A stretch of DNA of 64,000 nt from Haplodiscus bocki. Lineage: Eukaryota. This document shows positions 1 through 64,000 of the stretch, one piece after another. The stretch covers positions 107,508,001 to 107,572,000 of the forward strand of contig OZ296650.1 in NCBI GenBank assembly GCA_965655095.1. The letters are read 5' to 3'. How positions within the stretch are numbered: the first letter of the stretch is position 1; every line of letters begins with the position of its first letter. The translations under genes were made by a program, and so were the position numbers. The notes beneath the pieces are model-generated. The model saw nothing but the letters and a program-made list of their open reading frames with translations. It searched no databases and had not been told where the DNA came from.

Positions 1-309
1 AAAACGCGATTATACCAACTTTTTGACAAAAAGGCGGTTTTTTTAAAAAAAATGCAGGTCCCCATTTTCATTTTGAGCCTTACGGCCGGCGCCAATTCGA
101 CCGGTTTGTGACTTAATCTAAATTGGAATTGAAGGTGAACGTCTAAATCTGAGTTTCTTGAAAAGACTCCGTGGCAGAATGTCTTTTTCAGAATGTTTAT
201 GAAAACCACATCAGATGTTCTCGAATGAGGATGTGACAAAATTTGACGTGAATTGTGGTTTTGATGTTATTTACTCAACCGTTGCTGCTGCGATCAGTTT
301 GAAACCACG

Positions 310-1777
310 ATGGCAAATGTGAAAGAGTCTTGTAAAGTTACTCGAGAGGAATTCCTATCATATTTTGACCATGTAAGTAAGCTTTTTACTTTTTTTTTGA
401 TCGGCGCGTGTAAACAAGCGCCACTACAGCAGTGACTTTTAAGCCTGGACGAACTGGCAGGTTTGATTAACTGGCGTTGATTGACCGCGCTGACATGGAC
501 TGTTCCCGACTTTTTTTTACTCTGAGGCCAGGAAGTGATGGACCTATCTTGAGCTCCATTGTGACATATGAGCATCAAGGCTTTTTTCGGTGAAATCGCC
601 TATTTCTATTACTTTCTTTGAAAATTTTTAAAACATGCTTATGTGATTTTAGCGACCCTGTTACAGCCACTCAAATTGAAATTCCTTCCGAAAATTCTTA
701 GGTTTATTTATTTACAAGGCGTTAGTTTGAGAAGTGTTTAAACTGGTTTAATTTCAGGTTGTCGAGCTGTTAACTGGACCCACGGCGTATAATGAAGATG
801 AAAGATTGAAAGAAATTTTTGAAAGAGCTGCTAAATTGTTGAGATACAATGTTCCAAATGGCAAACTAAATCGTGGAATTGCAGTTGTTGAAACGTACAA
901 ATTGTTGGTATCGTGTAAGACGAGTTCTGGTGATAATCACAGTGGGAGGTTCCAGTTTCTGAAAGAAGCGTTCATGCTGGGATGGGCCCTCGAATTACTA
1001 CAAGCTTTCTTTTTAATCGCAGATGACATCATGGATAAGTCAGAAACTAGACGAGGCAAAGCTTGTTGGTATAAATTGGAAGATGTGGGACTGGATGCAA
1101 TTAACGACGCTTTTTTCCTTGAACAACTTGTTTTCCGGTTGCTCAAGTTTGAATGCTCTTCGCTGCCGTGCTATAGAGAGGTGGTTGAACTTCTTCAAGA
1201 CACTATATACAAAACTACAATAGGACAAACTATGGACCTAGTCACAGCTCCCGTTGGAAAACCGAATCTGGACAAGTTCTCTGAAGAACGCTATATGACA
1301 ATAATTACATACAAAACGTGCTATTATACTATATACTTGCCTATAGCCTTTGCGGCTGCTCTGAGTCAAACATCTGGCGAGCAACTGAAGGAAGATATTG
1401 AACGAGTTGCCATTCCGTTGGGACAGTTCTTCCAGATCCAGGATGACTTCTTGGATTTATACGGAGACCCAGCTATTACTGGAAAAATTGGCACCGACAT
1501 TGAAGACAATAAATGCTCGTGGCTAATTGTCCAGGCTTTAAAACTGTGTAACGCCGATGATAGGCAAGTTCTGTACGAGAATTATGGATTTTCAAATGCC
1601 GATAAAATTGCTAGAGTCAAGGAAGTGTTTGAGCGCCTGAAAATATCTACCGTCTATCGTGAATATGAAGATCAAAGTTACAATGAAATAAAATCAAAAA
1701 TAGCTTCTATCGGGAACCAGGGCTTGAAAACAGCTTTCACTATTCTGACTTCTAAATTATATAAAAGAGATAAATGA
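310..1777 (+). CDS. FDPS: Farnesyl pyrophosphate synthase; join(310..372,758..1777), about 360 aa
   Basis: Motifs GKLNRG, FARM AFFLIADDIMD (two aromatics upstream, C15 type), RRG, GQTMD, YKT, SARM FQIQDDFLD, GKIGTDIEDNKCSW and C-terminal KRDK. Exon 1 (MANVKESCKVTREEFLSYFDH) ends at GTAAGT 373; acceptor TTTCAG ends at 757 and is in frame with ORF 806..1777. Confidence 0.96.
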
Positions 1778-3257
1778 GTTTTTAATTCTTTTTTCTACAT
1801 TCCACCAGTCATTAGTAATTTAATCTGCCACGAAATGCTAGTTCATATTTATTTCCCTGGGATTGTGAAAATCCTTCAAAAGCTATTCAGAATAGTTTAC
1901 TTCCTAAAACTTGACGCTTGCAAAAATTTATCGGAAACGCTGCTATGAAATATGATTATCGCATGAAAATTAGTGAAACTAAAATGTTCAGACGAGCGTT
2001 TCTTGAAGTTTGATTTGCCTCTAACCAAGCTGCAATCTTATTATGAAGCCGAATGTGTAGATATCAAAACGAGGTAGTGTCCGTTTTTCCGTATCTGTCG
2101 AGGATTTCATATCGCATCGCTTTATCCACTGAAACGGACATTTTGTTTGTAAAGTACTAAGTGTTTGGACGAGTAGCCTGAAGAAGTCGAGGGAGGATTT
2201 TCTTCGCTCACGGAAAACTAAGTATATATTTGCAAAGTAAAGGTTTTCTGTTCTTGAGTATTCTGGTTTGTTCCCGAATTGCTTTTTCTCAAGGTTTTAC
2301 ATATGTTGAAATGAAATGTGACTTCATTTTAAGACGAGTAATAAGTTTTTTGTCCAAAACTCTCACCTTTTCACATCAGGAAGGCTATGGGTGCAATTTG
2401 AAAGCCCAAAAAAATTTTCGAGACATTTAGCTGTTACTTATTTTTTCAGCCAAATTTCAATATGATAGGATAAATGTCATCTGGCCTCGCGCATTTGTTT
2501 TCGTTTCGTTGACAATTGAGCGATTGCAAAAAATTGGACCCTTTTGACTTTGGTCCCCATTTTGACTTAGGATAATTTTACATCCCCAAATTATGGCAAA
2601 CTTGACATCTAATTCGAATAAAATAATAGCATCTCTTGAAAACGTACGACCATGGGTCTTTTTTCGAAAAAAAAAATAAAATGTTAAAAGTTCCTTGAAC
2701 GGTTTTTTGTTGACAGAAATTGACTTTTGAGAACAAGGAAATTTGAGATTTTTGGGATAAAATTTAAAAACTTATGTAGAAATCGTATAAATGGCTAATT
2801 TTTCTCAAAAAACGTTTTTCGTAAAAGTTGGAAGGCTAAAATTATCCCAGTGGAAGCCAGGTGCCTTGTTATTTTCGCGTTCTATAATGTGTGAATTTTT
2901 CAAAGGCTGTAAAAAGTTGAATCTAATTCTAAAATATTCTAATTTTGATTTTTGATATTTTAAAAATTGATTGGCAGCTGGTCTCGAAATTCTCAGTGTT
3001 AGTCACTTCTCATCGCGGCATCAAATGCCTTCCAGGATCTTTGAGTTTTGCATAACCTATTTGTAAACAAATGCATAGAACGTCGTATTTTTTGATCGCG
3101 TCGTTTTAGTCAAGGTGTGTTGCGAAGCTTCCACCTTGCCTCCGTGTTCAACTCCGCCTCCCAATTTTGCTCAAAATTCTACAAAAAAATCTAGGAAGTT
3201 GCATATTTCATCAAAAATTAGATTTTTTGAAGTCTAGAAACGATTGACCCTTGAAAG

Positions 3258-5603
3258 CAGTGTATTGTACACGATACACGATACACGAAAATAATACACG
3301 ATTTTTGCGGTTTTTACCAAATACACGTACATACACGGTAATTCTTGAATATACACGAAATACACGGTTGAGCTGCTGCTACACACAGGCAACAGGCAAT
3401 CTAAATTCGCACGCGTTCAACTTGCTTCCGCTGACGTGACATCATGTCGCGTTGAAATGTGATTGGCTAATACGTAGACGCGATAAACGAGGTGTGCTAG
3501 TGCGATGAGCTACCGCAGCGCAGTAGACGCATTTCATTTGTTCAATTCACGTCAAGAGTTTGTGCAATGCCCAATACCGTTAACGCCGATTATTCCAAAT
3601 TATATACCCTTCCCTCTACAAGGATAGCCGACTGCAGGGGCATTTGCAAAGTCTGTAGCTCTAGTATAAAGTACAATCCTGATTCCAAAGGGAATTTGCT
3701 CAAGCATTATCAGTCACTACATCAACAACAGCTAGATGAGCACCTTAAAAAGCAACGCAACGCCTTGCAAGAGAAACAAAGTATTGTTTGCTTCCTTCCA
3801 AGCAGTGCTGCTGTTACGAAGCCCGTATTTACGAGACAAAAGCCGATTGAGAAGTCTATTGCTCGCGATTTATGTGCCAGGGGAGCACAACCTCTAACCA
3901 TAGTTAACCAAGATTACTTTCGGGATTTTTGCGAAGTAGCTCAGCCAAACTTCAAGCCCATTTGTTATCGTACGAATTTGAAGAACGTTACGGAAGAAGC
4001 AACGCGAGTTGAGCAGTTTTTCAAGAACGAATTTGCTTTAACTGGTCGGCGCCCTAATGTTACCGTAGATGGGTGGACTGCACAGAACGGTAAGCCCTAT
4101 TTAGGGTGCACGTGTCACTATGTATGTTCGAAAAACCAACTCCAAAGGGGTTGCTTATTCCTAGCTGAACTGCCTCCGCCGCATACTGCTGAACAAATTA
4201 GACTGAAATTTGACGACGAAATTGACCGTTACGCAGTGAGGCCATTTTACACAATTACCGACAATGCTGCAAACATGCGTGCCGCGTTCAAGTTGAGACT
4301 TTTACCAGAAGATGAAAATGATGCTTCTGACGAGTTTAGCGAGTTTGACCCTGAAAGCATAAACTCAGAAACTGTTGATATATCCCTGGAATTTCCTAAT
4401 TGCTGGAATGGATGTGCTGCTCATCTTTTACAGCTGGTTGTTCGCGATGGTCTGACGGACGCTAAAGACTCTCCTGTGCTTTCAAGGGCACTATGCAAAA
4501 GCCACAAAATTTCAGTGTTGGCAAGCAGATCTACTCATTTTAAATACGCTCTCGAGATTTCAGTTCCTAAGGCTACAGACGTTCGCTGGAATTCTGATTT
4601 GACTCTTATACAGCACATTATAAACAATGCGGACAAAATCAACAGTGCACTGAGAGATTGCAATCAAGAAACTTACATTTTAAAAGGTACTGAGTTAGCA
4701 CTGCTGAGGGAGCTGGTTTCTCTGTTAGTTATGTTCAAGGAAGGTACGGATCTTCTCCAAGGCGAAAAGTTTCCTACACTTCCTAAGCTAATTACAACTG
4801 TTCAACAACTGGAAATTTTTCTGCTTCGGTTTACTACTGAAAATGCAGTTATCAACACCATTAAAGAGCATCTGCTTAATGGACTGAGAGATCGCTTTTT
4901 GTTTGTTAAATCGTCACCAGCAGTTATTACAGCTGCAGCTCTGGACCCGTCTGTTAAACTCGACTTTACTGAAGAAGAAATTGATGCTGTGCGTTACTTT
5001 TCATTTCTTCGTAGCTCCACGTACCATACTGTTATGGAGTTCCTCAAGGACCAGTTACCGGACCCCCAACGATCTGATAAATTCCCAGCTGAGCCATCTG
5101 CACCAAAGCAGCCCCGTTTATCTGATTTTTCACTGAAGCTGCAATCTACTGCTAATCGTACATGGAAAACGTTTATGGCGAGTTATTTAGAAACAAGTTC
5201 TCTTACAGCAGAAGATGCCATCGCTTACTGGTCTGGCACGGGACTCGAAAAAGAGTTCATTAACCGTGTTCTGGAAGTGTTGTCAATACCTGCGAGTACT
5301 GGAGCGGTTGAAAGACTCTTTTCTCAGTGCAGTTTGAGATGTTCGAACCGGCGCAATCGCATCAAACCAAAAAACTTGGAAAAATTGGTGCAAATTGCGG
5401 TATTCTATAAGAAATGAAATTAATTTTTTCGTTTATTTCAAATTTTGTTTAGTTGAATTTGAGTTTGGTACGATTTTGTAGAAAAAACAAAAATACACGA
5501 TACACGATTTCTACATGGTTTTTGGAGATACATACACGGTATTGAAAATGGAAGTACACGAAATACACGATACACGACTTTTACGGTACACGTCAATTCA
5601 CTG
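3258..5603 (+). mobile_element. Full-length hAT DNA transposon (2346 bp)
   Basis: Perfect 8-bp TSD CTTGAAAG at 3250-3257 and 5604-5611; TIR CAGTG(T/A)ATTG; clusters of (A)TACACG subterminal repeats at both ends; one uninterrupted transposase ORF. Confidence 0.95.
3567..5417 (+). CDS. hAT transposase with BED zinc finger (616 aa, intact)
   Basis: BED finger CKVC...LLKHYQSLH; catalytic motifs VDGWT, TDNAANM, CAAH (CxxH), RWNS and PASTGAVERLFS (C-terminal hAT dimerisation region). Confidence 0.95.
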   Translation: MPNTVNADYSKLYTLPSTRIADCRGICKVCSSSIKYNPDSKGNLLKHYQSLHQQQLDEHLKKQRNALQEKQSIVCFLPSSAAVTKPVFTRQKPIEKSIARDLCARGAQPLTIVNQDYFRDFCEVAQPNFKPICYRTNLKNVTEEATRVEQFFKNEFALTGRRPNVTVDGWTAQNGKPYLGCTCHYVCSKNQLQRGCLFLAELPPPHTAEQIRLKFDDEIDRYAVRPFYTITDNAANMRAAFKLRLLPEDENDASDEFSEFDPESINSETVDISLEFPNCWNGCAAHLLQLVVRDGLTDAKDSPVLSRALCKSHKISVLASRSTHFKYALEISVPKATDVRWNSDLTLIQHIINNADKINSALRDCNQETYILKGTELALLRELVSLLVMFKEGTDLLQGEKFPTLPKLITTVQQLEIFLLRFTTENAVINTIKEHLLNGLRDRFLFVKSSPAVITAAALDPSVKLDFTEEEIDAVRYFSFLRSSTYHTVMEFLKDQLPDPQRSDKFPAEPSAPKQPRLSDFSLKLQSTANRTWKTFMASYLETSSLTAEDAIAYWSGTGLEKEFINRVLEVLSIPASTGAVERLFSQCSLRCSNRRNRIKPKNLEKLVQIAVFYKK

Positions 5604-6174
5604 CTTGAAAGACCCGTTTCTGTGAAATACTACCTTCTATTATGCGTTCTGCGGGAAATCCGATTTCATTTCATGTTGAAACAATTTCATTTTCTCGGAA
5701 GATCGAAAAAACAAGTTTTGGTCGCACAGTGTTTTTCGAAAAGGAACAATTCGACTTTCCGTGACCGATTTTTAAAATTTTACTGGTGAAAACTTTTGAG
5801 ATAATGCAATTTTGTAAATTAAATTTGGTAAAATTACCAAATCTAGCGAAAGAAAACAAGCGAAGAGAAGATGATCTTCATTCTTTTCATACCACGTTGA
5901 ATATAAAGAACTATTTTTAGGAAGCAATTTTTCGGTAACAGGCAGGCATTGCAAATATTAACCATGTCGCTAATAACACATGATTACTCGTTTGCAGAAG
6001 GAAACGATAGTTTTTAATTTGAAAGCGGCACTATTTCATTTCATGCCTTGACTTTTTTCAAACCATCTCTTAACATTTGTGACGTCAAAAGTAAAATGTA
6101 GGGAGTTAAAAATTGAAGCTACTTTACCCTTATTTATCGCCGCTATGCAAATACTACGCTACAGTGTACATGTA

Positions 6175-6991
6175 CAGTAGTGACAGAAAAGAATGGAACC
6201 CTTATTTGTGAATTAATATAATGGATAATGTTACGCTACATATACTTGCGTATTACTTAAAAACAACTGAAAATCACAAACTATGATCGAAACAAAGGTT
6301 CGTAGAATTTTATCTAGTTTACAATGGTGTTTGAAACTTCTAGGATCATTGTTATAGAAGTTAGGAGATTTTGCATCTCTATGTAATAAGATAGGAGGTT
6401 GCTTTTGCATCACAACTTCGGATGTTTCAAGTACCTTCTACTCCGTTTTTGTTTATATTTCATATACTGTCAAGATGCCCCTCAACTACTGATTACACTC
6501 AGAAATTGGCAGCTCCCCTGTGCTTACACCAGCAAAATAGATAGACATTCTTTGAGAAAAAATAGTCATTCCCAATGTTAATACGGGAAGGGTGTCTTTA
6601 AAGGGTGTCATTTAAGAGTATCTATGTATTTTGATAGTGTAAACACGAGAGCTGCCAACTTCTGAGTGTAATCAGTAGATGAAGGGCATCTTGACAGTAT
6701 ATGAAATGTAAACAAAAACGGAGTACAAGTTTGCAATACAAGGTACACAACATCAAAAGTGTGATGCAAAATCAACCTCCTATCTTAAAACATAGAGGCG
6801 CAAAATCTCCTAACTTCTATAATAGTGATCCTATGAGTTTTCAACACCATTAAAAACTAGATAAAATTCTAAGAAACTTTTGTTTCGACCACAATCAGTG
6901 ATTTTCAGATGTTTTTGAGTATTACGCAAGTATATGTGGCGTTCCAATATTCATTCATTAATAAAGGTTTCATTCTTTTCTGACATTACTG
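6175..6991. mobile_element. Fold-back MITE with ~390-bp inverted arms, TA-flanked (Tc1/mariner-type ends)
   Basis: Left end TA|CAGTAGTGACAGAAAAGAATG; right end CATTCTTTTCTGACATTACTG|TA. The arms remain reverse-complementary to about 6555/6610. A further partial arm lies at about 7492-7658. Confidence 0.8.
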
Positions 6992-6997
6992 TACTGC

Positions 6998-7484
6998 TTC
7001 TCAAGCTGAATGCGACGGCGGCGCCAAAGCCCCAGGTTCGAGTCCAGGACACTCCCTCCTCTTTTTAGTGAAAATGTAGGAACTTATGCGAGTTGTGAAC
7101 GTATCAGAAAAAAGAATTCGAAGGGTGTGATGAAAATCATAACAGGAATATGCGTAAATTTCTCAGGATTTCATTGAAATCACCAAACGTCACGAAGTAG
7201 CGTTGAAACAGCAACTTTGCATGGACTTGAATTGAATTACACTCTTCGAGGCTTCCAATGAATTACTCACGCCTCGAAAATGCAATTTTCCACCATTCTA
7301 CCGATGTTTTCATTTGCAATTATTGAAAACGCGCGCATTGTTTCAAAAATAAGCGAAAAACTTTTTTATGTCCGTGGTTGTGGTATGTTGATCTAATCGA
7401 ACTCTACAAAATTTTGTTGAGAGTGTAATTGGGCAATAAATCATCCAGATCGGAAAGTCTTCTGCACTCTGGACATCTAAGTTC
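6998..7484 (-). pseudogene. Inverted duplicate of 22364-22862 (3' half of the SH3RF-like RING exon plus the start of its intron)
   Basis: Minus strand reads ELRCPECRRLSD--LDDLLPNYTLNKIL, matching the RING exon with a 2-codon deletion. Similarity continues through ~370 bp of intron. Confidence 0.9.
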
Positions 7485-7897
7485 AGCGTTCCTAGAAGTT
7501 TCAAACAAACACCATTTGAAAACTAGACAAAATTCTAGTAAACTTTTGTTTCGACTACAATTTGTGATTTTTGGATGATTTTGAGTATTACGCAAGTATA
7601 TGTTGCGTTCCATTATTTCACAAAGAAAAGAATCCTTTCTTTTCCGACACTATTGTATAGAGTTGACATGAATCGCAGGTAGCAAGTATTGAAGTTGACA
7701 ACTAACTCAATACTAATTAATACTTTAGTTTTTATATTGCAAACATGCGAAAAATAATATTTTGCGCTTTTTTTGAATGTCTACCTCTTGTCTTCAAAAT
7801 CGCTTTTACTTCTACTACTAATCCATACTAAAACGATACAGAAGTAATTTTCTAAATTTTCCCGATTTTTAAAATTTGTGCAGAAATGTATCTCCCC

Positions 7898-8286
7898 AGA
7901 CTTGCGAAAGCAAGTGTTATAACACAGCCTTAAAAAGTTTTTTGCCGATCCGTTCTTCACTGACACAAGTTCCCAGGTTTGAGAATAAAGAAAAAGGAGT
8001 GGCCTAGGCTAGAACCTGGGACCATTCGCGCCACGGTCGCATGCTCTACTTGACTGCCGTTGTCGCTCGAGAATCGGTGTGTCTATTTAAAATATGAAGA
8101 AAATGAAATATTATAGCGTTTCTCACTTATATATAAATGTTCAAGAATTCACTGAGTTTCTGTACACTTGTTATCAGTAGTGTTAGCAGTAATGTGGCCC
8201 GTTCTCAAATCAGTTATATTTAGTCGATTTCTTTAACAGTATTCTGTTGGCGCAAGTGTTGCGAAGCACAGCTTTGCCTCTGAGTT
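7898..8286 (+). mobile_element. Non-autonomous Helentron/DINE-like (HINE) repeat, copy a
   Basis: 5' palindrome ACTTGCGAAAGCAAGTGT; 3' inverted subTIR CGCAAGTGT followed by hairpin GCGAAG-CACAG-CTTTGC; internal antisense tRNA-like segment. Confidence 0.65.
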
Positions 8287-11200
8287 TAAATCAATCAGGC
8301 AAAACTAGCGTTTTTTTTCAGTTTTTCGGGGATTTTTTATTTCTGCCTCCCAGTCAACTTTATAGCGTTCGATACTGGATGAATATGAATTACAGTTTTC
8401 AGTGAGTTCATCAAAAGTTTGAAAGTCTGCAAAATAAACCCTCTAGTTGTAAAACCTAGAAAAACGCCAATTATGCAATTTATCAGGGATTTTAGTTCCC
8501 TTACTCTTTGTATCGGCTTTTCAGCTAGTACTCCGTACTGGATCGATATGAAGTAATAATGAATAGTATTTTTTTGACTTATGAAATTTTTGCAAAAAAT
8601 TCGGAATCGGCAGATAGGTTTTCTCCCATTTTTTTGGGAGATTTTCGCCCCTCTGTGCCCTCCAGAGTACCGTTCCAGATACAAATTTGTAGTAAACAGA
8701 TAAATTGACAATTTTTCCAACCATATGCAAAATCAAATCCTTTCGAGAACAAGAGGCGCAGTCGCACTGCGATATTTTCCGTCAAAGGGGTGCAGAATTG
8801 ATTGATGGAACATACAACAAATGTTTTTCGATTGAGACCTTGTCGGAAGAATTCAAGCCAGTAGCTTCTGGCTCGGTTTTCTTTTATTTGTTTTTTTTTC
8901 CATTATATCTATTTTATGATAAATTTATACTACACTTGCGCTAGCAGTGTTTTATCGCGGAAGAGCTTTAGCGAATTTTGAGTCTCAATATCGAAAAAAT
9001 CACAGTTGCACTTTTCCGCCCTTAATTGAAGCTTGTTGAAAAATCAAGAAATTTCAATTTTGCAGACATTCCTACAGATAAGGAACTGTCAAATATTATC
9101 TTGATGGAGGGAGTGAAGACAGTACCTATGGAGAATTTAGAATTTCATCATAGGTATAGGTCAAAATTATTATCATTTTTTGGGCATTTTTGGACTACCA
9201 GGAGTCCGACTCGAAGATGAAGATGCATCATTTTTCTGTTGAATAGTCATCCTCGAGTAGAGAGGTGTTGCTTGAGCTCTTGATGGAAGATGTCGAGCTC
9301 AAAGTTTTGGAGAAATTGGAATGAAAGATGTAATTGTTGACAATGTTTTTGGCATTTTCGGCTGGTCAGGAATCGGAAGCAAAGAAATGAATACACACTA
9401 ACGGCTCAGTTCTAGGCTCGCGGCAAAGGCTTCCCGAGAAACAAAGAAGTCGTACCATCACCTTCTAACTGTAACGTCGTTGCTTCACGGATTTTAAATA
9501 AACGTAAGCTCTCACAAAGTTACAAAATCACTCGGTTTCAGTTTTTTCCAGAAAAAATTTGTCAAAAAAACTCTGAGTGCGAATAAAAGATAGTGCATGT
9601 TACATTGGAGTGTGTTTCTTTTTGCAGTGCCAAACTCGCCACAATTTCAGTCCTTGCTTCCAGGATATATCACTGAAGATTCACAAAAAGTTGAAATGGC
9701 CGATAAATCCTGTTTTTCGTTTCGTTAAAATTATTTTGAAAAACTTTGTGAGCGCGACCCAAAAATACAGGGTAAAAAAATTGAGCCTCTTTGTGACAAT
9801 AGTTGATGTTTTTGATAGTTTTCAGATATAACTGCCCCAATGATATTAAATCTGACAAAATTTCAAAATATCAATAGAGCTCGATTATCGCGTTCTGTCG
9901 TCGAGAGACCTCGCAAAAATTTTGTGAACTCAGTCGCTAGCTGAAAAATAGAATACGCGAGTCTCCTCGTTATTCCAATAGGTTATGGACCATTTTTAGG
10001 CTACTTTCTTCAACATGGGACCAAAATTGAAGAACAATTCAAAATAACGCAATTAGGTAGATTTTCAAGTTTCTCTCGCCATAAAACGTGCGGAAAAATT
10101 CTGTATTCTGTGAACCCAGCCCAACTAAAAAAGAACCCACTAAGGTCTTCCATGGAGTCGGTTTAAAAAATAAATTTTTTCCATGATTTTTGTCATTATG
10201 TAAGACTTCAAAAGCACAAAAAGAATTCAAAAAGTTCGCTTTTCAAAGTTTTTTTGGCAGAAAAAAAACCTATCGAGAAACAGTGATATCATTACGAATA
10301 GCTACTATCTCATAAATGGGTTTTTTAGGGTAAGGCTATACAAATTTTGAGGAAATTGAAGGTTTAGGTGCCCAGATGAAAGATTTCAAAATGACAATTG
10401 TTTTCGGGACACCAACAGAGGCTCGATTTTCAAGACTCTTCCGAATAAAAATCCAACGACAAGAATTCTTTCAGCAACCAAAATGTGTTAGGTTAATAAT
10501 TCTTGGTTTTTGCCTACACGTTGATGGTTTACTGGTGGTTTGAGGGTTTTTCTTGTCCTCACTTCCAGTGCAAAAAACTAATTTTTGATGTGGTTTATTG
10601 GAAAAATCTGATTCCAAGATCTGTTCGCAAGAGAAGTCATTGAAAAACGTCGTCACCGCAGCTGAAAATAAATGTGTGATAGAATTGAGGTTTCCCGTTA
10701 TAGTTGTTCAAAATCAAAGTAACTTGAAGGGCTATGTGTCAAAATGAAACATTTCAGACTCACCGAAGTCTTCAAAAGCTCGATTTTCCAGTTTCTTTCT
10801 CAGAGAAAGAGATAAAAAATAACCGGACAGCAAACGAAGCTTAGTATGTGATAAAGTAGTGTGATCGCAAAGTTTGACCAAAATTGAGAGCACTTGGAGC
10901 CCTACGTGTGGAAATGAACCAATTATAATCTGAAGTATTGTCAAAGTAGTTGAAATTCGCTAAGTGTTCAAAGCTGTTTCGCTAAAACAAATAATAAAAT
11001 GTCGCACCCCAACGGAAATTTAGTATTAGGCAGAACAAAGGCTCTTCGTTAAGTCTATGCAAAATTTGGGCGATTTAGAGCCTCCCCTGAGGTAAGAATT
11101 GACTTATAATTTGACAAAGGTCGTATCCAAGTTGAGAAAATTAGCTCTATTTTCAATTTTTTTTGCAGAAAAAGCGTCTGCAAATGTGGAACCACAACCA

Positions 11201-12770
11201 AAATTTAGTGTGTGATGGATCAGAGTATCCTCGTCAGGCCTGTTCAAATATTCAAGCAGTTTGGAGCCCTACATGGGGAAATAAATGTCCTTTGTGACAA
11301 CTTTTGTCAAATTGGCTAAAGTTACCTCGGTTTTCAAGTTTCTATCACGAAGAAAACTACCAAGGAATTAACGGCTCGCACGCAAATATCAAAACTTTGC
11401 GAAAAAATTTTCGGCACGGTTGTGAAAACTGCCTTCTATGTGTCCAGAGGAGCATTTTGAGAAAAATGATTTTTTCGAAAAAAAAGTTAATTTTTTTCGG
11501 ACTTTGAGCAACATTTTTCCGACAGGGATATCAAAACTGAATTCTTCATGTCCAGAGGTTCATTTTAGGTTTCAAAAAAAAACGTGATCATGTTCACTCC
11601 GATTTGGCGAAGTATGGAGAAAAAGTCTCCATACTGAGAGTAGGATTTCCCTTTCGTAAAATAGTGCGACGGAAACTAATGAGAGAATCTTCGCCGGAGT
11701 TGTCCAAAAACTCCTGTAATTGATATCCTGGGTCAAAAGCATGGTATATTTGAAAAATTTTTGAAAAGAGAAATTTCATTTCGATTGGAAACGTATTGTT
11801 ATTGACTAACCTATCTGTTCATTTTTGGATTTATTTGAAACGTCAACGAAATCATGAGTTTTTGAAATCTTTTGCCTCGATGCTCGAACCGCGCCATGCT
11901 GGTTTTTCACAAACCAGTCCATCTGTTATAGAACCACTAGTGTACTCCACAAATCCATCAGCAGATTGATGGTTAGATTACTTTCATACATGTTTATCAA
12001 ATGGTGCCATGACCGCCATTATCTCGTCTAAAGATTCTACGGGAAAGTAATATTTTAGTAAACTAAAGTTTCCTCAGGTTCATATCGAAGTGTCTCCAAC
12101 TGCTGACATCGCAAGTTCATTAGAATTTTTTCCATTAGAGCTGACGAGGCTGATCTCATTTTTCAAAATTTTTGTTACTAAAGCTGGTTATCAATTGACT
12201 AATGATGGAAACAAAAAAAATTCCTACAATTAGAACAAGGTTAGTTTTTGTCTGGAGTTTTTTCAAGTATTTTAGAATTAGGGCGGTGCTGACTCTGGCC
12301 ATTCCTGACTTTTGTATATGTCCAATTTAGTCGTCAGTTTCATGCTAGAAGACTGAGCGACTATAATATAACTGAGGCAAATGAGAAATTTAGTGCAAAC
12401 GAATACCCAAAAGACCATCAACCACTGACCAGTGGAGGAAAACGTCGGTTATCGGCACTGTGCGAAAAAATTGCGACACCTCCGTATGTGTGCATGCTCA
12501 ATTTCCGGCTAAAACCAACGAATTCAAAGCGTCAAAAGTTTTTCAGGACATCAGAAAGTGATCCCCGCTCAAGTCTGGATCTCATCAAAATTTCGGCTAT
12601 CGAATTGAAAGTCGATCGAGTTTGAAAAATCTTTAATTACGTTAATTGCACAGCTTAAAGGAAGGTTTGCGAAAAGAGTTTTGTGAAGTGAACTTCTCTC
12701 TGGGTATCAAGTGTTACTAGTTTAATGATTGTATTGAAATTTTCAGATCTTGTGGCTACCTCGGTAACCG

Positions 12771-14412
12771 ATGAGCTCTGCAGCCACTTCTTCAGTTGTG
12801 AAAAGTCACGTGCCTTCTGGAAGTGGTGATAGTTCTTCAAGTAGCGGCGGGGGTTTCAATAGGCCTACTCCGAAGCAAGAAGAAATTATCAAAGGTTTCC
12901 AGAAACTTCGACAGGAACAACATGCATTGAGCGAGAAAGTATCAGAAATCAAGTCGCAAATAGCTGAACATAAAAATGTCATTGCCGCCCTTGAAAAGGT
13001 ACGAACTTTTTGTACTTTTCTTGCAAAAGAATTTGTGACATGATTTTAATGAGGGTGAATATGCTGTGAAAGTGATGAAAAACAAGGCCAATTTAGGCTT
13101 TGCTTAGAGTGAGGTATACTAGTCTTTAGATAGGGAATAAAATTCATCGAGATTTCAATGTATTAACCGGTACTAAAAATATCGAGTATGCTGCTGTCGG
13201 GTTTTCTTGAGAACGAGATCTTATCAGGTAATCCTATATGTTCTTAATCATTCGGTAAATGCATACTGGTATCCATATCAATCATATTCACACGATATTC
13301 ATATCAATTTGAAAATGTTGTAAATAAATATCAATTATTTAGTCCTTGGAAGTTACGGTGTGTCCTAACTATCTTGTGTCACCGGATAAAGTAGGAATGG
13401 CCTTTTGGAACCAATCGATGCTGCTTGCGGACATTATAACGGAAATGTGAGAACTCAATTAAAAATTTTCAAAATAATTCAAAGGATACCCTTTAGCGTT
13501 TATCGTTTGTTTTTCTGACCAATTTTATCTTGTATGTCGTGTATTGTATCATTCCTTTTCCAGTTATCGTGTACCTTAGTTTTCGCTCTTTTGTGAAGTA
13601 TTTGTTCCGGTATCGTTAATCGTTGCAATACACAGTTTTTATCACCCCAAGAAATGAAAATCGGTATGAATGAACAGCTGAAACTTCTTTGAGATTTGGA
13701 GACTTTCTCTACACTTGCGGAAGCAAAGTTATAACACAGGCTCAAGTTTTTTCCGATCCGTTCACAAATTACTCAGGTTCCTAGATTTTGACCAAAGAGG
13801 AGGGAGTGGCCTAGGCTCGAACTTCGGACCATTCGCGTCATAGTCGCATTCTCTACTGACTGCCAGTGCTGCTTGAGAGCCGGTATTTTCATTTGAAATA
13901 TCAAGAGGAAGAAATATAGCGTTTCTTACTTGTATATGAATGTAGAAGAATTAACAGAGTTCTGTACACTTATTATCAGTAGTATAATTAGTATTGTGGC
14001 CCCTTTACAAATCAGTTATATTTAGTCGATTTGTTCGCCACTATTCCATTGGCGCAAGTGTTGCGAAGCACATCTTCGCCTCTGTGTAAATTAGTGACTA
14101 CTTATATGCAAATCAAACCTTCAAATGGGAATTGCTAGAATTTTTTGGAAGTATCCGAAGTCGTTTTCTGTTCGTTATTTGTTCTATCTTTAGGTATCAG
14201 AAGACCGAAAATGTTACCGAATGGTGGACCAAGCTCTAGTAGAGAGGAAAGTTGCAGATGTGTTACCAGAGTTACAAACAGTGAAAACTAACTTAGAAAA
14301 AACAGTTGCCATGATGGAGGATCAACTGGAAAAGAAAGGAAAGGAGCTTGTGGAGTACAAATCAAAGCACGATATCAAGATCCAGGGAGAGACTGCAGCC
14401 CAGGGCAGCTGA
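12771..14412 (+). CDS. PFDN2: Prefoldin subunit 2; join(12771..12998,14194..14412), 148 aa
   Basis: QEEIIKGFQKLRQEQ...EHKNVIAALEK|VSEDRKCYRMV...LVERKVADVLPEL...KGKELVEYKSKHDIKI; phase-0 intron GTACGA...TCTTTAG. Confidence 0.95.
13711..14087 (+). mobile_element. HINE-like repeat, copy b (in PFDN2 intron)
   Basis: ACACTTGCGGAAGCAAAGT ... GGCGCAAGTGTT GCGAAG-CACAT-CTTCGC CTCTGTGT; homologous to copy a along its length. Confidence 0.65.
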
Positions 14413-15390
14413 GAAGACGTTACAAATTACAAGTTTGTGCGTACCAACTGACTGTGCATTGATTGTTGTACATGTCTGCTCTTCATGCTACTGGCGGTCA
14501 CGTGACGGGAGCCATCAATGACGTCATCTTGAGATTTGGAAGAACAAAAGCGGCCTTCAAGTGCTTTTTGTGTTGGAACTCTTGTTCACTGGTTTGAAAG
14601 GCATGATTTCACCGTATTACCCCTTCTTGAGCTGAATTTACACGCCCTAAAAGCCATGGATCTTTTCTGTTTACTCCGTGCTCATGCTGACTTAACCCCC
14701 TCCCCTTACTGATGGATATCCAATATAATAAGCTTCGTAATGGTTCAAGTCACGCGCAAGTGAATTTTAGTCAATCAGAAAAAAGTTCGTTTATGCGTTG
14801 GGGGGAGGGGGTGGGTGGGTGTTTGTGTGGTTAAAATTCTCGTTACTACTGGTGGGGATAGAATAGGTAGTTAACAGGAAGATCCAAAATTCCTTCTCAT
14901 TTTTTGTATGAATCTTTGACAGGGTATTTATTCGGGTGAGTTTCTCAAAGTTCGCTAAAAAAGAATTAAAATTGACGCGCATTTTTGAACTATCTGCTAA
15001 CCATTCATGGTGATTTTACTTTCATCAGACGTGGATATTTGATTCCACCGGCCGTGAAATAATTTGAAGGGCCGGCCCGGTAACATGTACCAACTGAAAG
15101 CTGAGGTAGACTGGGTAATACGGTCATATGAATGGTTCGATTCCATGTTTGTTCATAAAATAAAGTGCAAAGTTTGAACTATTTGCTCATTTTCTTGAAT
15201 AATCGCTTTCTAAATTGTGTATGAATGTCAAATAACTTTTCAACCTAATCGCTTGTGTCTGCTATAGACGTTGTATTTGAAAGACTGACACTCTCAAAGA
15301 ACACTAAAAAAAGTTCTGCCTCCTGAAACCTGGTTCAAAATAGTTTTTGTCCGGCTACTTTGAAAAACCGTCAGTTATTATGATCTATTT

Positions 15391-15783
15391 ACACTGGCGC
15401 AAGCAAATGTTGTTATGTCACAGGCTTCTTCTGATTTTTTTTCTGATATGTTCACAACTCGCATTTGTGCCTACATTCTAATGTTGCCTAGATTTTATTC
15501 ATGCTCAGTTGCAAAATTTTGTTCACGTGGCCTATTTTACAACGTGCGCGGCGCTTGTTTTGATTACATAAAAGGTGAATTAACTGCTATAGTCGTTCGT
15601 TCGTACTTGTTACACTTGTATATAAATTCATGAGAATTAACCGAGTTAATCAAATTTGTTTAATTGTTTAATCATAGTTTGCGTAGTACCGTGGTCCCTT
15701 CAAAAATCAGTTATGCTTGTTCGATTTGGTCACTAGTATTCTTTTGGCGCAAGTATTGCGCAGCGGAGCTTCGCCTCTGTGTC
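15391..15783 (+). mobile_element. HINE-like repeat, copy c (different internal segment, shared with 61231-61600)
   Basis: Same terminal subTIR and hairpin motifs; lacks the tRNA-like insert. Confidence 0.6.
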
Positions 15784-16873
15784 TTGAATCACTCAATACA
15801 ATTCGCATCTTATTTTCCGCTTCTTCGACCGTATTGCAACGGCTAAGGATTTTTTTTTTTCAAAACTGGCAGTTTATGACGTCATTGGAGAGTCCAATGC
15901 TGCAATGAAACGGTTGTCGGAAGTGAACTTTTGAGACATTTGGCAGTCAATTGTTATTTTCGCTTTCTAAAACGCATGCGTCTCCTAAAGTACAAGCTGT
16001 CACAATGCGCGACTCAAAAATGCACAATTGACAAATCAAGGTTTTGCGTATGAGATGATGTGTCAGGTACTTCAAGTTTTCTCCTCTGTGTGACCCAAAA
16101 AAGCTAAAATTAGTTAGGATAGCAATGAAACTTCTTCTAAGTCTTACATCTTGCCTGTCAATCATCAGAATTGACATTTCCAGTTCTCATGAAAGTTTGA
16201 AAATGACGATCATTTTCATTTCGAATTAACAAAGTTGGATTGATTTTTTGCCAAAATGATGCCTTTTTTTCTAATTTGTGAAAGAAGTTTCAGAATTCCG
16301 AATGATTGGCAAGTGAGGCTAGAACTTTCTGAAGTATTTTCACATGAAGTTCTTTGATATGAGCTTTATTTATCAGCTCCAAATTCAAAACGTGTATGAT
16401 TGTTTTTCATGAGTCACCTAGTATTAGTTTTTTTTCTGACAAATGCTTGATAGACAGTTGTTCTCGTAACTCTAAAAGTCAATTATGTCTGCGATCGTGG
16501 TTTCAAAAATAACTTTGATATCTGGTTTATTAAAATACAGTTTTCAAGATCCGAGATTTTGGCGAGTTTGGTTTTTCTGGTCAGCATGTGTAGCGAAGCC
16601 TCCGCTTCGCCTCAGTGTTCAAAATTATCAGTCAATTTTTTCTTATTTAGGTTAATACAGTTTTTACAACGCTAAATTCTTAGCGCCTAATGCCAAAAAA
16701 ATTTGATGCCTGTTTTTTTTTTTTACTTCAAAAGCGTACATAATGAACGATGAAATACGGTATACGAATCCTGCAATGTTATTTTCATGGAAGTTGAGTG
16801 TTAGGATATGATTGTTACTGGGAAATATTCTTTTATTTTAAGGGAAACTATGCGTTGAGTATATTCCTCAAAG

Positions 16874-19800
16874 ATGAGTTCTGTGGACCGCATTGCGCAA
16901 CTCAAAGTCACAAAACAATTTATAAGGTTATGCAAAAATGGAAAAATATATTGTAATAATTCTACCAACATTACAGACACTACAACACGATTAGCAGCAG
17001 CGACTTCGTTGACAGAGTCCTCTGTAGGAGCAGGCCCTGGGTTGATACATGTTGACAACAACACACCAATTTCGTTGGAAGAATTTTTGAGGAGGAAAAA
17101 TGGTTTCACTTTAAAAGCGCCACCAATTGAAGATTCACCAAAATTTAAACACGTAAGAATTCTGGAGTTAGACAATAAATGGAAGTATTGGATACCTACC
17201 AAAAATGTGAAGGTGTCATCAGAAGATATTGTTCTTTCCGAGCCGTCTGTTGGCCTTGGGTTGCCCAAAATTATACCTCTTCCAACTCATGCGTCTTCGT
17301 CTTTTAGCAGAGAAGAGATGTTGAAACTTTGCAAGCAGGTTCGATTCCAGGATGATCAAATTATGTACTACGAGAAACGGAAACTTCCGAAAGAAATAAG
17401 AACTGGAAGTGCCGAATTATCACCTAAACAGATTCAAAAGAAAATCGAATCGCATTTATCTCCAGGGGAGGTTAAAAAGAGCTGCAATTTGGAATCTATC
17501 ACTTTTCAATCAAAACAGCGCAAAGATACTCAAAGTATTTTGTCCGACTGCATTCTTTTATTTTCAGAGAACAAAAATAGTCCCGAGTATCGATTTTATC
17601 CTGGAAAGAAGTGTTCTCCAGAAAGAATGACTCTTATCGCCAACTGCATCAGCTCTGAAATTAATTCTTTGGGTGTTCCTGGCACTGTTACAGATTTTTC
17701 AATTTATGAAAAAGATATGCATCTATTGCTGGTAAAGCTATCTGGGCGTCGTGTCCTAGCCAAAGACTTGCAACAGTACAAAATGTGGAATGCCATGCTG
17801 AGGTCATGGCTGGCAACTAAAATGGAAGTCATTCCTAGTATTTTGAAACTTCAGACCGAAATCGACAAAGGAAAAATCAACGTGAGATGGCGCGTAAAGA
17901 CCTTGACAACTTTTTTGTTAGTAGATATGTTTATGAACGAAAAGGAATTTGCTAGTAGCTGAGAATTCCTAATATATTTTTTGGTCATATAAATTTTCAG
18001 TTATTCAGTTTATGGCTGAAAACACCGGTTTTTATTTGAAGGTTAGGTGTCTAATTTGACTACTACTAACTCGTTTCTGAGTTCGGACCCTGTCATGGTT
18101 CCCCTTTTGTATACAGCAAATTAATTGAGCTTAATGCCGCCTTGTAAATTATACAGGCCAAAAACAGCTCAAACTCGGCTTTCGGGCGCGAAACGTTTCG
18201 TGGGTGACCTTTGGTATTTCGGGACCTTGTATATTTTCTTGTACTGGAGTACTATTGTGTATATAATTTCACCGCCAAAGGATACTTTGTTGTGATCTTT
18301 AAAGAACATAGTGATTACAGAAGTGGGCTTGTATCTGCGATCCTGCTGACTGAAAACGCTGGGTCTTGTTAGAGACTAACAAGCCAAGAATGGCCAGAGT
18401 TGGCTCCGCTCTTACGGCTCAAAATACTCAGGGCAGAGTTAGTTTTGATATTTGAAGAAGAGTTGTACTTTGATATATTTTTTGGTATAAAATATAAAAC
18501 GTAGTTTATAATGTGATCCCAACCCGCTACCTATCAATTCAGTAGATTTTATGCGGGGTTATCACGAAAAACATTTTAGATGGGAGATCCAAAGTTTTTT
18601 GAGAAATAGGTAATTTTTCGGTATAGTTTTATGGTATAAAAAGTAAAAAAAATTGTATAAAATGTTTGAAAAGATAGTAAGCGATATTTGAACCGATCGA
18701 CAGTGTTGGGGAACGAGTCGCACGCGAAAATGCTACTATGCTCGAATTGGATCAGTTCGATGTGAAAAAAAATCAGAAATAGTCGGCTTGTTCATAAAAA
18801 GTAGAGCGCCGACTAAAAAGCAGCCGACAATTAGCATTCCTAAAATTTCATCTCGTACTAAACATAAACGCTGGGTAAATAGACTTATAAATGTTACGTT
18901 TTATATTGTTTACGTTTTTTGACGATTCATAAAGTCACAGTTAAAATGTACTCTGAAGTTCCTAATGCGCGAGACCCCCGGGTAATGACAAACACCTAAA
19001 TTTTTCACCCCCCTCGCCTATTGAAACACACTTATATCGGAGACGAAAGTATTCCATATTATAGGTACACCACAACCTTTTCAGAAATACGTACCGCCTG
19101 AATTTCAGAAAAATTGTAACTACTTCAAATAGTTCAGCCGACTGCCTTTATCATCGTATATAGTTGCCTTTATTATAATCAGCGTGTTTCATTTTTACTT
19201 GATAGCATTTAAACCTGTGTTTAATTAATTGCCTTTAAACCTGTACTTGGTTTACGACAATTTATCACTAAAGTCAACTTATTGAGTTAGATATTTTATT
19301 TTTGCACTTTCTAGTTGTTTCCTTTTGTCTTTGAAATCACACTTCCAGGTTTTAATCCGTTTTAAATTGACAGACAAATGCAAAGTTTCGAAAAGCTGAT
19401 GTTTTAAAAATTGTGCAGCAAAACAAAGTTTTTGTGTTTTGAAGCAGGCAAGAAGAACCAACCTTTAATTTTAATTGCATTTTCGCCTTTTTGTCCTTCA
19501 AATCAGCTTCCTTGCTACAATTCATACTGAATCGCTCTGTAACTGAACTTTTATTTTACTTGCGCAAGCGAGTGTTACCACATAGTCTTAAATTTTTTTC
19601 CGTTCCGTTCTTAACTGACATAAATTCGTGAATTTTTCTTAACCAAAGAGGAGGGAGTGGCCTAGGCTCGAACCCGCGACCGCTCGCACTGCAGTGGCAT
19701 GCTCTACTGACCCTGCCATTTTCGCTTGAGAATAATTTTATTTTGAATATCTAGTGAATGAAATATATCGTTTCTTACTTGTATGTAAATGTACAAAAAC

Positions 19801-21684
19801 CAGGTTGATAAATGTACGAGAATCAACTGAGTTTCTGTACACTTCCTATCAGTTATATTCGTATGTCGTGGCCCCTCCTAAAACCAGTTTTATTTAGTTG
19901 ATTGTTCACTAGTATTCTTTTGGTGCAAGTGTTGCGAGGCACAGCTTCGCCTCTGCGTTGAATTTTCAATATTAAAGAAATTTTTCCAAAAATTTTCATT
20001 TTATGAAGCGTGCATGTGAGACAAATTCGCATTTTGTCGGGAGTATGCCCTCTTTTGACCGAATGAGCTTTTTCCAAGTATTCTTTCATGTGTCGATGTC
20101 AAATCTCGAATCTAGTAAATTTGGCGGAAATATGAAAAGTCCAAAAAATAAAACTTTGCAAAAATCTTTTCCATGCTTAAAGCGGGCCAAATTAGCTAAT
20201 TTCTCTTTTTTTCAATGGATTTTACTCCTGCCGTTAAAACCAGCTTTGTGCTACTTTTCATCTGTGTATCAATGTCAAATTGAATTTAATGGTTGTTATC
20301 GCGGAAATATGAAAAGTTTTGCAAAAGTTCGTTTCAGGTTTTAAAGCTGGCAGTTTTCGCTAATTTCGCGTTTTCTGGCGGATTTTCGACTTTTCGCCTA
20401 AAAATCAGTTTTCTTGCAACTATTTGTGAATTTATCGATAAGGAATTACAATTTTTGTAAGTTTCGTGGAAATAAGAAATTTCTACTAAATTCTCTACAT
20501 TTTTTGAAACAGGTAAAATTAGCTGACTGCATTTCTTCGGGGATTTTCACAAAAGCAGCTTTCTAGCTAGTAATCCAAATCAAACCGTTGCAATGATATA
20601 ATATCTCCTATTCCCAGTAATTTTCAAATAAGGTGATTATACATATATGGATTGCCATGATTATACGTCGGGATTGCCAAATGTGGATGGTCTGATTAAT
20701 TGATTTTTTTTCACGGAGGACCATTTTTTCCGTTGAGTTCAAAAGTGAGATTTAGTGGGAATATGTTCACCTAACTTGAAATGGGAAGAGGTTTTTGGAA
20801 ACGTTCTTTTCTGAAAATTTGATGTGTTTATTTTCGGAACCAATTGAAATATGATTGAAATGAAGAGCATTTTTGGTTAGAATCTTTTGCTTCGATGTTT
20901 GAGCCCCGGTAAAACGTGAAAATGCACGAGTGTATCAATAAATATTTCAACACTTTTTCTGATAAAATATGTGCACATGGAGTTTCCACAAAACTTCGAA
21001 ACTTTTAAACTGTTTCGAGGGAGAACATTATAACATGGATTTTAAGGTTTTTGAGCTAAAGTGAATTTTGAAAAAGTTCAAAATTCATCCTTTTTTGAAT
21101 GTGTTAGCTATGTTTACTGCCTGTTTATTGGAAGCCTCCTTTTGCTGTCAAACGAAACGTGCTAATTATAAACCCTGGCGCTAATTAGAAACCACGGAGT
21201 ATAATTTTATCCATGGAACTGGTGCTGGTTCAATGGGTTCAAATTTCTAGCCATTGTGTTGATTGTATACCTATACTGGTATCGCTTTGTAAAACTATGA
21301 TTCTCTTTCTGTTTTAGTTCGCTGAGTGTGTTGCTAATGAAAGACAAAGAATCATACTATAGTTATGTAGACTTCCACTCTGAATTCTTCATCAACGATG
21401 AAGGACAAATTTACTGCCATGTAATATCCAGAATGGAGCCTACGAAGAGTGGACAACGGCTGGGTAAAACAGCCAAGTTATCAACCTTAGCGGCCGGTCT
21501 TTTCGGCTTATCTGGACTGGATGATAACAACTGCTGTCTCTCTTCAACGTCTGCGACTTTTTATACCTCGGCTGTTTTTTCTGTCAATCCACTCAAGTCA
21601 TTGCCACTGATTACGTCCGAGCTTGTCACACAAAACGGGAAAGAAGAAACTAGTTTGGTTTATCAGACATTTCAGCGGAATTAA
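16874..21684 (+). CDS. DUF2358 / C6orf136-like protein; join(16874..17916,21318..21684), 469 aa
   Basis: TDFSIYEKDMHL...ILKLQTEIDKGKINVRWRVKTL joins through a phase-2 GTTAGT...GTTTTAG intron to KDKESYYSYVDFHSEFFINDEGQIYCHVISRMEP. This is collinear with the recalled C6orf136 C-terminal domain (DYSLYS...ARWRL...DAYSTFYLNSSGLICRH). Confidence 0.8.
19556..19959 (+). mobile_element. HINE-like repeat, copy d
   Basis: ACTTGCGCAAGCGAGTGT ... GTGCAAGTGTTGCGAGGCACAGCTTCGCCTCTG; antisense tRNA-like segment with B-box GGTTCGAGCC. Confidence 0.65.
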
Positions 21685-22123
21685 ATTGAAATTATTCTTA
21701 TAATTGATCTGAAAATGAATTTAGTTTAACATCTATTGTCGCATGCATTTGACCAAAGATATACTTTTCTGAAATAGCTTCTTTCAACTTGACTGGTTAC
21801 GACGAATTGGGTCGTGTAGTTGCAATACTCGCGATTAATTTTTTTAGTAATGTAAGCACCAGGTCAAAATAGAAAAGAGCAAATATCCCTGTAAGATGAG
21901 ACTGTACGACCAAACTGCTTTGATGAATTCCACCTTCAAACGAGGGAATTAGGCTTATACTTAATTATTATTATGAGGAATTTTTGATATTTCCTTCAGT
22001 GCCTTCCCTCGAGTTCAAGTTTATGCTCAAATTATTTTTCAGTTGCGTGCCATGTTCTTATATTCATCTCTTGAATCCCATGAATAATCCCATTTACTAC
22101 ATCACCCTTACAACACATCGCTG

Positions 22124-22494
22124 ATGCAACCTCTTTACAGTGAAAGTAGCGAAGAAAAGCCGACGAACGGATCTCTGGAAAAACGCGAGAGACAGAAGCA
22201 AAATGACGTTATCATTCCATCTGATTCTATTCTGAAATCAGTCACTCGGTCAATTGAGTGTGCGGTGTGCCTGGAAAGATTACGGATAGAAGACAACCGA
22301 GTTCTGCCATGTCAACATACATACCATTACGGGTGTCTCGAGTTGACCTTGGCACGTGAAGGCGAACTTAGATGTCCAGAGTGCAGAAGACTTTCAGATG
22401 TGTATCTGGATGACTTATTGCCCAATTATACTCTAAATAAAATTTTGGAAAGTCTTCCATTAGATCAACATACCTCGACCACGGACATAAAAAG
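22124..22494 (+). CDS. SH3RF1: SH3RF-like exon 1 (RING domain)
   Basis: Closely matches the POSH N-terminal RING pattern ECPVCLERL..KVLPCQHTFC..C...ELRCPECR. Confidence 0.85.
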
Positions 22495-25400
22495 GTTGTT
22501 CGATTATTTTTGAAAAAAATGGGCGCGTTTTCAATAACTGGAAATGAAAAAATCGGTAGTATTGTAGAAAATTGCATTTTCGAGGCGTGAGTAATCAATT
22601 CATTGTAAGCCTCGAAGAGAATAATTCAATTCAAGTTCATGCAAAGTTGCCGTTTCAACGCTACTTCGTGACGTTTGATGATTTTAATAAAGTCCTGAAA
22701 AATTTACGGATATTCCTATTATGATTTTTATCACACCCTTCGAATTGTTTTTTCTGATACGTTCACACTCACACAAGTTCCTACATTTTGACCAAAAAGA
22801 GGAGGGAGTGTCGTAGGCTCGAACCTGATGCTTTGGCGCCGCCGTCACATTCAGCTTGAGAATAAGTATTTCTATTCAAAAAATCCAGCGAATGAAAAAT
22901 TATAGCGTTTCTTACTTGCATATAAATTTAGAAGAATCGACTGAGTTTCTGTACACTTGTTATCAGTGGTACACTCATTATCCTTTATGAGAATACACTT
23001 ATCGGAATCGAGCCTCAATTGTTCTTGACGAAAACAGAGAATTGAGTCTCAATTGTTCTTAAAATGTTCTTAATGTTCATGTATGACGTAATTTTTGCTC
23101 AGCGTGAGAAAATACTGAATTTTAACTTTTTACTGCAGTTAACTTTTTACTGCGTGAGAAATATTACTGCAGCTTCCAACAGCTAGGCGATTCAACCTAC
23201 AAAATTGTGCCGCTGCTAATTTTCTGATGCCATCAGATTAACAAATCTGTATTTGATTAGAAATTAGGCTTGGAGATCCAGAATTCTATTTTGGCTGATA
23301 ACACTTTCTGAATAATTTTGAGCCTCAATTGTTCTTGAGTGTTCTTAATAAAAAAAATTTCAGATGCTCATGTTCTTATGAAATTGTTCTTATGAAGGAT
23401 AATGAGTGTATTCGTATTAACGTGGCCTCTTCAAAAATCAGTTAAATGTAGTCGATTTGTTTCATAGAATTCCGTTGGCGCAAGTGCTGCGAAGCGCAAT
23501 TTTTTGAACCCATTTCTGATGCCAGATACCACAACGAAAAAGTAGATGTTGGATAAAATTTGTTGTAATGCGCCTCTTTGACGGATAATTTAAATTGATG
23601 AACAATGAAGATGTTGAAATTTTCAAGCTAGGAAAGATACTGCTTGCGCATGATAAAACTAACGGCACTTCATTTCTTTTCAAGATGCAACCTAATTTAC
23701 CATTTCAGAGATTCTGAAAAAAATAATTGGGAAATAATCCTCATAGAAAATTTATATTTCCTTCAAAAACTATTGATTTGAGATAAGTTTTTTTTACAAT
23801 TACTTGTGCGACCAGATGTGGAATTGTTTTTCACGTTTTAACTATAATTTTCAAAAATACGAACAGCCTACTGATAAAAGAGAACCTAATGGAGGGTGTT
23901 CTGAAAGCACCAAACTTTTTTTGCAAGACGTTTTAGTAGAGCAAAACCTAAATTGAATTGACTTTAAATCCTTGCTTACCGGTTTTTCTCTTCGTTAGGA
24001 AAGACTGATGGGTATGAGAACATTTGTCTGAAATAATTTTTCAAAATTCAAATGATTTTTTTAGAGTGTCATTATTGCAATATTTCAGGGAATGTTGATT
24101 TGAAGAGCAATTATCTATTCTGGGACCTTCTATAATAACAAATTATTTTTACGGAATCCCAGCACCATTTTGTTCATGTTTCAGAAAATACCTGCGCACT
24201 AGATCTCTGAATGTTACAAGTTTGATCCTGCAGAACTTACAAGTGAGTCAACGTACAGTAGTGATTTTAATTAATGCGACAACTTTAATGCTTCAGTCAA
24301 ATTTAAACACGAATAACTTCGGGAATAATCATTTTGGACAAAAGTACCGAAAACAAAATATTCTTTGAATTTTTAGGAGATTATAATGGTGTTTGTTTGA
24401 AAAAATTCCAACGAATAGAGCAAAAACTAGAAAATATGTTCCATTCTTTTGAGAATTTCGTAAGCTTAAAAAATTAATAATGGAATTTTACTTCATCAAT
24501 AGATGCCCCTGATGTTTCAGCGACAGCTGATATCATCTGTCGACGGAACAGTTTTGAAAAACTATTCCAAAATTCATCTTGAATCTACTAAATTTGAAAA
24601 TCAATGTATTAAAATAGGATGTTAAAATTATACTTTTACTTTTTGCAGTTTCTTCTGGAAATTCAAAGTTGTGAAAAAAGTGTTAAAGATTAAAGCTCCG
24701 GGGAATAACCAAAAATAACGAATTATGTAATTTGTTTCTTGCTATCTTGCATCATTGTTAAGATCTTTTACGAAAACTGCCAAAATTAGCCAATATTTGC
24801 AATGCTTGCATAGTTTATTTACTCAACTTTGGGACGCGATTTCTACCCTTATGAAGTACTTGTTTTCGCAAGTAAAACAGCCATGTCGTAGCCCTTTTAA
24901 TTAGCGTTCTCAGAGTACCATTGTTTACTCTGATCTCCTAACTTTTACTTCTCCACTTGGGATTTTGTAAAGCGTATCAAAATTGCTGAGTCGCATTAAT
25001 TAAAACCACTACTGTAGATCAACTGGAACTGAGTGTGTGAAGCTGTTTGCTAATTTGTCTGTTCTTTTAGAATGACCCAAAGCAAACAGAGCAACCAATG
25101 CCCCTATGTAAAGCTTTGTATGATTACAAGGCACAGCACAAAACGTAAGTTCCTCATATTTGTTCCTTTTTTCTTCCTGTTGCCTGATAGCGTTCTCATA
25201 CATGCAACAAATTGTAGAGTGAACCTAGCGATGATTGTAGTCAGACACCGCGAAAATCTGCTGCCCTAAAACCAATATTCTGCTGCCGCCTAAAATGGAA
25301 TCTGCTTTTGAAAAAATTTTGGTCAAATTTCAATGATTTTACTGTTCTAATAGCAGTATAAATTATCCTTCAAAGATTTATCTGACACATTTGTTCTCCG

Positions 25401-28400
25401 CTTATTTTCGACCAAATTCATGAAACTGAAACTTCTGCTACTGTTGCGGGGGCCCTAATATTTCATAGAGCAATGTTGGATAAGCTGGATAAGCTTGGCA
25501 TTTAATCAAACATATTTAATTTCCGAGAAAATAGTATTAAATATTCAATACTATTTTCTCGGGAAAAAATATATTTAATGCAAGGCCAGATTTATTGAAG
25601 AACTGACTGAGAGGGGAGGGGGGCAACGTTGATCAAAAATACTATATGGTATTTTTGAACAACCCTGTCCCTCTCTCACTTCTTCAATCCCTGTTCACCT
25701 GTTGTCAAAACCCTATCACAATATAATTGCGATGTTTCCAAAATTACGGTTTAAGTGGGGGGGGGGGGGGTTGAAATGGGTGAATGATGGGGGACTGAAG
25801 ACGTAGGGGATTTGGTAGTTCCAATGACTTGAGTAAATAGAAACTCGAACCATACTGCTCAGCTGAGCATCAGTGGGGGGGGGGGGGGTAATAATTTTGT
25901 CAGTAGGGCTGCGGGAAATAACGGACAAAATCTAATCTGTTATTTTGAGTTTAATTTGATTCAACAAATGATTAATAAAGTTTTAGTAATTTTAGTAAAG
26001 AATAGCAATCAATTTGTTGATCAGAATTTATCGTATTTGAGATATAAATGTCAGAAACTAAATCTTATCGGCTACCGAATTCCAAAAATTGACGCAGAGC
26101 TTAGCTGGGACGTGCTCGCGTTTCTCTTTATGATGAAGTTTTCTATTCTGCTAAGTCTGCTGTGATTGGTTAATTCTGCCGCTTTCTGCTGGCGGCAGAT
26201 TTTCGCGTTGTCTGATTGTAGCGATGAATGCTTGAACATACTCGCGATTTCACTGTGTGCATGACAAATGGGATTTCCCCGTGTGCATGACAAATGGTGC
26301 AGGATAGAAGATCATGAGCTCGAACAGTTACTTAACATCAGGGGTCCGCAATCAAGAAATGGCGCAAAATATATCGCAATAGATCAGAGGTATGTTAACA
26401 ATAGCGGCAGCGACGCTATTAGACGGAATTTGTCAGCTGCTGAAAGCGATTGCTATTAGCGAATAAATTAAGTATTAGTGAAGCTATTAGCGGAAATTTT
26501 GCCTCATTTTGATGGGCTAGTGAAGTATCTCGGCTTTGAAAGTTTACTGAACCTAATTAAATTCTTCACGTATTCTACAGTAGTTTTCTAAAAGAATGGA
26601 GCTCCTATGCATAAATTGACCAAATTTAATCTGCTTATTTTTCAAAAATGTGTCCAATTGCGCATATAATTGCTATTTTTGTACACTGAACTTTGAAGTT
26701 TCATGTTTTAAGATAGGTTGTACGATTTGTATTTTGAAAATTTGCGAAATCAATTCCAAAATTTAATTTCTACAGTCAGAATATATTACAGGATTCAAGA
26801 AATTCTGGGGGAATTTTTGTGGTACATAATTTTTCGAAAAAAAAATTTTCAAACTTGGTCAAACTTCAAAAAACGATAGAGATTACCAAAATTGGCAAAT
26901 ATTAACCAATGAGATTGCGAATTGGGAGCAAATAACGAGATCCTATTGGCTGAGAAGTGTCAGTGAACGCTCTTTAGCTCCATCCTTTTAAAACACTACT
27001 GTAAATTGCAGTGTCCAGCTACAAAATACATTCAGGGACCTAATTCAAGCTGTGTTGGCTTGCGCTCTCTTAAGTGCTGCGGTGGAGACTTTTTTCTGTT
27101 GCTGGTTCCTTGAAACTGCACGGCGAAATCGTTTGGGTGCTAGTAATTTGTCGAACATTATGATCATTAAGCAGAACCAAAATACTTGATAATCAAATGA
27201 ACTTTGGCAAAAATTAGCGGTTCATTAGCGGGAGAGGGTAGCGGTGTCTAGTTAATAGTAGTTGTTTATATAGCGGCAGTAGGTAATAGCAGTTTTTTCA
27301 TTAGCGAAGCACACCTCTGCAATAGATGAATGTCATTTTCTGAAAAATTCAGAGAAAAATAATTAACAGATTACCCATAATTCTTTTTTTGACACGAAAA
27401 TGGTATGACAAATATAGAAACTAACTACGATATATGCTATTCAACACTGTCATAGTTAGTTTTCAAATTTTTGTTCATTCGAGGTTCTCATCTGATTTCC
27501 AATCATTTAGCATGAATCAATGTGAATTTTTTAAATGGAACCCTGTCAGCTGAGAAATACCACCATCTTTGAGGTAACTATTGGGAGCAGTGCTCTGAAA
27601 TTATTTTTTTCTGGTACATTTATTTTTAGCTATCAATATGAAATAAACTAATTTATTGGTTACAACAAAAATAGAAAATACAATACTGCGGACCCCTGGC
27701 CAGGATGATTTTAATTTGCTTGTCCTGGTGAGGTGAAGAGATGAAAACCCGCATGTAGAGGTTGTGGACTGGGATCTCGGCCTACTGCCCTTTACCGTTC
27801 TTCAGCTGACTTTTAGCATTTAGTTGTTTAGAAGATCTAATGTATATAAAGTTCTTTGTAATATTAACCATAGAAACGAGAGTAAGTCTCAGATACTGAT
27901 GTTGTTTAGAGACTTATCGTTCAAGAGGGGCGACTTGATTGTTCTGTTGCGCCAACTGGATGAACATTGGTTCTTGGGAGAGGCTGCAAATAGTCAGGGC
28001 ACCTTTCCTGTCAACTATGTGCAAGTGATCAACCCTCTCGTAGGGCCATTGTGCAAAGCTTTGTTCAATTTCGAAGCGAAGCCTGTCGAAGAACTGAGCC
28101 TAAACTCAACTCCGAATCTCTGCCTTTACTTTTCGAAAGTTAGACTTTCGTAGTAGTATTGATTTTGAGATTTTTGTCGCTACTACTAGATACTGAACTT
28201 TCCCATGCAATAACAACCTGGGAAAGTTTGAGTCTGTACTGTCTTAGTGCTTGAAATATGAAAAGGTGTATCATAAAAATTTCATTTTCGGAAAAAAAAT
28301 GGAGCGTCAGTAGGATAGGGATTCACGTGTTTTTTTTTCACGGGTCGATCCCGGGATTGCGTTAATCTTTTCGCGGGTGAATCTTTTGTCTCTCTCTGAA

Positions 28401-31400
28401 TGTTTTCTCAGGTGATTCTCTACAAGATTCTTTTGCAAAAAGACTGAAGGAGACAAAATTCACCCGCGAAAAGATTCACGCAATCTTGGGATTGAACTGC
28501 GAAAACCATGTGAATCCTCATTGGTGAAAAAAATGAGAGTTATCGAAACAATCGCGGTGAAATCTAAGACGACGGTTGATACGTTTTTAGTGCTCCAAAG
28601 GGGTTATCTTTTGATTATATATCACATGACTACGTTCACGATAATGCACAAGTAGCTCAGATGGTACAACCATTTGCTATGGTTCTGAAGTTTGAGGGTT
28701 CGAATCCGAAAGCCGGCAAGAGTTTATTCTCCAAAATAGATTAACAGCAGGGAAAGTCTGAACAACAGTGAAATCGGTTTTTTAGCACCGTATAGTTGCA
28801 AGTATTTATCAATTAATTCGACAATGGATTGCAAACAGCTGCATTTCAAGATAGTGACAATAACTCGCTCTTTTAACAACTTTGGTTTCAATTTATTTGA
28901 CACATCATCAAGGAGAAAAATAAACCATTGGACTCTGATACGTTCGACTACGACCAACACGACTATTTATCATCTGACGGTTCGCCGGAATATGACGGTT
29001 TTTGTCTGAACGACTGTTTGTTTCTTCACTTTAGACACAAAAGGGGTTGCTTGCATTTGCCCATACTCATATGAAGGTCGAAGGTGTGATAAGTATATGA
29101 GGTAAAAGGTAAACACAGCACTATAGACCCATTTCATCGAGTAAAACGTGCCTTAGCTGTCGCAGAACTTTCATTATCTTCTGTCTGATAACGAAAAACC
29201 GATTTTGAATTTCTTTGTTAGTTCGCAATAAAAACAACTCGGGGAGGTACAGATGTCTCGTTCCGAGATTACTATGAGGAATCTCAGAGTTGAAAACAGA
29301 AATGAGGACAACAGAATTCGCTTCGGAACGTGTAAGAAACTTTCTTATTGGCTTATGCAATCAACTTTACCCATTGCTCGATATTGAAATTTTAAAGAGG
29401 GCATGTCCACCATTTATATCGGCGAGTTCTGATTGGTTGTTCAAAGGGTCTAGAACCTGTCGACTTTTCTGTTTCTTGCAAGCCGTAGCAAAGTTGACAG
29501 CAAATTATAGTGAAGTCTTTGGATAGAACCTTACGAGCAATCGACGGTCAATTTATTTTATTTAGCAATTTCAATCAGAATTCTACACCGAGAACTCTTT
29601 ACTTCTTTGTCATGCTAACACCTCAAACAGTTATTGATTTCGAGGGCTTTCGTTTTTTAAATCAACTGTTCACTATCAAAGAGTTATCTGTTCGGAGTTT
29701 TGACTATAACGAAACAATTCTCCTGAAGCCAGCTTATCCAATCCAAATAGTCTGTCAAGGCACAGAAAAGTTTTACTTGGGTTACGAATAATATACACAG
29801 TTTGAACTGGGACTCTCGAATTTACGAATATTCCTTCTCTACTGTTTCTTTCTGAGCTTGAAAATCCGTTTCCCAAACATCATTCAGTTACGCCGAAGGT
29901 AACGAAAAGTTGTTGTTTCTACGAAACTTCTTCAGCCAGGTCATTGATTTGGATAATCTTTTATGTCCCAAAGCGTCCGATTTCCAGCAGAACTGGGCCC
30001 ATTTGTCTCAATTACCAAGCTTTTTTTTCGAGACATTATTGCTCACGGGAGAAATCAAACTTATTTCATCTTTGGCTAAGTTAGTGTCAGCAGAACGCTT
30101 ATGTCTACTGCTTCCCAAAACAAAAAAAACTAGGATAACTTATTCCTCACCCTGTCCCCGAGTTTAACCATATCAGTATCAAAAACCAAAGAGGTCATTA
30201 TAAAGAAAACACTGAAAACATTACGATTGAACTCGTGAAAGGAAAGTTTCGACAAGTTGGATTGCATGAATTATTGCGAAAGGCAGTCATCCATTCATCT
30301 TATGCTGATTTCTTTCAGCTGAAGTCGAGTACCGATTCCATTCACTCTTCTCTGAACTTAATAGGAAATCATGTCAATTGCCCGATTGAAGCAGCTGATG
30401 AAAGACAACAACATTAAGACTCTTAACCTTCCGCCACTTCCTAAACCTACAATTCTATCTGGTAAAGAGGATCCCCGGTTGCCCGAGCGAATCTTGAATG
30501 AGCTAAAGACAGAGACGACATTGCCGAAATTGCTGTTTTCCTGAACACGTCTAGAAACCGAAAGAAGCAGTAGAGTAACTCTGAATTAGTGCGATGATTC
30601 TAATATTTGTCTTTTACATATTCGTTGAGTTCCAATATGACCGAATCAGGTCCTACAGTTTTTTGTCTACCTTCGCTTGTGAAAGCGACCGGTTTGACAA
30701 ATGAAAGAGAAGAACGCGCATATACTGAAGCATTGGCGAAACAAGAAGTAAAAGAAAGTTTCCTGAAGAATTTTATGTAACTGTAGCGCAGATGAAGTGA
30801 AATTTCTCTGTGAATGCGCCCTGGATTTAGTTAACGGTAATATTCCTTAGTCGATCGCGTAGTCATCTATGAAAAAGGGCGGAAAGTAGCGTGCAATGCA
30901 AAGACATGTGACAAGAAAAGACGACGAATTCTTACCTCTAACAAAGCGATCAAATTGATCCGGGAGGAGATCACTTGTCCAGTGGTCTGATAAAGGAAAT
31001 GAGTTCAAGGGAGCTTTCAAAAAGTTCTGTTAAAGCAAAAACATTGACACTTACACCACAAAAACTGAAGCGAAATCGGCATTCGCAGAGTGGAATATTC
31101 GATCTCCCAAAAGATCATTTACAAACATTTGGAGAACAGATGGTTTTCTCGCTTCATAAACGACTTGCAGTCTTAACACAATCAATTATCGAATCAATCG
31201 CGTAACAGGATTGGCAGCCATCAAGGTCTCCGCGTAACATGTAACAAACTGGGCTACACAGATAGCGCAACAGTTGAGTTGATTGGTCCGAAAATCAAAC
31301 TGGAAACCAGGAGACAAAGTTCGAATAGCGAAGGAAGATGTGCCGTTCAATAAAGGGTACAAACAACGGTTCACTGACGAAATCTTCCAGATTACTGGAA

Positions 31401-34400
31401 TTGCTACCTTCAACCTTCCCACTTTTTTGCTGGGTGACTCTAAAAGAGGAGACATTCAACGGAAGTTTTGTGAGCCAGAGTTGACAAAAACTCGTTAGAA
31501 ATGGATGAATTTGACATATATTTAGAGTCAGCCGGTTCAACGGAAACTTATCAACAAAACACAATGACATGCTTGCGAAACCTGCTCACAGAACCTTTAC
31601 AACTAGAAGGAGATTGGAGAGTGGCTTTGGCAGAAATATTTTCCCCAAAGAGTATCAAGAATGTTTCCACCATAGACTACTTCGTATACACACCAAAAAT
31701 TCCTTTCAATATTTCACCATCAACTGGCAATACAAGCTCAGGAAGCGAAATGGTAGAACATGAAGATTAGTCAAACAATGCAACTGTTTGTGATGGTCAA
31801 TACAAAATTGTCAAGGATGTTGTCGCGCGTTTAGATTTGGCTGTTGCTAAAAGCACGAGGCCCATTGTTAATTCTAGCACTGAAGAAAGCGGTGTAGAGT
31901 TCAACTTTGCAGATGGTTATGGAATAAGTCTTCATGACAGAAGTCTTTTTGCTGTATTGAAGTCAAGGGAGTGCCGTATCTCAACCGAGATGGGTGTTTT
32001 ACTGGTAACAATGAGAAAGTGAAGAAGCAAACATAACCAATCAATGGTAATTATCCGGCAGACTTTACAACAGGAACCAACATTTTCGTTCACTATGATA
32101 TCCTTGAGCTCCACCATACAGCTGGAACTAAAGCACCTGATCTCCCTGTCATTAATACAGAAAGACGTCTAACAAACGGTAACCTACAAATCACGACTGC
32201 AACGAAACATAAATCGTTTGTAGAAGTGCAGTTTAAGAAGCTAGTTTTGGACGCAGTCCGGGAAATATGTATTGAATTAGTTGCAGGGTCTGAAGGCTAC
32301 GTCCCACTTGTCGTAATCAGTCGTGTTGCGATATCATTAAAGTTTCTTTAAGTTCTAAAACTGCAGTCTTATTTTTCCTGGCCCGCTTTCATGCCTCACT
32401 TATCGGGCCACTTAAGACAGAGAGAAAGCGGTTTGGGATTCTTAGCCGCTGGAGTTGGACGGGTTGCGTTACCTTTCGCAATAAAAGTACTTCTACCAGC
32501 TGTCTAATCAATAGGGAAGGAGTAACTACCGCAATTCATGGATGTAACCACGAAAAAAATCTCCCAAATAAGCAGTGAAATCAGCTGTGAAAAGAACAGC
32601 AGAAGCAAATCGGAAGAAGTGCAATAATCAGGAAGAGTAGGCCTGTGAAAAGAAACAGAGAAACAGTAGACGAAAAAACAAGCTACAGAGAAGTGGCGCA
32701 AATATCTGTTCACGAGTAAAAAATGTTACTAACGTTTTAACCGTTGAAGCACCACGCAGTTCATTGGATACTTTTGATCGTCCCCTTTTTTTAAATTACC
32801 TTCAATACATCATTCGAGCAGAAAATTGCTCCAGTGTTTGCTGAAAATGGACCCACACTGCAGTTTGAAGTAGTTGGAGATGGAACGAATTTCATCGATT
32901 CACCTGCCTCAGTGAAATGTAGGATTCTCAGACCTAATGGTGACAAACTGCTATACGATGCAACTAATGCTGCGGCAACTAAATAAACATTCTTTGTCAA
33001 TAGTACTTTACATTCTCTTTTCTCTGGGTGTAGTATTACTGCGAATAGCATCAAAAACTCTGCTAGTGGCACGTACGCCCAAAAAGCTCTCATTGAGACA
33101 GAATTTTCACACAACAAGCAAGCAAAACCTACTTGGTTGAAATGTCAGGGATATCCCTATGAAGATCAGCCTGATGACTACCAAATTAGTTTTCACCGCA
33201 AGGACAGCTGAAGCGTGGGAGTCCGCAGATGACTTTCATTGGAAGAATTGCGTCGCATTTTTTTAATCTGATGATAAACACCTGATAAGTGGAGCTACAC
33301 TGTGATTTTCGTTCCTCAGAAACCGAATTGAATGTGCAATAAATCACGATGATGAAACAAGAATATAAGCTCGAGATTGCAAGCCAATTTATTTATTCGA
33401 AAAATGACTGAGTGACAATGTTCGCTCAGCAATTGGGACTACATTAACCAAAACCCCTGCTCTTCACCGTTATACTGAGATCATACCCAAAATGTTTCCC
33501 ATTTCCACAGTGGTGCAGCGTTGGAGTCATGAAGATGTTTTCGCCAGGGAGCCCATTCCAAGGTCTGCAATAGCTATCACAACAAATAAGGCTTTTTCGG
33601 AAGCTAAGCGCATAAATCCTTTCCATTTCCCGAAATTCAATCTGATCAGCATTACAGTTCATCGTAATGGTTATCTTTTTGCCGGAACTCCACTCCAAAT
33701 AGAATGATAAGAGACAGTACTATAATTCGCTCAAAGCTCTCGTTTTTACATAACATGATAATGGAGTTCCTTACAGCAACTGTGTTAATCAGGATATTTT
33801 ACTGTTCGACTTAACCAGCACACAACAAGCGTCATATGATTATCTTTACCCACATATGTCAAAGGGATCCATTTCGATTAGCTCAAGGTTTTCAGGACAA
33901 ATGGCGAACAGTGTAGAAGTGTTTTTCCCAGGTGAACGGTCTTCTGCTGTTTACCTTGACTCTTCTCAGAAGGTTTCCACGAATATCTTCTTGAACACAA
34001 AGCTGGAAACCAAGCGTTGATGAATGGTACCCAGTTTTTACTACAGATTACGAAGTGTAGGTACCTGAGACATAGATTCGTGGTTGTGTTCTTTATAGAC
34101 ACTTTTCCTATCCTACTCATTGAGAACGCATCCTTTAATGTGAATCTGAAAATTCTGATGAGGAAGGGAAGCATTGGCTTTTATTAAGTAAGAAAGACGG
34201 AGTCTGTCTGTTCGGTGACGCATTGGGCTGACGCTGGGCGCCTATTCAAAAACCTCTTCAACCACCTACATCGAATTCATGTGGACTTATTGTATAAACA
34301 TTGCTCATTTTATTTTCAGTGGTTACTACCCTGTGATGCCGCTGTTCGATGATGAGCGCTATTTAGGATTTGTAAAACTCTCAAACTTTTCATTTATCTT

Positions 34401-37400
34401 CGCTCTCGTTAAATTTAATAATTTTTCGTTATCTTTTTTTTTCAATACAGGATGAATGAAAATCAAAAGCTAGCATTTCATTGTTTATAGCACTAAAGCC
34501 AGAAATGAAGATATCAGCAATCCTGTAAATTGAGGCTGCATGTTGACCATCAAGTACCAGGTTTAGTCTACTGAGAAGAACTGGAGACAAGTCGCTGGTT
34601 TTTGCTGATCTTTTATTTCTGTTTCTCAGTACGGGGACTCGTTTGAGTATTCGTTTTGTGTTGGACAAACGGGCTCCTGTCCAAATTCCTGTTTTATGTC
34701 ACTGCTCGATTAATTTTTTTCAAATGTTTCACCGTTCAACTTCAGATAACTAGCGGTGGGTATCATAGCCGAGAAAGTTGAGTGTAAGCATGACACAGCG
34801 TACCCGTTTCCTCGCTTTTGAAATTTGGACTTTGTTTCCAAGAGAAGTATTTTGCGGTTTTGCTCAATGTCACTGTATTTGTTTTTCTCAGTGTCAGCCA
34901 AAAGCGCAACAGATGTCGTTTCCAAAGTCTTTACCCTCACGCTGTTGTTCAAAACTAATATGATACCGATAGTTTTTCTCAAACGTCTTGAGAAAATCGG
35001 GCGTTTGTTCGTACATTGCCTCAAGGATTTTCCGAATCTGAAAAGAATTATTTATTGGAGCTACACTGTGATTTTCGTTCCTCAGAAAACGATCTGAATG
35101 GGCAATAACTCACGATGATGAAGCAAGAATATAAGCTCGAGATTGCAAGCTAACGTATATATTCGAAAATTGACAGTGAGTGACAATGTCTGCTCAGCAA
35201 TTGGGACTACATCAAGCAAAATCCCTGCTCTTTACCGTTATACTGAGACCATACCCAAAATCTCTCTCATTTCCACAGTGGTGCAGCGTTGGAGTCACGA
35301 GGATGTATTCGCCAGGTAGCCCATTCGAAGGTTTGAATTAGCTATGACAACAAATGAAGCTTTTCCGGAAGCTGAGCGCATAAATCCTTTCCATTTCCCG
35401 AAATTCAATCTGAACAGCATTACAGTTCATCGTAATGGTTATCTTTTTGCCGGAACTCCACTCCAAACAGAATGATAAGAAACAGTACTCTAATTCTCTC
35501 AAAGCTCTGGTTTTTGGATAACATGGTAATGCAGTTCCTTACAGCGACTGTGTTAATCACGATTTTCTACTGTTCGACTTAACCAGCACACAACAAGCGT
35601 CATATGATTGTCCTTACCCACATATGGCAAATGGATCCATTTCGATTAGCTTATGGTTTTCAGCACAACTGGCGAAAAGTGTAGAAGTGTTTTTCCCAGG
35701 TGAACGGGCTTCTGCTGTTTACCTTGACTCTTCTCGGAAGGTTTCCACGAATATCTTCTTGAACTCAAAGCTGGAAACCAAGCGTTGAGGGATAGTGCCC
35801 AAATTTTACTACAGATTACGAAGTGTAGGTACCTGAGACATAGGTTCGTGGATGTGTTCTCTATGGATACCTTTCCTATCCTACTCAACGAGAACGCATA
35901 CGTTATTGTGAATTCCGAATCTTCTGAAGAGGAAGGGAAGCATTGGCTTTTAATAAGTAAGAAAGACGGAGTCTGTCTGTTCGGTGACCCATTGGGCTTA
36001 CGCTGGGCGCCTATTCAAAAACCTCTTCAACCGCCTACATCGAATTTAGGTGGACTTTATTGTATAAACGTTGCTCCTTTTTTTTTCAGTGGTTACTCAC
36101 CTGTAATGCCGCTGTTCGATGATGAGCGCTATTTAGGATTTGTAAAACTCTCAAACTTTTCATTTATCTTCGCTCTCGTTAAATTTATTAATTTTTCGTT
36201 ATCTTTTTTTTTCAATACAGGATGAATGAAAATGAAAAGCTAGCATTTCATTGTTCATAGCACTAAAGCCAGAAATGAAGATATCAGCAATCCTATAAAT
36301 TGAGGCTGCATGTTGACCATCAAGTACCAGGTTTAGTCTACTGAGAAGAACTGGAGACAAGTCGCTGGTTTTTGCTGATCTTTTATTTCTGTTTCTCAGT
36401 ACGGGGACTCGTTTCAGTATTCGTTTTGTGTTGGACAAACGGGCTCCTGTCCAAATTCCTGTTTTACGTCACTGCTCGATTAATTTTTTTCACATGTTTC
36501 ACCGTTCAACTTCAAATAACTAGCGGTGGGTATCATAGGCGAGAAAGTTGAGTATAAGCATGACACAGCGTACCCGTTTCCTCGCTTTTGAAATTTGGAC
36601 TTTGTTTCCAAGAGAAGTATATTGTGATTTAGCTCAATAACACTGTATTTGTTTTTCTCAGTGTCAGCCAAAAGCACAACAGATGTCGTTTCCAAAGTCT
36701 TTACCCTCACGCTGTTCTTCAAAACTAATATGATACCGATAGTTTTTCACAAACGTCTTGAGAAAATCAGGCGTTTGTTCGTACTTAGCCTCAAGCATTT
36801 TCAGAATCTGAAAAGAAATATTTCGTGGAGCTACACTGTGATTTTCGTTCCTCAGAAAACGATCTGAATGGGCAATAACTCACGATGATGAAGCAAGAAT
36901 ATAAGCTCGAGATTGCAAGCTAACGTATATATTCGAAAATTGACAGTGAGTGACAATGTCTGCTCAGCAATTGGGACTACATCAAGCAAAATCCCTGCTC
37001 TTTACCGTTATACTGAGACCATACCCAAAATCTGTCTCATTTCCACAGTGGTGCAGCGTTGGAGTCACGAGGATGTATTCGCCAGGTAGCCCATTCGAAG
37101 GTTTGAAATAGCTATGACAACAAATGAGGCTTTTCCGGAAGCTGAGCGCATAAATCCTTTCCATTTCCCGAAATTCAATCTGAACAGCATTACAGTTCAT
37201 CGTAATGGTTATCTTTTTGCCGGAACTCCACTCCAAACAGAATGATAGGAAACAGTACTCTAATTCGCTCAAAGCTCTGGTTTTTGGATAACATGGTAAT
37301 GCAGTTCCTTACAGCGACTGTGTTAATCACGATATTCTACTGTTCGACTTAACCAGCACGCAACAAGCGTCATGATTATCTTTACCCACATATGGCAAAT

Positions 37401-40400
37401 GGATCCATTTCGATTAGCTCAAGGTTTTCAGGACAACTGGCGAAAAGTGTAGAAGTGTTTTTCCCAGGTGAACGGGCTTCTGCTGTTTACCTTGACTCTT
37501 CTCGGAAGGTTTCGACGAATATCTTCTTGAACTCAAAGCTGAAAACCAAGCGTTGAGGGATAGTACCCAAATTTTACTACAGATTACGAAGTGTAGGTAC
37601 CTGAGACATAGGTTCGTGGATATGCTCTCTATGGATACCTTTCCTATCCTACTCAACGAGAACGCATACGTTATTGTGAATTCCGAATCTTCTGAAGAGG
37701 AAGGGAAGCATTGGCTTTTAATAAGTAAGAGAGACGGAGACTGTCTTCGGTGACCCATTGGGCTTACGCTGGGCGCCTATTCAAAACGTATTCAACCGTC
37801 TACATCGAATTTAGGTGGACTTTATTGTATAAACGTTGCTCTGTTTTTTTCAGTGGTTACTACCCTGTAATGCCGCTATTCGATGATGAGCGCTATTTAG
37901 GATTTGTAAAACTCTCAAACTTTTCATTTATCTTCGCTCTCGTTAAATTTAATAGTTTTTCGATATCTTTTTTTTTCAATACAGGATGAATGAAAATGAA
38001 AAGCTAACATTTTTTATAGCACTAAAGCCAGAAAAGAAGATATCAACAATCCTATAAATTGAGGCTGCATGTTGACCATCAAGTATCAGGTTTAGTCTAC
38101 TGAGAAGAACTGGAGACAAGTCGCTGGTTTTTGCTGATCTTTTATTTCTGTTTCTCAGTACGGGGACTCGTTTGAGTATTCGTATGTGTTGGACAAACGG
38201 GCTCCTGTCCAAATTCCTGTTTTATGTCACTGCTCGATTAATTTTTTTCAAATGTTTCACCGTTCAACTTCAAATAACTAGCGGTGGGTATCATAGGCGA
38301 GAAAGTTGAGTGTAAGCATGACACAGCGTACCCGTTTCCTCGCTTTTGAAATTTGGACTTTGTTTCCAAGAGAAGTATTTTGCGGTTTTGCTCAATGTCA
38401 CTGTATTTGTTTTTCTCAGTGTCAGCCAAAAGCACAACAGATGTCGTTTCCAAAATCTTTACCCTCACGCTGTTCTTCAAAACTAATATGATACCGATAG
38501 TTTTTCACAAACGTCTTGAGAAAATCGGGCGTTTGTTCGTACATAGCCTCAAGCATTTTCCGAATCTGAAAAGAATTTTTTAGTGGAGCTACACTGTGAT
38601 TTTCGTTCCTCAGAACCGACCTGAATGTGCAATAACTCACGATGATGAAACAAGAATATAAGCTCGAGATTGCAAGCCAACTTATATAATCGAAAATTGA
38701 CAGTGAGTGACAATGTCTGCTCAGCAGTTGGGACTACATTAACCAAAATCCCTGTTCTTTACCGTTATACTGAGACCATACCCAAAATCTCTCATTTGCA
38801 CAGTGTTGCAGCGTTGGAGTCACGAGGATGTATTCGCCAGGTAGCCCATTCGAAGGTTTGCAATAGCTATGACAACAAATGAGGCTTTTCCGGAAGCTGA
38901 GCGCATAAATCCTTTCCATTTCCCGAAATTCAATCTGAACAGCATTACAGTTCATCGTAATGGTTATCTTTTTGCCGGAACTCCACTCCAAACAGAATGA
39001 TAAGAAACAGTACTCTAATTCGCTCAAAGCTCTGGTTTTTGGATAACATGGTAACGCAGTTCCTTACAGCGACTGTGTTAATCACGATATTCTACTGTTC
39101 GACTTAACCAGCACACAACAAGCGTCATATGATTATCTTTACCCACATATGGCAAATGGATCCATTTCGATTAGCTTATGGTTGTCAGCACAACTGGCGA
39201 AAAGTGTAGAAGTGTTTTTCCCAGGTGAACGGGCTTCTGCTGTTTACCTTGACTCTTCTCGGAAGGTTTCCACGAATATCTTCTTGAACTCAAAGCTGGA
39301 AACCAAGCGTTGAGGGATAGTACCCAAATTTTACTACAGATTACGAAGTGTAGGTACCTGAGACATAGGTTCGTGGATGTGCTCTCTATGGATACCTTTC
39401 CTATCCTACTCAACGAGAACGCATACGTTATTGTGATTTCCGAATCTTCTGAAGAGGAAGGGAAGCATTGGCTTTTAATAAGTAAGAAAGACGGAGTCTG
39501 TCTGTCCGGTGACCCATTGGGCTTACGCTGGGCGCCTATTCAAAACATATTCAACCGCCTACATCGAATTTAGGTGGACTTTATTGTATAAACGTTGCTC
39601 ATTTTTTTTCAGTGGTTCCTACCCTGTAATGCCGCTATTCGATGATGAGCGCTAATTAAGATTTGTAAAACTCTCATAAACTTTTTATTTATCTTCGCTC
39701 TCGTTAAATTTAATAATTTTTCAATTTCTTTTTTTTTCAATACAGGATGAATGAAAATGAAAAGCTAGCATTTCATTGTTTATAGCACTAAAGCCAGAAA
39801 TGAAGATATCAACAATCCTATAAATTGAGGCTGCATGTTGGCCATCAAGTATCAGGTTTAGTCTACTGAGAAGAACTGGAGACAAGTCGCTGGTTTGTGC
39901 TGATCTTTCATTTCTGTTGCTCACTACGGGGACTCGTTTGAGTATTCGTATGTGTTGGACAAACGGGCTCCTGTCCAAATTCCTGTTTTATGTCACTGCT
40001 CGATTAATTTTTTTCAAATGTTTCACCGTTCAACTTCAAATAACTAGCGGTGGGTATCATAGGCGAGAAAGTTGAGTGTAAGCATGACACAGCGTACCCG
40101 TTTCCTCGCTTTTGAAATTTGGACTTTGTTTCCAAGAGAAGTATTTTGCGGTTTTGCTCAATGTCACTGTATTTGTTTTTCTCAGTGTCAGCCAAAAGCA
40201 CAACAGATGTCGTTTCCAAAGTCTTTACCCTCACGCTGTTCTTCAAAACTAATATGATACCGATAGTTTTTCACAAACGTCTTGAGAAAATCGGGCGTTT
40301 GTTCGTACATAGCCTCAAGCATTTTCCGAATCTGAAAAGAATTTTTTAGTGGAGCTACACTGTGATTTTCGTTCCTCAGAACCGACCTGAATGTGCAATA

Positions 40401-43400
40401 ACTCACGATGATGAAACAAGAATATAAGCTCGAGATTGCAAGCCAACTTATATAATCGAAAATTGACAGTGAGTGACAATGTCTGCTCAGCAGTTGGGAC
40501 TACATTAACCAAAATCCCTGTTCTTTACCGTTATACTGAGACCATACCCAAAATCTCTCATTTGCACAGTGTTGCAGCGTTGGAGTCACGAGGATGTATT
40601 CGCCAGGTAGCCCATTCGAAGGTTTGCAATAGCTATGACAACAAATGAGGCTTTTCCGGAAGCTGAGCGCATAAATCCTTTCCATTTCCCGAAATTCAAT
40701 CTGAACAGCATTACAGTTCATCGTAATGGTTATCTTTTTGCCGGAACTCCACTCCAAACAGAATGATAAGAAACAGTACTCTAATTCGCTCAAAGCTCTG
40801 GTTTTTGGATAACATGGTAACGCAGTTCCTTACAGCGACTGTGTTAATCACGATATTCTACTGTTCGACTTAACCAGCACACAACAAGCGTCATATGATT
40901 ATCTTTACCCACATATGGCAAATGGATCCATTTCGATTAGCTTATGGTTGTCAGCACAACTGGCGAAAAGTGTAGAAGTGTTTTTCCCAGGTGAACGGGC
41001 TTCTGCTGTTTACCTTGACTCTTCTCGGAAGGTTTCCACGAATATCTTCTTGAACTCAAAGCTGGAAACCAAGCGTTGAGGGATAGTACCCAAATTTTAC
41101 TACAGATTACGAAGTGTAGGTACCTGAGACATAGGTTCGTGGATGTGCTCTCTATGGATACCTTTCCTATCCTACTCAACGAGAACGCATACGTTATTGT
41201 GAATTCCGAATCTTCTGAAGAGGAAGGGAAGCATTGGCTTTTAATAAGTAAGAAAGACGGAGTCTGTCTGTTCGGTGACCCATTGGGCTTACGCTGGGCG
41301 CCTATTCAAAAACCTCTTCAACCGCCTACATCGAATTTAGGTGGACTTTATTGTATAAACGTTGCTCCTTTTTTTTTCAGTGGTTACTCACCTGTAATGC
41401 CGCTGTTCGATGATGAGCGCTATTTAGGATTTGTAAAACTCTCAAACTTTTCATTTATCTTCGCTCTCGTTAAATTTATTAATTTTTCGTTATCTTTTTT
41501 TTTCAATACAGGATGAATGAAAATGAAAAGCTAGCATTTCATTGTTCATAGCACTAAAGCCAGAAATGAAGATATCAGCAATCCTATAAATTGAGGCTGC
41601 ATGTTGACCATCAAGTACCAGGTTTAGTCTACTGAGAAGAACTGGAGACAAGTCGCTGGTTTTTGCTGATCTTTTATTTCTGTTTCTCAGTACGGGGACT
41701 CGTTTCAGTATTCGTTTTGTGTTGGACAAACGGGCTCCTGTCCAAATTCCTGTTTTACGTCACTGCTCGATTAATTTTTTTCACATGTTTCACCGTTCAA
41801 CTTCAAATAACTAGCGGTGGGTATCATAGGCGAGAAAGTTGAGTATAAGCATGACACAGCGTACCCGTTTCCTCGCTTTTGAAATTTGGACTTTGTTTCC
41901 AAGAGAAGTATATTGTGATTTAGCTCAATAACACTGTATTTGTTTTTCTCAGTGTCAGCCAAAAGCACAACAGATGTCGTTTCCAAAGTCTTTACCCTCA
42001 CGCTGTTCTTCAAAACTAATATGATACCGATAGTTTTTCACAAACGTCTTGAGAAAATCAGGCGTTTGTTCGTACTTAGCCTCAAGCATTTTCAGAATCT
42101 GAAAAGAAATATTTCGTGGAGCTACACTGTGATTTTCGTTCCTCAGAAAACGATCTGAATGGGCAATAACTCACGATGATGAAGCAAGAATATAAGCTCG
42201 AGATTGCAAGCTAACGTATATATTCGAAAATTGACAGTGAGTGACAATGTCTGCTCAGCAATTGGGACTACATCAAGCAAAATCCCTGCTCTTTACCGTT
42301 ATACTGAGACCATACCCAAAATCTGTCTCATTTCCACAGTGGTGCAGCGTTGGAGTCACGAGGATGTATTCGCCAGGTAGCCCATTCGAAGGTTTGAAAT
42401 AGCTATGACAACAAATGAGGCTTTTCCGGAAGCTGAGCGCATAAATCCTTTCCATTTCCCGAAATTCAATCTGAACAGCACTACAGTTCATCGTAATGGT
42501 TATCTTTTTGCCGGAACTCCACTCCAAACAGAATGATAGGAAACAGTACTCTAATTCGCTCAAAGCTCTGGTTTTTGGATAACATGGTAATGCAGTTCCT
42601 TACAGCGACTGTGTTAATCACGATATTCTACTGTTCGACTTAACCAGCACGCAACAAGCGTCATGATTATCTTTACCCACATATGGCAAATGGATCCATT
42701 TCGATTAGCTCAAGGTTTTCAGGACAACTGGCGAAAAGTGTAGAAGTGTTTTTCCCAGGTGAACGGGCTTCTGCTGTTTACCTTGACTCTTCTCGGAAGG
42801 TTTCGACGAATATCTTCTTGAACTCAAAGCTGAAAACCAAGCGTTGAGGGATAGTACCCAAATTTTACTACAGATTACGAAGTGTAGGTACCTGAGACAT
42901 AGGTTCGTGGATATGCTCTCTATGGATACCTTTCCTATCCTACTCAACGAGAACGCATACGTTATTGTGAATTCCGAATCTTCTGAAGAGGAAGGGAAGC
43001 ATTGGCTTTTAATAAGTAAGAGAGACGGAGACTGTCTTCGGTGACCCATTGGGCTTACGCTGGGCGCCTATTCAAAACGTATTCAACCGTCTACATCGAA
43101 TTTAGGTGGACTTTATTGTATAAACGTTGCTCTGTTTTTTTCAGTGGTTACTACCCTGTAATGCCGCTATTCGATGATGAGCGCTATTTAGGATTTGTAA
43201 AACTCTCAAAATTTTCATTTATCTTCGCTCTCGTTAAATTTAATAGTTTTTCAATATCTTTTTTTTTCAATACAGGATGAATGAAAATGAAAAGCTAACA
43301 TTTTTTATAGCACTAAAGCCAGAAAAGAAGATATCAACAATCCTATAAATTGAGGCTGCATGTTGACCATCAAGTATCAGGTTTAGTCTACTGAGAAGAA

Positions 43401-46400
43401 CTGGAGACAAGTCGCTGGTTTTTGCTGATCTTTTATTTCTGTTTCTCAGTACGGGGACTCGTTTGAGTATTCGTATGTGTTGGACAAACGGGCTCCTGTC
43501 CAAATTCCTGTTTTATGTCACTGCTCGATTAATTTTTTTCAAATGTTTCACCGTTCAACTTCAAATAACTAGCGGTGGGTATCATAGGCGAGAAAGTTGA
43601 GTGTAAGCATGACACAGCGTACCCGTTTCCTCGCTTTTGAAATTTGGACTTTGTTTCCAAGAGAAGTATTTTGCGGTTTTGCTCAATGTCACTGTATTTG
43701 TTTTTCTCAGTGTCAGCCAAAAGCACAACAGATGTCGTTTCCAAAATCTTTACCCTCACGCTGTTCTTCAAAACTAATTTGATACCGATAGTTTTTCACA
43801 AACGTCTTGAGAAAATCGGGCGTTTGTTCGTACATAGCCTCAAGCATTTTCCGAATCTGAAAAGAATTTTTTAGTGGAGCTACACTGTGATTTTCGTTCC
43901 TCAGAACCGACCTGAATGTGCAATAACTCACGATGATGAAACAAGAATATAAGCTCGAGATTGCAAGCCAACTTATATAATCGAAAATTGACAGTGAGTG
44001 ACAATGTCTGCTCAGCAGTTGGGACTACATTAACCAAAATCCCTGTTCTTTACCGTTATACTGAGACCATACCCAAAATCTCTCATTTGCACAGTGTTGC
44101 AGCGTTGGAGTCACGAGGATGTATTCGCCAGGTAGCCCATTCGAAGGTTTGCAATAGCTATGACAACAAATGAGGCTTTTCCGGAAGCTGAGCGCATAAA
44201 TCCTTTCCATTTCCCGAAATTCAATCTGAACAGCATTACAGTTCATCGTAATGGTTATCTTTTTGCCGGAACTCCACTCCAAACAGAATGATAAGAAACA
44301 GTACTCTAATTCGCTCAAAGCTCTGGTTTTTGGATAACATGGTAACGCAGTTCCTTACAGCGACTGTGTTAATCACGATATTCTACTGTTCGACTTAACC
44401 AGCACACAACAAGCGTCATATGATTATCTTTACCCACATATGGCAAATGGATCCATTTCGATTAGCTTATGGTTGTCAGCACAACTGGCGAAAAGTGTAG
44501 AAGTGTTTTTCCCAGGTGAACGGGCTTCTGCTGTTTACCTTGACTCTTCTCGGAAGGTTTCCACGAATATCTTCTTGAACTCAAAGCTGGAAACCAAGCG
44601 TTGAGGGATAGTACCCAAATTTTACTACAGATTACGAAGTGTAGGTACCTGAGACATAGGTTCGTGGATGTGCTCTCTATGGATACCTTTCCTATCCTAC
44701 TCAACGAGAACGCATACGTTATTGTGATTTCCGAATCTTCTGAAGAGGAAGGGAAGCATTGGCTTTTAATAAGTAAGAAAGACGGAGTCTGTCTGTCCGG
44801 TGACCCATTGGGCTTACGCTGGGCGCCTATTCAAAACATATTCAACCGCCTACATCGAATTTAGGTGGACTTTATTGTATAAACGTTGCTCATTTTTTTT
44901 CAGTGGTTCCTACCCTGTAATGCCGCTATTCGATGATGAGCGCTAATTAAGATTTGTAAAACTCTCATAAACTTTTTATTTATCTTCGCTCTCGTTAAAT
45001 TTAATAATTTTTCAATTTCTTTTTTTTTCAATACAGGATGAATGAAAATGAAAAGCTAGCATTTCATTGTTTATAGCACTAAAGCCAGAAATGAAGATAT
45101 CAACAATCCTATAAATTGAGGCTGCATGTTGGCCATCAAGTATCAGGTTTAGTCTACTGAGAAGAACTGGAGACAAGTCGCTGGTTTGTGCTGATCTTTC
45201 ATTTCTGTTGCTCACTACGGGGACTCGTTTGAGTATTCGTATGTGTTGGACAAACGGGCTCCTGTCCAAATTCCTGTTTTATGTCACTGCTCGATTAATT
45301 TTTTTCAAATGTTTCACCGTTCAACTTCAAATAACTAGCGGTGGGTATCATAGGCGAGAAAGTTGAGTGTAAGCATGACACAGCGTACCCGTTTCCTCGC
45401 TTTTGAAATTTGGACTTTGTTTCCAAGAGAAGTATTTTGCGGTTTTGCTCAATGTCACTGTATTTGTTTTTCTCAGTGTCAGCCAAAAGCACAACAGATG
45501 TCGTTTCCAAAGTCTTTACCCTCACGCTGTTCTTCAAAACTAATATGATACCGATAGTTTTTCACAAACGTCTTGAGAAAATCGGGCGTTTGTTCGTACA
45601 TAGCCTCAAGCATTTTCCGAATCTGAAAAGAATTTTTTAGTGGAGCTACACTGTGATTTTCGTTCCTCAGAACCGACCTGAATGTGCAATAACTCACGAT
45701 GATGAAACAAGAATATAAGCTCGAGATTGCAAGCCAACTTCTATAATCGAAAATTGACAGTGAGTGACAATGTCTGCTCAGCAGTTGGGACTACATTAAC
45801 CAAAATCCCTGTTCTTTACCGTTATACTGAGACCATACCCAAAATCTCTCATTTGCACAGTGTTGCAGCGTTGGAGTCACGAGGATGTATTCGCCAGGTA
45901 GCCCATTCGAAGGTTTGCCATAGCTATGACAACAAATGAGGCTTTTCCGGAAGCTGAGCGCATAAATCCTTTCCATTTCCCGAAATTCAATCTGAACAGC
46001 ATTACAGTTCATCGTAATGGTTATCTTTTTGCCGGAACTCCACTCCAAACAGAATGATAAGAAACAGTACTCTAATTCGCTCAAAGCTCTGGTTTTTGGA
46101 TAACATGGTAACGCAGTTCCTTACAGCGACTGTGTTAATCACGATATTCTACTGTTCGACTTAACCAGCACACAACAAGCGTCATATGATTATCTTTACC
46201 CACATATGGCAAATGGATCCATTTCGATTAGCTTATGGTTGTCAGCACAACTGGCGAAAAGTGTAGAAGTGTTTTTCCCAGGTGAACGGGCTTCTGCTGT
46301 TTACCTTGACTCTTCTCGGAAGGTTTCCACGAATATCTTCTTGAACTCAAAGCTGGAAACCAAGCGTTGAGGGATAGTACCCAAATTTTACTACAGATTA

Positions 46401-49400
46401 CGAAGTGTAGGTACCTGAGACATAGGTTCGTGGATGTGCTCTCTATGGATACCTTTCCTATCCTACTCAACGAGAACGCATACGTTATTGTGATTTCCGA
46501 ATCTTCTGAAGAGGAAGGGAAGCATTGGCTTTTAATAAGTAAGAAAGACGGAGTCTGTCTGTCCGGTGACCCATTGGGCTTACGCTGGGCGCCTATTCAA
46601 AACATATTCAACCGCCTACATCGAATTTAGGTGGACTTTATTGTATAAACGTTGCTCATTTTTTTTCAGTGGTTCCTACCCTGTAATGCCGCTATTCGAT
46701 GATGAGCGCTAATTAAGATTTGTAAAACTCTCATAAACTTTTTATTTATCTTCGCTCTCGTTAAATTTAATAATTTTTCAATTTCTTTTTTTTTCAATAC
46801 AGGATGAATGAAAATGAAAAGCTAGCATTTCATTGTTTATAGCACTAAAGCCAGAAATGAAGATATCAACAATCCTATAAATTGAGGCTGCATGTTGGCC
46901 ATCAAGTATCAGGTTTAGTCTACTGAGAAGAACTGGAGACAAGTCGCTGGTTTGTGCTGATCTTTCATTTCTGTTGCTCACTACGGGGACTCATTTGAGT
47001 ATTCGTTTTGTCTTCTGGAAAAACCGGCTCTTACCCAAATTCCTGTTTTATGTCACTGCTCGATTAATTTTTTCAAATATTTCACCGTTCAACTTTAAAT
47101 AACTAGCGGTGGGTATCATAGGCGAGAAATTCGAGTATAAGCATGACACAGCGTACCCCTTTCCTCGCTTTTGAAATTTGGACTTTGTTTCCAAGAGAAG
47201 ATTATTGTGTTTTCGCTCAATGTCACTGTATTTGTTTTTCTCAGTGTCAGCCAAAAGCACAACAGATGTCGTTTCCAAAGTCTTTACCCTCACGCTGTTG
47301 TTCAAAACTAATATGATACCGATAGTTTTTCACAAACGTCTTGAGAAAATCGGGCGTTTGTTCGTACATAGCCTCAAGCATTTTCCGAATCTGAAAAGAA
47401 TTATTTAGTGGAGCTACACTGTGATTTTCGTTCCTCAGAACCGACCTGAATGTGCAATAACTCACGATGATGAAACAAGAATATAAGCTCGAGATTGCAA
47501 GCCAACTTATATATTTGAAAAATGACAGTGACAATGTTTGCTCAGCAATTGGGACTACATTAAACAAAACCCCTGCTCTTTACCGTTATACTGAGATCAT
47601 ACCCAAAATGTTTCTCATTTCCACAGTGGCGCAGCGTTGTAGTCACGAAGATGTATTCGCCAAGGAGCCCATTCGAAGGTTTGCAATGGCTATGACAACA
47701 AATGAGGCTTTTTCGGAAGCTGAGCGCATAAATCTTTTGCATTTCCCGAAATTCAATCTGAATGGCATTACAATTCATCGTAATGTTTTGATTATCTTTT
47801 TGCCGGAACACCACTCCAAACAGAATGATAAAAAACAGTACTCTAATTCGCTCAAAGCTCTGGTTTTTGGATAACATGGTCTTGGAGTTCCTTACAGCGA
47901 CTGTGTTAATCACGATATTCTACTGTTCGACTTAACCAGCACGCAACAAGCGTCATGATTATCTTTACCCACATATGGCAAATGGATCCATTTCGATTAG
48001 CTTATGCTTTTCAGCACAACTGGCGAAAAGTGTAGAAGTGTTTTTCCCAGGTGAACGGTCTTCTACTGTTTACCTTGACTCTTCTCGCAAGGTTTCCACG
48101 AATATCTTCTTGAACTCAAAGTTGGAAACCAAGCGTTGAGGGATAGTACCCAATTTTTGTTACAGATTACGAAGTGTAGGTACCTGAGACATAGATTTGT
48201 GGATGTGTTCTCTATAGATACCTTTCCTATCCTACTCAACGAGAACACATCCATCATTGTGAATTCCTAAAATTCTGATGAGAAAGGGAAGCATTGGCTC
48301 TTAATAAGTAAGAAAGACGGAGTCTGTGTGTTCGGCGACCTTTTGGGCCTACGCTGGGCGCCTATTCAAAACCTCCTCAACCGCCTACATCGAATTCATG
48401 TGGACTTTATTGTATAGATTTTGCTCATTTTATTTTCAGTGGTCACTACCCTGTGGTACCGCTAATCTACTATGAGCGGTAATTAAGATTTGTAAAACTC
48501 TCATAAACTTTTTATTTATCTTCGCTCTCGTTAAATTTAATAATTTTTCAATATCTTTTTTTTCAATACAGGATGAATGAAAATGAAAAGCTAGCCTTTC
48601 ATTGTTTATAGCACTAAAGCCAGAAATGAAGATATCAACAATCCTATAAAATGAGGCTGCATGCTGACCATCAAGTATCAGGTTTAGTCTACTGAGAAGA
48701 ACTGGAGACAAGTCGCTGGTTTGTGCTGATCTTTCATTTCTGTTGCTCACTACGGGGACTCGTTTGAGTATTCGTTTTGTGTTTTGGAAAAACGGGCTCT
48801 TGTCCAAATTCCTGTTTTTTGTCTTTGCTCGATTATTTTTTTTCAAATGTTTCACCGTTCAACTTTAAATAACTAGCGGTGGGTATCATAGGCGAGAACA
48901 TTGAGTATAAGCATGACACAGCGTACCCCCTTTCCTCGCTTTTGAAATTTGGACTTTGTTTCGAAGAGAAGATTGTGTTTTTGCTCAATGTCACTATTGG
49001 TTTCCCTCAGAGTGTCTACCAAGAGCACAACAGATGTCGTTTCCAAAGTCTTTACCCTCAGGTGGTTCTTCAAAACTAGTATGATACCGAAAAGTTTTCA
49101 CAAACGTCATGAGAAAATCGGGCGTTTGTTTGTACATAGCCTCAAGCGTTTTCGGAAACTGCAAAAAAATTAGTTCAGAATCGGTAACATTCACGAAAAA
49201 AAAATTGGGTTCCGAAAAGAAAATGTTATTGTCATGAAAGAATGAATTGATGAAGGAAATTGTATGTTCACAGGCAAATACTTTCAAGTGAAATATTATA
49301 AAGAGCTACTCTCAGAAGATCACAATCTTCGAATTTGAGAAAGTTGTTCGTTAAATATGTTCTTTCGCTTGATAATTAGCATTACATCATCTTCTTCGGG

Positions 49401-52400
49401 TCCTGGTTGCATTACAATATTTTTTTGTTAGTCAACTGATGGAGCGCAGAAGCAGTGAGTGTTAGTTGTTGATCCGGATAATACACCCTCTTTTCAGATA
49501 ATAAATCCTCATAGTCAACTCCTTTTTTGAAAAGTTTCGGAAGCCAGTTGGTCCCCGTGTTGGGATTTGTCTTGGTTGTAACTCGTATGAGACGCCTCTC
49601 AGTTCTCGAAATATCGATTTAGATGTCCCCAAAATCTTTGTCAGTAGTGGCAAAAAATGGAAGATTCATTTTTTTGAGCAGTTAGCGAAATTGGAGCAGG
49701 AAACGGTTTTCCTGGGAAAGTAAGAAATTGAATGATACGAGGTTTTAAAATAATACCAGATCGAGAATGCTCGATGTATAGGGCGTAAACTTAGAAGGGA
49801 ACCGTTAATTTAGTTTAAAAGCGGTGATATTAATTGGCAAATAAATTGGAAAATAATTATGTCAAAATACTCTGGTAATAGGAGTGTGCAGTGACTTGTT
49901 TTTTTAACTGTAAACAAATATCATCTGTCGCCTACACAAAAACCTTGATTGTGACTAATTGAGACGATCAGGACCATTATTCGTCTTACGACTGGTAACT
50001 TTTTTATAACTACTTGAAACTGGGGGTCTAAGCAATGCATGTAAGCAAACCGTCCAATGTCTGGACATTACATGTAAAGTAAACAAGAACTATTTTCATT
50101 GTGTAACCATTCTAACTTTCCTTTTTTGAAGACTAAATTTTTTTCAATTAATCGTCAAATTCACAACTGGATGCCTCTATAAAAAATTTTTTTCAAGTGA
50201 AGTTTTACTTTCGGTACTACACGAAGCCTAACCTCAAATAAACAAGATTGTAAACGTTTTTTTTCATGAAGTGAAACTGGAGATTCAAATATTCACCAGC
50301 TTTTTTTCTTATGCTTTTATATTTTACGAAACTTGATTTAATAAATCGGTGGTGATTGTCAGAGAAGAAATCAGATGACGAGTGTAGCATCAAAAAATCC
50401 ATATCATTACCCAAAGACACCTTTGGTCTGTTGAAGACCAAGAGCGTCCCACCTAACATTGTTACCAGTTTGGAAGCTGTGGGCCTCGCAGAGGAAAATT
50501 TTCATATACGTTCAATTGTTGACCGTTTCGAATTACCTGTGAGTGTTCGCGAAGTCTTACTCGGTTTCGATTGTGAACACATACCCCTATCCGAGAACCA
50601 TTTGGGTTTATGTTGGACTTCGAAATGTTAGTGGTTTTTGGAGATTGTTAGCAACCCGCAAGCTCCACGTCTGAAAGGAGTAACACCGCCATTTCCATTT
50701 TCAACCCCTCCTTGTCAAGATAGTAATGAGGACAGTCCAGATTTCAATCCGCTTGAAACTCCTGTGAAGTCGAGGCCTTTCTACTCACCAGAATGTCCTC
50801 CGGCACCAGTCAGTCTAAGTTCTCACGCTAAAACAAAAGAAAATGCAACCACTCACGCATAGTTTACAGTAAGTGGATGTCAGTTGAATTTCAATAGACA
50901 GACTTCGAAGAAATCGCGCGTGTGAAGCTAGTCATAGTTAAATTGCAGAATAGTAGAAGTTATGACAACAGAACAAAAGCCATTAGCAAAAGTTTATTTT
51001 TGAGCAAACAAAACGAGAGGTATTTGTTTCAAGGTCAAGACACGACACTATCGCAAACACTCAGAACATCAATGGTTACCCTTTTGATGAGATGACCTAC
51101 TTTTAGCCTGCAGGGCTAGTCAACAAAACAGAGATCGTAAACGAAATAGGAAAACTTTATTATTTTCTCGAATTTTCAAATTCAATTCAATAATCTCTGC
51201 AACGGAAAATGCGAATAACTGTAATTTTCGCAGCAAAACATTTTCTAAGAAGTAAAACTATTTCGGCATCTCCTCAACTTTCATAACATTGGAAAATCGA
51301 AGTCAGGGCAGAGAAACTGCATGGAATGTTCTTTCAAATGTTGCTCTTTGGCAGTAATGACGAAACACGTTGAAGAAAAACATGATACAGCAAAACAGAA
51401 GCTCCGCATTTACTGCAATAGTCTCTTGTCTGATACTAAAACTTTCAATAAACTCTTAGAAGAAGTTCATTGGTTGCCTCCAGTTACACAAACCCAAAAA
51501 TCGCAATGCAAACTACCTCAAGCATCTGCTTTCGATGGTTCAGTGCAGACGTACTTCTTAGAAGCGGATGATGATGATGATTTCTCACAGTTCGTGATGG
51601 ACCGAAAATAAATTATTGATGAGATTATAGAAGAAGCTGTTCAAGCAGAACCGAAAAAAGTGCAGCTAACAGAAGTCAAATTTGAAAAAAAACCTGCCTC
51701 AGAAGTTGAAGACGCTACTGATCTCTTGATTCACGAGAACTCCCAAATGAAAACAGTCTACCCGGGTGAGAGACTCACATGGGAAGGTTTTCTTCACGAT
51801 GTTGAATCAAATGTTATCGATGTCCAGTTTTACTTCCCACGGAAGTGTGTTGGTGCTCAAAGAGATCAATGATCTTTACGTTAAGCTAGTTTCCTACGTC
51901 CCAATTCGAGGTTTATCCTTCCTTGCATTGCCAGGTGACCTTCGAAGCCTGAATTGCCTGTTGAAGATGAGGAATCGGGAAGGCTAAAATTGCTTCCTCT
52001 ATTGTTAAGTGGCAGCGTGGCATTTTCCTTATGCTGAAAGTCTTAATGAAAATGTCGGCTGTCGAATGAGAATGAACCCAGAAACATTTAGTCCTTTTAA
52101 TCCATTGACACGCCGACCACTTGGCGATGTCGACGTGACGATGGCTTTCGACCAATTTCCAAAGCTTGAAAAGCTGAACAAAATTAAAGTCAGTGTATTC
52201 CGTTACCAAAAGAAAGATCTCATTCCACTGCGATTATCGAAACCAGAGGATTTGCCATTCATGTTAGACCTTCTTCATGGCGATGGTCAAGCTTACCATA
52301 ATGTTTTAACCAAAGACTTGAAAATTTTAGTCACCAATTTGAAACAACAAATTCCACGATCCTGTAGCAAAATATGCCGTAGCTGCTTGAATGCTTGTTA

Positions 52401-55400
52401 CACAGCTGAAATGTACGGAAAACATCTTGAGACATGCATGCAAAACGAAGCAGCCACATTTAAACCTCCAGTTGTAGCGAAAAACAACCTACCAGTTCAA
52501 AATTACCAGACCAGGTGGTTCGCACCTCTTGTTATGTTTTTTGACTCGGCAAAATGTCGCTCTTCAAACCTTTAGCTATATGTTCCAACACTTCTGATAG
52601 AAGTTCAAACGAGATTATGGAAAGACATGAAACCTGTGGATTTTGCTTGGTTGTTATCGAGCACAACCACTCAGAACCTGTCTTATTGAGATTGTAAAGA
52701 TCGTTTAATTGTTTCAAAGTTTCGACAAAAACATACAGAAAGTTGGAAAAGCCTTATGGAATTAAGCAGTTATATCGAAACTACACAGGATCACCTCAAT
52801 TTCCTTCCGATCAATGCTGGATTTGTAAAAGAGACCCAAAAGCGCTAGAGTTTTGAATCACTGTCATCACATCGGAAAAATTTTGGCTTTCGCACACAGT
52901 AAATGCAACCATAAACGACTACATTCTGATATTCTCTCAATCATTCGAATTATGATATAGATTTTGTTTGCAAATTTCTACACCTTTTCTCAGAAGATAG
53001 TAAATCTCAAGTCATTCTGATAATCGATCAAAAATACATTTCGCTTTAGATTGGTATTAAAGTTGCGTCTTACGCGGACCGTCGATGGGTTGAAAAACAT
53101 ATCAATGAATATTTACGTTTCGTCGCTTTTTGTAGATTTTCGGCGTCATCTCTGGACAAACTTGTGATTTATTTACCTGCAGAGAACTTCAGTTTACTGG
53201 ATAACCACTTTCCTTAACATTGTTCCGAAAACTTGCAACTGCTCCATCAAAAGATGTTTTACCCCTACTCTTCGATTGTCTGAAAACTTTCGGGAAAAAT
53301 CCTTGCCCAGTGTACAAAACGGACGAACTCTCTCCAAGATCGTCTGGTATCAATTTCTCCAGAGAATTTTCAACATGCAAATGTCTTCCAAGAGTTTGTG
53401 TGCCAAATACTCAGTAGTTACCACGATCTTTACCTAGCAACGGACACTTTGCTACTTGCATGTGTGGTGGAGCAGTTTCGAAAAGTTACTTACTTTACTT
53501 ACGGATTGGATACTCCTCACTATTACACGTTTTCTCATCTTTCTGGCGACGCTTTCCTAAAAGTTATTGAAGCTATAGTCGAATTGCCCACAGACCGTAG
53601 TCACTTGGAGATGGTTGAGAACTTGATTAGAGGTAGTGTCTCCTCAATGTTTTCAAAGCGTCTGGCTACGATGAGCAACAAATACCTGGAAGGATTTGAC
53701 GAGACAGAACAAGATTATAGGGTCTCCTCGGGGATGCTAACAATCTTTATGGTAGAATAATGCAAAGTTTCCACTACGTTTGATCGAGTTTGAGATCGTG
53801 AATGTTGAGCTTAGCTCAATCCTTAAGACTGCAAACCACTCGGAATCTGGCTTCGTATGAAAAGTCGATTTGGACTATCCTGATGTCCTCCACAATATGC
53901 ACGAATACTTTCCAGTGGCTCGAAAGAAGGAGAAAATTAATCGCAATATGCTGTCCTAGTATCAGATGAGTCTATTCGATCAAGTGGGCGATAGACGCTT
54001 TCCCAGGCCAAGGCTTGTACAGACGTTTTTCGCAAAGAAAAGTTAAACTGTTCATTTCATTACCCTGAAGCTCTACGTCGATCTGAGTCTCAAAGTTACT
54101 AAAGTACATCGGGTCCTTCAGTTCAAAATGGAAAAGTGGTTGGAACCCCACACCAGCTTAAGCACCAGACTGCAAACTCAGTCAATGAACAATTTCGAAG
54201 AGTCATTTTATAACCTGATGAACGATTCTTGTAACGGTAAAACTCTTGAAAGCGAACGAAACAAAGTAAACGTAACACTAGTTAAGACAAGAGAAGCTGT
54301 CATTGAAAACTCTGACAATGGTTTGCTGAAATCAATCAACATCTTCGATGAAAACCTGGTAGCAGTTACGAGTCGCAGAGTACAAATTTACTCGGTTATG
54401 CCAACTCTCGTGGGCGTTGCATATTCGATCGTGCCAAGTTCCATTCCATTACAAGGTAACCATAAAAGTTCAAAATCAGTACCTTAACCCTTAGACTATA
54501 ACAAAAAAACCGGTGAATTTTCTATCGATTTCCATCCGGTGTCCAAACAAAATGGTCTAAAGGCAACGACAAAACATTCGGAAGCCGACATTAGGGTTTT
54601 CTAAGCAGTCTCATTCCACCAAAAAAAAGAGTTTTTGTTTGCAGGTAATTAAGAAGTGCTTCGACTGCTCACTAAATTCTGACACTGACTCGCTTTTGTA
54701 TGAGATCAGAGGATAGGTTTCATAAGAGAAAATAGCAAACAAGCCCATGCTACAAAACCGTTTCCACTTTTCCAAATTTGCGAACGACAGTCCTCTTCAT
54801 TGAGACACAAACAAGATGGTCACAGTCAAATTCAAAGATCAGATGGCAAGAGAAGTCATCCGGCAATTCGTTGGTCTCAAACCCAAGATGTGGTCGATAG
54901 TTAATGAGAACCAACAAAAGATGTCAGCAAAAGGCGTGTCTCGATTTGCTAACTTTTCACTGAAACTTGACGTCTAAAAACGTGTTCTAGTAACTGGTCA
55001 AAACATGAGGTCAAACATTATAAGGATTGGATGCCTTCGATGACAAGCGTTTCATAGAAAACGGTGGCATACGTTGTCTTCCTTGCAGGTACTACGAAAT
55101 AAGAGACTGGCAAGTGCATGGAGAGATCCTGGAAGACGATGACTGGGGATGAATTTTTCCCCATCCTAGAAGAAGAGTTGTGCTAATTTCAACTGATACC
55201 GATTAAATTTTGATCGTAGAAAATGGTTTGAGCGAAACATTATGCCGCCGATTACACTTTGAACGTAGGAAAGGGTTTGAGCAAAACAATATGCAAACTT
55301 TTTTCACCATAAATGATGAAAAAACGTTTTGACGTGTTTCTTCTCACGTAGATAACACCCATCCCGTGGAAGTGAGCATTAAAAACCCTCTGCGAAAGAG

Positions 55401-58400
55401 TGCACGTAAAACTACTGCGAAAGAGCGCACGGAAAAAGCCCCTACGAAAGGGCGAACGGAAAAAGCCCCCGCAAAAGAGTGCACGTAAAAAGCCCCCGCG
55501 AAAGAGCGCAGGGAAAAAACCCCGTGAAAGAGCGCACGGAAAAAGCCCCCCGTGAAAGAGCGCAGGTTAAAAGTACCCGTGAAGGAGTGCACGGATAAAG
55601 CCCCTGTGAAAGCGAACGGAAAAGGCCCCTGTGGAAGAGCGCACGGAAATAGCACCCGCGAAGGAGCGCAGGGAAAATTCCCCCGCGAAAGAGTGTGCGG
55701 AAAAAGGCCCTGCGAAGGAGCCCATGGTAAAAGATCCTGCAAAATAGCGCACGGGAAATCCCTGTGAAGTGGCGTCAAGAGACAGCGTCTACGCCGACGT
55801 GCGTAAAAATTAGTTCCCGAAAATGTTCCAGCCATACACAACACCATTCGTTTCCTGGCCGGTATAGGAGCCCCGAGGATGACTATAGGCGCTGTGCGGT
55901 GCCGGAAACACCATCAAGGTTACCTTTGTGACTTGAACCTGTCAAATAATTTCTTTCGGAAAACGCGTCACAACAACTGGAATCAAGTTGGTTTGACAAC
56001 ACATCAGATAAATCTTGATGTCAAGCTTTTTCCGTTGAGATTGTACTGAAAAACTCTGAAAAAACAATTCATATGGAATGAGTTGCCGAGGAACCGAGCA
56101 AAAAATTTTCGGCGATCTAATAGCTATCTTGATTTTTGAAATAACTCTGATTTTCTGCATCACTTTCTCAAAGAAATCCTTGAGATTGATAAGCCTTTTT
56201 TTCAAGGTTTTGCATACCATTAAAAGCAGACTTCCTAATGAGTTTATTTTCCATCCTGACTTCTTTATCGGGAACATTTGTATCTGTAGTTATATCACTT
56301 AAACCAGAAAATTAACATAGAATAATTCCCAGTAACATCCCATCTTCCCCCTTCCCGCAAGAAGCAATTCCTCTGCAGTCTTGTACCCACGTATATGAAT
56401 GAAAAGAGTTGAATATATAAAATAAATATGAAATAATGGAGGAAAAGTGAATCGGTAGCTTATCTTTCCGCCAAAAAGATCCATGGAAAACTTTTCGACA
56501 TTTTCGATGTAGAGTGGAATAAACTTCTCAAATACTGATATCCCTCTGAGTAACTGCTTGTCGATAAGGTTAATTTCAGATGATTTTCAGTCGGTGAATT
56601 TGGCCGAAATCCTCAGCGTTTTCACAGAGATGGTAAATAAAATAAGCATGAAAATTTCGGAGGCAGTTTGATGTAACTGCCCTTGAAATTCTTCTTAGAT
56701 GTATTGTCAACAAAGTAACTTCAACGCTAAGGCTACTTTAAGCTCAGCTTTATTGTTTCGCTTACAGTTACCTCCGCGTTGGAGCCAACACTTGAAATAC
56801 GGAACGTCTAGACAAAATTTGTTTACAAGCTAAGATTCAGCTGCAATATACCTGTTCTAGATTCGGTATTCACCCGCGAAAAGATTGACGTAAACTTACG
56901 ATTGACCCGCGGAAACTCGTGTGAATGTCTATACTACTAGCGTCGAAGGACCAATCAAAGGGTGGGATTTTTACGTTTACTTGCCGCGAAGTGTCTGGGA
57001 AATGCCCAGAGTCTTGTTGAATTTTTTATCCATTATTTCATTGCAAATTTGCCGCAAAAAGCGACTGAAATAGTATTGTTTCGCAATACCTACTATTTTT
57101 TTTTTGGAAAAAAGTTTCTTTTTCGAAGAAAAATTTGAATTTTTTCGAAATTCGTCAAAGGTGACCAATTTGCTGTAGAAAGCCTATGAATTAATATCAT
57201 TTCTTAAAATTGTCTTTTCCATCTTAATTGTGAACTGTTTTTTGCAAATTTTCTGAATTTGGAAAATTTAGTTTTTTTATGAATGTAGATTGAATTTTTG
57301 AAACTTTTTGAATTTGGAAAAAGTAAGTTTTTTTCTTAATGTGGATTAGTTTTTGCGGAGAAAAAACGTTTTCATCGTTTTAAAATTCCTCGTTATCAAA
57401 GTTGGAGGCCGGAAAATATGTCGGTGGTGGCGGGCCGTCTTGTTAAAAGATGTAAAGGGAAGAGCACTTTTTTATTTTCAACTTGAGACAAGTCCGATTT
57501 CAATATTATTCTGAGGCTCTTCGGAATTTAAGTTTCACTGGAGAAAAATCAATTTCAGATGACATTTAGGACTTGCGGAATTTTTGTGAAGTGTACTTGT
57601 AGTGTTAATTGGTTTTTTTTACGCCTTTCTGGTACTGCATTTTGCGACCTCGTCCAAGATTAGGAATTTTGCGCGACCTGCGGAAAACTTGAAAAAAATC
57701 TTTAGAACACAGCAAAGCTGCGTGGGATTTCCGGAGCAACCATAGAAAGCATCATAGCAGCGATGAGAGCGCTCAATTAAAATGATTATCAAGTTCTTCC
57801 GAAGTCCTGTCCGCTTTGGGCGGCTGTGCTTTTTAAGTTCATTGCTCGTCATGTTTTTGAACGAGCGAGAAAGCGAAGAGATCGAACTGAATTGTATTAC
57901 GCACAGCGTTTTTTCCCCGTGCGTCTTCAGATGTCAAATTATGCGTTTTAGTAGGGAAAGTATGCGTTCCCTGGCAAGCGTGGAATTTTTTCAATGTGGC
58001 CTAATATCGAACTCCTTTCGAATAAAATAAATCCAGCGTTCAATTTGGGAATTATCCAATTGGAAAGCCGGGTTTTCAAATTGTCGTTTGCTAAAACTGA
58101 TAGTTTTGAAAGTTAGTGGTCGAATTCCAGCGGTAGTTAGACCTTTCGCTGCCTGATGGTCTTATTCAGTGGTAACGAGTGGCTCTACGATTTTTTTGGA
58201 AGTTTTTGGATTTGAGATCGAAAAATCAATTTAGTCTTTTTTGAGCCGTAGGTTACTATTTTTCTTGATGAGTACTGATGGGATTCGTTGCGTCAAGTGC
58301 TACTTGAGCTACTTGCTGTCAGGGGTTACTGACAAACAGTCGAGATGCTCTATTTTTGTTTTTGCTCTCTCTTTCGAAATGCAGTAACTAATGTTTGGAA

Positions 58401-61154
58401 AGTCCTAGATTTTTTCTCTTTTTCGTCAGAAGTGTTTTCTTCAATGGCCATCGATCGGATTCTTCCCATTTAGAGCTGATAAAATTTTTGCTGACGGGAG
58501 TTTTCTCAAAAAGGCGTCATGGTTTATAATCACCTTTTGTGAATTGTAACTGTTGTTTGAGAAGTCGAAAATGTTTTTTCTTGTCGCTCGTCGAAGGCGC
58601 TTTTTGTGCAGACTGTTGCTTGATCTTGTCAATTTTGGGCTAATTGAACTGATCAGTGACCGGAGTGCCCATGAAAAAGCATGTGTGGTCTAACTCATGC
58701 ATTTTTGGCAAAGTATTTTAGCTTATGGAATGTAAGTCTAAGGAGTTCACTTGGGCTTTTCGTCAGGAGCATTTTCCGTAAACTTCTTTTCGCATTCGTT
58801 CATATAACTTTTTAATTTCTGCTACTTAGAGGTTATTCAGTGCACAAGCGTTGTTGTGTTCGTTATTTTGCCCCGTCTGTTATCTTTAGACGTACTTTTG
58901 AAATTGAACCAGCTCCTTCTTGCATGTTCCGTATATAAATTTTTGGAATAAGCAGCCAACCTGCCTCATTCGTCAAAAGCGTTGTCATTGACTATTGTTT
59001 AGAAGTCGGCTTTTGATCGTGGATGAACCAAAAATTGAAAGTTTTTATCGTTAACAGGGTTTCACCTTTAATTTTTTGAGTGTACAGGACTTTGAATCTC
59101 AACATTTGCTTGCTTTCGTTAGTTTTGGTATAGCCATACGTCGAATTTATTTTTATAACTGTCTCAGGGAAGTTGGTTTTGTGTCACGACTGCTCGCTGA
59201 GCACAACTCCGCATCCTTTACACCTGAACACGTATAGGCAGGGACTTTTCTCCGATCGTAATCAACTATCTTTTTTCACTATATTGAGTGCTTTTTCCTT
59301 CTGCATTTCGAACAACACTGCTTGTTCAGACTAGTGTTGTCTGTTTTGTTTGCAGTTACATTGGTTGGTACCTTGGGTACCTTGCTTGCGTTTATAGAGC
59401 GAGAGTATATAAGATTGCGGGAAAATTCTTAAAACGGAGGCTATGCTTTCGAGTCTTTACCTAGAGATGGTTTTGTTTGAAAATGATGAGTTTCTCTGGT
59501 AGTCGATGATAAAATCTTCCATGAAAGAGTGATGTGCAAGTTTAGATCAAATTTTCTTCTGGTCATTTTTGCCAAAACAAAGTGGCTAAAACGTAGGAGT
59601 TTCTCTGTTTTTTTTCGAGGGTTCGAGCCTCTTTTCGCTTTCTTTGATTAGAAGTACAGTTAATTCTGCCAACCTTTCTGGTCCAGGTTTTTTTTGAGAA
59701 ATTGTTGTGTATGTAGGTTAGGTTCTAAAATTGATTTTTTTGATAAGATTATGGTGCGAACTTCCTTGAGCCTTTTATTTGAAGTTCCAAAATTTTTACT
59801 TGCGTCTTGCTGAATTTTTGCTTTTCTCGAAGTTTACCGGTTGGATTGGCAGATCTTTTACTCACTCAAAAACCCTCAATGTGGAAAACCTGCCAGTTGG
59901 TATGTACTGTTTCGTTGTTTTCTCCGATTTATCGTTCAGATATCTTTTAGATATGTTTTCTATCTCGGACACTATCGGTTGGATTGCTTAATTGGAGTCT
60001 TGATGAGTAGGGGTTGCTTTTGATCTGTTCGAAAATGCCATTTTTTGGAAAAAAAACCTGCATTCTGGCCTTATTTGAAAAGTGGGCCTGTTTAGGAGTT
60101 ATTTGCTGTTGAAGTTACTGAAACTACTTCGACTTGTCTTTCAATCTTTTGAAGAATTGTGATTTGATTCGGCTGTTTCAAAAATGGTTTTTCTTTCCAT
60201 TTGTGTCGATGTTTAGACCCAATGGGGTCTATTGTTTTCACTATGCTATTTTCTATGCTCTAACTGTCTAGCCTCCTCGATGCCTGTGTTTTCAACTTCT
60301 GAACGCCCAAATTTGTAATAAATTAACTCTTTTGTAGCCTTTTTTTGTCATCAATCAATAGGGTTTTTGTTAATGCATAGCTCAAACAAATTTTGCGCTT
60401 TATTTGGACCATTTTTGACATTATTCATACTGTCGGTATTGTTGTTATCTTGAAAAGGTTTCTAAATCGTTGGAATTAGCAGACACAAAAGTGCAGGAGT
60501 ATTCAGTAACCTTACCCTTGTTACCTACAATTTCCACCACCAAGAAAACTACGATAGCGAATAGAGCACAAACTCTGTCTTGGCGATTTATTTAGTATAA
60601 GTATCGAGAAATGGCATAGAATAGATTGATCTGAATTGATCAGAGATTCGTACTTTTAGGTGATAAATGGTAATCTGGTGTTGAACTTCCTCACTTGAAA
60701 GTCAATTTCTTATAGACCTCAAACTGACATTGATCTTCCGTTTGTCTGAAACTGAAAGTGAAAAGGTTCATACCAAAAATTTCAAGTTGCACCCTCTCGA
60801 AAAGCTAATTTTCCTGCTTTTTGAAAGGAGCAGTGTTTGCGGGCCAATTTGCTTGCTTTTACTAACAATTTCTTTTGTAGAAGTGAGTATTAGAATAAAG
60901 TCTGTGAATTAGATGGGATTTTATTTAGAGCGAATTAAAATCAACGGCTCCGAATGATAAATTGCATTATATTGTTACTTTCTTAAAAAGTTTGTTACAA
61001 GAGATATAATCTGAATGTAGCAAGTTTGGTAATCGAATTTTTAAAACTCTTGTTTCAGAATGATGTTATCGATTTGATGGAAAGAATTGACCAAAGTTGG
61101 GCAAAAGGAAAAATTGGATCATCTGTTGGAATTTTCCCTCTCAATTTTGTAGCC
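22124..61154 (+). CDS. SH3RF1: SH3RF/POSH-like RING + SH3 E3 ubiquitin ligase; join(22124..22494,24185..24242,25071..25144,27910..28138,61059..61154), probably continuing beyond
   Basis: RING CAVCLERL...VLPCQHTYHYGC...ELRCPECR; SH3-1 PLCKALYDYKAQHKT|DLSFKRGDLIVLLRQLDEHWFLGE...FPVNYVQ; SH3-2 CKALFNFE...CLYFSK|NDVIDLMERIDQSWAKGKIGSSVGIFPLNFV. All junctions are GT-AG with compatible phases. The exon-1 donor (GTTGTT) and the small exon 2 are less certain. Confidence 0.85.
22755..23498 (+). mobile_element. HINE-like repeat, copy e (5'-truncated, split by a MITE)
   Basis: Homology to copies a/b/d resumes after 23410 and ends in GGCGCAAGTGCTGCGAAGC. Confidence 0.6.
22972..23408. mobile_element. TA-flanked MITE nested in HINE copy e
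   Basis: TIR CACTCATTATCCTT(T/C)AT(G/A)AGAA at both ends; TA at 22970-71 and 23409-10. Confidence 0.8.
25071..25144 (+). CDS. SH3RF1: SH3RF-like exon 3 (start of SH3-1)
   Basis: TTCTTTTAG|NDPKQTEQPMPLCKALYDYKAQHK|GTAAGT; ALYDY is the canonical SH3 start. Confidence 0.85.
26385..27319 (+). mobile_element. Internally deleted, non-autonomous hAT element (935 bp)
   Basis: 8-bp TSD CAATAGAT (26377-84 and 27320-27); TIR CAGAGGT(A/G)TG(T/C)T; TAGCG subterminal repeats; frameshifted transposase C-terminus SAAVE/FSVAGSL...RRNRLGASNL at about 27030-27190. Confidence 0.88.
27910..28138 (+). CDS. SH3RF1: SH3RF-like exon 4 (rest of SH3-1, first part of SH3-2)
   Basis: DLSFKRGDLIVLLRQLDEHWFLGEAANSQGTFPVNYVQVINPLVGPLCKALFNFE...CLYFSK; flanked by TTTAG and GTTAGA. 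Confidence 0.9.
28646..28718 (+). other. Degenerate tRNA-like / Pol III type-2 promoter inside the Polinton left end
   Basis: A-box TAGCTCAGATGG (28653) and B-box GGTTCGAATCC (28697) at tRNA spacing. Acceptor and anticodon stems do not pair, so this is not a functional tRNA. Confidence 0.55.
29612..30085 (+). pseudogene. Polinton accessory gene, putative DEDD/DnaQ-like exonuclease fold (frameshifted)
   Basis: MLTPQTVIDFEGFRFLNQLFTIKELSV (IDxEGF...KEL pattern) followed by YAEGNEK...VIDLDNLLCPK in other frames. Confidence 0.5.
30983..31498 (+). pseudogene. Polinton retroviral-like (rve) integrase, N-terminal half missing
   Basis: WSDKGNEFKGAF...KSAFAEWNIRS (second D and E motifs), then the typical Polinton tail GDKVRIAKEDVPFNKGYKQRFTDEIF...FCEPEL; contains a stop and frameshifts. 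Confidence 0.85.
31501..32351 (+). pseudogene. Polinton minor capsid protein (penton/PZ), disrupted
   Basis: N-terminus FDIYLESAGSTETYQQNT...LTEPLQLEGDWRVALAEI and C-terminus EICIELV...YVPL...VAISLKF, typical of the Polinton single-jelly-roll mCP. Confidence 0.75.
32361..32730 (+). pseudogene. Small basic core/cement-like Polinton protein (RQRGxG-like motif)
   Basis: SGHLRQRESGLGFLAAGVGRVALPF followed by K/R-rich sequence, located between mCP and MCP. Confidence 0.5.
32722..33995 (+). pseudogene. Polinton major capsid protein (double jelly-roll, PY), disrupted
   Basis: GPTLQFEV, LHSLFS, YAQKALIET, NPFHFPKFNL, LFDLT and GERSSAVYLD motifs across shifting frames. Confidence 0.82.
33288..49170. 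repeat. Tandem array of 9 units of ~1765 bp (3' MCP + protease + 3' part of an opposite-strand gene) with a 5291-bp three-unit higher-order repeat
   Basis: GGAGCTACAC recurs at 33291, 35057, 36827, 38585, 40351, 42118, 43876, 45642 and 47410. ORF-track entries repeat at exactly +5291 (e.g. 35785/41076, 36982/42273, 40937/46228). Confidence 0.95.
34020..34390 (+). pseudogene. Adenain-like cysteine protease (first of 9 copies)
   Basis: VN...GKHW (catalytic His), FGD.LG, and Q..TSNSCG (catalytic Cys at 34280). Copies at 35785 and 41076 are open but lack the ATG and have Cys replaced by Gly. Confidence 0.85.
48510..49669 (-). pseudogene. Decayed Polinton gene of unknown function, convergent with the protease
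   Basis: Minus-strand ATG at 49669 followed by ORF fragments (48994..49287, 48873..49073, 48436..48855); its 3' part is included in each array unit. Confidence 0.4.
51234..55150 (+). pseudogene. Protein-primed family B DNA polymerase (group 2, HNH/EndoVII insert) with upstream C2H2 fingers, disrupted
   Basis: NCFLYC; CWIC...NHCHHIG..AHSKCN (52811-52910); YHDLYLATDTLLLA..E.FRK..YGLD; motif A DANNLYG (53733); motif B NLMNDSCNGKTLE; motif C SDTDS (54678); FVGLKPKM; AKGV; DDKR. Confidence 0.92.
54456..54644 (+). other. Putative GT-AG intron in Polinton pPolB
   Basis: AAG|GTAACC ... TTTTTGTTTGCAG|GTA; removal joins HYK|VIKKCFDCSLNSDTDSLLYEI in frame. Confidence 0.7.
55365..55772 (+). repeat. Minisatellite, about 15 copies of a ~27-bp unit (GCGAAAGAGCGCACGGAAAAAGCCCCC)
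   Basis: Directly visible head-to-tail degenerate units of 25-28 bp with no unique spacers. Confidence 0.9.
57620..60900 (-). mobile_element. Possible heavily decayed non-LTR retrotransposon (EN-RT)
   Basis: Only faint motif traces in the expected order on the minus strand (IDF...DYHL near 60680, KKPG near 59690, DSKA...KVP near 59400); no ORF remains. Confidence 0.25.
61059..61154 (+). CDS. SH3RF1: SH3RF-like exon 5 (second part of SH3-2)
   Basis: TGTTTCAG|NDVIDLMERIDQSWAKGKIGSSVGIFPLNFVA|GTTAGT; phase 0 matches exon 4. Absent from the ORF track because it is short. Confidence 0.88.
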
Positions 61155-61230
61155 GTTAGTTGACTTCAGCTTAATTTTTGCACATTCTAACAGAAAGGAA
61201 GACAGAAACCAGCTTATGATTAGTTTTCTC

Positions 61231-61600
61231 AAACTTGCGCAAGCAAGTGTTTTACACAGGCTTTTGCGTACTTCTTTTCGATCTGTTCACAACTCGCATT
61301 TGTGCCTATTTTCTGATGGTGCCCAGATTTTGCTCATGCGCTCTCGCTTTCTTGCAAAAACTTGTTCGGGTGCTGTTGCAGATTTGCACAAATTTCTTCA
61401 CGTGGCCTCTTGTCCAGCGAGCGCGCTTGTTTTAATTCAACATAGAGCCAATTAACTGCTGTAGTCGTTCGTACTTGTTATGTATATGAATTTATGAGAA
61501 ATAACTGAGTTAATTGAATTTGTTTAATCAGTAATTTTTGTAGTACCGTACCCCCTTAAAAAATCAGTTATACTTGTTCGATTTGTTCACTATTATTTTT
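61231..61600 (+). mobile_element. HINE-like repeat, copy f (3' hairpin lost)
   Basis: ACTTGCGCAAGCAAGTGT 5' palindrome; body homologous to 15391-15783. Confidence 0.55.
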
Positions 61601-61973
61601 CTATGCAAAACTGGTATTCTTCTCCGTCATCCGACAGTTTAGTCTGGTGAAAACTATCGAGAATGGCCTCGTGGCAGGTACTTGTTCATGTTGGCATTTT
61701 TTACTGTGTAAGTTTCTATAAACATTGGGCAGCAAAAAGGCTTAACGTGAAAAAACTTGATTGACATATCAACTTTCCGAATATGAGACCCTATGACCTT
61801 TTTTTTGCCTTTTTCAAACAAATTCTTGATTGACAGCTGGTGTAGTTTTTCTGGAAGTATCAATCACGTCTTCGATCGTGGTTTCAAACGTCTTTCGGGA
61901 ATCTTGACCTTAACTGACTAGTAAAAAACTAAAACAGACCCGTACGATTTTTCGTTTCTCCTCTGTGTACTAG

Positions 61974-62230
61974 TTTTTTTCGTTTTAATAGAACATTGAT
62001 GAGATTTGAGCCTCTAGCTGATCAAGGAGGTATCCCTAGGAGTCAGCTTTTTGCGTGCCATTTCAGAAATATTTGTGGTCACTAATTGGGACTGCACATA
62101 TTTTTTTTCGTTTTAATAGAACATTGATGAGATTTGAGCCTCTAGCTGATCAAGGAGGTATCCTTAGGAGTCAGCTTTTTGCGTGCCATTTCAGAAATCT
62201 TTGTGGTCACTAATTGGGACTGCACATATT
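61974..62230. repeat. Two-copy 128-bp tandem duplication
   Basis: CGTTTTAATAGAAC...GGGACTGCACATA at 61981 and 62109, nearly identical and bounded by T-runs. Confidence 0.9.
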
Positions 62231-64000
62231 TGTTTAGGAATTAAGAAAGTTTCTTTTCTCGATGTGCTTTTCCAGTTGGTAAGTTTTGTTTTTTTCCTAC
62301 TTCAGACGGAATTTTCGTTGGACCATTTTTTGTATTGTAGAAAATTTTCTCAGGGCTGTCGAGTTACTTACAACTGAGGTTTTTTTGCGAGGAAGTGTAA
62401 GATATCATGTCGTACAGTTCAATTGCTTCCTCAAAAATTTTTGTTCAAGAAAATCGTTTGCATCTGGAAAAATTCATCTTTTTCTTGTTTTCAACCTGGG
62501 TTATGCTGAAAGCTAGCTTTGAAGAAGAGAGTTTAAGCGAAACTGATTTTCGCACTGTTTTTATCGTCCGGATGTAGTTGTCTTAAAAGTGATGAAACTG
62601 AACCAATTTCTTTCATGTAAAGTTTTCTAAAATGTTTTTTTTTCACGTATATTGATTTAGTCGAGATTTTCGAGATTTTGTCAGATTTTATAAAAATGAT
62701 CCAATCCTTCTTTCTTCAAAAGCGTAATAGTCAGTCGTTATGTTGGTCGTTATTCAAAGTTGTTCACTCGACTACACATTCAGTTTCTTCCACCCAGTAG
62801 ATAATGGGAATTGTTTTTAATGTGTTTTAAATTAACAGTGGCACTTTTTCGAGATTTTGTTTGAGTTTCGAGAAATGAAGGTCTAAGCATCGCAATGAAT
62901 GCATATGATGTCGATTTTAGTCTTTTTCAGAAATGTTTTCTGCTAAACTACACACTCCTTTCATCTAGGGCTTCATGGAACTTTTTCGTTTGTAGGTTTA
63001 AGTTGAGCAGTTTTCCGGTATTGAGTTTCATTTTCGAAAATAGACCAAACATTGCTAGAAATGCATGAGAGTAACTTTTGTCCCTTTTGCATTTTTTCTC
63101 TCGGACTGCCCACTCTATTTGTTTCATCAAGTGTCTGATTCAAGGCCTGATATATGTTTATTATATTATATGATTCAGGTCTCGCTATTTTTTTGTTTCA
63201 ATTTTAGGAAATGTTGGTCCAAGCATTGCTTCACAAGTGTATGATGTTTGTTTTAAGCTTCTTCGAAATGGGTTTCCTGTCCAGCTGCCGATTCAATTTT
63301 CACATACGTGCTTACCAGAGGATTTGTTTTCTGTGGATTGGTGTAATCAAGCACTTTAGTAGTTTCAATAATCGTATTTGACAGCCGACGCGTGGACGCA
63401 CTGCGGCAAATACTGCTGCTAAAAATCATTACATATACACAACTAAGACGCAAACGCAAATATTTTTTTATGTGTATTTTTCGTATCAATGGGGGTATAC
63501 AGGAATGTTGATGAAAGAAATTATTGAAAAAACTTAAAATTATAAAAATATTTATTTTCTATGATAGAATTTTTTAACATAAAATTATTCTGAAGATCGT
63601 ATCAGTAGGAGTGCACAGGAATGATATAAAAAAATAAAAATTGACTTTAAAAAAATACTTTCTGTGAAAGATCGTTTTTACATTAAAATATTTTGAATAT
63701 CGTATACCAGCGGGGCTGACAGTACACGTATTATACATCAATGGAAGTACACAACTTCATAGAACATAGAAACTCAAATCCAAGGTATGCTTTCAATTTC
63801 ACATAATCAATATCGCTTATCATCAAAAGGTGATAGTGCAGTTTTACGTATTTTTTGAAGTTACATCTCATGATTAATTGAGCGAAATAGGAAATTAACA
63901 CATTCTTTCCGATAATCACCTTCGAAAGTATTCTTTATTTCAAATGTGTTTAATTAAATATAGAATACTACTGTGATATGTGTGATAAAACGGTTAACAT

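Follow-up and report, generated by a model that had tools for sequence, protein, structure and literature searches.

A 64,000-bp stretch of Haplodiscus bocki contig OZ296650.1, hereafter the window, contains a run of long repeats that resemble viral capsid and protease genes. This raises the question of where the repeats came from, how they multiplied and whether they do anything for the animal. Nine head-to-tail units of 1758–1770 bp were counted in the assembly (Table 1). Together they make up 15,887 bp, or 55% of the 28,630-bp element in which they lie, as an earlier note on this DNA had described (nine units of ~1.76 kb, over half of the element). Self-BLAST of the array gave 89.7–96.3% identity across 1.8–14 kb. 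Tandem Repeats Finder, which accepts periods of up to 500, does not report the array. No further copies of the unit were found elsewhere within the 64-kb window. Monomers above 500 bp are classed as macrosatellites in the accessible text of PMC12692304, and the head-to-tail monomers found here exceed that length and derive from part of a mobile element, so that the array qualifies as a mobile-element-derived macrosatellite.

Table 1 Features of the element, its array and the surrounding host gene (window positions)
Feature	Position	Strand	Remarks
RING-finger ORF, putative upstream exon of the SH3 host gene	22088..22510	+	zf-RING_2 E 9.2e-9
Host exon encoding the last part of SH3 domain 1 and the first part of SH3 domain 2	27910..28138	+	SH3_2 E 2.4e-10; GT donor follows
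Left target-site duplication copy, AGCGTC	28303..28308		chance match about 3e-4
Left terminal inverted repeat, starts AGTAGG	28309..28382	+	within larger palindrome reaching 28517
Retroviral-type (rve) integrase, broken; mapped over its C-terminal part	30968..31495	+	3 stops, 2 frameshifts
Conserved ORF, broken, flanked by integrase and capsid genes	31501..32350 (end approximate)	+	41% identity over 63 aa to C-terminal part of P0067
Major capsid gene, full-length but broken, in original place	32731..34017	+	13 breaks vs P0001; 5' half unique, 3' half is the start of unit 1
Unit 1	33288..35053	+	1766 bp; protease 34020-34377; convergent ORF 35028-34407 on minus strand
Unit 2	35054..36823	+	1770 bp
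Unit 3	36824..38581	+	1758 bp
Unit 4	38582..40347	+	1766 bp; 5' like unit 8, 3' like unit 3, switch 39925-39935
Unit 5	40348..42114	+	1767 bp; junction of three-unit duplication, switch 41149-41202
Unit 6	42115..43872	+	1758 bp; 4 substitutions vs unit 3
Unit 7	43873..45638	+	1766 bp; identical to unit 4
Unit 8	45639..47406	+	1768 bp
Unit 9	47407..49174	+	most divergent, 133-167 substitutions vs others; runs into unique right arm
Two-copy 5291-bp block	35858..46493	+	35858-41202 vs 41149-46493: 5345 bp aligned with 6 substitutions and without indels
Broken protein-primed DNA polymerase B region, putative	51200..55200 (bounds approximate)	+	open stretches of up to 188 aa
Subterminal 27-bp minisatellite, 14 copies	55381..55758
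Right terminal inverted repeat, ends ACTACT	56868..56938	-
Right target-site duplication copy, AGCGTC	56939..56944
Host exon, remainder of SH3 domain 2	61059..61160	+	SH3_9 E 3.6e-4; CAG acceptor precedes, in phase with upstream exon

The parent of the array is a Maverick/Polinton that spans 28309–56938; its two ends match, and a perfect 6-bp target-site duplication flanks it. Its left end is one mismatch away from (AGT)2 and its right end is a perfect (ACT)2, so that the pair is of the (AGT)2//(ACT)2 type given in PMC8097293 as defining Maverick/Polinton terminal inverted repeats. The two repeats match at 53 of 62 bases in three ungapped blocks, and their alignment score of 67 compares with a maximum of 44 among 100 shuffles. 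The detectable repeat is short (~74 bp), and extending it further yields only scattered short blocks. No end-like repeats were found inside the element, which has a single pair of ends and a single target-site duplication, ruling out a tandem insertion of whole elements. Taken together, the capsid fold, the protease, the integrase, the end motifs and the target-site duplication agree in supporting the Polinton origin that the earlier note had proposed; the ends, the duplication and the intronic position were absent from that note.

The element sits in a 32.9-kb intron (28139–61058) of a host gene, and this intron interrupts an SH3 domain. This gene probably has a RING-SH3-SH3 layout, with the RING ORF probably being an upstream exon, and presumably is SH3RF/POSH-like, a name that we take from the domain order. 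The capsid and protease lie in sense orientation to the host gene and the convergent ORF lies antisense. Elsewhere the window carries genes in the ordinary way and shows no obvious cluster of transposon fragments.

Outside the array, the integrase has 694 relatives at E<=0.001, and PF00665 (rve) was found in 13 of the 16 relatives scanned, although the broken copy itself gave no direct Pfam match. The conserved ORF that follows it matched no Pfam family in the two frames scanned; to judge by its position, it may encode a minor capsid (penton) protein. In the polymerase region, the fragment 53284–53757 alone matched a family (Atlas score 0.96, with ten of the ten best family matches agreeing); the matched cluster carries PF03175 on 22% of its members, and its recognition of 2200 lies below the 2300 mark. 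The region's fragments gave no direct Pfam polymerase match. For a packaging ATPase, neither an intact Walker A motif nor a Pfam match was found in the unique arms, and a stretch on the minus strand near 49550–50400 may resemble one. Rfam gave no match over 28000–62000.

Each unit carries capsid residues ~194–439, corresponding to the 3' half of the capsid gene that the earlier note had recognised. The same note had also assigned to each unit the whole protease and only the end of a convergent gene, and neither assignment held: all nine proteases lack ~18 residues that are present in all 11 aligned relatives, and the convergent ORF is entire, covering residues 1–210 of its relative P0216 (2–210 in unit 9). 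Six stop-masked readings of units 1 and 2 and of the capsid 5' half matched no Pfam family. Because the intact capsid relatives have no Pfam match either, the capsid assignment needed a fold. The intact relative P0001 is 78% identical to the window's capsid fragment, and its model (pLDDT 64) adopts a double jelly-roll capsid fold with best structural matches to the Sputnik, iridovirus, PBCV-1 and mavirus capsids (E 5e-14 to 2e-12) as well as matches to adomavirus, virophage and adintovirus entries. The capsid of the element is thereby predicted to be of the double jelly-roll type. The protease is probably an adenain/Ulp1-like cysteine protease. Its Peptidase_C5 matches are weak (E 3e-4 for P0062, 0.02 for P0055 and 0.28 for the window fragment); P0054 and P0065 have none, and a PDB sequence search with the fragment returned no matches. 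The His, Asp and Gln residues are conserved in 10–11 of 11 relatives and the Cys in 7 of 11. For the convergent ORF, just two relatives were found, and there was no Atlas match above 0.87.

The order of gene death and amplification can be read from the breaks that the units have in common. Five capsid breaks, namely stops at aa 199 and 351 and frameshifts near aa 217/218, 224 and 334, occur in all nine units, the two stops being the motifs quoted in the earlier note. Since these breaks and the protease deletion are present in all nine units, and the units diverge neutrally, we conclude that amplification followed gene death, as had been proposed. The claim that all units share their inactivating changes stands for the capsid and protease but fails for the convergent ORF, in which two stops and one frameshift are common to units 1–8 and absent from unit 9. 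The pooled pN/pS among units was 0.90 (43.5 synonymous and 135.5 non-synonymous variants; p=0.47 vs neutrality). Residue variation among units was even, affecting 25 of 83 conserved and 42 of 154 variable positions (p=0.65); five intact relatives, compared with P0001, differed at 2–4 of 77–78 conserved and 46–67 of 166–169 variable positions. The 36 of 237 mismatches common to all units were likewise evenly spread (10 of 83 conserved vs 26 of 154 variable positions, p=0.35), which is the pattern of decay before duplication. This neutrality is a protein-level result, and a DNA or RNA function would give the same pN/pS. Gene conversion might in principle have carried the common breaks from unit to unit, yet the stop at aa 199 lies 16 bases from the left edge of the array. 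The array is old enough for its end units to be 10% apart, which neutrality permits and does not explain. CpG observed/expected was 0.93 in the array, equal to that of the rest of the element, and substitutions comprised 125 transitions vs 126 transversions; a methylation-driven decay receives no support, there being no CpG depletion.

The units are recombinant mosaics that lie 0–10% apart. Based on 80 informative sites in the seven distinct units, neighbour incompatibility was 0.06 as against 0.37 in shuffled data, and none of 2000 shuffles was as low, bearing out the unequal crossing-over that had been suspected. Unit 5 does turn from unit 4-like to unit 2-like, as the earlier note had recognised; it is, however, not the sole chimera, since units 4 and 7 also combine a 5' part resembling unit 8 with a 3' part resembling units 3 and 6. 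The near-identity of units 3 and 6 and of units 4 and 7 at a 5291-bp period was likewise confirmed. Divergence among the copies forms a ladder of 0.11%, 0.23%, 3.2%, 4.7% and 10%: the 5291-bp blocks are 0.11% apart, as compared with 49–65 substitutions (about 3–4%) among units 2, 3 and 4, and a recent one-unit duplication with its own breakpoint shows 4 differences in 1777 bp. Of the six substitutions that separate the blocks, five are found in the right copy alone (p=0.06), a somewhat unexpected imbalance if the duplication was symmetric. The block occurs in about two copies rather than in many-fold reiteration. The description of an array caught while forming a higher-order repeat was overstated: a single three-unit misalignment suffices to produce what is observed, and offsets of at least two units had a probability of 0.47–0.67 when a 5–6-unit array was considered in a toy calculation. 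The apparent higher-order repeat is thus one recent three-unit duplication on top of a recent one-unit duplication, with unit 5 as its junction.

We consider it quite likely that the array belongs to a dead intronic Maverick that was locally tandemised, grew by unequal exchange and is selectively neutral. A Maverick/Polinton of roughly 14.5 kb would have integrated into an intron of the RING-SH3-SH3 host gene, a step recorded in the ends, the target-site duplication and the split SH3 exons. It would then have decayed as a pseudogene, and its capsid, protease, integrase and convergent ORF are indeed broken and its polymerase region has short open stretches only. In mid-decay, a one-off tandem duplication would have fused the middle of the capsid gene with sequence lying immediately upstream of the convergent ORF; the founding junction is observed, and a repair-type mechanism may have produced it. 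The resulting long direct repeats would have fed unequal crossing-over and gene conversion, giving rise to mosaic units. At least five older units would have become six through a recent one-unit slip and nine through a recent three-unit slip, an order that parsimony suggests for the mosaicism and block identities observed. The array would now have no coding function and would most likely be selectively neutral intronic DNA, a short macrosatellite seed embedded in its parent element.

Several other explanations have to be weighed against this neutral local history. The three-unit block might be an assembly error or an end-to-end join of haplotypes, leaving a true array of six (or five) units and the other steps of the history unchanged. 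The 99.89% identity of the blocks, the identity of units 4 and 7 and the confinement of five of six block differences to one copy fit this idea, and a haplotype join would mimic an unequal crossover exactly. However, all six differences are substitutions, with no indel over 12 homopolymers of at least 6 bases, a pattern that seems atypical of long-read consensus error; there is also a separate young duplication whose breakpoint differs; and units 3–10% apart cannot be assembly copies. We therefore regard an artefact as unlikely. That the repeat instead arose in the virus, as a defective or concatemeric replication product or through repeated insertion before or during integration, is hardly credible. 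The repeat does lie entirely inside the element, and transposon tandems are known to arise by double insertion (10.1101/158386), but the neutral-type decay common to all units must predate duplication, the junctions are internal-to-internal without element ends, and a divergence of 0.1–10% does not point to one moment.

It is very unlikely that the array has been kept or favoured as a host-transcribed, multi-copy source of piRNA or siRNA silencing related active Mavericks, a defence role that the earlier note had suggested and that the sequence does not support, though it does not refute it. Intact relatives are many (clusters of 44, 8 and 24 members for P0001, P0054 and P0216, perhaps not from this host's genome), and the array lies within a probable transcription unit that would yield RNA antisense to the convergent ORF. 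Read-through from the host gene would, however, be sense to capsid and protease, and the array is a direct repeat with no long hairpin as a source of double-stranded RNA, its sole palindrome being 33 bp and present in two units. The unremarkable CpG content and substitution balance, the absence of Rfam matches, the ~73% protein identity of the units to the closest intact capsid (61–68 mismatches per 237 residues) and the ordinary, gene-bearing surroundings also speak against such a role. As for an incipient centromere-type higher-order array or a domesticated capsid/protease gene cluster, we give these practically no weight. The period-three structure hints at the former, but it comprises two copies only, spans 16 kb and is intronic; the latter could appeal to units 2 and 5, which are stop-free over most of the protease, but in both the deletion persists, the aligned start residue is missing and the position that holds the conserved cysteine in most relatives has changed, and the pN/pS ratio is close to neutral.

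The closest precedent is provided by the human MaLR (MSTA/THE1) "LTR array" megasatellites (Warburton et al. 2008, PMC2588610). As described there, these too have kilobase monomers of dead mobile-element fragments including internal ORFs, owe their expansion to unequal crossing-over, form higher-order repeats and include small arrays of 4–8 units (about 15–22 kb); they differ in their LTR retroelement source, their number (25 arrays on 9 chromosomes) and the six-monomer higher-order repeats of their pericentromeric arrays. The Haplodiscus array, by contrast, is a DNA-virus capsid/protease module at one locus as far as seen, with a two-copy three-mer, still within its parent element in an intron. 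Among the Drosophila R1 and Bari1 tandems, internal-to-internal transposon tandems are common and usually low-copy, but the main route reported is that whole elements, or ones bearing an end, insert twice (McGurk and Barbash, 10.1101/158386), whereas the unit here is purely internal and stems from a single insertion. Unequal-exchange theory, as cited in the same source, has variants organised into higher-order repeats especially at low exchange rates. Animal endogenous Mavericks/Polintons (adintoviruses) share with this element the AGT-type ends, 6-bp target-site duplication, double jelly-roll capsid, adenain-like protease, rve integrase and, putatively, a protein-primed PolB, and most copies are mutational fossils (PMC8097293, PMC9683012, PMC8502044, PMC11161782); in the accessible parts of these four papers we did not find kilobase-scale internal tandem amplification described, and "tandem" had no relevant match in the main text of the first three. 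Element-embedded satellite "seeds" are similar in being short euchromatic arrays of a tandemised part of a mobile element, and the sources named in the available text are cut-and-paste transposons, Helitrons, MITEs, Penelope, SINEs, LINEs and LTR elements, Mavericks being unnamed (PMC12692304). In the main texts of the open-access literature searched, we found no report of a Maverick-derived tandem array of this kind.

The locus offers a clean worked example of satellite birth, in which the parent element, the insertion site, the founding junction and the successive crossover breakpoints can be read in one place. The element has roughly doubled from its original size to 28.6 kb, and in practical terms anyone counting capsid or protease matches would record nine viruses at a locus that has one. 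It is a long shot that the array is a still-expanding, host-transcribed small-RNA template against intact Mavericks, with the nine-copy antisense convergent ORF as the target, or that arrays at other places in the genome have already been seeded by its junction. If small RNAs or dispersal proved true, tandem amplification would be tied to defence against Mavericks, and on either the template or the seeding reading, Haplodiscus would possess a satellite family descended from a DNA virus's virion genes, whose parent element and every step of origin could still be read.

Self-comparison of the window revealed a single long tandem array running from 33288 to ~49174, with off-diagonal matches of 89.7-96.3%, and together with the unit-by-unit comparison it confirmed the earlier description of nine units (U1-U9). 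No difference separates U4 from U7, four sites separate U3 from U6, and the 25 sites that distinguish U2 from U5 all lie in the 5' half; comparison of an end unit (U1 or U9) with the inner units gives 110-154 substitutions, and comparison of the two end units gives 167. The array sits within one single Maverick/Polinton, and the Polinton origin proposed in the earlier note is borne out by the end motifs, by the similarity of the two ends (53 of 62 bases agree over three blocks), by a duplication of AGCGTC on both flanks and by a broken integrase. Such an end motif with a 6-bp duplication defines Mavericks in the available text of PMC8097293, and the hallmark-gene list was taken from that of PMC11161782. 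On the right side of the array there is a probable polymerase B region, which scored under the tool's recognition threshold, and neither an ATPase nor a penton was identified in the element, whose size minus the eight extra units is 14.5 kb. The element lies inside an intron (28139-61058) of a host gene, the flanking exons of which join in phase and complete an SH3 domain; splicing across this intron is predicted. The split domain is accompanied by an earlier SH3 domain and a RING ORF at 22088, and the gene presumably resembles SH3RF/POSH, a name taken from the domain order.

Features of the array, its parent element and the surrounding sequence
Feature	Position	Remarks
Farnesyl diphosphate synthase (+)	752-1777	single 341-aa open stretch; matched part intronless; nearest PDB entries are vertebrate enzymes
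23-bp inverted pair	2767-2789, 5501-5523	may be hAT transposon ends
Intact-looking hAT transposase (+)	3501-5417	uninterrupted 638-aa ORF; hAT dimerisation domain, E 6.5e-8
Fold-back element	6172-6994	~820 bp; 79% self-complementary overall; MITE-like
Dispersed repeat family	7900-8297, 13713-14087, 15393-15795, 19558-19962, 22726-23498, 61233-61600	250-400 bp, 70-80% identity; self-comparison
ORF (+)	16859-17962	367 aa; Pfam gives no significant family
Left element end	28309	begins AGTAGG
Palindrome, 200 bp	28319-28517	includes left terminal repeat; both arms match right end, which has one arm only
Broken integrase	about 30968-31495	
Capsid gene	32731-34017	mapped with P0001; residue ~194 onward also in every unit
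Nine units, starts	33288, 35054, 36824, 38582, 40348, 42115, 43873, 45639, 47407	each 1758-1770 bp
Segment between 27-bp minisatellite and right terminal repeat	55761-56867	~1.1 kb; unmatched elsewhere in window; possibly a nested insertion
Right element end	56938	finishes ACTACT
Tandem repeat, 128 bp	61974-62235	two copies, 97% identity

With the fragment upstream of the array as query, 53 of 250 candidates proved to be relatives, the closest being the intact capsid protein P0001 (439 aa, 78% identity to that fragment). All 12 candidates for the protease gene were relatives and included the protein of the window itself; weak adenovirus-protease matches occurred in two of the four scanned. The convergent gene had two relatives among 141 candidates; residues 1-210 of one of them, P0216, are covered by each unit (2-210 in U9), and the whole convergent ORF is therefore within the unit. 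Thus the proposed unit content holds for the 3' part of the capsid gene, but the convergent gene is present whole and not just as its end.

Frameshift-aware alignment identified five capsid breaks common to all nine units, namely stops at residues 199 and 351 and frameshifts near 217/218, 224 and 334, and seven more breaks lie in the unique 5' half of the gene. The protease carries an 18-residue deletion in all units, at a place where sequence is present in 11 of 11 aligned relatives. Pooled pN/pS among units was 0.90 (p=0.47 against neutrality; 0.69-1.77 in the eight pairs computed), and the units vary equally at conserved and variable residues, in contrast to the intact relatives. These shared lesions and the neutral pN/pS support amplification after gene death. 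Each unit shows 61-68 mismatches to P0001 over 237 residues, 36 of them common to all nine, suggesting that roughly half of the decay preceded the first duplication if P0001 is near the progenitor. The claim that all nine share inactivating breaks stands for capsid and protease but not for the convergent ORF, where two stops and one frameshift are common to U1-U8 and absent from U9. These breaks are younger than the first duplication and were passed on to the inner units, and their absence from U9 is expected, since crossovers cannot replace the outermost 3' end.

Neighbour incompatibility of informative sites was 0.06 versus 0.37 when shuffled (as low in 0 of 2000 shuffles), so that neighbouring sites are far more compatible than chance order allows and the units are mosaics. 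The top phase-shifted match over three units (35858-41202 versus +5291) contains six substitutions and no indels, and that over one unit (43450-45226 versus +1766) four substitutions, of which U3 and U6 have just one in common; older phase-shifted matches differ by 3-4%. Mosaic units and phase-shifted blocks support unequal crossing-over. At 9 of the 11 residues that could be polarised, U1 and U9 both carry the state of the intact relative and the inner units do not, an edge effect of array turnover. In the simplest history, five older units (U1, U2, U3, U8 and U9) would have been followed by a one-unit slip creating the U4 type and last by a three-unit slip with its junction in U5, which makes the higher-order repeat (HOR) a single event with two copies rather than, as previously suggested, a HOR being formed. 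For an array of this size, a toy calculation with assumed weights gave an offset of at least two units a probability of 0.47-0.67. Within 42115-46493, five of the six differences between the blocks occur in the right-hand copy alone (U6, U8; p=0.06) and none is clearly private to the left-hand one; chance, allelic origin or assembly are candidates.

It is rather unlikely that the three-unit block is an artefact. U4, U7 and U8 encode one and the same 61-aa protease fragment (39388, 44679 and 46445, +), which the protein database lists from a 47,441-base contig that does not reach the length of the window; another assembly of the locus may exist that could test the unit count. The array most probably reflects neutral growth, and nothing in its sequence points to a function. 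A small-RNA defence, as the earlier note envisaged, went unsupported: the intact relatives of the array genes fall in multi-member clusters, so a silencing target may exist, but the array lacks long inverted repeats and Rfam matches, its CpG is not depleted in comparison with the remainder of the element or with host DNA (0.92-0.98), and host read-through would run in the sense direction of capsid and protease and in the antisense direction of the convergent ORF alone. We regard such a role as very unlikely, small RNAs or dispersal of the array sequence as improbable, and a viral-stage origin or domestication, taken jointly, as extremely doubtful.

The array has parallels in the accessible parts of published work. 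Human MaLR LTR arrays consist of kilobase monomers that are dead retroelement fragments; they were enlarged by unequal crossing-over and show a six-monomer HOR arrangement (PMC2588610). In Drosophila, tandems of internal transposon sequence occur commonly, and unequal exchange is expected in theory to yield HORs (10.1101/158386). Short element-embedded arrays are regarded as satellite seeds in a 2025 review, in whose available text Mavericks are missing from the satellite-source list (PMC12692304). Mavericks are usually degraded in animal genomes (PMC8097293, PMC9683012 and PMC8502044, as far as available). No Maverick-derived satellite appears in the accessible portions of PMC12694884, PMC4992247 and 10.1101/2023.10.06.561300, and no report of one was found in the open-access literature searched. 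Taken together, the array is of the same kind as known mobile-element-derived macrosatellites, but differs from them in being derived from Maverick virion genes with the parent element still surrounding it.
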